Shown: positions 1 through 64,000 of the stretch, piece after piece
How the letters are laid out: the number at the start of each line of letters is the position of its first letter
Position numbering within the stretch: position 1 is the first letter of the stretch
Assembly (NCBI GenBank): GCA_030141605.1
Contig: JAQGDQ010000031.1
Location: forward strand, 868,001 to 932,000
DNA: 64,000 nucleotides
Reading direction: 5' to 3'
Origin: Tubiluchus corallicola
Taxonomy: Eukaryota; Animalia; Priapulida
The notes under the pieces: generated by a model
Seen by the model: only the letters and a program-made list of their open reading frames with translations
Told to the model about the DNA's origin: nothing
Database searches by the model: none
Position numbers and translations under genes: made by a program

Positions 1-289
1 TTTGTTGCAGTTAAATGGCGCGTCTTAAGTATTTTACACGCAGATTTGCATGCTGTGAAATTTAATGCAGAGATGGAGTTGTGAACTTTTTTGAAGTTTT
101 AAAAATATTTTTTTTCGACTTTTATGATTAATTTATTATTGTTGCTGGCGTTGTTGTTGTTGTCCTTTTCCTTGCCGTTGCTGCTATTAACTACTATTAT
201 CAGGCATAATCTATCAGTTACAGTCACTGCAAATGAAAGAAACAACAGTTCTATTATGTCGTACACTTATATGGGTCATATCGTGTAAC

Positions 290-760
290 ATTAGATATTT
301 ATATTGTATTGGGCATAAGAAGCATAATTACGCTTATTCAAACCCAATAGATCTGGAGTATTCTGGGTGTATGCAGTCATTGTTTGGGCTCTGCAATACG
401 TATCTTTTAAAGAAAAGTTGGAAAAGGTTCAACGAAGATGTCTACGTCTTGCTAGCGATCTGGATATTAACAAAATATCTACCTTAGAGGAGAGACGACA
501 CAATTGATCTTGTCACAGTTTTGAATCCGAATGATTTTTTTGAACGTCCTCATAGAGAGTTACTTGGTCGTGAACGGAAACTACATGTCAGATACCCTCG
601 CACAAATATAAGGAAGCACTTTTTATCCAAACGTGCTGTGCGAAAGTGGAACAATCTAGGCAGTGATATTGTTAATGCCCCCAGTGTTGAGTGGTTTAAA
701 CGAGCACTGAGGGGAGTGCGTTGAAAGCATTTTTTATATGATAGGGCTTTTACAACTTTT
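290..760 (+). mobile_element. Degenerate 3' fragment of a CR1-like LINE ORF2
   Basis: Broken frames translate to VYAVIVWA...KLEKVQRRCLRL and RKHFLSKRAVRKWNNLGSDIVNAPSVEWFKRAL, typical of the CR1-group ORF2 C-terminus. Confidence 0.75.
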
Positions 761-864
761 GAAGTAAGAATCTACGGTAATATGCGGTAATGAGTGGAAA
801 AAGAAAAAGGGTAAAAAAGATTTAATGGAAAAGAAATAATTCTAGTGGAATGATGTAAGATGAA

Positions 865-1435
865 AGAACAATTTATTTGACACATGCAAATCAGAAGAGT
901 ATAATATACAATGCTGACAATAATAGTTGCTTAAGTGTGGGAGTAGCTTCATGACTGCAAGCAGTTTCAAGGAAGCTACCCTTCAGTAGAAAAGTGACAG
1001 GATCCATATTAAATTTGCTTACTTGGACGATTTTCCATCTTATGTTTCAGCAATGGAACTCAGTTTTTGCTTTAAAATTTGATTGAATTTTTAGTGACTA
1101 CATAGTTTGTTTTTTTTTTCTTAATTTTTTTCACTGTACTGTTACATAATCAATTATGGTTTCTGTTTTTCACTGAACTTGATACATTTATCAATGCTGA
1201 ATATTTGGTGCTTATATTTTTTTTAAATACTAGTATTCTTGTTTGATGAGATGCCATTGGCCTTTAAGACTGATTTTCAATCAGTTTAATTTACTTTGTC
1301 ATTGAAACCTTCATAATCACCACTATTATGCAGAGTGTGAGCAAACTTTCCTTGGTTCATATTTATAGCAAAATTTCTTGATTCTCACATAATGCAGAAC
1401 TTTATTTGTTTATTCTCCTTAAACATAATTATCTG
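865..1435 (-). mobile_element. Possible highly degenerate LINE 3' end
   Basis: Stem-loop gtagcttc...gaagctac near 943..980 followed on the minus strand by AATAAA near 871; coding remnant very eroded. Confidence 0.3.
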
Positions 1436-1439
1436 GCTT

Positions 1440-2392
1440 AATAACTCGTTAGCCTTACAAGATTAGGTGACGAAACAGAAATGGTGCATAGCCCTGGGCA
1501 GGCTAGGGACAGCAGTTTGATGACCTCTAATCTCTGGTCAAGGGGTAGGGGCTGTGTCGTTCTGTTTTTCCATTACTTCGCATCTCCTTCACATGTATTT
1601 AGGTATTGTGGGGTAGGTGTCCAGCGGTGACTTTAAAAATTAGGGATTCCTTAACGGCCGGAGATATAACCCAAAATCAGAAAACAGGGCTATCTATGTC
1701 TGTAACTCCATAAGCATAAGACATATAACAAAATTTGCAGGGTAGACGCTTGAGTTAGGTGCTCAGAGAATAGTATAGGAAAGGCGACCTCTGGGTCAAA
1801 GGTCACAGCAAAGTACTGCAAATGACTTTGTCACTAAGCTGTTTTTATATTAGGAGACTGTTTTTGCATGTATGGATATCTAAGAAGAGGTAGATATGCA
1901 CTAAGAAAGTGGATGTGGCCAGGTCACATGACATGGGCATAAGTGTTAAAACAGGGCTTGTTAATAATTAGGAAACTAAATGAAATTTGTAGGTAGATAT
2001 CTGGGGCATGGGCTCAGACAACTGAACACTGCTTGGTGACCTAGGGTGTAAGGGTCAAGGACAGTAGATATATGTAAGTTTTTTGTCAGGCCCTCTCTCC
2101 TACTGTTTTTGGTACGTGACTAAATGGGCCTAAGCTAAGTTTTTTTGTACGGCAAATATGGGCCATTTGGATAGTGAAAAAATTTTCACTAGCAGCCAAA
2201 GTTGAAAATGGGCAGGTTGGCACAGATGTTTTTCCAGTCTTTAAGAATAGTAACTTGTAGTATGTCAAATGAAGGGTCTCAGTGAAACAAATTAATTGGT
2301 ATAAGTTAAGCAAAATTGATATCTCTAATCCCACAAGGGGCAAAATAGCGATCAGAGAGACAAATGCATTCCAGTGTCGACTGAAGCTTGTA
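1440..2392 (+). mobile_element. Putative non-autonomous Helentron/HINE-like element with diverged internal repeats
   Basis: Recurring modules aaatttg(c/t)ag..gtaga..gctcaga..gacct..ggtcaa(a)gg near 1730-1806 and 1983-2060, plus a related gacct..ggtcaagg near 1522-1545. Family inferred from motif recall. Confidence 0.4.
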
Positions 2393-5300
2393 GCATGTCA
2401 AATAAACTTTGGGTCTCAATGAGATGAATTGAATGGTATGATGGTAGGAGATCGGTTGTTCTTTTATTCACGGATCGAAAAGTCACAAGTTGCGATTTCA
2501 TTATAACTTTCAATAAAAAGTTGGCATCTTTTCAAGGCCTAATTCTTTAGCTATTAATTGTAAAAATCTTCAGTTTCTGATGTTGTCAGGAACATTGTCA
2601 ACTAGTAGATTCTAGTTTGTATCAAGTTTAAGTAGACATCTGTGCCGAGAAAGGATTGCTTGCCTCTGCTCGATTGATTAAGTCTGGATTACTCGTTATG
2701 ATTAGGTCGCTAATGTTGTTCTCTCTAGTTGGCTAGTTGATGAGCTGAGTCAAGTGGTTATTCTCCAGGGCATTTTGAAATATCTGCAGTTCCAGTTCCC
2801 TTTTAGCTAAATTTTGTTCTTATGTTGCAGTTAACCATAACAGTGCTCAGTATTATTGAGTCTGGCACAGAAATGATTTATTTGTATGTGGTACATTACA
2901 TAGTTTCCTTTTGTAGCTTCTTCAATGAAACGATTGATTTACCCTTCCATTTCTGCACCATTATGTAGCACTGCACAGATCTGTGGTAAACACAGAGTTC
3001 TGCTTGTGTCAACACTGCCTTTTACAAATGGTTATCGAACGTGTGCATCAAGTCACCATTTATATCTGTTTGCACAACGCTACTATTCCGAAATAATTTC
3101 ATGCTTTCTTGTATATTCGGACAGTAGCTCCCAAAATAACCTGGGTGATGAACCTTTATAGATCAAAGCTATTCGTTGTTTGTGCTGTAATGACAACGTC
3201 CACGAACACTACAAAAACATACATAATCGGTTGATCAAGTGCTGATATTTTTAGTGGAACTTACAATTCTGCAGTCACTTGCAACATCATTCATTTTTTG
3301 TGTATATGCATGTTTTATTGTATCTGCCACGTATGGCTTCTAATTAGTTATAAAATGCAATTAGTAAACTTATACAATGCAATTAGTAATGATAATTAAA
3401 CTCTTTGAAGGACACAACATTTAGTCCAGCTAACAGCATCTATGTATATAAAGTACCAAATCAAAATAAGGTTAGAAGTCATAAATAAATGTTAGGCACT
3501 TCCTAGGCTTAGTTGGTCGTAATCTCAATTGCAAGATTTTTGAAAATTAATAACGGGACAGTTCAATAGTTCTTTAAATTTTTGAATCCAGCTATAGTCT
3601 TATTGAAACTAGATTTGGACTAGCAACTTTTGAATTATGTGCTTGATGTATGAGATCGCTCTGCACCTTTCAACTAATGAAGACAGGATTTGATGCAATA
3701 CTAATAGAGCTCTCGCCAACTTCCTCCATTTCAAGTGCTAGTTTATCCTCAGTAGACTAATTAGTAAGTTATTCTAATTAATTTTGCGCCTAAGTGATCC
3801 AGTGGGTAGCTCAAAGATTCCTGGCTTAAAATCCACTTCATTAATTAAATGTGCATTAGCTTGATTGCAAGGTTACTAGTTATGCACGATTTATTGATTC
3901 TTTTGAAGGAAATATAGCGAAATGAAGGAAATCTAAAAATAATTGGCCGTGACCTCGGATATGCCTCTGATAACAAGGAACTTTTCGCCGCAGCCAAGAA
4001 TAAATGGTCTACAGATATTTTTTCTGCAAGTTTATGCTTTGCGTTATATATTAATTGTCTGACTTCGGTGAATTAGTAAGCTACTCGGCTTTTACCTTCA
4101 GAATTTTCATTATTGTTTGACTTCCTGCATAGGTTGCGCTAATGGTTGCTCGCCATCATTCGTATTATGTTCTTATTACATTTAGATGGTGGCGAGATGA
4201 GTTTTGTCCAATTCGATTATAAAGCGATGCTGTGCCACAAGGGTCTGCCCTAGATGCATTCCTAATGCAATCTGTGCTTGTTAAAGCCACCACTAGGGTG
4301 GCCTATTACCCGTAGATGGATTGAATCTTTTGGGGTGCGAAACGTTAATGATAATTTTGCTGCCAAGTATATAAGTAAATTTGCTGTATTATCAAAATCA
4401 CATTGCGTTTTAGGGTGCCTTTCAAAAGTTCCTTGTTATTTTTAAAAATACATTAAAAATCAATAAGAATTGTACCAGAAGCCAAATGACAATTTCCAGA
4501 GAGTCCCAGTGGCTTCAGACTTGGCTTCATAAATCTCGTGCAGTGATTTTGACATATGTATATCCACGCATCACACATTTTCTAAATCAATGCAGAGATA
4601 AATTTACAGTTTTCTAAAGAAACAGTGTGACATCATAAAAAAATGGTAAGTCCAAAAAATTATCAACTATTGTCCAAGAACTTACCACAAGACAAATGCT
4701 TTTGGTCAGTTAGCTGCAAAGAAAAATGAAAATGAAATTAGTGAGAGATTTCTGAAATGCTTGCATTATCAGGAATACAGGGATTCTCTCACGTCAAATC
4801 TGGTAGTGTTGTGAGATACTGCTACTTGTTTGAAGACCTGTCTGACTGCTTAGTTTTGGGTAAAAAAAATCCTGGCCGGTCAGTTATTGTTTTCTTCATC
4901 TGAGGTATCCTAAACTGAGAAAAGCGTTAAATTACCTGCTGCTTTGTGATTTTTCAATTACTAGATAAAACTGTTTTGATTGTGATCAGGGTCAGCAGGA
5001 GTATGTATGACGATTGTTTGTTTTAATGCGAAGCTTGTAAACGTTCAGCTGAAATTCGCTGGGAATCGAATGTTTTGGGCTGAAATATTGATGTTGTAAT
5101 CTGTGCATAGTTTGATTTGTCAGCAGCTTTTATCAAGGTGTCCTCTAATGAGTTAGTATGGAAAAGGGTTTATTTCTGGCTGATACTTGTAGTTTTTGTC
5201 TTCTCGTAAAGGTGATTGTGGTGACCGTGATGACATAGAGGACGCGTATTGACGAATGCTCTTGAGATTCACAAGAACTGCACGCATCACTGAAAAGGAA

Positions 5301-8300
5301 ATACTCAAAATATTAAGATTCTTATTCTCAGGAAACAATTTTTTATTAAAATGTATTTGCTCATAAATGTATTTTTATAATTTGTCGCCCCGAATGGGCT
5401 ACGGATAATATATTTTGTAGTTGGTATTAGTTCCTAAACTCCATTTCATGCTTGCGGTGATTCAGAAGTATTTGCTGTTTGCATAGAATTTGCTAAACGC
5501 TTTCCAGATGCCATTTTTCTTTCTGATGCAGCGTGTTTTATACGTAGGAGAGCAGTTGACAATGCAATAAGAACAACAACAATAATAACACTCAGATGAG
5601 TAGTGATCTAGGTCAGGTCCCTTGGTCCAGGTCCTTTGGTCGAGTTAGTTGACCAAAAAACATTTGTAGTCACTGTAATGTCGACCTGTACTTGTTAATG
5701 TAGTACCTAAAAAGTATCTTAAGGCTAATATTCAAACTAAACTAAATTAATTTTTAATTTCATTTCTTTTTTTTAATTTCGTAATTAAGGCAGAATGCAT
5801 TTAGTGTAAGGTATGTAGCAATGCGTAAGGCATGCGTGCATTTGGTAATATCTGAGTACCAATTATTGTCAGGGTACATAATGCATAATGAGAATTACAC
5901 AATAGATGTACCTCTATTGAAGATTAGAGTCTTGCCCATTAATATGATTGATTGCTTCGACAATCAGTGTGGCGCCATTGGGCGACCGATTTGGCAGTTG
6001 CTTCTGCGCTGTGATGTAAAGTGCCCAGGTACTAACGCAACGCTTATTTTTTTTATAATAAAAATAAAAACCGGCTTGGATTGAGCGGGAACATGAATGG
6101 AAACGGTAGTAATAGATGATACAACGAATTGTCTTAATTTTCATTTCTTGAGTTAAGCCTTGTGGCTAAATCAACTTTTGTTCAGTCAATCATGCTAAAT
6201 GTATAAAGATCATTGAATAGTCACCGTTCGAATTTTGCATAGAAATGAAAATCGTGCTAATATATTTGTGAGTCAGCAGGCCTATTTTATTCTATAATTG
6301 CTAACCTCAAAAGAAAAATACTCTTATGGGTGATAAGTGAGAGTACACAGTATATGTGCAAAGCATGATTGTACATATTTGTGAGGTTGCAAATTGCAAA
6401 ATAGGATTTTTGTGCCTGAACTTGTCTGTGTAGAAACAAACTGTGTCTGCCGTGTAAGTTTGTTTTCTGTCTATAAGAAAAATATACGTTTAGCAGCACG
6501 GGAGGACGAAACATCTGCTTGGATAAGGTCCTTGCATGTTTAAAAAACGAATTAAAGTTTTTTTAAATCAATATAATATGACTTAACTAAAACGTCTATT
6601 CTTCCGATAAATAGTTAAATAATTAAATTCAGAAATAATAGTTAAATAGATAACTAAACAAACATAATGTTTGTACAATTATACTTGTCTATAAAAAATC
6701 GGTATTTCCAGATCACTCGTTTTTTGCTCTTGCTTATACGTTAGCAGTTTGAAGATGAAGACTACAGCAATTTGATTGAGGAAGTTAAGTGATGTTGTTA
6801 TTTCGGTCGTGTCTGGCGCTTTTCCAGTCTCAATCTCTAATTAGTGCTTTTCATCTCTAAAAGCTTTCCAACAATAGACGAGTGATAAAATTGCTTAAGA
6901 GTGAAGAGCTGAAAGGGGAGGTCTTCGGAAGCATTTGCTGACTGCAGAAATGTTCGACGAATGCTATTTAAGAGCAGCGGAAAGATTTGAAATGAGTGGG
7001 CAGTACATTTGCTTGAAATGGATAGAATCAGCTGAAGTAGACGTGCCTAAAGTACATGTGCCTTCCTTAAATTCAGAATCTTTTTTGAGCATCGGAAAAT
7101 AGTAGAAACAAGAGACGCATTACAAACGGAAACGGAACCATGAATTGTGAGGGAGTCTATATTAATTGGAAATAGCTGCGTCAACAATGCAAGCAACGAT
7201 ACACATGCCGTGCCGAAGTTTTGGATGCTGCTGTCCGACTGGCGCCTGGTTTTCGAGGTGATTCGTCCAAAGTTGGCGTCCAAGCAGTGAGCGGTTAATG
7301 TAATAATCAATCAATAAGCAGCACCAGCGAGGAGTGGAGAGCGCTGGGCTTCATTACGACTCTCATTCATTCCCCACTATGCTGCACGTGATTACGCACT
7401 GAACTTCTGCTTCTGACAGAATGAAATGCATGCTGGTGTGTAAATAGGCTGTTGGTGTGTGATGAGAGAGACTTCCAACTGATTGTAATTGGGACCATTT
7501 TGAAGATCAGTGACTTATCCTGCTGAAAGACCCAGAGCTGAAGTTGGCTGTAAGTAGAATATCAGAAATCTCTCTCACTCGTTCCCATTCTCTCTCTTTT
7601 TCTCTCTCTTTCTGGTTCTCACCCGCCCTCTGTGTGTCGTCCCTTACCCTCTCTCCTGTTTTTTTTAATTTGCATGGTCAAATTGCTCTGCTTCCTTCTT
7701 TCTTGTTTGTCTTATTCTATAGATCACACTTGGTCATTTCTCCTGGCAGAAACATATAAAATCGCTTAGTGATAAATGCGATTATCAGCGGGACTAATTT
7801 CGCTGTTGTTTGTTTCCTCGGATACCGCATCAGTTACGTCACTGGAATGCGGTGGTGATCAACGCATGAAATTTCCAGAATTTCAACTTATCGTATGTGT
7901 GCTATTGCATCAGCAAATTACATGACACTGGCTGTGTGTGCTGTTTGCAAAATAGTTTTCTGTTGTAGATTCTAATTATAGCCATTAGTTTTCTATTCCA
8001 CGTATTCGTTTCTGATTTTTTACTTTTTTCTAATACTGATCGTGGAAAATTCTTGCTTGTACTGTTACCCGACCTACCGGATACATCTCACAAATCCTCA
8101 CAACATTTCGTATTAGATATCATTTTTATTTGTGATGCAGAATAAGTAAGATTTTCACCACACATTAACTATACGGACAAACCCTTCCAATATCAAATGA
8201 CTTTCGTAAATTTATATTGGGAATAAGATTTTACAAGTCGTTTTATGTGTTTGGAAACTAGTGACAAGCACTTCCAATTTATGTTGGAACAGATTTTACA

Positions 8301-9599
8301 AAATGTCTTCTGTAGTGTGACACAGACATTAGCAACGTTCATGACATGACATGACCAGCGGATGCAAGCCCCAACAGAAGAGGTGGAACTGTGTTGGAAT
8401 TCTTAATTTCCCAAATCGAATCTTTCAAAAACTGAAGAAGCAGCGGTTAACGGCTTTGCATTGAAACTGAAATTCATCAACGTTTCCTAACTGCTGGAGA
8501 TTATGGACCATGTTTTAAAACTTCTCGCTCTTGAACGTTTGGATACATTTCTTTAAAACACGTATGAATGAAAGTATAAAGAAATATAGAAGCGTATTAA
8601 CACAATTGCAGTCTTTAATAGTTAGTATGTCAGAGGTGTTACTCCATCTTCACCAAGGCAAAGTTGAAAAGTTGCAAAAATACCACCGAAACCATAACTT
8701 CGATAAAAGTTTGCAAAATTTTGCAGAAAGCGGATGTGCATTGGGTCGCCAACAAAATGCAATGACAAAGAACTCCCTGCATGTAAGCCTAGCACGAGAG
8801 GTGAAACTTCCCTAACAGCGGAGGCGGAAATGCAATATAACGATTATCAACAGCAAACCAAACCGACTAGATGATTGCCACCATTGATTATGTCAATATT
8901 GAATAAGATGACATCATCCATGCAATCATATTCATGATGGGAATTGCATTCACTGTTTTCCTGACGAGTTGTATGAGCAGTGTAGTCAAACATAATCCTG
9001 GTGAAATTAGACCACACTTGTACTGTGCAGCTGACTACGCTTTCATTATTCATCCACAAATCACATCTTCAGGGCTGACGGCTATTGTAAGATAAAGGCA
9101 TTGATCAATGATTTGTAAATGTCGATTGTCAGAAAACGAGACAATTTTGCTGTTCTTCGGTTTTCATACGTTTTTGTACAAACGTTTTGAGTTATGTGGA
9201 AGCAATTTCTGAGGATCGGTTAGTGTTTTTTGGATCAGATTTCATCTCATTGAAATTGCGTATCAAGTGAATTCCTTTGTTGACTGAAATGATTTCAAGT
9301 TTGTTGGTTTACACATTTCTAAATGGCACGATTAGATTTGTGTTGAACTTTTACTTATTTATCTAAAGCAATGGAAATTCAAATGGTACTTCCCAGAAAT
9401 GCTGTCTCACCAGCAGATCTTTTAGTCATTTCTGTAGCTAGCCAGCAGACAATTTTATTTTGCTCTAAATCGGTGTTTTGACTACGTTCCACATTTAGAT
9501 GTACATTCAGCTCAACGTTTCTAGCGATCAGCCATTTATTCAAATGATATCTGTCCACAGTTATATTGCTATTGCTGTGACTGGTACTAAATTCACATG

Positions 9600-9980
9600 A
9601 AAAGAAAGTCACAGAAAAGTCACCTTTCAGTTTTTTCTGTGACTTTTTTCTGTGACTTTTTTACCTGTGACGTGTTTACCTGGATTCGCTACTGCATATT
9701 GAAAGTGTGACATTTGCATCACAACGTGACAAACAATAAACATAATAATTAATTACTATGATCATTCTACAAAATGTTGTGGTTGTAGAATATAGATTTT
9801 AGAAAGCAAAAACTGCATAAACAGGTGAGTGGTAATGAAGTCATAGGAAAAAAGTCATGGAAAGAAGTCACAAATTTAGCTAGGAAAAGAAGTTACAGGA
9901 AAAACCCCTAACCCTAGCCAAAATTAATTATATCTTTTTTCCTATGACTTTTTTATCTGAGAATTTTTTACCTGAATTCG
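9600..9980. mobile_element. Fragments of a MITE family with (aaaaagtcacag)/(ctgtgacttttt) subterminal repeats; related copies near 21988..22078 and 54316..54390
   Basis: Inverted arrays of gtcacag/ctgtgac units, ends tttacctg(g/a)attc, internal ccctaacc motifs. Confidence 0.55.
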
Positions 9981-11429
9981 GGTCTATAGGGTTTGATGGA
10001 GTTTTTGCACTCTTATTTTCCCTGTCATAACCTTGCTGTTTTATCATTTTCCAGGAAATTGATGATCTGTCAGAGGTGACTTGCTCGTCAAGTAGAACAC
10101 TGTTCAGTGCAAAAAGGCATGCTCTTCTCGGGCACTCATGCTAGCATTCAATACAAATTTAATATTTTGACAGCCTGTATATTTAACTGTAACGTTTTTA
10201 ATGCCCTTCGTTGTTAATTTAATGTTTTTTGTTAAACGAAGGTCCATCTACAGTACAACAGGTGCTATGAAGCTTGCAAAGTTTATATTCTGCTGCAATT
10301 AATGTAACCAGTGGTACCAACCAAACTCAAATGAGCAAAAAAAAAACTTGTGTGTGGAAGTTGTTGACTCCGGTTTTGGTGCCGATGGGTTAAATTTATC
10401 GTTCAGATATAAAATGCACATAAAATTGTTATAAACCTCTGAAATTTGAAACGCAGAAAACGTGCACGTAGTGACATAGTGCACATGCGATCGTGCAGAA
10501 TTGAACGAATACCAGCAACGCCCTTGCACCAGGATGTAACTACAAAATAATCAAAAATTTAGCTTATTATAACCACGAATAACGTAAGTGGATGAATTGA
10601 TAATACAGTTGAATGTTAGGCCTAGGTCAACTGATAGTAATGTGTTAAAGAAAAAGAGCTTTTTCTCGCACAGCATGTACTCTTCTGGTTTGGTGTTTGA
10701 GGGTTAAATCTTGCTTTTTAATGCAGGCCTGTTGTAATCTAGTTTGTATTAATCAAAAGTAATCGATTGCTGGCCGACAAGGAGACGCCTTCCTGGATTT
10801 AATCAGTCCACAAGTCGGATAATAATTCATCATTCTTCTGAAATGAGCTGCAGTCTATCTAGTCACTGTATAATTCAGCGTAATTGAAGCCCGTGTGATT
10901 GAGTTATAGTAAGCGTGAAATACTTTTAGGATTTCGTAATCTGAACACTGAAGGTCTTGGTCGGTTTCTATTCTATAAAGAGGTTACATGAACATGAACT
11001 TGATGTTTGGACAGAATGTGCATGGTGTTCGATACTTCATCTGGTCTATCTGTGCATAAGTTTTATCTTGTAAGTTTTGACTTGTCCAGGTAGTAATGCA
11101 ACCTCAGACTTTTTAAATTAATGTGTCAACCTCAACCATATTTTTATTCGAACACTTTGCAAGTTACTTGTTCTTGTGTAGTTATAGTAATATGTTTTTA
11201 AGTGTATTGGAGAATATTTTCAATTTTGGAAGCATTAGCTCAAAATTTACTATTCAAAAAAGAAAAGAAGAATGGGAACAATCAAATTGTAATGATAAAT
11301 GTCTTTTATTAAACGGATGGACTTGAAGCTGACTAGCTGTGGCATGCTGTAGTTGTAAGAACTAGAAATATGCTAGATCAAAATTCAGCCTGTCGGTTTA
11401 GAATCAAATCGCACGGTAATATACATTAA

Positions 11430-11928
11430 CTGGAGACCATCTTAAACCTCGGTGTCAGACAAACATACGAAGCAAAGAAGCTTTCAAAATATATCTAATT
11501 GCGTTTTATCTTGCGTTTTAAGCGTTGTACCAAAAACAGGTGCTCTACCTCACAGCACAGACGTGTTCTGTTGAGACGTACTGCATGCGTTCGAGAGATC
11601 ACGCGTGAGTACTGTGGTAAATTTGAAATTTGAATTTTAAACTTTAAGTTTTCCGAATTTTTGTGTATCACACTGAATGTTTTACAGTAGTACTGTATTT
11701 CGCTTTCGCAGACACGTGCAACACGCTCGTGGAATGTTTGTGCTGTTGAAAATTATGTTCACTTGTGATGTCCGTCACTATTTGGGCTCGCCCGCCATTA
11801 ATTAAGTTTTTAACCTATCACTTAATTATCAGAAACGCTTTGGCATTATTATGGGTCATAAAATGTATACTTTATGCCGTACTTCAAAATAGAGTATAAT
11901 ATGAAAAATCATCCTGTTCTCGTTTAAG
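11430..11928 (+). mobile_element. Dispersed non-autonomous DNA transposon, copy 1 (TTAA-flanked, Kolobok-like)
   Basis: Colinear similarity with 27597..28188, e.g. ggtaaattt.aaatttgaatttt, acacgtgcaacac.ctc.tggaat, gctgttgaaaattatgttca.ttgtgatgtc, aaaaatcatcctgtt. Confidence 0.7.
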
Positions 11929-12590
11929 TGTATAATGGCTCAGTATAAACGGCGTCATTGAAACAACTTCACTTAAATCATTTATCTTGTTAAACTGCAT
12001 CAACAGCAAACTGCTTGAGTTTGAGTTATTATTTTGCAACACGGAATGTTGCGTGCTTATTCGTCGTTTAAATTCATTCAGGTCCACTTGCACACGCCAG
12101 GCTTACAAAAACTAATTACTGGCAACCTGTCATGCTATTTCAAACAACAACATCAATTTTAGCTTCATTTTGTACCTCTAGGGACGTAAAAATGCTTTCC
12201 AGGGCGACATTACGATTGTGCATAATAAGATATTGGTTTTACTCGTTTATAGGAACATTGTAAATATAGTGGCGTGCACACTTAAGAGGGCCTTCAGTAG
12301 AGGGACATCTTTGCTCCTAGTGGTTGGTGATTGTAGTAAATATATTTTTGCTCTATTATAATTGAAAGTAGGTGTTTAGTTTTACTATAAAGCTATTTGG
12401 AACTTGGAAGAGTTTTTCGTACAGCACTAGCTTACCATTTAGAAATAATTTTTCTAAGAATTTCTAATTTTGAAGTTACTATCAAAGTTCGTCTGTCGTA
12501 TTGCTCTTGATTATTTACCTCCTTCAGGCTGGATTAAGAGATTTATCTGAATTTGCACCCTACACCCTACTAAATATTGGTCATATATTT

Positions 12591-12946
12591 CAGGGCCGGA
12601 TTATAACCTTTTGGGGCCTCTAGGCTAATGAAATTATGGGTCCCACAGATCGAATATTTTCTCTTGAGATATATTTTATCAACATTTGCATAGTTGTGGG
12701 CTCCATATTTCAAATAAAGAGCTTTAAAGAGGGGCCCGTATCTCAAATAATCAAGGGCCTCAAACAAGGATCCTTTATCCCACTTGAGGAGCAACTTTAA
12801 AATTAGATTTTCAGACTTCCTGGTCTCTTTTTTAAAGTTGAAATTTTATTTTAAGTTATGAATTATTCAGTAATGCAGAGTAGGGGTCTCCAAGTTTGGG
12901 GGCCCTAGGCTGCACCTGTACTAGCTCATAGGGCAATCCAACCCTG
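12591..12946. mobile_element. hAT-like MITE
   Basis: Termini CAGGGCCGGATT / AATCCAACCCTG; CATATATT on both flanks (one extra T on the left); subterminal ggggcc(c) motifs. Confidence 0.7.
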
Positions 12947-13151
12947 CATATATTAGGCCGGAAAATTCACCTGGGCTCGCGCAAATGTGAAAAAATAATT
13001 TTAAATTTTTCAAGTGAAGTTGAAACTGTGACGTTTAAAGTTGAAACTTAAAAAATTTAATACTCTGCAGAAATTACGTGGAGACCGGATGATAAAACCG
13101 TACTTGGATTTCGTTTGACTGGATATCTTTATAGCAGGCGAGATCGGTGTT

Positions 13152-14548
13152 CCTTTGACTGATACTGCGGGCACACAGTATCTTTGACTGATACTGCGGG
13201 CACACAGTATCTTTGACTGATACTGCGGGCACACAGTACCTTTGACTGATACTGCAGGCACACAGTACCTTTGACTGATACTGCGGACATGACATACAGT
13301 ACCTTTGACTGCTATTGCGGACACACAGTATCTTTGACTGCTATTGCGGACACACAGTACCTTTGACTGATACTGCAGGCACACAGTACCTCTGATTGAT
13401 ATTGCGGACACACAGTACCTTTGACTGATACTGCAGGCACACAGTACCTTTGACTGATACTGCAGGCACACAGTACCTCTGATTGATATTGCGGACACAC
13501 AGTACCTTTGACTGATACTGCAGGCACATAGTGCCTTTGACTGCTATTGCGGACACACAGTACCTTTGACTGATACTGCAGGCACACAGTACCTTTGACT
13601 GATACTGCAGGCACACAGTACCTTTGACTGATACTGCAGGCACACAGTACCTTTGACTGATACTGCAGGCACACAGTACCTCTGATTGATATTGCGGACA
13701 CACAGTACCTTTGACTGATACTGCAGGCACACAGTACCTCTGATTGATATTGCGGACACACAGTACCTTTGACTGATACTGCAGGCACATAGTACCTTTG
13801 ACTGCTATTGCGGACACACAGTACCTTTGACTGATACTGCAGGCACACAGTACCTTTGACTGATACTGCGGGCACACAGTACCTTTGACTGATACTGCAG
13901 GCACACAGTACCTTTGACTGATACTGCGGACATGACTTGCATTATCATTGACTGATATTGCGGACACACAGTACCTTTGACTGCTATTGCGGACACACAG
14001 TATCTTTGACTGATACTGCGGACACACAGTACCTTTGACTGATACTGCAGGCACACAGTACCTTTGACTGATACTGCGGACACACAGTACCTTTGACTGA
14101 TACTGCGGGCACACAGTACCTTTGACTGATACTGCAGGCACACAGTACCTTTGACTGATACTGCAGGCACACAGTACCTCTGATTGATATTGCGGACACA
14201 CAGTACCTTTGACTGATACTGCAGGCACATAGTACCTTTGACTGCTATTGCGGACACACAGTACCTTTGACTGATACTGCAGGCACACAGTACCTTTGAC
14301 TGATACTGCAGGCACACAGTACCTTTGACTGATATTGCGGGCACACAGTACCTTTGACTGATACTGCAGGCACATAGTACCTTTGACTGCTATTGCGGAC
14401 ACACAGTATCTTTGACTGATACTGCGGGCACACAGTACCTTTGACTGATACTGCAGGCACACAGTACCTTTGACTGATACTGCGGGCACACAGTATCTTT
14501 GACTGCTATTGCGGACACACAGTATATCTTTGACTGATATTGCGGACA
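13152..14548. repeat. 29-bp minisatellite, about 48 copies, consensus CCTTTGACTGATACTGCAGGCACACAGTA
   Basis: Head-to-tail units with a few discrete variants; short interruptions near 13289 and 13931; followed by a short CAGA microsatellite. Confidence 0.97.
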
Positions 14549-15219
14549 TACAGACAGACAGACACGAGGATGCAAATTCCAGTATGCTATTATGATATTG
14601 ATTATATAATGCAGTAACATTGTAGCGTGCAGCCGCCGTTTGTAATCTATATAAACCAAAGTTTATACAGCTACTATAGAGATGCTAAGTGCTTTTAAGT
14701 GTAAATTATGGCGAATATATTCCACGCAGCGCACATCATATTTCTCTCCGTTAGCGCATCCCAGATGATTCATTTGATGAACAGTGAAGTTTCGGCATAA
14801 AAGTGGATTTTTGTGGCTCGACTAAATCCCGGTCGAATCGTTTTCAGCGGTTTCTGCGAAACGTCTCTCAGAGAAGCGCGGAAATCTAATTTGTACGCAG
14901 TTTTGATCATGTGCGGGGAGGAAAGTTCTGAAGGGCAGTTTATCTAAACACAAATGCGTAAAAACAGCTAAGCTAAATAGGCAGCTGGTTTGATGTGTGC
15001 TTTTCTACATGTAATGAAGTTAAGTTCCTTGACCTGATGTCACTAGTTCAATAATAGCACACTGAAACGATCAAGAGTGCATTTAGCCATGCAGGGAGAG
15101 TTGGTCTGAGGGGGGCGTTTGAATGTGACAAATCGAGCAATGCTTTTGATATTCATCTTTTTAATTTAAACACGACTTTATTGGTTTAAATTACAGTTTT
15201 ACTACTTATTAAGTGATTT

Positions 15220-15402
15220 TCCCCTCTCCCATTGTACAGGTTCAAATATCGCAGAAGAAAGGACCCGTAAATCCTTACATTTTGTTGTAAAGGTCAAAGG
15301 TCAAGGCCGCAATATCAAAAGTATCGAAATAATAAATTTTCCCAATGGTGACCGTGCGTGAATCCGTCGGTCTGCACCTCTATTGAGTGCCCTCCTTCTA
15401 GC
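15220..15402 (+). mobile_element. Possible 3' part of a Helentron/HINE-like element
   Basis: aaggtcaaaggtcaagg motif shared with the element at 1440..2392. Confidence 0.3.
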
Positions 15403-15521
15403 TGTACTGTCTTTGACAACAAATTACCTAAAAAAAATTCTGCACAAAGCAAAAGAATCATGAGAATAGTGGTTTCTGATTCACGCATCTGTTATGTGGA
15501 CCAACCAGTGTGATCAGCGTT

Positions 15522-16967
15522 AGTTTAAACATAATTTATTTAGGATTGGATCAGACAGTTTGTACAACATGATTTAGGATCCTCACCACAACAGACTTTA
15601 TACATTGTTTACAAGAACATTTACAGTAAGAATAGACTATACTTAGTTTTTAGTATGCTTTAGTATACTAAAGTTTTACTACAGTGATACATTAGACATT
15701 AGTAGAAAATGACGGTTAGTAAATATTAATGTACGATTATTTAAGAACGATGCATTTTATATGAGTTAGAAACTACTGGAAGCGTTTAGTACGTAATATA
15801 AAGTCATGTATACATTGGAATATTTTACAGTTAGTAACATAGTTAAATTCGTCTTTTCCGAATAATAACAACTTCAACAGATCATTTTTCCTAAGGCAGC
15901 TATATTAAGGCTTTCGGGCAGAAGTATTGCATTAAATTTATCAAACATAACTACCATAGCTAGTTGATGCAATGGGCAGGGCAACAAAAAGTGTTCAACA
16001 GACTCAAATCGAAATCCACAGTTACAATTCGGCAATATTGGATTACCGTTATTATCTTTACAGCCTTTAGAGAAAAGGTCATAGTTTAGCTGAGAAAATC
16101 CGATTCTCATGCGCGTATGATGCACTGATATTGGAGCTTTACCAAATGAAAAATGTTTCTTACGCAACGAAAAACTTAAATGAGATTTGAGCTCTTGTTT
16201 GAACTGTGAAATGGATGTAATTTCACGAATGTTCTGTGGTAAGTTGTTCCACATGTTAATGGTCGATATGAAAAACGATTTTTCACAGCTAACAGAACGG
16301 CAATTAAAATTTCTGTATTTAGTACCACTGCGTATATAATAGGGGGTAACTTCGTTTACCTTTGGCGGCAGAATTGCACTTAAATAGTGGGGCACTAAGT
16401 AAGTCATTGATTATTTTGAAAAAAGGACATAGGCGATGATAATGGAAGCGTGTCACTAATTTAGTGTAGCCGCTATCAGACAAGATACTTGCAGGGGAAG
16501 ATCGAAACATATCGCCAGAACAGATTCTAGCAGCAGTTAGCTGAATATTTTCTAACAAACGTATACTGTTTTCACTGCATCCTGACCATACTACGTTACC
16601 ATATTCGATGGCAGGGAGAATAGTCGTAATGAATAATCGTTCACGCGTAGCTCTGGGCATATTAACTGACACGCGTCGAAAGTTGTTTAGCTTTAAAAAT
16701 GCTTTGTCTACCATTTTTGAGACGTGATAGTTCCAATTCAGGTCAGATGTAAGATGGATACCTAAATGTTTGTGAACATTTACAGTTTTCAGTGAGTATT
16801 AGATAAATATAGAGTAGGATATTGAGGAGCATTGGATTTACGGGAGAAAAGCATGACTTCGGTCTTATTAAGATTAAATTTAACCAACCAACGTTTGGCC
16901 CAGTTTTCAATTATTCTAAGATCTGCCTTTAAGCGATTTGCTGTGTGATCAGCATTGACAACAAACC
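15522..16967 (-). mobile_element. Truncated CR1/L2-group LINE (RT C-terminal part, ORF2 tail and 3' UTR), frameshifted
   Basis: Minus-strand translation LKADLRIIENWAKRWLVKFNLNKTEVM, HKHLGIHLTSDLNWNYHV, ILPAIEYGNVVWSGC, LENIQLTAARI, CNCGFRFESVEHFLLPC; AATAAA and tail near 15525-15545. Confidence 0.9.
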
Positions 16968-16991
16968 CTGAAAATAAGCGCGATTTTACAA

Positions 16992-17350
16992 GCCTTCACT
17001 TTGTTAGCACCCAAACAACGAAAAACAACTCAAACAGTAACTATGCTATCTCACTATTATACATATATCTTCGGTCTTACTGATTTTCAACTTTTAATAA
17101 ACCAATTTAGTCTGTTGATATCTTGATGCCTTCACTGCAGCACCCGAAATCGTTAACTGAAAAAAAAAATTATTGTAATCTTGATCCATTTACTTACATA
17201 TAACTACCTATATCACTATTATACATATATCTTGGGTCTTACTAATTTTCAACTTTTAATAAACCAATTTAATCTGTTGATGCCTTCACTGCAGCCCCCG
17301 AGAGCGGAATTTGCTCGTCCAGATCTTGATCTCTTTACTTACATATAACT
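16992..17350. repeat. About 160-bp tandem repeat, roughly 2.3 copies, abutting the LINE
   Basis: tcactattatacatatatctt.ggtcttact.attttcaacttttaataaaccaattta.tctgttga at 17051 and 17213; gccttcact occurs three times; atcttgatc..tttacttacatataact occurs twice. Confidence 0.85.
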
Positions 17351-17806
17351 TGCCTGGACCTAAGAAGCCATCTTTTGTTAATCATAATCCAATTTAAATG
17401 CAGCTTTGGGTAAATTGGCATTTATTATCACGGTGACAGTGAAAAATCGGTAATTTAAAATTCAACATTAATTAGCGACTGACATTTAATTAGTGCAGAA
17501 CTTGCATTAATTAGTGGATGCTGAACTTGAAATATGAAGATTTACTCGCTTAATTATTAATTGGTTTGGCTAGTATTTAACTATGTTGCTGCACGTTAAA
17601 GTTTGAAAAATTTTGCTGTTTTCATTAATCGTTTTTATGCAGCGTTTAGCAATTTATTTGCCAAGATTCACAGTTTCTTTTGTTATAGATTATAGTGAAT
17701 TTAGATTCTAGATCGTGGATTCGGGTCTTTGTCTTTTTGAATTCTGAATGCTTATTCAAATTATGGACGTCATAGCTTTTCGAAGTTACGCTATTCCAAT
17801 GGTAGT

Positions 17807-18178
17807 CAGAGCCGAGTTGTCTTATAGGCTAGTATTCCTTCCTAGAGCACCTCAAGCTTGAAGGGCCTCAGGCTTAGGTAACACTTGGGAAAAATTTTTT
17901 CACTATGGCTGCATTGAAATATGTGCTAATTTGGTGTTCAATAAATAGTAAAATATTTGTATTTCTTAAAGAATATTTTTATTGACAAACAGTAGATAGC
18001 CATTTTAGTTTATTTAAAGAAGTTGCAATAAGTTTACTTCCGTCTATATAATTGTCGCTAAAATATATCATGAGTAAAAAAATTTAAGACCGGTGCAGGC
18101 GAGTCGGAGAGTGGCTCCGCCTGACGGGTCCCTTAATTTTATTAGCTAGGGGCCCTAAAAGGTCATAGTCCGGCCCTG
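17807..18178. mobile_element. hAT-like MITE with perfect 8-bp target-site duplication
   Basis: Termini CAGAGCCG / CGGCCCTG; ATGGTAGT at 17799..17806 and 18179..18186. Confidence 0.8.
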
Positions 18179-18352
18179 ATGGTAGTATAATAAACTTTGC
18201 CTTAGTTTTTTTGCTATTACTAGCGTGGATTTATATTATACATATGTGTTATTCTATTCAGATATTCTTTTTGAGAACTGAACCTGAGAAGTTAAACATC
18301 TATCAATGTCGGTTTAATTCGTTAAAACGGAACTGTTCAGATTTAAAATAAG

Positions 18353-18368
18353 AAAGAGAGAGGGAGAG

Positions 18369-18401
<33 letters not shown>

Positions 18402-18415
18402 CAGAGAGAGAAAGA
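18353..18415. repeat. (GA)n/(GACA)n microsatellite
   Basis: Direct inspection. Confidence 0.85.
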
Positions 18416-21214
18416 GCGAAGCATACAGTAACACACAATAAAGTTGTCTTGAGACTAGTCATCTTTAGCATCATTAAAACCTTGAATGCCCTTTATAGTC
18501 TTCTGAAAAAATAAATAATTTATTTTGAGACCATAAAACGGCATTCAGCATTTTATTTATTCATTTCATGCTAAAGATGACAAGTCTCACCAGAGCTCTC
18601 TCACATTTTAAGTGGTATGGTTACACTGCCCCTGGTGATCTATACAAATAAATAATCTACTGTGAAACCTATAAAGAGTATTCAACGTTTTATTCATGTA
18701 TTAGATTTACGCGATTTTCATCAGTCAAATAAGTGAAGTTGTGCCGTTGACTGCTTAAAGTACAAGAAAAACACTATTATCACATAAAGCTAAAAACTGT
18801 CTTGAAATTCTGGCATCACGTGCGTACTGCCTTATTGCGCTCAGAGCTTGTATTGGCAGCAACGCTGTAAAACTTGTAAATTTAAACTCCCGCGATGATC
18901 GTTAGACACAGCCATTTTGGCGGTAAGTCGTTTGAAATAAATTTAAATAACATTGCTTAAAGTTTCGAAAAGTAATAAGGGCATTCGCAGCGCGCGCCTA
19001 ATTAACTAGACAAAAGCATAAATTATTTAATCTTGTCAGCAAGAGTAATAATGTGTGAATCAGTGACGTTTTTTGATCACTGGTTAACATTCTTGAGCAC
19101 TGAATAAGAAATTTAATTTTCAGTTACACATGCCTTTCAACAGGTAAGCATAATGCAAAGTAATATAACTTTGTATTGAAAGTTTTTTGAGGCATACTTT
19201 AGAATTCTCTTTCTCTTCTACTTTAATCGCAGCTTCTTAGCGGTGATTATCTGTGAGTGAGGTCTTATTCTTTATCAAGGTTAATCTCATACTTGGCATT
19301 TGTTCTGTGTACATACTTGTGGGTGAAATACACAAAAGAAGTTTTTAGCTCGTTGTGTAAGTACAGGTTCTTTCCCTGAGAACTGGTATTATTGGGGAAG
19401 AATTCTTTTGAATACTTGTGGCTACTGTTAGCCGTCATATGGTGCCGTGTTCACGTCTACATGTATTCTGATCAGGTTTAACCCTTTCTAATTTGAGTTG
19501 CAATGAGTGGCTGTAATCTGCAGCTGTTGTGTGTTTGTGCTGCCAATCAGTCAGCTGTATGGTAGACAGCAGACAGACATATTCCCTCACTACGCAGGTG
19601 TTTATTGACAGTGATTGGTTATTGGTACCGTGCAGTCTGTTCTTTGATGGCATGATTAAGTGCACGTGGCATTTAGAAATAAATAAAATCAGCAATTGCG
19701 CCGTGTTATAAAGCGTGTTGCTGAAATTTGAAATCGCAGTGATTGTGTAGGTACGCATATTGGATCGCATGTATGTCAGCAACTTGTCTGTGTCCCCTGG
19801 TATACGCTTGCTTTGATTTTCAAAGGTAAAATGACTTATTATAGATCCATTATCGAATTTCGATCACATGTTTTTGTTTTAGCCGTCCAGTTTCGTGTTC
19901 GTTTCGTATTTACCGCTGTATTTGTCTGTGTAATGTCATCGGTTTTCTATTGTCTGAATCCAGTGTCTTGTATAATCGCGTAAGAAATCCGCGGAAATAT
20001 TCTCTTGTATGAAATGAAAATACCGCCGCGTCTTGAATGAGCTGTCAGATTTCGTCTGAAAACTGGCTTTTGTGCGCCTGAAATAACGTCAGAATTAGAT
20101 GATATGACGGTTTAATGCGAAAGGAGGTTTCGAACAAAAACGTACTGCCTGGTAATAGGCTTTCCGTGAAAGCCAATGAAATGTTGGAAGTAAAACGCGG
20201 AATTTCAATTTGCGATGATATTTATTGAGAAAACGCGCGTGCATTAGAATTTGTGTGTTTTCCGTTATGGGAAATTTGAGTAAGATTTCTTATTGATTTG
20301 ATCACTGAGAAAACTGTCTCCTTGGCTGAGCCTGTAGTAATTATTCCCACGCTAAAGGTACAAAACTGTGAGTATTCAAAAATTTTCCTCTTGCAAATTT
20401 GTTCATAGTCTGCGTTTACGATTTACTACTCATTTCTAATTGAGATGAACTTTAAATTCTTATCAGCTAGTCTTAGAAAAAAAAGGTATGCCAATTTAAC
20501 ATTATCGATGCAGTGAAAAGTAGCAATACTATTTTGAACAACAATTTTGTGCTGATTCTACAACAATACAGTAATGTTAGTCTAGTGCACCAGTAGATTA
20601 TTATTGCTATAATGTACAACGTGATTTTCTACAGCAATACAATAATGTTACTTTAATGCCTCAGTGAACGTCGTGATGTGCCATGTATGAAACTAACGTT
20701 ACTTTAGTACATCAGCACGTAATCACTGCATCAGTGAGCGTCATAAGTCGACTACAATTGTACATCAATAATGTAATGTAGCTAATATTATTTTTACAGT
20801 ATTGATATTGCTTGTTTGTGTCATCAATTATTACGAACTGTTTAGCCAAACTGTAAACATCAATTTTATAAAACACGCTGCTGGGGTACTTGAACAATCA
20901 TTGAAACCCGTGGGAGTCCTTTAAGCCAAAAGAATGTAAGGTCATTGGCAAGTGGAGACGTTTGTTTTTACTTTCCATGTGAATTAAAACTCTATACGAA
21001 CTCGTTGCAGTCAGCAAACACTTCGCACATAATACCGGCGAGGCTGCGAAAACCTGGAAAAATATTTATTCTCGCTTTGGGGTTTTGTTTTGTGCGGATA
21101 GTAGCGAATACGTTTTATTCGCGAAATTCTATAGCAGATTTGTAACATTACTTGCAAAACATAGGCCGCAAATTAATGTAACGTTTTGTAACGTATTAAA
21201 GATGATTATACTTT

Positions 21215-21370
21215 ATCAGCATCATCATTGTGATCGTCATTGTAATCATTACCATAATTATCATGGTAAAAGAAATCATAATTATCGTCAAAATCTCGGT
21301 CTTCTTCGTTATAATCGGCATTACCATCGTCGTTACCATCGTCATTGTCGTCGTCATCGTCATCACCATT
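21215..21370. repeat. Degenerate (CAT/CGT)n trinucleotide repeat
   Basis: Direct inspection; accounts for the His/Arg-rich ORF 21085..21612. Confidence 0.75.
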
Positions 21371-24300
21371 TCTGGCTAAGCTGCACCATGTGTTCTCGAG
21401 TTCTCTGTTTGCGAAGGGAAGTCACAGCAGCAGATTTTACAGCAATTGGTAACTGTGAGCTTCTGTATCTAATTAATGCTGACAGGGCGTGTTTACTCAC
21501 TGTATCGTCTTGTCAGTGTTTGTTTGCCTTAAGTTTAACAGTTGTAAACATTAGATACTCTGTACAGAGTATAGATAGGCACATACGCAGACTAGATTTT
21601 GTTCCACGTTAATTATTTGCTGAAGCACTTTGAAAATCCTCTCAACAATAACCTCTCTCCTTCCTCCTGTCATAAAATTTCGATGAAACCACGAAAGTCC
21701 ATAATAATGTTTTATTAACGATTGTTGCGCAGTTTTTGCGTTCGCGCTGATACGAAATTTTATAACGCGTCATGTTGTATGTTATAAATCGTCCAACTGC
21801 ATTTTATTTAATATATCAAAAGTCCTGGTTATTCGTCATAAGATTTTTTTCCTTTCTAGTGAAAAATATCTTTCTTGTTGTTCTTAACATCTACATGTGA
21901 TGAAATTTTTACAAGCATATGATGCGAGTCACTTCTATAGGCTTTGTGTGGATGTCAAATACAGCACGTGTTAAATTCTTTCTTAGAATTCAGGTAACTT
22001 AAGTCACATGTAAAAAAAAATCACAGGAAAAAGTCTCAGTAAAAAAGGAATAACCCTAACCCTAATCCTCACCCTGAGTGAAACGACATTTGCTAGAGAG
22101 CAGTTGAAACGTCATCTTAAAAAATATGTAAAAAAATCATTTATAAGTAACTTAAGTTTAGTTATCTTTCTTCTGTTTTTTATGACGTAATTGATTGGCA
22201 CAGATTATTTTTCATGAACTGCGTCTTAATCACGTGTTTGTGTACGTGCAATAAAACTATTTTATGTTTCTTGAACGGAAGCAGTTAAATTGTACCACTA
22301 ATGCGCTTACACCCTAAAATCTATTTCTAACACGTCTATTTATAATCTATAAAACGCCTCTAAAACGTGCAGCATTTAAGAACCAAAAATTCTCTTCAAA
22401 ATGTATACAAGTTTGCTTTTATTGTTACACTGTAGTACATCACTTTTATAAATGAAAATGAGTTAGGTTGAGTTGGAGTTAATTCCTTTTGTATGTTAGA
22501 GGGTAGTTTATGCTTATCCTTTTTTCAATGGATTTAGCTACCTGTATTAGTATTGGTGGGCTATGTGATAATACTTTTAAATATTCCTTGGTTCCTCTCT
22601 CCCCTCTTTTAGTTTCTCGCGTCTCTACCAGTTTCTGTTTGAATGTGTTTTGCCTTCATGGCGATTAAAGTTTAATCCGCATTGACTGCAGTCAGTCTGC
22701 TTACAGGGATTATTGACTGTAATCATCATAAAACGTTGTGCTTTCAAGTGGGCACAACCGGAATTTATAGACGTGTGTATTCAGTGGAGAACAGATGAGT
22801 AATATTTCTTTTGTATGTTCTTATAAATTTGGTGCATTTTGCACGGTAGATGAAGTGCTTCCGTAGGCAAAACGTGAGTTTATGAACTTAAGAAAAATCT
22901 GGTCTTTAACATTTAACATTAGGATGTTTAATTTTAACCAAGTTGTAGGCTTATCAAACCATGGTGTAGCTACGTCCTCTGCGTCAGACATATGCCAGCA
23001 ATTTTCCTTGCTAAGCGCATTACGTTTAGCTAACTGCTTTGAACGCAAATAAACTACTTTGTGAAAGAAAATACGCAGTAAGCGCCCCCACGTAGTGGCG
23101 TCAGGCGTTACACGCTTGTTTTACGCCGATTAGTAAACAAAACAAAGTTTATTTACGACATCGAGCGCGTAAATAATGTCCTAAACTTCTAAATGTTGAC
23201 AGTAGGAAACGATGCTGTTCACTTCGAAGTTGTTGAATTCTCTGTGGCTTAATTCAGAAGTGGTATTGGCTTACTGCATTTAAAATATTTTAAAAATGGC
23301 GTTATTTTATTGTATGAATTCGAAGGATACGAGTTTGTAGAGTCACTGCATTTTTCTGAAGTCCTCGGTTTGTTTGGAGATCGTGATCAACTTATCGTGT
23401 GCTGCTAAGGAAATGTCCATTTTTCTTAAAATCGCGCCTTGAAATGTGCGATAATACCTATCAGAGATGTTTCAGGTTGTCTGATATATAGCGTACTTCT
23501 AAACCTTACAGTAGATAGAGTGACATATTATATGTACATTTCTTGTATATCAGAACTCTACGTACTTAAATGTGCTATGTACTATGTGTTAGCTTCACCT
23601 TTGTACATATTTTTTTTTAATTTATTAATGAGCTTTATCTACTAACTCTTATTTATCTTTTATCATTTATTGTGTGCAACTAATGTCTGAAATAGAATTG
23701 AAATTGAATTGAATTGTTTATACAATTTTAATAAAATTGCCCTGTTTATGGATACCTTAAAAACACGTGTTTTGGTTTGCGAATCATGACCCCTCAGAAA
23801 TACACAAAATGGAGACAAGCTAACGTGATAAACCCCTATCATGATGGAGGTCAAAGGAAAAGAATTACATAGTACTATAGTGATACATAGCCAAAATATG
23901 CATATACGTGTATAAACAGAATTAAAGCGATAAGTTTATGCTGAGTATAAACATGCAAAGTATGAAGTAATGATGGTAATAAAATTAACAAAAATATCAA
24001 TAAAAATGGTAAAAAAATTATTTTAACTTTTTATTATTGTTTTTTGGCGGATGACCTACAGTCATTTTTTACTTCGTAATTTGGTAATTTTAGTTTTTAC
24101 AACAATTCTGGCTTTGGTTGTGTGCACTGTTATCAGTATGGCTGTGATTAATGTGTGGCAACAGTTTTAATGTGTTATCAATCAGCCTTGGACAGTGTAT
24201 ACACTGATGGATTAAGCAACCACATACATTTTCTGATTTCCTCGTACCACGTCTGTTCATCTCCTGAGCAGTAAATTATTGAGCGGCAACTCTGGAAGCC

Positions 24301-25576
24301 AAACGAGAATTATTGCTCTATTATTATCGTTAATTGCAGAAACGCACATATTTTTGCGCGTGTATTACTGGGTTGGCGTAATTTGAACAACGAATTCTTC
24401 GTTGTAGAAAGAATGTAACGTTATTAACGCTAATTCGTCATTTGTAAAGTGTCATTTGTAGGTCGTTCGAAGTGATTTGATAAGATTAGTAATGACAATG
24501 ACAGAATTACATTTAAAGTTCTGTTTCTGGTTTGTTAGCAAGCTGACAGAAATTGTCCTGGGACGCGTAGGATGCGAAATTGGGATAGTTTTGCGTGTAG
24601 GTAATCACGAAAAATAGTTACTGTTTGGCTGAATGAATGTCCGCCCGATTATTCGGTATTTTCGAACGCCGAGCATTGATTCGTTTTGTGCACGTGTTTT
24701 TAATTGTCTAGTTTACTAATAATTAATATTGACACAAAAAGACTTTACAGTCAGGTTAGTAGCTTTGGAGAACCCAAACTCATGTTTTTTGAAAATTGCG
24801 TACATAATGAAAATATACAAATTTATTTGTCAACATTTTTTGCATTGTGCAGCCCATAATGATGAGAGAAAGTTTCAGTATTGTATGTATGTGTGATGGT
24901 GCTGTATATAACGTCTAGATTTACTCGCAATTTAGAACTGCATTTTCTGTGGCTTTTGTGAATGACTTAAAGGAAAAAGTGATCTTTTAAAAAGTGTTTG
25001 TGCAGTCAATTAAACACGCGTGGTAGACTTAATTTTAGCCATAAGCGAGTGTTGAGAATGTAGATGAAGCCAAGTACTTGAACTACAGCTGCGTACACCT
25101 CAGCTGAAGTCATTTGTCACGCAGAAGAAGCCGACAACACTTAGCTGAGGAATCCCCAAGTTATATATAAATTATGCAGCATGACTAGCAGTTGCACTTA
25201 TATAATGCTTAAAGTATGTGTGTAACGCGAATATTGTAAATATTTCATTGCGTCCGTCTGCGGGCGTTCGTCTTATGTGCAAAAACAAAATCAATACGAA
25301 TTACGAAATGACGATATATTTTATAATCTGTTATTTATACTGATGTGTAAGATATGGCCATGTTTCGTTAAAATACACTCCCATTGCTAATTATTACTTC
25401 TAGAATGTAATTTTTCGTGTTTATTCCATTACCTACCAACCTATCAGAGTCCGCAGTTGCTTTTTTCCACTTCAGAACAAAAACAAATGAATGCAGTAAC
25501 GTTGAACGTGTGTTTGTTAATTACCCCTTTGTACAATATGTACTTTGTGCGTTTGGGTCTTTTATAAAGTGAAAAT

Positions 25577-25655
<79 letters not shown>

Positions 25656-25745
25656 CAGTAGCAGTAGCAGTAGCAGTAGCAGTAGCAGTAGCAGTAGCAG
25701 TAGCAGTAGCAGTAGCAGTGGCAGTCGTCGTAGTCGTAGTAGTAA
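25577..25745. repeat. Compound microsatellite (GTA)n-(GTAGCA)n
   Basis: Direct inspection. Confidence 0.97.
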
Positions 25746-26769
25746 TAAAATTTTCTGTGTCTAGCTGTCTCAGGCGGCCGTGCAAACAACACGAAAATGC
25801 TGGTGAAATGGAACATTTAGAACATTGAACCAGTCTTGAATACTATTTACCAGTTAGTACAGTTTTATGTGGAGTATGAATATTCTGTGCGTGGTAATTT
25901 CATCATATTTTCAATAATAAGCAATTAATTAAGCATGTAGAATTTATTAACATGTTGCAATCACAAAGTACTCAAAGGTTGCAGTGAGTACTTATTCATT
26001 TCTTTATTTATTCGAAAATTTATTTCAAATAAATGTACGTAATATTATGTAAAAATAAATAAAATAATATTAGACTATACAAAAGGTAAAACCGAACAAT
26101 AAAGAGCACAGGTTAGTTTAATTTGCAAAAGAGGAGATAAATATATACATTTCACTATCTTACAGCAATGGTTGAACTTCAGTATAGACTTCATCTCTTC
26201 CCGTAATAAAAAACAGGAGCGGCAAGTTTCCGTTTTTCCCTGGGAACATTTCTGAAGCAGCTGCTGCTCTTGCCAGACTTTCTAACCCCATGGCTAATGT
26301 TAATAGCATAAATATTTTGCCTGCGGAACTATCACTATCCGTTTACTGTTCAAATGTCTGTAATATTTTCTTGGCCAGGTTTGATCTTATCTGAGTCAGC
26401 TAGTTGAGCGGTGTTTATAACGCTAAATCAGCCTGGATACAGCAAGAGGTAATGTAAACCAGTGATAGAGGTATCTACTATCTAATGGAGTTTGTGTCTA
26501 GCTAGGCGGCCGTGCAACAAAAGTTGGATTCGGGAAGTGGTGCTGGTGTTATTGAAAGTTTTGCATCATGTTATACACATGTGATTGTTTCCGATTTCTT
26601 AGAGGCGTAGTGGACATGGGAAAATGTAATTTTTGTCGATATTATTTTTCACAAAATTTTAGTTTACTTCTCCAGATGGAGCTTGACTGAGTGTCTCAGA
26701 CAGAAAGGGCTTCTTTACAGTCTAAATACGTATGAATATGATGGCTTGTCTTTTTTATTGTGTGTTTCG

Positions 26770-26774
<5 letters not shown>

Positions 26775-26800
<26 letters not shown>
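26775..26800. repeat. (CT)n microsatellite
   Basis: Direct inspection. Confidence 0.9.
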
Positions 26801-26805
<5 letters not shown>

Positions 26806-27596
26806 CTCGCCTGATTAGCTGACTTTCTTCCCTGAAAACCTTACAGTCTTACCATTCAATCGAATTCAGTTCAATTCACCTTTTATTTCAACTAAAATTG
26901 CCACGAAATACACTAAAAAGCCAAATCCCTAAACCTACCCAAACGCAAAAAATACTAACTCTAGTAAATACACGCAACTACAAAAAAAGAAATATTAAAA
27001 GCTACTCACACCAAGTACGAAAAACGCCCGGAAACAAAAAAATTTAAGTATAAGTATACCGTACATCAGAGTCATTTTTAAAGTCACAGGGACCTAGAAT
27101 TGATCCCTAGAATAGAATCGGTTATGGACTTATGGTACTCCTGAAACACGATTTAAAACTAGTGACAGATGGTGCTTGAAGCCATTGTTTCAACTTTTTC
27201 AATTTCTTGGTTTCACAATTACAATTTGGAAATGATTGATAATAATTGTTTGTTTCATTTTTCCATGCAGGGTCACTGTTGATAACCATTTTAATGAGCT
27301 CACAAAAATTACTAACAGAAATTTATGTCCTTGTCACAGGTATAACACTACATTTTCATTGGGGATACTGGCTGGTTTACCGTGACACATGATTTTATTG
27401 GTCAACAAAATTCGGACGATAAACGTCGGTTACGTGTCGGCGCTTTAAGATATTTTTATGTTCCAGATGCGTCTGATTTCATATTTTTAATTAGTTTGGG
27501 CGCGCAGCTGTTAATATCACCGAAGATCGAATGTAATCTGCAAACTCGCGTATGCGCAAAAGCTTAGAAGTTCTTATAATTACGAAATGCAATTAA

Positions 27597-28188
27597 AGGA
27601 AAACCGGTCCCATTCTTAAACCCTAGGTCAAAACAGTTTACTCTTTAAAACATTGAAAGGGAACATACTGTTTTTTTTTTCAAGAATGACCAATTATCAC
27701 CACACAAACGCAATTTCGCGTTGGCAGCTAGTTCTTCGCTGTTACATGTTTTTCGTTAGTTAGATGGGAACTAGCTCCTTCAGAAACACGTAACTAAAAA
27801 CAGATGCTGTACCTCTCAGTTCAAAGATGTTCGTTTGTGAAGAATTGCGCGCTTTCAACAGCTTGTGCATGACAGCGGTAAATTTTAAATTTGAATTTTT
27901 ATATTAAACTCTGCCGAGTTTCAGTATAACACATTGAATGTTGTTCAGTAGCAGTGTACTTCAATTTTCGCGTTTGCAAACACGTGCAACACACTCTTGG
28001 AATTTTTTTGCTGTTGAAAATTATGTTCATTTGTGATGTCATCATTGGTTAGGCTTTCTCGCCGTTAACTAAGATTTTAATCTATTGTTTAATTATTAGA
28101 AATGCATTTGCAGTATTATTGGTGTTAAAATGTGTACTTTTTACTGCACTTCAGAGTGGGTAGGATGTGAAAAATCATCCTGTTTTCA
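27597..28188 (+). mobile_element. Dispersed non-autonomous DNA transposon, copy 2 (longest)
   Basis: Starts TTAA|AGGAAAAC; homologous to 11430..11928 and 38041..38397. Confidence 0.75.
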
Positions 28189-29163
28189 GGCAACCATGCT
28201 TTCTTTATTTTATGCTGGTGTAACTCATCACCATCCTTGACAGCTTGCTTACTTTTGAACAGAGAGAAAACTGTTTTCCTCTGTGTGTGCGGAAAGCTTG
28301 TGTAGTTTTTTTTCTAAAAGTGCGATTAGATTATCCCTGTTGGTGGCGTGACGTGATTTATTTTAGAAGACTTGCTAGAAAGTTCAGGGAAGCTTTATGA
28401 ATCGCAAGAAATCCTGTTTAAATTAACTTTAGAAATGTCAAGAGACAGTGAATCTGTTGTGGACATAGATGCTTGTGAATTTTCGTATAATTGCGTCAAA
28501 GATTTCATTTAAAAACGGCAGTTTAAGTTGCAAGATACTTTTAAAGTTTAGGCATCAAAGACGGTACTAGCCACATTAGATGGGAAAATATTTTTTTGTT
28601 TGCTTAGCAGTTTCCGGATTCATATTCGTTTATTTGGTTATATTATACTATTTTGTTTTACTGCATTATGTTTCAAGAGCCTAGCCTATTTTTCAAGTAA
28701 AGGAAAATACAGTAATAAACACAGTGAAAACACACAGTTATTTAGAATTTATGCAAGTTAAGTAGCCAAAGAACTTATCGAACTTTGATGAGAACAGTGC
28801 TTTCACACAAATTGCTTTAGTATTTGAGTAAATTTACTGATCTGTACTCTTAGTTTCATAATGAGTTTGCACATGTTTTTATGGAAAATGTTTGCATTGC
28901 TATTGTCTTTAACACTGATGGCCTTACAGAAGTTCGCTTCCTAGGTCGCCAGAGCATTTACTGTTGTTTGAATTAATCATTGTAACTATTTGTTTTATTA
29001 CCGACTTGACGACTTATGAATACTCTGTAAAACTACTTTGCATTTATTGCCAGATAAAGTGAATTGAATTGAATTGAATACAGTGCTTGATGCAGGCAGC
29101 CGTATGTAATTTAGAAAGTTATTAACAAACGTTTCTGCTTATTTTTTCAGAAAATCTCACCGG

Positions 29164-29325
29164 ATGCCTTACAGTGAACTGAAGCATTAACCATGTGTTT
29201 GGCAAAGTCATCTTACGTCATAGACTGTGGTTGAATTATACTTGTGTAAACTTGTGTACTTTCTTCTGGTAAATTGCGACTAAAATATGTAACATAAAAG
29301 AGTTTGAAATTTTTATAATATGTGA
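29164..29325 (+). promoter_or_regulatory. Cluster of four uORFs in the NDST 5' UTR
   Basis: ATG..TAA 29164..29190 (8 aa), ATG..TGA 29193..29234 (13 aa), ATGTAA 29287..29292, ATGTGA 29320..29325; depends on the acceptor at 29150 being used. Confidence 0.6.
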
Positions 29326-29343
29326 AATTTGGTAGCTTGCACA

Positions 29344-30254
29344 ATGTTCTGTCGAATACCCGGTTGTTTGCAGTTGAAGATGACATGTCGCCGTATCACC
29401 AAACATTTTACCCTCAAGGGGGCAGTAGTGCTTGTGCTTATATTAAGCACAGTGCTGCCAGCGGTGCTGATCTACCAAACATCTCGGAATCGTGTGCCCT
29501 TAGAAGCCACATTCAAATGCAATACCAGTCCGCAGATGTCAACCCGTCCGCCAAACTCTCACCATTCGAATGCCAAACTGAGGGTGGATGCGAAAGTGCT
29601 CGTGTTTACAGAGACTCCACTCTCTTCGCTCGGTCAGGAGATCAAGATGATACTGGAGTGGAATCGTTTCCGCTTTAAGATGGATGTCGCGGGTAAAAGT
29701 TTGCCAGTATTAACTAACTTAGACAAAGGCAGATATGCTGTTATTGTGTTTGAAAACATGGACCATTATTTTAGCTTGAATAAGTGGAATAGAGACTTGT
29801 TAGATAAATATTGCCTAGATTATGATGTAGGTATCCTGTATTTTGCCCCATATCGGGAGCAAACAATTATCGGATCACGACTGCGTGGCTATCCATTATC
29901 TGTATACACGAACGTTCCTATTCGAGATTATGAGCTGAACACATTTTCACAAGTGCTGCGAATTACGCGTGCTGGTGAAGTTCAGCATGGGTCCATTCCC
30001 GAACACGGGAGGTGGACGGTCTTCAAAACTAATCACTCGACATTTGAGCCAGTGGCATTTGCTCGTTCTAAGCACTATGTGGACACTGATGGCACTGAAG
30101 AACTTTTGACTACAGTGTTAGAAGACAAAGGATTCTTCGACGGTGTGCGTAGGATCTTTTTTGGGCAGGGTTTCAAGTTTTGGCTCCATCGCCCAATATT
30201 TCTAGATGCAATTTCTTATTTGTCGCACGGAAAGCTGTCAACACCATTTGTCAG
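29344..30254 (+). CDS. NDST: NDST coding exon 1 (cytoplasmic tail, TM anchor, N-terminal domain); exon probably begins at 29151 with 5' UTR
   Basis: ATG at 29344; hydrophobic [19 protein letters not shown]; [10 protein letters not shown]; acceptor ttttttcag at 29150; donor AG|gtaaga, phase 2. Confidence 0.93.
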
Positions 30255-31897
30255 GTAAGAAAATCCTGCTAAACAGAGACTGACTTTTTGCAAAGGATAT
30301 TACTTTAAAATGAATATTTGTTTCTGTACTGTACTGTAGTTATGAGCTGCCACATTCAAATTTCTGTGACTGGAGCCAACTGGCAATTGGACAAAATTAG
30401 TTATAAAATTTGAAATTGAAAAGTTCAATTGGAAGTTGAAAAGTTCCATGACTTGGTGACTGATATGTGGCATATACTGTAGGTATACAAGAATTTCTCA
30501 TGGTGTATTCAGACTAGCGAGTTTTCTTGTCTAGTTAACTCACCAAAAAACTCTTCAAGTAACTCGCAAGCGTATTCAGTTTAGAGAACAAAACTTGCTG
30601 TGAGCTACTCTCCGAGAGTAAGCGCGAGTTGACAGTCACCGAGGCATTCACACCTGGCAGGAGCTTGCTGGAAATCAACTCGCAGCAACTGTCAGTGAGT
30701 TTAAAATAACTTGCAAATAGTAGCTCGATAGTTCACATTTGCGAGTTTGATGTTAGAGAGAAAAATCGCGACAGAAAACTCACTAGTCTGAACGCGCCAT
30801 TAGTGTACAGTGTTACTATCTTACAGTAAATGTAAGGATGTGCTAAAAATTAATCCTGCATGTAATTGTTTCAGATACATCTTGGTTGATGTAGACGACA
30901 TTTTTGTTGGCGAGAAAGGAGTGAGAATGACCTCCAGTGATGTACGGGTTAGTATCAGTTGGATTCAGAATGCTGCACGATACATACATGTTTTTGGCGA
31001 ATTGATCTTTCTTATTTCGTAAATTTCATTTTTAAATGGAATTTTGATGTCCAAACTGTCAGACATTACAATTACATGTAGACAGTGAATGTTATTTAAA
31101 CTCAGTTAGTATAATTGTAATGCCAAGATTACTATTAAACTAAATTTTAAGATTAGATTTTGATCAATCTAGAAAAATAGGAAATCTGCAAAAGTTGGAA
31201 TACAGTCTGGATTTGAACCAGCGACATTCTACTTATGAGGCATATGCCTTAGATAACTTGGCCACTGTATTTCCCAGTAGTCAAGGTTGTCCAGACTTCA
31301 TCCCTTATGGTTGACAAACCAAATTCAGTAGTTCCATGTAAGCTTTCTCATGTATGTTATTTAATTTTTTACCCCTAAAGCAAAGCTTAGTCAATATTGC
31401 TACCAATGTTTCACAATGCTTGACTGCACAATTTGATGGAAACTAAAAAATTAATTTTGAGATTCCAGACCTAAATTGGTAAATGATTTTTCATTTGCAG
31501 TCCACTCAAATTACCCGAATGTAAGCTATCAGACTTTAGCATTTACGTCACACGGCAATTTTTCTGATATTTTCATCAGTTTATGGCTGATGCTCAATTA
31601 ATTTTCCTCGCTTTCATCATTTCTGCAGCCACAACGTCGTTATCGGCTGTTTTCGTAAACTACATCGACCGGCAAAATGGTTATTGCTTTCGAATGTCCG
31701 TAATTTAAAATGCAGTGGCAATCCGGAAAAGTAATGTTAGAAACTTGGATTAGAATTGCAGAACTGTTAAGCGTGAATAGTTTTTTTGGAATACAGCACA
31801 GCATGCAGAGTGCAATATTTGATTTAATATTGTGATGTGATGCATAGCTGTCTGGGAATATATTTCTAATGTTCAATTACCGCTTTAGTTGAATGGA

Positions 31898-31928
<31 letters not shown>

Positions 31929-34900
31929 GTTTAATATTATTAAACGTGGAATTTGTGATCGTGTTATTTTTTTGTACAGAACATTCTCTTCTTTGTGCAG
32001 GTCCCGGAATATTTTTTAGAGAGTAAAACCCCAAAATTTAAAATGTAAGTGTCCCAGATTTGTAGGCATTATTGCCTCATTGAAAATACTGAGTCTACTA
32101 AATAGAAAAAAGCTTAGATAAAAATTTAGTTGTTCAAACGTTTTAACAGTTAGTTATTCAAAACACTAGTGTTTCTGTGCTTTAGGTAAAACCATCTGGA
32201 AAAGATTGAATAGAATCTTGCATAGCATTGCGTTCAGAATAGGATAATTCACTGGCTCATTAGCGTATGCTAATTAGCGTGCATGTAAATTCATCATGCT
32301 TTTCTTTCTGCTTCCCGATATTAAATAATAACCAGCAATTGATTAATTTCATCTGACAACACAGCCGGCGGTTGTTTGGTAGTTTTTGTTGCCATGGTGA
32401 CGGATTAAAAATTAACCAGGCCTTTGTGGGTTCCCTCCTTGCCTACATTAGGGTTTGCAGTCAGTAAATTAACTTTCAAATTGGCGTTTTGCTGCATTCA
32501 TTTTGAACCCGTGTGCTTTGCTTTTTGTAACATTATCTACTAATTTGGGCAAACGTGTAAAACCACCGAAACATGCTATTTTTTTATATTTCAATTTAAT
32601 GACTGAAACTAATATGAAATTATGCCTCATTTAAAATGAATTACTAAAATAGCCACTTATCCAATAACATTTTTGACAGTATAGCTTAAGTTTCACTAGT
32701 TATCAGTTTCAGTGTTTAGCCATAGCAAATCCTGAAATTCTTAAATTTAAATGAAGAGCTTTCAGGTGTTAGTGAATAATTGACTAGTTATTTTTAAAAA
32801 CATGAACAGCATTGATATTTTTCACATTGTTTGTGTTCATATTTTTCAACCAAACTTTCATTTCCCACTTAAGAAAAGCCTATTAGGCTATTTTTCACTT
32901 TAATACGAGTATTTTTTGCTTCTCTTAAGGCTTTGGTTGACACCCAAGAAAGAATACGCCAGAGAGTTCCCGGTTTCACGTTCAACTTGGGTTTCTCTGG
33001 GAAATATTTTCATGCCGGTACCGAGGAGGAGAATCGAGGAGATGATGAATTAATAGGTAGGATTTGATTTACCAGCGAATTTAACTCATTATTTATTAGG
33101 ATCATCAATTATGATAATATGTTTTGTGATTATAATACAATTCAGAAAATAGGTATAATGAATGTGCTATATAAAAATCATCGTACAGCATTGATTTTAC
33201 TCTGAATATTCAGTTTATTTATGAAAGAATAGTAGGTAAAATTTTACTTCAACAGGGAAGCTAGGTTTGAAAGCCAGTTAATGCTAGACAAGGTGTCTTG
33301 CTTATTTAAACCTACAGCAGAAGACTGGCAACCTGCACAAAATCTGTGCTGCTGCATCGTGTGTCTAAAAACCCTGAAAAAAAGCAGAAGAGCTCTATTT
33401 CAGTTACTCTGGGTTGGTAATTTGGCATGACATTGTAATAAGCCGAGATCTGCATGAATTTTTATTGATCTCCACATCAGCATAAGATTTTACACAAGTC
33501 ATGCCCAGCAGAAGATGAATTTAAATAGTAATTTGAATTAAAAAATTAAGACATGTTAAACTTAATGGTCCCATGAATTACCATATTGTATGTAGATGTA
33601 GGCGTAACGTGAGTCTTTCCTTCTTTGTTTTTGCACATTTTACATTTTTTCAACTTAAAAGCTACAGCTTGCAAATCAATTACTATTTTTCTTTTTTTGA
33701 GGGTATTTAAAAAAATGTTTGGCTCAATCTGCTTGAATGCTTTAAATGTTTAAGCTAACAGTTTTACTAGCTTGTTTAAGTGAGCCCTGTTATATTGCAT
33801 CTAAACTTTAACAGCTGTTCCTTGAATAGTTAAGCTTGGTCATATACTTTCCAGTGTTTACCTTGTACAAAAGCAAATTTTATTGAGTTTTTATTGCTGT
33901 TTTCATTATGGTTTGAGCTGCAAATTGCTCTGTTTATTATAAGTAGCAATTTTCGCAAAGCTGTTACTTTAAGCGTGTGTTCTTATATTGCTTAAGTTAT
34001 GGAGACGAGGTCACGAGGGCTAGCCCACTTAAAACAATATATCAGCATTATGATTAGTTAATATCTCAAGCCAGAATTCGATGTTTTTTAAACATAAATA
34101 ATCATAAACTACAACAATAATGTAGCATTAATTACAACATGTTGCAAAACTGTTGTTGTTGATTGAGCACTCTATTTTTGGATGTTTTTTCAACTTTAAC
34201 ATTTTTGCTAATTTGATACTGCTCATGATTTAGCAAATGGACATTTCACTCAGTTTAACAAATAGACAGCCTGGAAACCTCAACAATTCCTTAATACTTT
34301 TATCATTGATTGCCCAGTTGCCTAAGTATTAGCAGTGCAAAAAATGAAGAGAATTGGTGACAAAGTGATGTTCTCCAAGCCGTAGTACTCGAATACAAAA
34401 TCGGTCAACGGAAAGCGAATGCGAAAAAATCAGGACTGTCGGCAGGGCTGTGGAGTTGGAGGCAGCAGTGCTAAAGGAGTCGGAGTTGCAGTTGTTAAAA
34501 GTTAAGACAGGAGTCAGGAGTCCTGAGTATACTTATTGTTAGAAGAATTGGAATAATCAGTAGAAAATAAACAAACTCAAACTCCAGTTACTTTGGACTT
34601 TGAACGAATTTATGCATAACGTCCCATTTTGGGATGCTTTTGCATTGGTGTCTATGCAGCTAGATTGTTTTTCGAGTATAAGAAGTAGTGACAAAATGAC
34701 ACTATATCTAAATATTGAGAGTGCTACAAACTATTACTTAAAGGCAGGAGTTGGGGTTCCTAAAATTTTACGAGTTGGAGTCGGAGTCAGAGTTGAATCT
34801 AAAATTTTAGGAGCTGGAGTCAGAGTCGGAGTTGGATCTTCTAAAATTCTAGGAGTCGGAGTCAGAGCCAGAGTCAGAAGTTTGATGTACCGACTCCGCA

Positions 34901-37417
34901 GTCCTGACTCGTTGCTTATGAGATGATGATGGATGTAAACGAAAGTCCTTGTTACAAACTTGAGTTCAGTCTTGGCTTTTCACAATTTTTATGTCAGTCA
35001 AGTTTGGTTTTAAAAATATAATAATTTTGAGTTTTTAGCGTAATATTTGGATCTGCTGTTATTTGGATTATTTGGACTATGACATCGTAACAGAGAGAGC
35101 CAGCTAATACATTGACTGTTTGAGTATCATCTGAAGGGTGTAGTTAAGGCGTGATAATAAAAATTCCCTTGACAACTTGCCTTAGTGCCTCTGCTTTAAA
35201 TTCTGGTTCATTTCATTAAGCCTTACTTTAACCAGTCGCAATTATGAGATAATTAAAACTAATTTGTAAACAATACGGAACCTGAACTGCTGGAGGTTTT
35301 TTTACAGATCATAAAGATCACTTCACGTGGTTTCCGCACATGTGGAGTCATTACAAACCCCACTCCCTTGAATCCTCCACCCTCCAAATTCACATGAAGA
35401 AGAATCTGCAGTTTGCACAGGTATTACAGGTGGCAGCACTCTCAGTTAGCTTTTTAGAGCTAAGATAGCTTTGGTGGCAGATATTGGCATAGTTACTTTG
35501 TCAGCATCCAGTATGGTTTTACTAGTTAGCATTGGCGACTTGGCGTTAGGTACGTACTAATTCGAACGTAATTTTTATTTACCAAATATCCACCCTAGAC
35601 TTCGTTGGCCAAGGTAAGTTTATTCGAACTAGATTATGTAGATTTGGTTTTTTCTTTACTCCATTCCGTATTACAGCACTTTATGCTGAAGGAAATGCAT
35701 TAAAGTACAAATTTCTGCATGAGAAGCTTTTAGAAGCCCATTACAATGTAAGTACATATTAATAATTTATAGTTAGTTCCCCAAACAACTAAGCCATTTA
35801 TTGTGTGTGAATTGGCGGCTAGACGTCATGTATGAACTGTTGCAAACCATACAAAGACTAGTTAAGTTAAGTAACTTTGGATAGGGAATGACTGTAAATT
35901 ACTATATTCAAAATATAATTGAACTACTTGGCTTTACTGCTAATTTTTGTAACAACCTTAGATGTGTAATTTATACATTTGTTTCTAGCATGAAAGTGAT
36001 GAAACAGCTTTCACACCGGGTCTAATTTCTGATCACAAAATGAAAAAATATAAAGTTGTTTGCTAACTTTGCTTTCTTGTAATCATTGGCATGCAGTATT
36101 GTTTTTGCTATTCTGCTATTGTGCCAAATACACATGTTAACTGAAATTTTCCATAATGGACATTTAGCCTAACTAATGTAAACAGTGGCTAGAGTTTATT
36201 TGCATCTAACACTCATTACGTGGTTCCAAAATATTAAAGTGCTAATTTATTGCCTTCAGGTCACGATTAAAAATCACAATTTTGTTTTGGAAGAGAATAG
36301 TGCATTTTAATTTTGAGTTCTGGTAAATAATAGAAAAATTCATGCAGTGTTCCCAGAAACCTCAAGGTACTGGGTACAAATCTTGGTTGGCTCACATTTT
36401 TCTCAAAGTCTTCTTCCTAAAATTTGACAATTGATTAATTTTTTCATTTTTTATTTCAAACTAGACTATGCATTTGACTTTTTGTTTCATTGAAATGCAT
36501 TATTTTTTAAGCAAGTTTGGTCAATCAATTTTGTTTATTTTACTTATTAGTTCTTTGAATTGAACTAAAACCAAGTGAATGCTTAGGATCATTTTTTGCA
36601 TTTCCTCAACTAGTAGAAAATATGTTCTGATACTAATTACTAAGTTGTAGCCAAGTTTTGCAGTATGTAGGCACAAGTAAATGTTATAGCTAAAATAGAT
36701 TCTGTTAGTACCTATAAATAATTTTTTTATATAGCAACAACGACACTATAAATAGTACTAGTAATACTGTAATATGTATAACGAGATACGTAAAAGTATC
36801 TATATATATAAGATAGAACAAAAATGCTTTGGGAAGCAAAGATGAAGCATTGAAACTCATGCGACTGTAATTAGCTCTTAAAAGGTAGGTATTTTTACTT
36901 TATTTATATAACTAACCTGGCCTTGTTCCTGTACCATTTCTGGAAAACATCCTTGTCTTTCCTCAAAATCCTTCTACCACAGAAGCACACGAGTTTGCAG
37001 GCAAACTGAACAGCAAAACAATGAAAGAAGAAACAATGACACAATGAAAACAAAGAACCAAATTTGTCTAATTACCATGCCTGTTAATCTTTCCTTGGCA
37101 GCGGTTAGTTATATTTTTTATTTCTCCAATTATTATTAGCACACTCGTCGAAGTTTTCTTGGTTTGGCCACATGTGGAGCCACAGTCAGCCACATCAGAT
37201 CCTTACAAGGGAGAGCTTGGAAAACGAGATGAACTTGAATGTGGCGTTCGCAAAGGTGAGAACATCTCGGCACCTGGGCTTTTATGCCGTTAGATATTCT
37301 TTCACTTCATGTTAGTCGGTTAGCTGGCATAGTTGACTAGATATGATAAGATTCTTTTTCTGCAAGTGTAGTAATAATATTAGCTTGACTATTTCATAAT
37401 AAACATTTGACTTTTAA

Positions 37418-37458
<41 letters not shown>

Positions 37459-40400
37459 TTAGTTATGTGTGATACCTCTTACTCATTTTGAAGTATAACA
37501 TAGAAAAAGTAAATATAATAAATATGCTACATTATTCTACCATTTATTATATTTTTCCAGAATATTTGGATTGTAATGGCTTTCCAGTAACTGATTGTTT
37601 CATTTTTACTTTAAAAATAGCATTACATTACTACATGTATTTTTAAATAATGCATTGATCTACTGGTTATAATTTATGTTATTTTTAATTTAGAAACATA
37701 ACATAAGTGCACAGACAGGATATTCAGTAGCACCACATCATTCTGGCGTGTACCCCGTGCATGAACCGTTGTACGATGCATGGAAGAAGGTAATTAATGG
37801 AGTGAAATTAGTGACATGTGAAAAACAATGCAAGTAACTAAGCCTGGATCATGAGCCAGACTTGCAGTTTATTCCTATTGTTTTGTTATTACTTTCGTTT
37901 CATTTTTTCAGTCTGTTTACTTACGTACTATCTAAAAAGCCAAACAAGGATTTTTTGAACTGCCACATTTTTTGAATGGCTGTAATAGTGTCTCATGTGT
38001 ATGTACTACATTACAGTGCATATTAGGCGTATAAACTTAAGGGAAAAGTGGACATATCTTAAACTGTAGGTCAAAACAATCTAGTCTTTAAAATATTGAA
38101 AGGAACTTGCTATTTTTTCAAGAATGATTTACATGAAGAAATTATTACCACACAAACGTAAGTTCGCATTCGCACTTCTAGTTTTTCGCTGTTGCATGCA
38201 TTGCACCATTCATTAGTTAGATGGGCAGTAGCGCCTGCATTTTGGAAATGCATTGCACAAAAAACGTGCAGTACATCTCAATTCAGATTCAGATGTGTTT
38301 GTTTGTGATGTGCTTTTGTAGTATTATTGGTGTTAAAATGTACATTTTTACAATACTTCAAATTGGGGTAGGCTATGGAAAATCAACTCAGTTTCCTTTA
38401 ATGATCAAGTTTACAAGCTGATGAATGGATATAAATATAAAGATTCGTTTCTTTCGCTTGCAGATTTGGGGTGTGCAAGTGACAAGCACGGAAGAATATC
38501 CTCATCTTCACCCTGCGAGGGCTCGTAGAGGCTTCATACATAGAGGCATTAAGGTGGGGTGATTTTTGCTTTTTTTGAAAGCCTTATGCATGTACTCTTG
38601 GCATTCTGCATAATAGCTTTATGCATTTGTGAGTGATATGAACTAAATTTAGTAATGAAAAGTTAAACAAAGTTTTTCTGTACAAACGAGTAAGAGCCTC
38701 TTAGCTTCATAAGTCTGTAAGAATTTTAGCGAGGCTTCAAGGATGTAGTGGCTGAGTTTCAGTTTCATTATTCTTGTACATTCATCAATGTAATGTTAAC
38801 CCTGCTTAAGAACATCTACGACATTAGTAACGTAGATTAATCACTTTGTATGATGTTCACACTCACTCGCAGTTATAGGTGTAGTTTAATCTACAGCCAA
38901 ATGTAGAAAATGGATATTGAAGTTTAGTGGTAAATACCGCTGTTTTTTGTTTTTAGCATTTTGCTTTTGTACAACGATTTAGCATGCCCTTTCTCGAGTT
39001 TACTGCAATTTACATTATTTATAATGTGTTTTATGTAAAATATTATAGCTGTGTAAAAATAAAAAATTCTCATCACATCTCCCTTGCAGATTCAAAATTC
39101 TTACACTATTTAATTCTTTCCTTACAGTAATATTATTGAGTTCTTTACTCCAGAAAAGTGAAAAGTCTCTGCTTTAGTGTGACGAGCTTCTTTAGCATTC
39201 AGACTTATCTTCCCAACTGATGTTATTGCTTACAGCAGAGCTAATTTGTCTACATTAGTTAGTTAATTACTTACTTACAGGTGTTACCCCGGCAACTATG
39301 TGGATTGTTTACACACACGGTTTTCCTGGATCGGTATCCTGGAGGAAAGCACAAACTACAAGCCAGTATTCACGGTGGTGAACTCTTCCAGACAATACTC
39401 AATAATCCTGTATGTATTATTGATTGCAAAGAGCTGTGAAATGTTTTCATTTTCGAACTCTGGGAATAAATTCTGTCACTGGGAGCTGTTGCGACAAATC
39501 CGCTTACAATGAAAATTTGTCAACTGAAATATTGTTTTTCCGCTTGAAAACGATGACCTTTCAAGAACGAAGGAAACAAGTTGTCATTGTCATACAGGGC
39601 CATCTAGAAAAAATGTTCCCCCATATTAACTGGTGATCCTTCATCCTATTAGAGGCATTTGTAATAGAGAGCCACATCGCAGTGTAGCTGCATTTTTCCT
39701 CCTTCCTAAGAGCTATAAATTTCCCTCCAAGACCCTCGCCAGGTGCCGCTAGAGCATTTTTTTATGCAGCATTGCAGTAGTGAATAAAAGCATAAAATGG
39801 CCAGTTTTGGAGATTTTTTACCTGCCATTCCTAGAGGAATGCTGTGTAGAAAAATGCTTTATCGTTACTTGTTCGGAGTTTTGGAGGGAAATTTATAGCT
39901 CGTTGGAAAGAGGGAAACGATGTTAAATGATAACGTGGACCTTTACAAATGCCTCTACCCAGGATAAAGGTTTACAAGTTTGTTGGGTGTTGGGGCAATG
40001 TTTCTGTGTGGACAAACCTGCAAATCGTTTTTACAGTTGCATAGTTATCCTTCAGTTGTGCTGCATGCTCTGGAAGCAATATTGAGAGTTGAGAAGTAGT
40101 TTTATATTGTGAATTTATAACTGTCTTTCAACTGTGTAATGTTTTCTAGACTCATTTGCCAGGTCATGTTTAAATCATCAATACATTGTGGCAAATTGAA
40201 ACCTAAATCGGTGGATTTTTTTGTTGCATAAATTTCACCTGAAAATAATGTGATGGACGAAAAGTTAGTGCTGTCTTGAACATAGTGACTAACATTGATG
40301 TAAACTGGTGAAACAGCCCCTTTCTTTTATATAAAAATGAATCAGATACATTGAGTGTGTATATTATCTTTGTACTCTGAATGCCACCTTCAGTTTACGT

Positions 40401-43400
40401 CATTTATCATTGTTATTTACTCGATTTTGGGTTTGTTACTAGTACCTTTGTTATTTGTTAAGTAAATTGTTAGTTAACATGTTAGTGCAATGCAAATGTT
40501 AATGTGTTTTTTGATCGAAAAAATACAACAAGTCGCTCTTTACATATTGCTTTTTCTATTAGTCACTACTGCTTTCTTAACATTATTTTATGTTTTTCCT
40601 ATTTCTTCAAACCACTAACCTTCATAGAGCTAAAAAAATACCAAGTTTCTAATTCTGAATGCATTTTAACTGGTTTAATTTGAAAGTTCCATTTTAAACT
40701 GCATATTTAAAGAAATTGCAGGCATTCTTTTTTCTTGCATAGCCACAAAAATGACCTCACTAACCAAGTGAACATAGAAAATAGCGTTAGCCAGTTCTTT
40801 GAGCAAAATGTGCATTGAGGACTGAAGTGACATCTGTGTTACTGTAAAAATACTGATTTTTAAAAAAGCAAAGTTACTCATTACTACATAACACTGGTTG
40901 TAACTGATGTCGTGTAGATGTTTTATGTAGTGGTAAACATGTAAGCTGATTTTTTTCACATACAGATTAACATCTTCATGACACACTTGTCCAACTACGG
41001 CAATGATCGACTCGCTCTTTACACGTTTGAGAACGTCATCAAGTTTACTCAATGCTGGACGAATCTGCAGCTGTTGTCTGAATCTCCTGTTAAGCTAGCT
41101 GATAGATACTTCAGAATGTTTCCAGATGAGGAGGATCCTGTATGGCAGGTGCGTTCAAGAGCAGACCGTAGGTGGGGTATGGACATGTGGGGGTTGATTT
41201 TTTAGTGGGGCAACATCTTATTTCTGATTTAGTATTCGCTCCTGCAGTTGAACTAAAATGGATATCGTAATTTATTAATACTTATTTTATATTCCCTTGC
41301 ATAAAGAAACAACCTTTGTTATTGACGTTGTAACTAATGCAGGTTATTTTTGTTCATGGAGGCCTGAACTATATCCAGAAATTCAATAGAATGTAATGAC
41401 CCTGATGTAGCTGATACTTTTTAATAGTGTTTGTTTATGTTTATGTTTGATATCTTATGTTTTTGCAACTCACATCAATTTCTTTGCACTACTGTAAACA
41501 TTTTTGCAATTTACCGCAGTCCCCAATTTTTTATGTTATCGAATCTTTCTAGTTTTTGAAACATTTTTTTCTCTAAATGTTTTATAGGTGTCACTAACCG
41601 ATATTTTATTTGCAATGTTTATGTCAGTCTTTGTAGTTCTAAAGCCATTTTTAAGCACAAGAGCTTTTAGTGCACCATAAAACACTATTCAGCCTTACTA
41701 AATCCGTAGACCCTTATCTTGTATGCCGATATCTGAGTATCATTAATCATCCACTTCAGTATCTCATCTATCATATCCTTATATTATCCGCCCCCAACTA
41801 ATTTTTGCCATCTTTTTCCTTGCACGTTTTACTTCCTGTTTTACCACCAATATATGAAGTTATGTTACATTTCTTATTGATTTTTAATACCGTGACTGCC
41901 TTCACGTGAGAGGCTTTCATATAGGCTTTTTATTATAGACCAGTTAGTCAATCACTTAGTAACGTTATAAGATTTCAGCTGTTCACGTATGTATTGTTTC
42001 AATTTTCTTTAAATACAGCCAATAAATCAAAGCCATTTATAATGATACCCTTACATGATCTTTGCTGTCAGTATTGTAGCTGTGACATCTGTAATTTATC
42101 TTATAGAATCCCTGTGATGACAAGCGACACCTAGCCATTTGGGCGAAAAACAAGACGTGTACCAGGTTACCCAGGTTTCTTGTGATTGGGCCACAGAAGA
42201 CAGGGACCACAGCACTCTATACATTCCTCTCCATGCATCCTTTGATCTTTAGCAATTTCATAACTCCATCATTTGAGGAAGTGCAGTTCTTCAATGGCAA
42301 TAATTACTATAAAGGCATAGACTGGTAGGTTCCCTCCCCTTCCTCCCCTTTTCTGATACTGCTTAAAGGCACACTTTTGCATAATAGATACTTCATAATA
42401 GGCACATTTTGCAATAATTCTGTTATTAATTAAAGTATTAGTGTTCACACTAGTGGTGGAAAAGTGGTTCATTCTCATAATGAGATACAAATACCGATTT
42501 GATAACCGATTATAATCACTTTTCAAGTACCATATTACTTGATTATACTGCAATGATGATTGTATTTATCGTACGATTTTTGTAAATTTTCCAAAAAAAT
42601 AAGTTGAACATGATCAATTGATAATATAATCGATAGGCATCTACTACTGGAAAAATCATTGAGGATCAGAAACAAAGCCCAAATCGATTTATAATTGATT
42701 TAATTGATTAATCAGACCCAGCACTATTTGACACCAACAAAATTATAATTTGTTTTGCGTTTTACTGAAATGATTAAACATTTAGTTGTGCAAACTTCAA
42801 AAACCAGTGCATTTTGGGAATTTTTAAAGTCAAAGATTATGCCCCCTAAAATAAACATTTCTGTAATCTTTGTTGCAATAGAATTTAATGTTGTCATGTG
42901 ATGTGATGTGCCACACACTAATTATTATTAACCACCTGAACTAGACATTTACTTGTTATAGATATTTGCCGTTTATGCCCAATTATAGAAACTCGGGTCA
43001 TGATAGTGTTATGTCACCTTGTGCAATAAAAAACCTTTTCAGTACATGTGAAGCAAACTGTTTGCTTTTGCTTATTCTTTGGTATAGTAGCAATGGTTTT
43101 TAAGCTAATACATCTGCAAAAATTGTACCTCAAACATTTATAGAATTAATGGATTAATGGGAATATTTCATTTTAAAATGGAATGCTTCTTTAACATCTT
43201 AAAATCCTTGCTAGTGCTATACTGATTTAATCCAACTTTAAATATTTAAAGTTCTTTACCAAGACATATGGCTTCTCCAGTGAAAAGAAATTCATTCTTT
43301 TGGAATTTGTAATAATTGGTAAATTTGAATAATAGTTCATGGGTTGTTAAGCTTCATAAAAGCCTCACGTTTCTTATTGCTGTATATTCATTGAGTGTTT

Positions 43401-46400
43401 TAGTTTTATTTTCAAAAGCCTTATCTCCAAAGTTGTTGGTGCTACACGTGCTGATTACTTTGTACTCAGGTAACAGTGCATTTTTATTTGTTTCTCTTTT
43501 TTTCATTTTCTCCTGTTTTTTACTTTTAACAGGTACATGGACAACTTTCCTTCTCCGCAGATCAACTCAACACCACACATTTATTTGTTTGAGAAAAGCG
43601 CTACATATTTCGATAAAGACATCGTGCCTAGTCGGGCTTACGCATTGTTACCTCATGCTAAGATAATCACAATACTCATCAATCCAGCTAGAAGAGCTTA
43701 CTCTTGGTACCAGGTATGTACATTCAAGTGACTGCAGGTAACGTGCATTGTTTTCATTTTATTGTCATTCATTGCTTATTGTTATTCATGTGGTGCTGTA
43801 CATCTGGCCATCCCAGACTGAGTTAAATGGTAGAGGAAAAACACCTGAAAGCCGAAGTGCACTCAGGTTTCCAGATGTGGTGTAAATGGTGTCTATTGAT
43901 TTGAAAAGTTTGTAGTTTTTTTGCTTAGTGCTGATTAATGTATCTGAAATATTTCTAGTATCAATTTATATCGTTTATTAAATATAGTTGTATGCTAATT
44001 CGTATTCAGTTTTTTATTAAATCACTGACTAGACATGCCAGGCATGTATTAAATTTCTTTAATAATTGTAGGTATTACATAAAAAAATTTCGTTAGGGTT
44101 AGAGTTAGGTCTAGGATTAGGGTTACAAGCAGAACAAGCAGTACTAATTTGTCTATTTTCTGACCAGTATAGCCATTTACCTGTTATACCTGTGTTTTAC
44201 TAGTGATGGTGAAAGTGAAAACATTATACTGCAGCTTCCTACTGCTAGAAAACTTGGGCAATGTGTTGCCAACGTATAAGTATTCAATGTAAAAACAACT
44301 TTTTTCATGCAGTATTTTCTTATTTTGAGTTTTCTGCTTGGAATAGCAATGATTTATTTAACTTATTGCACAGTATTTGTAGTAGCAGGCTGGCAGAAAA
44401 TGTGTTTTTCACTTACTGCACAATAACTGCTAATTCGTCGTCGTTCTGTTCACTTGCATTGTGAATTTCATAGTAAGTTAATATCTGCAGCTGTACAGAT
44501 GTATTGAACAGCTGTAAAGCTGCATTGCTTATCTGATTTAAGTGAGTTTTTTAACTATTTGCCCAGAAAAGAGCGCTGTATAACTTTTAGCAGAAACGGA
44601 CACTAACTGGATTTGGTGAGGGATTTGGATTATCAGAAAAATTTCCTTCGGATTTTTTATAAACATGTGCAGCACTAGAAATCAAATTCTCTTTCAAAAA
44701 ATTACTTTTATCTCTTGTGGCACAAAATGAAGATTATCGATTGTTTTATACACCACTGCCAAAACAATTTGTATGTTAGGAAAGAGTTAATGCAACATTA
44801 CATCAAGTACGATACTTTCTTTCTACAGCACCAAAGAGCTCACAGCGATCCCGTTGCATTAAACAACTCTTTCTACACCATTGTGTCAGCTGATGAAACA
44901 GCATCCAGAGTTGTACGCGATCTTCGCAATCGTTGTCTAGGTCCGGGAATGTACGCACAACATCTAGAACGTTGGCTGGCTTATTATCCACCTCATCAGG
45001 TAAGTAACCTCATAGCTGCTTCTGTCAGTTGAGAATTTAGCTTAAGCTTAGTGTAGTCTGAGTGTAGCTTTGTTTCTGTACCAGCCATAGAATGCCAGTC
45101 AAATTTATTTCAACTTGTTTTGCGGTTCTTTTGTGTTTTCTGTGCTGCACACGTGTGCAGATATTCATCTCCTCGTACACGAGAGAGAAAAACATACATA
45201 AAATTGAATTTTATAGTAGCCACAATACAAGCTGCTATTTTTTTTCAATCACGCGTAACTCGTCATTGGTTGGCTGTCGCATTGCAGTTGCTTAGTGTTT
45301 TATTGAACAACAGTTTTCATGTTAGGCAAACACTTCTTTCTGTTTCGCTAATCAAGCAGTGCTTGTTGTAGAAAAGGTTCCACAAAACAATATTTTTGTT
45401 GTCCGTTTCTGTTTTTTATTTTTTTCTAGCGCACATGGATGCCAAATTTCTTGTTTTCTGTTTAGTGTTTTTCTGGCTTTAGGTTGAGTTACATGGTAAA
45501 AGAATTAATAATTTTGTTTAAACTGTGCCTATTAAAGGGTAGTGTGTGACCATTGCCTCAATTTTAATAGTATGCCTACTACCTGGTAATTGATGAATAA
45601 TTTTTAAATTCTTTTTTGTCTGGTCGTTTGCTTCTTTGATGATTTAATATTTACGCTATTTTGCTTTGGATGTGGAATTATCTCAAAAATAATTGGATAA
45701 CAACAATTTCTATTTGATAGGCACGCACATACATAATTTTCTGCTCTAGGTTTTTGGCACCTGTTGAAAATGTACACTGAAAGTAAAATCATTAATATTA
45801 TTCAAAATAATTATTATAAATTAAATATTTTCACTGAAGCTTTTCGCAGTCAAAGAAATAATGTCGGCAAAGCTAAAAAAGGCATCTGTCACCATACTGT
45901 ACTGTAAAAGGCATAAAATAAACGTTATGATTGAAAGCCTATAGTTTTGCAACATTCATTTTAAGTATTTGTGATATTCTATAGATAATTTCTGTGCTTT
46001 TTTACCAAAGAGAATTGTATATTGCCTATTTTAGTGACGTATTTTTGTTTTTGTAGTTGCTGATTTTGGACGGGGAGCAGTTAAAAGTTAACCCAGTTCG
46101 AAGCATGGAGCGAGTGCAGCGCTTCTTGAAAACCAAGCCATATTTTTCTTATGAGAAATACCTCAAGTATGTATATTAGTATATGAGTAGTAAGTAATAC
46201 TAGCTTTTCCGCCGACAAACCATTTTTTCCAAAAACTAACATTCAGTAGCTAAAGCACCAATTTAGCAGATGTTTAGGAACAGATTATACCTATTCAATC
46301 AATGTGTGTGTTTGTTGTTAATTAATAGGTGTGTGTGTTTTATTGTTAATTACAGGTGTGTGTGTTTTGTTGTTAATTATAGGTATGATCCAAAGAAGGG

Positions 46401-48489
46401 GTTTTACTGTCAGGTGGTACATGATGACCATACAAAATGTCTTGGGCGGAGCAAGGGTCGCATGTATCCGCCCATGGAACAACGTGCAGAAAAATTCTTG
46501 TCTAATTATTATAGGTAATGATACGATATATTGAAGTATACTGAAACGTAAATTACAATATGTTCTGTGATATATTCTGAACTATATGCTAGCTTCCTAG
46601 AAATTTGTAGGGCCTGTATTTATAATAATGACAATAATAATTTCGTTCAGGACTTATTCCAGGTATAACACCTTAAGTAACTCAATACTTATTTCTAAGG
46701 TGGTCCTGATTATTAGTACCCCATGTTACTTCGATAATTCCGTGTGCTTGGTCGAAGAACCAGTGGTACCATTTTTTAAGTCCTTGGTATGACTCGGTTG
46801 GGAGTTGAACCTGCGACCTCCCTGGTGCGAAACGAGCACGCTACCACCGAGCTGTGCCACCCTATACCAAAGACATGAATGTATTTGAATGCAAAGCTTA
46901 AAATAACTGGTAATTCGATGGTTGAACTTTTGTTAGTATAGTTATTTGTAATTCTCAGTTCTCAGAAGATATGGCAAACTGTCTTTAACTGATTTTTTTG
47001 CGTAACTGGTCATAGATCTGCTGTGAATTGCATGCGCTGGTTGTCTGATTGTATTGTACTGCTTACTGGATGAATCAAATGTCATTGTTTAGTGGTATAA
47101 AGTGTTTTGAATGAGTGGGCATCAAAGGAGTTTTGACCAGACAGTTTAGCTAGTGGTAACGTGTCCATTTTCTGTCTGGGAGGTCGTGAGTTTGATACAG
47201 CGGCCGGGCCATACCTAAATCTTTAAAAGTGGTACCTGCTGTTGCTCTGCCTGGTGCATGGTATTTAGGGTAAAAGTGGGGTAATAATAGTCTCTGTTAT
47301 GTAGTTGTAGGTGCTATTTACAACCGGTGATAATAATTCTTCGAGCTAATGTTAATTGGTCACCCAATAGCCATCTTTAAATAAAGATTATTATTATATA
47401 TACAATTAAAAATATTGAAATTACCTCATAATATACACATATAAAATGCCTTGCTCAGAAGTCCGAAAGAAATTTAAATCATTCTTATCCTTGTTGTGGG
47501 CATATTTGAAAAAAATAATATAAGCAGGTGGACAGTGCAAAAGGCATAACAAAACTTCTGCAGTTCACTCAGAAGTTCCACTATTCTAGTTGATTAAATT
47601 TTTCTGTTTAATTGTGTTTATGTGAAAATTAGTCATCGGATTACGTAGCAACAACTTCTGAGTTCTTACATAGTTTTAATCCGTAGATATATATCTTAAA
47701 ATGCATAAGTACTATGTATATTCTAATTGCAGATAAGCATGAAATTCTGCGAGCCTGCGATCATATAGTAGGTGCCGGGTGTGTTACCTAGCTTGTAGAG
47801 CTCAGTTTTAGGTTGTTAGAATAATCCTTCTTTTACATTGTCGGCATTAACTAGCTGAGTTGAAGATTATTGTATTATTATCAGTAATTGGTTTTCTTTG
47901 AATAAGAGGCAATGGGATTTATTAACAGCAAAAAAATGATATTAATAATCTCTCATTTAACGTTTTGGATTGTTTATAGTTGATAATAGTAACCGCAGCT
48001 GCAAGATGTTTGTTCAAACATCTGGGGATAGGCGTTTATATTGCCTGGTAACCGAATTACATCACTTTTGGTCCTAAGTGAGCCCACATAAGTGTGAAGT
48101 GATCACGATTTTAAATTGATTTTACTAATTACACGAGGCTGTCATCAAAATTTTGCTGATGCAATTTTCTAGCATTTTTCTTAAATATTAAAATAAGCTT
48201 AACTTTCCAAGAGCCTTGACTGTGCTTTTAACACATTTTTTTTTACCAATATCCAAAAACTATTATCTATGGTAATGAAGTTACGAATTGACAAGCATAA
48301 GTGTAACAAACAGACAAATGAGCACTTGGATGATGATTTAGTTGTTTGTGTAAGTTGAGTTAGTGTTTCTCAGAAGTTGATTGTTGCTGCATTTATTTCA
48401 GGCCGTACAACATAGCACTTTCAAAGTTGCTGTCACGTCTAGGTGAGCAAAACATGGAATGGCTGGATGAGGAACTAAAGAAGCGGTAG
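29344..48489 (+). CDS. NDST: Bifunctional heparan sulfate N-deacetylase/N-sulfotransferase (NDST/sulfateless), spliced; join(29344..30254,30875..30947,32930..33056,[35308..35420 OR 37140..37255],37694..37789,38464..38553,39281..39409,40966..41148,42107..42324,43533..43713,44829..44999,46057..46166,46383..46514,48402..48489)
   Basis: Manual splicing with GT-AG introns gives a continuous frame of 2622 nt (exon 4a, 873 aa) or 2625 nt (exon 4b, 874 aa). NDST motifs present: type II TM anchor, [83 protein letters not shown] (5'-PSB), RAYSWYQH (3'-PB), KCLGRSKGR. Confidence 0.96.
30501..30799. mobile_element. MITE with about 30-bp TIRs in the intron after coding exon 1 (possibly PIF/Harbinger-like)
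   Basis: tggtgtattcagactagcgagttttcttgt versus acagaaaactcactagtctgaacgcgcca; internal actcgc/gcgagt repeats. Confidence 0.75.
30875..30947 (+). CDS. NDST: NDST coding exon 2 ([25 protein letters not shown]; deacetylase DD motif)
   Basis: tttcag|A acceptor, CGG|gttagt donor; 73 nt, phase 2 to 0. Confidence 0.95.
31203..31268 (-). mobile_element. tRNA-derived SINE head (degenerate)
   Basis: Minus strand reads gtggccaagt (A-box-like) ... ggttcaaatcc (B-box-like); no intact cloverleaf seen. Confidence 0.45.
32930..33056 (+). CDS. NDST: NDST coding exon 3 ([42 protein letters not shown])
   Basis: ctcttaag acceptor, G|gtagga donor; 127 nt, phase 0 to 1. Confidence 0.95.
34443..34906. mobile_element. 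hAT-like MITE with (GGAGTC/GGAGTT)n subterminal repeats
   Basis: TIRs CAGGGCTGTGGAGT / ACTCCGCAGTCCTG; accounts for the GVGV-rich ORF 34600..34926. Confidence 0.8.
35308..35420 (+). CDS. NDST: NDST alternative exon 4a ([38 protein letters not shown])
   Basis: tttttttacag acceptor, CAG|gtatta donor; 113 nt, phase 1 to 0, open frame, HMWSH motif. Confidence 0.9.
37140..37255 (+). CDS. NDST: NDST alternative exon 4b ([39 protein letters not shown])
   Basis: Pyrimidine-rich tract then tattattag acceptor, AAG|gtgaga donor; 116 nt, phase 1 to 0, open frame, HMWSH motif. Confidence 0.9.
37422..37452. repeat. (TA)n microsatellite
   Basis: Direct inspection. Confidence 0.9.
37694..37789 (+). CDS. 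NDST: NDST coding exon 5 ([32 protein letters not shown])
   Basis: aatttag acceptor, AAG|gtaatt donor; 96 nt. Confidence 0.95.
38041..38397 (+). mobile_element. Dispersed non-autonomous DNA transposon, copy 3 (internally deleted)
   Basis: TTAA|GGGAAAAGTG ... CAGTTTCCT|TTAA; both ends align with 27597..28188. Confidence 0.75.
38464..38553 (+). CDS. NDST: NDST coding exon 6 ([30 protein letters not shown])
   Basis: cttgcag acceptor, AAG|gtgggg donor; 90 nt. Confidence 0.95.
39281..39409 (+). CDS. NDST: NDST coding exon 7 ([22 protein letters not shown]...[12 protein letters not shown])
   Basis: cttacag acceptor, CCT|gtatgt donor; 129 nt. Confidence 0.95.
39518..40095. repeat. Long degenerate inverted repeat (foldback/MITE) in the intron between exons 7 and 8
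   Basis: Nested complementary blocks gagctataaatttccctccaa / ttggagggaaatttatagctc (21/21) and tagaggcatttgtaa / ttacaaatgcctcta (15/15); outer limits approximate. Confidence 0.8.
40966..41148 (+). CDS. NDST: NDST coding exon 8 ([21 protein letters not shown]...DPVWQ)
   Basis: catacag acceptor, CAG|gtgcgt donor; 183 nt. Confidence 0.95.
42107..42324 (+). CDS. NDST: NDST coding exon 9 (NPCDDKRH...[12 protein letters not shown]...FEEVQFFNG; sulfotransferase 5'-PSB loop)
   Basis: cttatag acceptor, TG|gtaggt donor; 218 nt, phase 0 to 2. Confidence 0.95.
42451..42726. mobile_element. Degenerate hAT-like MITE
   Basis: Termini TAGTGGTGG / CCAGCACTA; flanks gttcacac / tttgacac (6/8); internal cgatt/aatcg repeats. 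Confidence 0.5.
43533..43713 (+). CDS. NDST: NDST coding exon 10 (YMDNFP...FEKSATYFD...RAYSWYQ)
   Basis: Long pyrimidine tract then aacag, CAG|gtatgt donor; 181 nt, phase 2 to 0. Confidence 0.95.
44829..44999 (+). CDS. NDST: NDST coding exon 11 ([11 protein letters not shown]...[23 protein letters not shown])
   Basis: ttctacag acceptor, CAG|gtaagt donor; 171 nt. Confidence 0.95.
46057..46166 (+). CDS. NDST: NDST coding exon 12 ([24 protein letters not shown]...YLK)
   Basis: tttttgtag acceptor, AA|gtatgt donor; 110 nt, phase 0 to 2. Confidence 0.93.
46383..46514 (+). CDS. NDST: NDST coding exon 13 ([10 protein letters not shown]...[14 protein letters not shown]...)
   Basis: ttatag acceptor (two further in-frame acceptors 27 and 54 nt upstream), AG|gtaatg donor; 132 nt, phase 2 to 2. 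Confidence 0.9.
46620..46858 (-). mobile_element. tRNA-derived SINE with conserved central domain (Meta/MESC-like by recall)
   Basis: Minus strand: agctcggtggtagcg (A box), ggttcaactcc (B box), then gtcataccaaggacttaaaaaatggtac; ATT-type tail. Confidence 0.75.
47143..47398 (+). mobile_element. tRNA-derived SINE, same core type
   Basis: tagctagtggtaac ... gggaggtcgtgagtttgatac ... ccatacctaaatctttaaaagtggtacctgctg ... taaataaagattattattat. Confidence 0.75.
48402..48489 (+). CDS. NDST: NDST terminal coding exon 14 ([29 protein letters not shown])
   Basis: tttatttcag acceptor, TAG at 48487..48489; matches the NDST C-terminal LSKLL...WL.EEL pattern. Confidence 0.92.
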
Positions 48490-49672
48490 CAGTGATAACG
48501 GGTAAAATTTGCCAGAATATGATCAGGTTATTTACTAGTCTGGTTTAAATGTTAGTAGTAGCTTATTAATTACTGCTGTTTACGTTTCACAGTGATAAAT
48601 CTCATGTCTTATCAAAATGAAAAAAAATTAAAATGTCGAGAGTATTAAGTAGTTCTAGTGTTTTTGTGTTGAGAACAGATTAGCTATGGAAGCTGGAAAA
48701 CTGCACAACTACAGCATTTGTGCATTAGTTAGTTTGGATGTATCACTGGATTTTTTCAAAATTTTATTAGTGTTATATTTTTCTAATTGTGAATCTGTAA
48801 CTATGACATTTCACTGTACAGCGCCTTTGAAAACACTTTGCTTGAAAGTGCACTTATAAAGTATGTTTTATCACTATTTATTAAAACTGAATAAAGTTGT
48901 TCTTATATGTGAGATGCACTTTTTATATTTGATCACATTTACAGGTTGAATATCTCTTGAGCGTAGAATTTAGCTGATCTGAATGACCGGGCACAAACAT
49001 TGAGACACCTAAATGAATGTTATTCCAGTTTCACTCATGTGACTCATAGGGAGATCAATTTACCTGAGAATCTCTGTGGAACAACATTTAACAAAGTAGT
49101 TCTCTAACGATACTGTGCTGATTTGTATTCAGAATGTTAATATCAAAGTGTATATTGGCAAGTGTCGCTTAATGAGAATGACGTCTGGAAACAGCTTGTT
49201 GCCTATATTGGAAGAAACCTGGTCAGTCCAAGTTCAGTTTTTTGTTCATTCAGTCGAAGAGATAGTACGTGGAAGGTCTAATAATGAAGCTATGCAAGCG
49301 TCTTGCATTCTGCAATTCGCTAGCGCTTTGTAAAATTTTCCAATATGGCGAATGGCAAAACCAATGTAGGAGAAACTCAGAGTCCCACTGACGACAAATG
49401 TAAAAAGTTAGATGTAAATTTATGAGTTTACATCAAAATTTCTTGGTGCTGATAAAATTTTAACAGTATTTCGTTCACCCAGTTTCATTACAAAACGGGT
49501 TGCATATATAGTCGTGAATCGTGCTTTTCTACAATTGTGCACTGAGTGCTACTCATTATCATGTATATATTGATAACAATAGACAATATTTAATTAAATT
49601 CCAAGGTATTCTGTAAATTTTATTTTGTAAATATAAAATGTACAGATGTGTAGATGATTGTAGATCAGTTAA

Positions 49673-49678
49673 AATAAA
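49673..49678 (+). terminator. Candidate NDST polyadenylation signal (another AATAAA at 48890..48895)
   Basis: AATAAA in AT-rich sequence downstream of the stop, preceded by several TGTA motifs; no transcript evidence. Confidence 0.4.
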
Positions 49679-50070
49679 CCATTTTAAGTAAGATGTTATG
49701 ATATGTTTCTTAGCTTCTAATTTTAAGAAGTAAAACATTGAAATTTTTATATTGTAAAATGTGTGAGAGAACAGCTTTTTTTCAAGAGATCCTGATTCGG
49801 CAAAATTTTCACAAACTAGTATTAATGTAAGTACATAGCATATATTTCTCTATGTCTCTATCATTGTAATTTAGGAAATCTGTTTTGTTTGTGCAATTTA
49901 GATACAAACTTATGTTTTGTACCTAAGTTGACAATTCTCTAATATACAAAATAGTCACACAAATAAATTTTTATGTAATTCTAATTATACTGATGTCTAG
50001 TATGAAAGTAGGAAGGTTTGGCAGGCTTTTAAAGTCTGACTTAATGCTAAATTAATCGTTTAGTAGCTTA

Positions 50071-50239
50071 AAGTGGTGCTTACCTAGCATCCGGAATGCC
50101 TATGCTTTATGCATTATCTACCTGCAGAATAAAAAATCAGGTCTGATAGACGAGTGCATTGAAAACGATATAAACCGATTTTATCTATTCCGCATCCGCC
50201 CAATGCACACGCATTCTGGATGCCAGGTAAATGCTACTT
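50071..50239. mobile_element. Short MITE with about 29-bp TIRs
   Basis: aagtggtgcttacctagcatccggaatgc versus gcattctggatgccaggtaaatgctactt. Confidence 0.65.
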
Positions 50240-50240
50240 A

Positions 50241-50778
50241 CCGTATTTTCCCGTGTATAAGAGACCCTTTTTTGCTCAGAATTTTCACTTTAAAAATAGG
50301 GGGTCTCTTATACATGGGAGTAAGTCTTTTCAATAAGATGCATAAATTGTGACACTAATGATTTTAAAGAAATAAGTGCTCTACAACTGTTTTATTTCGA
50401 ATAATTATAGTTTCCTTTCAATAAATCTTCTCCATGGCTAAATTCTAATGATAAAATTAATGTACCGGGTAAGTTATTATTTTTTTAAATGTCTCTTTGG
50501 TATTGGAGAGAAATCGACTGTTCTGCAGCCAATCAACGCATCTGCATAAGCTCTCTGCATGCCCGTCGACGTCATTGATACGTCGGCAGAGGTCAACGAG
50601 ATGAGTCAGCCTAAGCAAGGCGTGTCGCGTTCGACTATGAAGCGGTTGTAAGCAATACAAGCATTTGATGAGAGTGATGAGGAATTCTATGATGAATAAA
50701 GTTATTCATTACCAAAAAACTTTTTCCAGAATTTTTGCCTAAAAATTGAAGGGGTCTCTTATACATGGGAAAATACGG
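50241..50778. mobile_element. Tc1/mariner (pogo/Tigger-like) MITE with TA target-site duplication
   Basis: TA|CCGTATTTTCCCGTGTATAAGAGACCC ... GGGTCTCTTATACATGGGAAAATACGG|TA; an internal copy of the TIR motif near 50299..50318. Confidence 0.88.
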
Positions 50779-53700
50779 TAAAATGTTTGACTTTGGCTTT
50801 TGTAGTGAAAAGGTCCTTTGTCAAATCCAAATTTCTATCCTGCCCTTACACTTTTTCTCTTGTGTTTGTTAAAACAAAATTTAGCCTTTTGAATAATAAT
50901 CTGATTTACACGAGGAAACTGTTGGAGTTTGAAAATTTCTTGATGAAAAAACTTTGTCAGTGTTAGCAACCAGTGTGCCAAGGAGTCTTGTTTTTGTCAA
51001 GTGTTATAATTATTGTCTTATCCAGCTTCATTAAAATTTTATTGTTTATGTATTGTTGTGAGCAGTAATCACTAATCAGGCAGTTGTAATGAAGCGAAGA
51101 TAGAAATTAGGCTGTAAATTATTCGCTGTTTTACGTTTTTCACTTTTGCAAATGTCTATCTGCTTGTTAACACTTGTAAGACTCTCATGTAAAATTGAAC
51201 CATTTTCTTTTTTGTAAAAAGAAGTAATTTATATAATTTTATTTCAATGTTGATTATCTAAATTATGCGATGATGAGGTATTTTACTTAACAAAAATAAA
51301 CAAAAAACTTGAAGTCAAAATGTTTTGCTTTTCTGTAATTTTCGCAGCTTGCTCTTTTCCTGGATGCTGTCATATGAAAGGACGTTATGAACATAGCATA
51401 TAAACATCTGTGATCTGAATGTACAGTTTTGTACTCAAAAGGAAAATCTAATGATATATGCACTTACTACGTTCTTAATCTTTCATTCTTGTTTGTATTA
51501 CACACAACAACAAATCTACTGCAAAGGAGCTGTCAAAATTTCTTTATTAAATAATAATGGCATAACCGTGGTTATTACACCCTCAGTAACACGCTGACTA
51601 CTCAGTTTCAGCATTGCACAATCGCATTTAAAATGGCCAGGTTTAGGCCAACTGGCCTAGACTACTTGCGTTTAAATTACTAACTGAAGCAAACATACAA
51701 AGGTAATGTTGAAATCAAAGAATCCTGACAATGGGCCAATGAATTTCGCTTGGCATTATTGAAGAATACCTTTTTGTACTTATACGTCATAGGCACCTAC
51801 AGTAGATACATCTGCTTGAAAATTATTTTAGTGGCAAAAACCGAACTTGATTGTTTATGATGTGTGCTTGGCAGTGAAGTTAAACAGTACTATAGCTGAT
51901 TAGTAAATGGTAAGGTGACTGTCTGATCATAAGGTTTATCATGGAGTTGGTACTTAAAATTTATTATTGTGGAGTAGTGCAGAGTGGAACAGCACTTGCA
52001 AGTTTTAAATTAATTTACACCCTTGAATTATAATGGAAATATTTATTTAATTACTAATCACACTTGGTCTGTAATGGAAATAACATTATGTTTTTACATA
52101 TCCAAATAAAAAATATTTTTCCATTCTTCTCAACTCCACAATAATTAATTTTAAGCACCAACTCCATGATATACAGTAGGTACATTTGCTTGAAAAATTA
52201 CATTACAGTTCAAGGGTGTACATTAATTTAAAACTTGCAAATGCTGTTGTTATCGCATAGAGCGCTTTGCAAGAAATTTAAAGAGCGCTTTGCAAGAGAT
52301 TTAAAATGTCTCTTAATTTAAAAAATAGTGATGCAAACAAACATTATTAAACTTTGTATAACCAATTGTTTTGGTGTTTCTTGTGACTACTGTGTGGCGC
52401 CACAGTGTCAGTAGGCTGCAGGCGTGGGTGTTGTGTAAACAGTTGTTTCTAACCTAGACAGCTTTTATGTTTCTCTCTCCGTTGAGCTAGCATATCTTCT
52501 TAGTCTGTCACAGTTCGGTGGCAACATGCTGTCGTCGCGAAAACCGAGTTAATACAAGATGAAGATTAAATCTACCAAGAAGGCAATTATTTGACGCGAG
52601 AAAGGCGAAGATACAGGCGCCACTCTGTCATTTCATAATTTCTGTTGATTGAGTTTTGTCAGCTCAGTGTAAGCGAACAAGGCTGTGAACTGGCTCAACT
52701 GAGAACTACCTGTTGCGCGGCTTACGATACGTAAAGGTAAATGCTCGCTGTGCAGTGCAAATTAAGGAATCTAGACGCAGAGTTGCTAGTAGTGATTTAT
52801 TCAGTGTGAAATCATTGCAGAAAGTTTTTAGTGCACATATAATATTGGCAACTTCTGGCAGTAGTCAGCTTTGGATGAGACTACATCATGTAATACGTTT
52901 AGTAATAATTGGCATCCACGACAAATTTGTGAGCTAAACTGGACTAGATTGTTCCATCGTGTGGTATTTTACTCATGAAAAATTGTTTCGTTGTTGTGGT
53001 GAGAACTCGCAGGTTATTTGGGTGATTATTTCACAGGCGGCCTGAAAACTGAAGTCGAAGGCCTGCCTAAGTTATATTATTCAGTCATTGTCAAATTTCG
53101 CAAGATTGTTTATCGATTTATTTGAGTATTACGTACGTTTGTGTTGTTATATAGTTTACAGCCAGTTAACAAGTGTAGTTCTGGAGTAACATAGGGCGCT
53201 ATTATATGCCATTTAATGGAAATGTGCAAATTAAACAGTTTAACTATCAGTGTTTTCTAAACAAGATGAGGTTGATCCACGTCTACAAGTTTTCCTGTTT
53301 TTTCATTCTGATCGCTTTGGCACAAAGTAAGTATAGTTTTCCCAATCCTCATTAGTACAATGGTCCTGGAAATTAACAAAAGAAAAAAAGTGTCGAGTGT
53401 TTACCATTTAAAGTTCAAACGGATTGTCAGTTACTTTCATGGTTTTATTTAATTGTATTCGTAACCAGAAAATTAACAGCAAAAATCTACCTTAAGCTCT
53501 GTCACTGACCTTGATTTACTTAATGGTGTAGCAGCTGTGTACAAACCTACATAGTAGGACTGGTCAAGCCAGTTCAGTTGTCTGCATTCTTTGTGGTGTG
53601 TCGTTTAGGCAACACTTGTACAGCATGTTGTTTTAATTGTGCAGTTGTATGTACAGCTTGTACAGATGGTAAGTTGATGTACTATCTGTACGAATGTAGG

Positions 53701-56700
53701 AAAAAATGGCACAAATGGAAAAATTTTCGTAATAAAACTAGAATGCACTCAGTAGGCAGTAGATCTCTGCCAAAGCCGAATCTTTTGATTAAAAAAAAGT
53801 TTAACACAAAGATAAACAAGCAAACATACAATAATGTGCCTGTGTTAGTATTATCATAGACTAGCAAAAGTCTCACAAAATATTTGTTTATTATATACAT
53901 TTATAATTATATAATGACAAATATATACGTGTGTATTTACATACCAAGTCACTTTGTAAGGCTATGTACATTAATAAGCCAAGGTTATAGACGGCATTAC
54001 ACAGGCGAAAATTTCTCGAAATGGAACTGGAAATAATTCGTACTATATTGTTTGCCCTTGGTGTAGATAACAAAAAAGAAGTACTAAACATCTCTCTCGG
54101 GCATTCACGAAGTGTTTTTTGTATGTGGTGTTCAGTCAAGTTTTGCAAAAGGATTCCCATTTTTGTACCCAATACACCCTTCTCGAAACTTTCATGGAAC
54201 TCTATTAAGTAGTTGTTGCATAACAGGCTTACTGCCATAATAGACAAAAACAACCAAACAAACATTAAACAAACAAACTGCGTCAAAGCATAACAAAAAT
54301 AATTATCTCCCACGGTAATCCTAACCCTAAAGTCATATTTTAGTAAGTGTGTCATTTTTTCTGTGCCATTTTTACCTGGATTTTTACCTTGCCAGCTACT
54401 GAATTTAAGCTGTTTTCTAAACCACAATTCATTTTTGTTATACGGATTCCTTGTTTATTACACACCGTGGTGGACTTAATTTGAGTATCATTATTTGGAG
54501 AATTGGAGGGGGGGGGCAAGTTTCCCTTTGCCTTGGGGGCGAGGCTCAAAAATTCTCTTGGTGGTCCTGTATTTGAATGCTTAAGTGAAATTAAGTCTTG
54601 TAAAACTAGAATACTACTGCTTAGAATTGTGATTTAGCTGGACGGGTGAGGTGCTGTTTAATGTCTCGTTTATGTAGATTTTCCCCGGCTAACTTGATCA
54701 CTTACCTTTGTCGTTTTAATTTTCACTTCAGCAGACAAATGTACGTCATTTCTTCTCAGTGCAGCGACCTCTAAGAGCACATGTATAAGTGCTCTTGTAA
54801 TTGGACTTTGTGCACTTTGCGTTTTCTGGAGTCTGTAAGTCTGCACTCTCTATTGTTGCTTATAATTAACCCTCTCAGGGGGTTCGTATTTACTTGGTCA
54901 ATAATTGGCCGTTAGACTGGACCTTGAAAATGGAAGTGGACTCATTTTCACGGAAAGGCGCAGGTATTATGGGTCAGTGTTGGCTTTGTACGGTTGAAGT
55001 TTGCGTAGCGTACTCCTCATCTCTAATTTATCTGACACTTGGTGACTGACATTGTCCTTGTACTGAGCATTGGGAAAGTCCAAAGACTTGGTGACTTGGT
55101 GAGGTTCTTGAGCTTCCAACAAAATAATCTAGATACAGGCTGTTATTTTAACAACTTACGATTACGAATAGCGATGATGTAGCTAACTGGTATATTAACG
55201 TATTGGTAAGGTGTCATGATATGCAGATATGATAAGTCGTCTAAAACTAACTTTTTAGATACGTAGGGAAATTGTGACAGTCAAGTTAAAACACTGCACG
55301 AAGAACATGGTAAAACAGTGAAAGCACATAATTTCTCAAACTAGTTAAAATCAGCTTAATATTAAAAATAAATTTTGATCTATAAAACTGCAACTTTAAT
55401 TTAGAATCTAAGAACTGGTACATGACAATGACGTCATAATAATAATCACCTGCCACTTTTGTAAACTAAGTTCTCCGTCTACTTATAATTTTTTTAAAGG
55501 AAAGCATAAAGTTTTCTAATGGATCTTTGAACCTATTCACAGACTTTAACTGAATGGATAATGTACAGTATTCTTTACTCTTATGGTCAGTAAACTCACA
55601 AGCGCACTACATTTTGGCAAACGTTACAATATTTTGTAGTTTGTCTTATGCGCTCCGTGAATTTGAATGATAGATTTTTGTGTTGTACGCAAAAACGACT
55701 GCCAATCCTGCAAATTGTTTTTAAATTACCGGATTTTCTTCGAATACGCGCAAGCTCAGGTTTGAGGTTGTGAGGCGGGTTTTGTTTTTCGGTTAAGTCA
55801 AAAGTGCTTGTTTGTTATATTCGTAATCCCATAGAATGTCGTCATTTATTAGAATTTGCAATAATGATTTGCTTTGCCTGCATAACGATCTTCGCCGACA
55901 GAATAAGTTTCATGTCGATAACAGGATGTTGCTAATAGAGTGTTAAGTGCCTTGATTTATAATTTAATGAATACTTCGTGGAATGGCCGCGCATTATCTA
56001 TTATTGATCAATAGTGGCACGCACCTTATGTCGCATTGATACTGTGGAGGACAGTTTACAAAGCGGTTTGCGACTCTGAAGCGATGATATGCTTGGACCG
56101 GAATAATTTTTTTTAGTTTTCTTTAACCTTCATGGTCAGAAGAGAGAAGACAGGCTGTACTTTAAACTTTTTGTTTAAGAATCATCATTGTGTCCCAAGT
56201 TGAGAGCTGCAGTAGTATACATATTATCGTTTTCGTCGTCACAGTTTAATTAAAGCAAAGCTTCGTCCACAAAATGTGCCAATTATTCGCTCCCTGTGAG
56301 AATTTAATTTTTATCGTTGCTTTATGTTAACGGTAGATTAATTTTCTAGGCAAGTTAAAGTTAAACAAAACAAGGCTGAAAAACTCAGTGACGCCATTAC
56401 CTGTACTATAAGACTAAATACCGATATAATTATTCCTTTTCTTGAGTTAGTGTATTATAGAATTCTGTTCAATATTATTGTACAGTGCAGCAGAAAGCTG
56501 AAGTGATTGTGCAATTGAATTGCTGACTCACGTGTACAAATCATTGTGTTAGGTCATGTTAAGCTTTAATCCCTTAGTAAACATGGCAGTTCTCAATTCA
56601 GTTTTGCAACTCTTTAAAAAAGCCTTGCGGAGTCAATGCTAATAATGGGGTGAATTGTTAAATAGTTCTGCATGGAAACTTTAGCCGGGTCTAGAGATAT

Positions 56701-58489
56701 GAAAAACTTTTTCAGTTTGTATCATTTTTGTTGAATCAAATTTTGTGTACTATAGTAGCAGCTGTCTTGTAATTTTACTTTTTTGCTGGCATGTGTTTTA
56801 CAGGTGTTTAACGTACGCCTTTTTCTTGCCGGTTTGGTTAGGCATAATGCGTTGATCAATTGCCAATTTTAATAAATTTCTTTTGATGCGGCTTAAACAA
56901 AGCCTCTTAAAGGCACCTTTGACTCTTCTGCGTATACAAATTTAGTAATTTTTACTAGTATTTTTTTCATCTACAGTACCTTCAAATGATTCTTTACTTG
57001 ATTACTTGTATATCTGTGATGTTGTGACATTATCAAATTCTTAAAAACAACACCGATTGTTTAACTGTTAAATTTAAATGAAGCCATTTAAGTTTAATAA
57101 TTGTAGGTTGTGTAATTTTAACCTTTTCTGCTCCTGGGCCTTGAGGGAAGGATATTGCACCCACACACACCCACGTTGCTCGCGACACTGTAATTCTAGT
57201 ATCCCAGGAGTATACCAAATTCTTTTAACACAGCTGCTGCCGAACATGATTCATTACTGAATACCGAGTTACAAAACACAATCATCTATTCAGTGTATGT
57301 ACATAGACATGCAGAAATATACTGGGTCAAACATTAGAAAATAATTATGTATACTTAGACGACTGCATTATGGATGCGTCTTGTATAACATCATATAATA
57401 TTTTATGTAACCCAGAGGCTTTAAAGCTATTGTACAGTATAGTCAAACATAACTTTGACTGACGTAATACTTTTTAAATGTTTTGAGTGAGTTTGGCTAC
57501 ATATCCTACATTTCATAACAATTTAGAACAGTAATTAAGTTACGTTTATAGCTATATAAATTAAATGATGCTAAAAACTTATTTCACGGGTGTTATTACT
57601 TAGGATAAATGTACACTATACAGTGGCTATAATGTACACAAGCAAATGAAAAATTCGTTAAACGTGATGCCAATGATAACGATGGCTATAGCGATGATAA
57701 TAATTATAATAAAAAATAATGTATCAGTCAGTCAGCCATTCAGTCAGTCTTTCAATCATAATTAAACCGTACAGTAAATGTAGACAACAGTCAACGGACA
57801 AAAATGTAATCATAAATTAAAAACAAATACTAATGTTAAAATACAAAACTAATTAAAGGAACATTGAGACGTGGATGAAGAAAAGTAATAAAAAACAAAC
57901 AAATACAACTAAGTGAAGTAATAAAACTAAAATTCAGAGAGAATGCGGATGACGCATAAGTTGCAAAAAGTTAAAAACAAATGGAAACTAAAATTAATGT
58001 GATTCATTATGAAAAACTATTGGAGGTTATAAATATAAATAGAATATATGAAACCAGTGGGTTCAGGTGTCATAACTCCCTGTACATTCAGTAAGCTTAA
58101 CTATTACAGTTTTGGCTTGTGAGACAATTTTTAAAATAAGTAGCATAAAAGTGCAAAAGTAAGTTTAGCGGTTAATTAGGAGATAGCAGTTAATAAAATC
58201 TCCTAAGTCAGGATTTTATAAATTATACTTTCACAGTAACTAGCAAACAAGTAGCTGTACACTTCTTGGGTGGGTTTGAAGGACAGTGGTGTAATGATGG
58301 ACTTCATTTTCATAACGGATATCTTGTGAATCACATGTTTTTGTTGACCGTTGCTGCAAACTAAATACTGTTTATAAATATTTATCTTGTAAAATAGAAC
58401 GTGTTCAGCTTATGTTGGGATATCTTATGTCACATTAGTTAAACTCCAAGATCACAAGTGGAAATTCCAGGAACGCATAATTGGCACCG

Positions 58490-58830
58490 GCAACAGCAAC
58501 GACCCCAGGGACGACTTTGACTACTACTATTGTTAGTTGCATAACTACAACGACTACTTCTATTACAATAGCAATAACAACAATCACAGCCACAGTTACC
58601 ATTACCACTGCCACTAGCGCCTGCACCACTGCTACCACACCAAAATAATAAGTAACGGGAGCCGCTGCAGTAGTAATATCAACAACAACAACAACAACTA
58701 GTAGCAGAAACAACTGTTAGCAACAGCAGGAAAGACAACAGTGACAAGAAAAATAACAGCAGCAGCAACAACGACAACGGCAATGGCGGCGGCGGTGGCA
58801 ACAGCAGCAGTGGCGGTAGTGGCGTCGGCA
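58490..58830. repeat. Low-complexity degenerate trinucleotide tract (ACA/ACT/GCA/GCG)
   Basis: Direct inspection; accounts for the Val-rich and Ala/Thr-rich ORFs. Confidence 0.75.
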
Positions 58831-60256
58831 ACCTTGGCTAGAATGTTCAAGCCCAAAAATCATAACGATTACAAAACTACGTGGAAGTTATTGACAGTTT
58901 GTTCTGATGTTGGACTAGAGCAGTAGCATGATGTGCATCTTTAACTTAACTGAAGTTAAAAAACGGATTAATTGTTAATAGTAAATAGATGGATGCCCTC
59001 CACGAAACAGCAGATAAATGACCTCCACAAAACAGCTTCTTGGTTGTTTCGTCTGCCTTGTTGCCTCTGGCTTTTTAAGTCGTTGAGGGAGGACGCAGAT
59101 ACACCTGCGAATGTTGCTAAAAAGTTCATATATTATATGCGTTCATTTATGCGTAGAGAATATATACAAGTTTAAGTGATGCATAGGTTGTGGAAGATGC
59201 TTTCAGTTTCGCCTGTGACCTAATCTTTGCCTGTATAGCTTTGTCCCGCGAGTGCTTTGATGACTAGTAAGCCGCCAGTGCTTAGTGGGTGCTGAAACTC
59301 GGTCAGCAGTTTGCCTGATTTGCGAGTGACATGTCATATTTCATAGCCCTTTGAACGCAATTATCTGTGGAGATGAAAAATTTCTTGTACGAGCCGAAAA
59401 GCAATTGCGTGCTTTTCTGAACATGTTTAAGTTTAGTCGTTCTTGCTAATTTATGGCTGTGTAGAACAAGAAATGAGCAAACTTCAACGAGTGCCAACTG
59501 CCAAGGTGATTTACTGGTTTAAACAATTATCTTCAAATTTCGAACCATGACGTGTATGAAATCCATCATGCTTGGGGTGTGCTTGTTCATATTTCTGCTA
59601 TTACCATGGTACTGTGTTCAACATGAACTTTCCATTGAGGATTTAACAGACATGGAATCCTTAACAAAGACTTTAAAACAGAAAGGATATCGGTTAAAAT
59701 GTATATACATGTCTACCTAAAAAATCTCACTTTTGTCAAAATCTTAAAAAAGCATTGTAAACAAAATATTGATTATGGTATTTTTTATTAACCTCGGATT
59801 AATTTTGCCTTCCTTTAACCTCTCCTTCACATTTTACACGTCTATAGAAAAGTTCAAGTTTTAAAAGTTAAATATTATTGCGCGCTCGCCGTCTGTTTGT
59901 TCATTCATACACTAGTAACACAAGTATTCTTCCTGACCACTCTGTTTACGGAATTCACGCATAAGTTAATTCATCTTCGCTGAGCAAAACCAGTTTTTCA
60001 AAGCATTTACGTCATGCTGAACAAGTATTTTTTAATTTAACCTGTCTTGAAGTTTGAAGAGCAAAGAGAGTCCTAGAACGAAGGATTATTTTGATTTTTG
60101 GAAGCTGCGATGCATGTGGTAAAGGATGGACAAGTGATGGTACAAATTCATAATTAAGTACGGGGCGGTTCAGGCGGAAAATGAGTCACAATTAAAGCTA
60201 ATCTGACTAGCTAGAATGTCTTTAAAGTGTGCAATGTAGCGTTGAAATGATAAAAC

Positions 60257-60294
60257 TGATGATGTTGATGATGATGATGATGATGACGATGATG
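60257..60294. repeat. (GAT)n microsatellite
   Basis: Direct inspection. Confidence 0.85.
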
Positions 60295-61573
60295 AATTCT
60301 TGATTTATATTTAAAGAAAGTGGTTGGCCAACTATTAGGGATAAACTTTAGACTGTCGAGATCACTGGGGAACGTGGCAGTCTCGTGGCTGCGGCGTCTG
60401 TCTTGTAAGCAAAAGCTCCCTGGTTCAAATTCAGGCTATGTTCTAACTTTTTTACATTTCCCGTTCTTCAACGTTTGGTTTCAAAGTTAAATTAACAGTG
60501 GGTTTGTACCATCATTAAATAAGATTATAAATCATTAATGTTATGAAAGCGTAACCTTTATTACGTTGCTAGATTAAGCATATGATGTGTGAGTGTATTG
60601 TTAAATTATGGCTAGAGAAGCGAATATTGTATATTACTTTGTGCAGATTTCGACTGTTCGATAGTCTCAGATCGTGCAGTGCCCAATTCGGAGCATTGTT
60701 ACTTCCTGTAATCTGTTTAAGCTTATTTGCATAGCAGTGATGGGTTTTCCATTGAGTTTACAGAAAAAAACACATCTGTAGAGCAAACACCTGCAGAGAA
60801 TTATCGATTTTTTTGCATGTACTTTTCATGCTTTCAAGATAGAAATCTATACTTCGTGGTAGGGTCTTTGCGAAGGTCACGCATGCCAGATTGTGTGAAG
60901 AAATGTAGTGATACCGTCAAGACGTTATATGTAATGTAAGTGAAAAATCATAAATACGCTTTCATATAAATAAATAGTTAATTACAAGTAGTAGTCACTA
61001 CTGTACTTGAAAAATTAGTGCCTACAGGAAAGCTTGCGATTCTTACTTGCATTATGTTGTACACATGTTGTTCGTATAACTTAGTTGCCGTATTTTAAAC
61101 TATTCTAATGGTTTCTTAAAACATAGTGATGTTTTTGTGTTCCAAATTTTTTGCCCACTGGAATAACATTTTAATGTTCTTTTAATGTATGTCACTTACG
61201 TAAATATCTTAACTACTTTGTCTTTTCAGTTTTTCTAAATTGTATTTTTGTAAGACTGTCTAGGAGCTGAATTAAAGAATAAAAAAAAATAAAATAAAAA
61301 ATTGCAGTTTAAGAAAAAAAATTCGTCCTATACAGAAATTAACATTAATAGGCTACCACTTTATTTTGAGACGTCACTTGCATTCAGGTCTTATCGAAGA
61401 AATTTGTGTGTTTGTCTATAACTCTGTAACGAACAAGTAAAATAAATGTATAGGTTTCTAGATAGGTACGTTTGCAGCATAGACTACTAGGCCTTAGTTG
61501 TTTCATTCACATCTTGTCAAAAAATTCTTGTATTAGTTTGAAAATTGGAGGCAAAATAAATCAAAATGCTTAG

Positions 61574-61841
61574 GCGTCCAGTCGTGTAGTGTGATCGATA
61601 GCGCGTCTGTTTGGGAGGTCGTGAGTTCCATACCGCGGCCTTGTCAGTTCATGGACTTTAAAAATACCTGCTGTTGCCCTGCCTGGCGTAAAACTGGCTA
61701 ATAATAAGCTCTGTTATCTGGGTGAAGCTTCTTATTTACAGTTGATAATAAAAGCCTCTTGGCAAGGCTCGTGTTGTCTTTTGAACTGAAAGCCAATATT
61801 AAATAAAGATTATTGTTATTAGTATTATTATTATTATTATT

Positions 61842-61842
<1 letters not shown>
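61574..61842 (+). mobile_element. tRNA-derived SINE related to 47143..47398
   Basis: gggaggtcgtgagttccatac, ctttaaaaatacctgctgttgccctgcctgg, taataataag.tctg, taaataaagattatt tail shared with the 47143 copy. Confidence 0.75.
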
Positions 61843-61924
<82 letters not shown>

Positions 61925-61933
61925 TATTATTAT
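61843..61933. repeat. (TCA)n microsatellite embedded in the (TTA)n SINE tail
   Basis: Direct inspection. Confidence 0.95.
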
Positions 61934-62860
61934 AGATCATGAATCTTCTGTGATGTATTTTTGTGTTTTGAGGATTTGTAACTAATTTTATAACTGTCCC
62001 GTCATCAGGTAAATATTCAGTTTGGCCCACTGCAAGTAAGGCATTCTAGTAATGCTTAATTGCATAGTCTTACCGATTGTCACCCTGCCATTTAGTAAGT
62101 AGGCTTAACACTGCTTAACTTTCGTGGCCAAGCACTTACAATGGTGAATGGTAGTTGACACTCAATAAAAAAACAAGCTAACAATGTGAAAATAACTGCT
62201 GGCTCAGATGACAAATGCAAATTAAGCAATTTAAGCAGTATAGGTGTCGAACCATGATGCAGTAAAACTACTGGTTCCTGCGGTGCATGCATAGGAACCA
62301 CAAGACACGCTTAACTAGGTCAAAAGTGGATTTCTGTGTGAAGCGTTAATATTAAATTTATGGCCTATAATTGACTTGGTCATAAAATATGGCGACAGTA
62401 CCAGCACAGTGCTCGTACTTAATGGAAGTAGTTAAAACTATCACCAGCACGCACACTTGCTCTGCAAATTTCTAGAACATACATTATAAATTTACTTTAT
62501 TGAAAACGTTTTTAACTAATAGATGGTAATAATATTTTAGTTGTGTGTTAATTGCCTTAGCATTCGAAAGGAAATGGATTTTATGTATAGAAAAATTGTA
62601 TATTTGACAGTCATTTTTGACAGTACATATAACGTCGGTGGATAATTAAACTACATATCACAAGTTAACAGAGTGTACTAATCTGTACATGCTTTTAAGA
62701 ATGCCTTCTTTAGTGAAGGTTTGGAAGGAGTTTACAATTTCCCGCACAATTTAAATGTACTAACCCTAATCCTAATCCCAACCCTGGCCCAAGCCTAACC
62801 TTAACCCTGAACCAACCCTAACCTCAAACCTCAGATTTGCACTGGCGATAACTTTTGTTC

Positions 62861-63268
62861 TTTTGTCAAGTTTTTTTGACGTTCTGAATGCAGCATTTGC
62901 AAGTTTGAACAGTTATAGTAAGACATGTATCACAAAGTACTATAAATTGGCACTACTGTTTTTTGTCAAGTTTTTTTGACGTTCTGAATGCAACATTTGC
63001 AAGTTTTGAACAGTTATAGTAAAACATTTATCACAAAGTATTATAAATTGGGCACTACTGTTTTTTGTGAAGTTTTTTGACGTTCCGAATGCAACATTTG
63101 CAAGTTTTTAACAGTTGTAGCAAGATACGTATCACAAAGTACTATAAATTGGCACTACTGTTTTTTTGTCAAGTTCTTTTGACGTTCCGAATGCAACATT
63201 TGCAAGTTTTGAACAGTTGTAGCAAGACACGTATCATCACTAAGTGCTATAAATTGGGCACTACTGTA
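62861..63268. repeat. About 100-bp tandem repeat, 4 copies
   Basis: Unit ttttgtcaagtttttttgacgtt..gaatgcaacatttgcaagttttgaacagtt..atcacaaagtactataaattggcactactg starts near 62861, 62961, 63063 and 63164. Confidence 0.93.
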
Positions 63269-64000
63269 AGTCAGAGCAAGACTTTTACCTTTAAAACATA
63301 CTAATTATTTGCTACCCTGAGCCCATGACTTCTAAATCATCAACGTTTCAGTTTTGTGACGCCTTAATTTGGTTTGACAGGTGTCACTGTATGAATTCGC
63401 GCGCAGGGCGGCTCTATGTCAGGGGTTTTGTGGGTTGCTTGCATGTACATCTCAGAACTCACGAAAACACGATTACACGTGTACGCAGTTCTTTTATTAC
63501 GTATAGTTAAGATTGGTTATGTATAAATAGATGATATTTAAGAGTTACGAAACATAAGAATGTAGTCTTAAACAGCATTCTTCGTTCCGGACGGTCAAGG
63601 CACTGCTAGTTTTTGCGCGGAGGAAAAATTCCAGCGAAGGTCAAGTCTGTTGCTTGCTATGCTGCTCGGCTCCTCGTGTGATGTAGTTTAATGTAACGTT
63701 TTGTCATAAAATTAGCCTTTTATATTAACGATCTTGTGCTTGTCAACATAATTCAACTCCACTGTTGATACGTTCGTGCGTGAATGTTCTACAAAACGTT
63801 TCTATGAAGCGCGTCACTAGTAGATATCAGATTATTGATAGTGGTAGTTACTGGTGTGTAACTTAAATGTTCACATTTAGTTAGCGCTTAATCATTAGTA
63901 ATATTTACGATTATTATTGCTTAATATATTGCAGGGTTCAACGTATATAATATACAATAATATTGAAATTATTGTAGGGTCAGAAACTTATTGTTAACTC

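What the first reader, a model, noticed from the sequence alone, without database searches (positions are those of the whole stretch)
35308..37255. Duplicated, apparently mutually exclusive exons swap the metal-binding active-site segment of the NDST deacetylase
Seen: two paralogous exons lie between constitutive exons 3 and 5. Exon 4a (113 nt) encodes [38 protein letters not shown] and exon 4b (116 nt) encodes [39 protein letters not shown]. Both are phase 1 to 0 with GT-AG ends and open frames. About 16 of 39 residues are identical, and these fall at the family-conserved positions (WF.HMWSH..PH, M..N..FA). Including both reads into a TGA inside 4b (…ACG AGA TGA); skipping both gives GAA ACA TAA at once, so only one-of-two transcripts are productive. 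Established: the two His of HMWSH, with an Asp of the DD motif, are the metal ligands of the NDST deacetylase; vertebrates have four NDST paralogues with different deacetylase/sulfotransferase ratios, while flies and worms have a single gene. Inference: this animal makes two deacetylase active-site variants from one gene (P/G before the first His, YK versus SQ after the second), so splicing could tune heparan sulfate N-sulfation. I do not recall such exons being described for NDST, but cannot check that here.
Basis: partly seen in the sequence, partly recalled or inferred. Interest (0 to 1): 0.88.

Follow-up and report, generated by a model that had tools for sequence, protein, structure and literature searches.

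The report
Twin active-site exons in invertebrate NDST
An invertebrate gene for the enzyme that starts heparan-sulfate modification carries two old, intact copies of the exon with its metal-binding histidines, only one of which fits the reading frame at a time, and database gene models of horseshoe crabs, a lamp shell and a ribbon worm swap the same segment, so one gene likely makes two versions of the active site in several animal phyla.

Summary
Observation confirmed. Exons 4a (35308-35420) and 4b (37140-37255) of a complete 14-exon NDST gene each give a full protein (861 or 862 aa); both or neither give early stops. Synonymous sites between them are saturated, yet both keep the metal-ligand histidines and 14 near-invariant family residues; a copy drifting neutrally by 0.2 substitutions per site kept these in at most 25 of 20000 simulations. 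The gene groups with Priapulus. New here: RefSeq isoform pairs of Limulus, Tachypleus, Lingula and Lineus differ only within this segment (4 of 18 isoform sets), so the swap recurs in three other phyla. One ancient origin versus repeated duplication is unresolved. Different catalysis is inferred, not shown; vertebrate paralogues with different activities share this core (61 of 66). No paper on it was found in six searches. This scan noted the same arrangement earlier in arthropod DNA (e1-7594889, e1-7594887). Verdict: a real tandem mutually exclusive exon pair of a known splicing kind, unreported for NDST in the library searched; interest 0.6.

The parts
29380..30254 (+). Exon 1, first coding exon: start codon, hydrophobic N-terminal stretch, N-terminal domain
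   Evidence: PF25119 257.6 bits; contigs of run X2 lie on it and run on into exon 2 letters
30875..30947 (+). Exon 2: DVDDIF, the two catalytic aspartates (human D319, D320)
   Evidence: roles from PMC10864358 passages
32930..33056 (+). Exon 3, constitutive, ends in phase 1
35308..35420 (+). Exon 4a, 113 nt, alternative copy with HMWSH (human H389, H393); the more divergent copy (Y394, K395, one-residue deletion)
35421..37139 (+). Intron between the two copies, 1719 nt; too long for steric exclusion; cryptic AG at 37108
   Evidence: sequence
37140..37255 (+). Exon 4b, 116 nt, alternative copy with HMWSH; 24 of 39 residues identical to one horseshoe-crab copy
37694..37789 (+). Exon 5, constitutive, starts in phase 0
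38464..38553 (+). Exon 6
39281..39409 (+). Exon 7 (LPRQLC motif)
40966..41148 (+). Exon 8 (FMTH motif, inferred counterpart of human H529)
   Evidence: junction to exon 9 in a contig of X2
42107..42324 (+). Exon 9, start of the sulfotransferase domain (GPQKTGT)
   Evidence: junctions in X2
43533..43713 (+). Exon 10
   Evidence: junctions in X2
44829..44999 (+). Exon 11
   Evidence: junction in X2
46057..46166 (+). Exon 12
46383..46514 (+). Exon 13
   Evidence: X2 contig runs on into exon 14 letters
48402..48489 (+). Exon 14, last coding exon with stop codon

Best explanation
Exons 4a and 4b are an old tandem duplication of the NDST exon that carries both metal-binding histidines, and they are likely spliced one at a time, so the gene would make two enzymes that are identical except around the deacetylase metal site. 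Shown: anatomy, frames, retained catalytic residues, constraint on both copies, and the same swap in database models of four other species. Inferred step 1 (about 0.85): each mRNA takes one copy; transcripts with both or neither carry early stops far upstream of the last junction and would be removed by nonsense-mediated decay (established pathway, not tested here). Inferred step 2: the exon encodes one barrel strand, the His-x3-His loop and the following helix (model of the horseshoe-crab homologue), so the ligands stay fixed while residues beside them (388, 394, 395, 398) change. Inferred step 3 (about 0.6): this alters deacetylation rate or substrate preference, and regulated exon choice would set the density of N-sulfated domains by tissue or stage.
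For: Open full-length models of 861 and 862 aa, all junctions GT-AG; stops at codon 427 (both) and 361 (neither). Both exons align to human NDST1 383-416, whose H389, H393 and D320 bind the metal and whose alanine mutants are inactive (PMC10864358 passages). pS 0.97 against pN 0.38; 22 of 24 variable columns differ and 0 of 14 near-invariant ones; neutral drift of 0.1 kept all 14 and an open frame in 510 (4a) and 538 (4b) of 20000 runs, drift of 0.2 in 15 and 25. Isoform pairs XP_076368390/XP_076368391 (Tachypleus), XP_022240002/XP_013772898 (Limulus), XP_013416453/XP_013416455 (Lingula) and XP_064625713/XP_064625741 (Lineus) are identical outside this 39-residue segment. Each horseshoe-crab copy is conserved across the two genera (37 and 38 of 39) while the two copies share 24 of 39. 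AlphaFold model of P0121 (mean pLDDT 82): strand 388-391, loop, helix 405-421 within the exon span 382-420.
Against: Support for use of both copies comes from other species' automated gene models, whose read support I could not see. 14 of 18 same-species isoform sets examined (tick, snail, decapods, Daphnia, insects) show one exon-4 version only. The simulation cannot exclude recent silencing: 47% of runs kept everything at 0.02 and 15% at 0.05 substitutions per site; 5 of the 14 columns were fixed by the pattern used to pick peptides. 4a departs from Q395 (201 of 209) and L411 (185 of 209). Vertebrate paralogues of different activity (PMC9132247 passage) share the 388-397 core in 61 of 66 sequences, so activity differences known so far arise elsewhere. 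No cis-element that enforces exclusion was found, and a cryptic AG at 37108 would allow an in-frame double inclusion.
Confidence: 0.6

Rival explanations
1. Both exons are used one at a time, but the two enzymes are catalytically alike; the pair matters for something else, such as partner or dimer contacts of the helix, stability, or dose control through unproductive splicing when the choice is switched.
For: All ligands and 14 near-invariant residues are the same in both copies; 14 of the 22 differing aligned positions lie at 398-417, after the metal loop, a stretch that holds the N401 glycosylation site of human NDST1; an inactive human splice form alters heparan sulfate by competing within enzyme complexes (PMC9132247 passage).
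Against: Differences also sit directly beside the ligands (388, 394, 395), and positions 388, 392 or 394 differ between the copies in the four other species, whereas vertebrate paralogues hold them nearly fixed.
Confidence: 0.25
2. Only 4b is used today; 4a is a once-functional copy that has recently fallen silent or is included at trace level.
For: 4a scores lower against the family profile (39.3 against 50.2 bits) and carries residues rare or unseen in 209 peptides; recent silencing passes the simulation; many lineages show one version.
Against: 4a has intact AG/GT ends, a T-rich acceptor and a branch-point-like site at -49, an open frame and all 14 near-invariant residues; four other species have models for both copies.
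Confidence: 0.12
3. Assembly or haplotype artefact that places two alleles or paralogues of one exon in tandem.
For: None found.
Against: The copies share 59 of 114 bases with saturated synonymous sites; flanks show no significant likeness (6 of 132 control pairs scored as high); no other exon has a second significant match; the same segment is swapped in four other species.
Confidence: 0.02

Closest known systems
Human NDST1 (PDB 8CCY, 8CD0, 8CHS, 9F6Z; Mycroft-West et al. 2024, PMC10864358)
   Same: Three-domain enzyme; DD motif, His-x3-His ligands, acid histidine and GPQK motifs all present in both window isoforms.
   Different: No alternative copy of this segment is mentioned in the passages read; vertebrates diversify by four paralogues that share the 388-397 core. 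Both window copies lack the N401 glycosylation sequon.
RefSeq isoform pairs X1/X2 of NDST in Limulus polyphemus, Tachypleus tridentatus, Lingula anatina and Lineus longissimus
   Same: Proteins identical except for the same 38-39 residue segment, with differences starting at the first or second residue of the exon; one copy of the horseshoe crabs begins with the same six residues as 4b.
   Different: Automated annotation without comment; there one copy has G, Q or R between the histidines where both window copies have S; orthology of the copies across phyla is unresolved; their genomic order could not be read.
Tandem duplicated exon substitutions / homologous mutually exclusive exons (e.g. review of 236 human events, PMC9741552)
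   Same: Two homologous exons of like length and phase that swap one region and keep the core residues; such events are described as ancient, tissue-specific and often convergent (abstract and passages).
   Different: NDST does not occur in that paper's main text (0 hits; supplements not searched); here the swapped region holds catalytic metal ligands of a Golgi glycan enzyme.
Human NDST1B splice variant (PMC9132247)
   Same: Alternative splicing of NDST changes heparan sulfate structure.
   Different: NDST1B is a shorter, enzymatically dead, dominant-negative form (825 aa); no exon duplication or swap (abstract and passages).

Membership tests
[quoted passage not shown] | N-terminal domain PF25119 | tested here: met
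   257.6 bits on exon 1
[quoted passage not shown] | Deacetylase domain PF12062 with Asp-Asp, His-x3-His and the acid histidine | tested here: met
   Both exons above cut-off; [19 protein letters not shown] present in both models
[quoted passage not shown] | C-terminal sulfotransferase domain with GPQK lysine, on the same chain | tested here: met
   PF00685 on exon 9; one open frame of 861/862 aa
[quoted passage not shown] | Deacetylase and sulfotransferase activity on heparosan | not testable with these tools
   needs an assay
Tandem duplicated mutually exclusive exons | Adjacent homologous exons of like length and same phase with canonical splice sites | tested here: met
   113/116 nt, phase 1 to 0, AG/GT, 16 identical residues
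Tandem duplicated mutually exclusive exons | Both copies under coding constraint | tested here: met
   pS 0.97, pN 0.38; neutral simulation; recent loss not excluded
Tandem duplicated mutually exclusive exons | Joint inclusion or joint skipping unproductive | tested here: met
   Stops at codons 427 and 361 with canonical sites; cryptic in-frame AG at 37108 noted
Tandem duplicated mutually exclusive exons | Transcripts of this organism with either exon and not both | tested here: inconclusive
   see Tried and rejected; isoform models exist for four other species
Docking-site/selector type exclusion (Dscam-like; mechanism recalled) | Selector beside each exon pairing with one docking site, conserved across species | tested here: inconclusive
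   A shared 10-mer 65-70 nt below each donor (chance 160 of 3000) has no wobble complement in 33057-37693; best common duplex -15.8 against -14.7 kcal/mol background; conservation not testable
Steric or U12/U2 incompatibility exclusion (mechanisms recalled) | Very short distance from first donor to second branch point, or minor-class splice sites | tested here: not met
   1719-nt intron, nearest branch-point-like site 56 nt above 4b; donors gtagga, gtatta, gtgaga are not minor-class

The most novel reading that the evidence does not exclude
One duplication of the deacetylase active-site exon in the common ancestor of protostomes gave invertebrates two NDST enzymes from one gene, a splicing counterpart to the vertebrate paralogues, kept in a priapulid-like animal, horseshoe crabs, brachiopods and nemerteans and reduced to one copy in the fly and other models from which the 'single invertebrate NDST' view was drawn; the two forms write different N-sulfation patterns.
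Probability: 0.25. Interest if true: 0.8.

Novelty: new variant of a known kind. Interest (0 to 1): 0.6.

Why it matters
NDST sets where heparan sulfate is N-sulfated and so directs the later modifications. A published view is that a single NDST enzyme sufficed until vertebrates (PMC4359090, discussion passage). If these exons are used as they appear, at least four phyla make two deacetylase active-site variants from one gene, either from one very old duplication or by repeated duplication of the same exon; either is informative. The pairs are natural swaps that differ only around the metal site, so they offer a clean test of which residues set deacetylation rate and pattern, of use also for enzymatic heparin synthesis.

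Tried and rejected
No whole genome was held, so other NDST copies in this genome could not be sought. Run search: no RNA holder listed. Contigs of X2 (RNA is a guess; about 93-98% alike) bridge several other junctions but did not lie on exons 2-7 at 90% or 80% likeness; this says nothing for or against expression. X1 differences within 4a and 4b could not be read, as 185 rows were cut. Search with the 4a frame for longer proteins: no candidate (weak, word-based). The 50% representative search added Priapulus, whose record ends before exon 4. No database protein held two full exon-4 motifs (1 of 328 had a partial repeat). Exon-only tree, 39 columns, mostly unresolved; same-species pairs not rejected as clades (p-AU 0.22-0.32); of 13 fixed topologies four independent duplications fit best, one single-origin tree had p-AU 0.38, three of eight single-origin trees were rejected, none of four two-origin trees. 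The full-protein tree finished only in quick mode and lacked Priapulus; Stegodyphus was left out as it lacks exons 5-6. In one search Priapulus is a long, compositionally odd branch and the pair nests among arthropods, so the placement is a lead. Inverted repeats gave no convincing long-range pair; Rbfox and Quaking-type motifs (labels recalled) not enriched. Single-sequence fold useless (pLDDT 33). Contact residues of the docked sugar were not named in section 10 or in 3 supplements of PMC10864358; one picture file was unreadable and may bear on which swapped residues line the cleft. Look-ups of earlier findings by sequence and place were empty.

Full report
Observation. Guided by tblastn with two homologues I built the whole gene, 14 coding exons per isoform from 29380 to 48489, all junctions GT-AG. 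With 4a it gives 861 aa, with 4b 862 aa; with both the first stop is codon 427, with neither codon 361. Contigs of run X2, about 93-98% alike and guessed to be RNA, join exons 8/9, 9/10 and 10/11 at GT-AG and run on from exon 1 into exon 2 letters and from exon 13 into exon 14 letters, which supports the model outside the alternative region. A profile from 209 distinct exon-4 peptides, drawn from 485 proteins held, finds only these two places in the window. One caveat: an AG ending at 37108 would join 4a to 4b in frame.

What the exon encodes. Both peptides align to human NDST1 383-416. In PMC10864358 (passages on the structure, section 10, and three text supplements seen) H389, H393 and D320 bind the metal, D319 and H529 act as base and acid, and alanine mutants are inactive. 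The window has these motifs in both isoforms. A model of the Tachypleus homologue on 50 sequences (mean pLDDT 82) shows the exon as the end of a helix, one strand, the histidine loop and the next helix. The swap therefore leaves the ligands alone and changes their neighbours and the following helix. Which of these touch substrate I could not determine.

Both copies are constrained. They share 59 of 114 bases and 16 residues; synonymous sites are saturated (pS 0.97, pN 0.38). All 14 columns conserved in at least 203 of 209 peptides are kept by both, while 22 of the other 24 aligned columns differ. Five of the 14 were fixed by the pattern that picked the peptides, and a fifteenth column, Q395 (201 of 209), is K in 4a. 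A copy drifting neutrally by 0.1 substitutions per site kept all 14 and an open frame in about 2.6% of 20000 runs, by 0.2 in about 0.1%; by 0.02 in 47%. So neither copy has long been dead, but recent silencing is not excluded. 4a is the odder copy: Y394 is unseen, S398 and H408 are seen once, K411 four times.

The swap recurs. Reading cluster members (30 clusters; at most 15 members listed each) gave 18 same-species isoform sets that I compared. Four differ in exon 4 and only there: Tachypleus, Limulus, Lingula, Lineus; differences start at the first or second residue of the window's exon and end within it. The other 14 (tick, snail, decapods, Daphnia, damselfly, mayfly, bed bug) show one version; absence from annotation is not absence from the genome. 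In horseshoe crabs each copy is conserved between genera (37 and 38 of 39) while the copies share 24 of 39. These are automated RefSeq models; that such isoform models normally rest on transcript alignments is my recall, and I could not see their support. The window's gene groups with Priapulus caudatus over exons 1-3 (100/99) and lay outside the arthropod clade in a quick full-length tree without Priapulus; Priapulus is a long branch, so 'priapulid-like' is a lead. Two earlier notes of this scan report the same arrangement in arthropod DNA; they are unchecked leads, and one gave me the structure paper.

Origin. 4b is closer to one copy of each other lineage (24, 22, 20 identities) than to 4a (16), and those copies share serine between the histidines and E408, which hints at one old duplication. 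Against this, four independent duplications had the best likelihood among 13 fixed trees; the best single-origin tree was not rejected (p-AU 0.38), nor were two origins; same-species pairs were not rejected as clades. Thirty-nine columns cannot decide. Convergent duplication of the same exon is well documented for this class (PMC9741552, abstract and passages).

Mechanism. Steric exclusion and minor-class splice sites do not apply. A 10-mer shared 65-70 nt below both donors is near chance (160 of 3000) and has no docking partner. The simplest account is regulated competition between the two exons, with frame-shifted products removed by nonsense-mediated decay; this is inference from the frames. 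That the two enzymes differ in catalysis is also inference. Mammalian paralogues differ in deacetylase and sulfotransferase activity (PMC9132247, passages), but 61 of 66 vertebrate sequences share the same residues 388-397, so the invertebrate exons vary positions that vertebrate paralogues hold nearly fixed: a different route to diversity, with no direct precedent for its effect.

Novelty. The splicing class is known and the isoforms sit uncommented in RefSeq. Six searches aimed at this event found no paper on it in the held library: three-, two- and five-term searches gave 0 papers, and searches listed only general reviews or unrelated papers (listings seen only); two searches gave nothing on NDST exons in their listings. 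Subscription journals and MXE databases were not searched. [quoted passage not shown] I file it as a new variant of a known kind, interest 0.6: real, conserved or recurrent across phyla, directly testable, but without expression or activity data for this animal.

Noticed in passing
window 46303-46384: Three tandem 27-nt copies just above exon 13 each end in AG (46328, 46355, 46382); the upper two would add 18 or 9 residues in frame without a stop to the sulfotransferase domain.
   Followed up: partly
window 35421-35429: A second GT 9 nt below the 4a donor (CAG/gtggca) would add three residues in frame.
   Followed up: partly
window 35485-35494 and 37325-37334: The same 10-mer lies 65-70 nt below both alternative donors and nowhere else in the window; chance about 5%; a possible protein-binding splicing element.
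   Followed up: partly
window 13152-14553: 29-nt minisatellite, about 48 copies, giving long repetitive open frames on the minus strand.
   Followed up: no
window 15874-16798 (minus strand): Two overlapping frames that look like the C-terminal part of a non-LTR retrotransposon reverse transcriptase (resemblance recalled, not tested).
   Followed up: no
window 34440-34910: GGAGTC-rich repeat array with an inverted end in intron 3, and a high-copy element at about 38056-38265 in intron 5 (depth 5262 in X1).
   Followed up: no
P0165 (Pomacea X2) and P0291 (Homarus X3): Both lack the same 61 residues, matching window exon 8 (183 nt, phase 0-0, with the FMTH motif): a recurrent in-frame skip that would remove the acid histidine of the deacetylase.
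   Followed up: no
P0017 against P0122; P0155 against P0161: Limulus and Centruroides each have at least two NDST genes, so 'one invertebrate gene' fails in these chelicerates.
   Followed up: no
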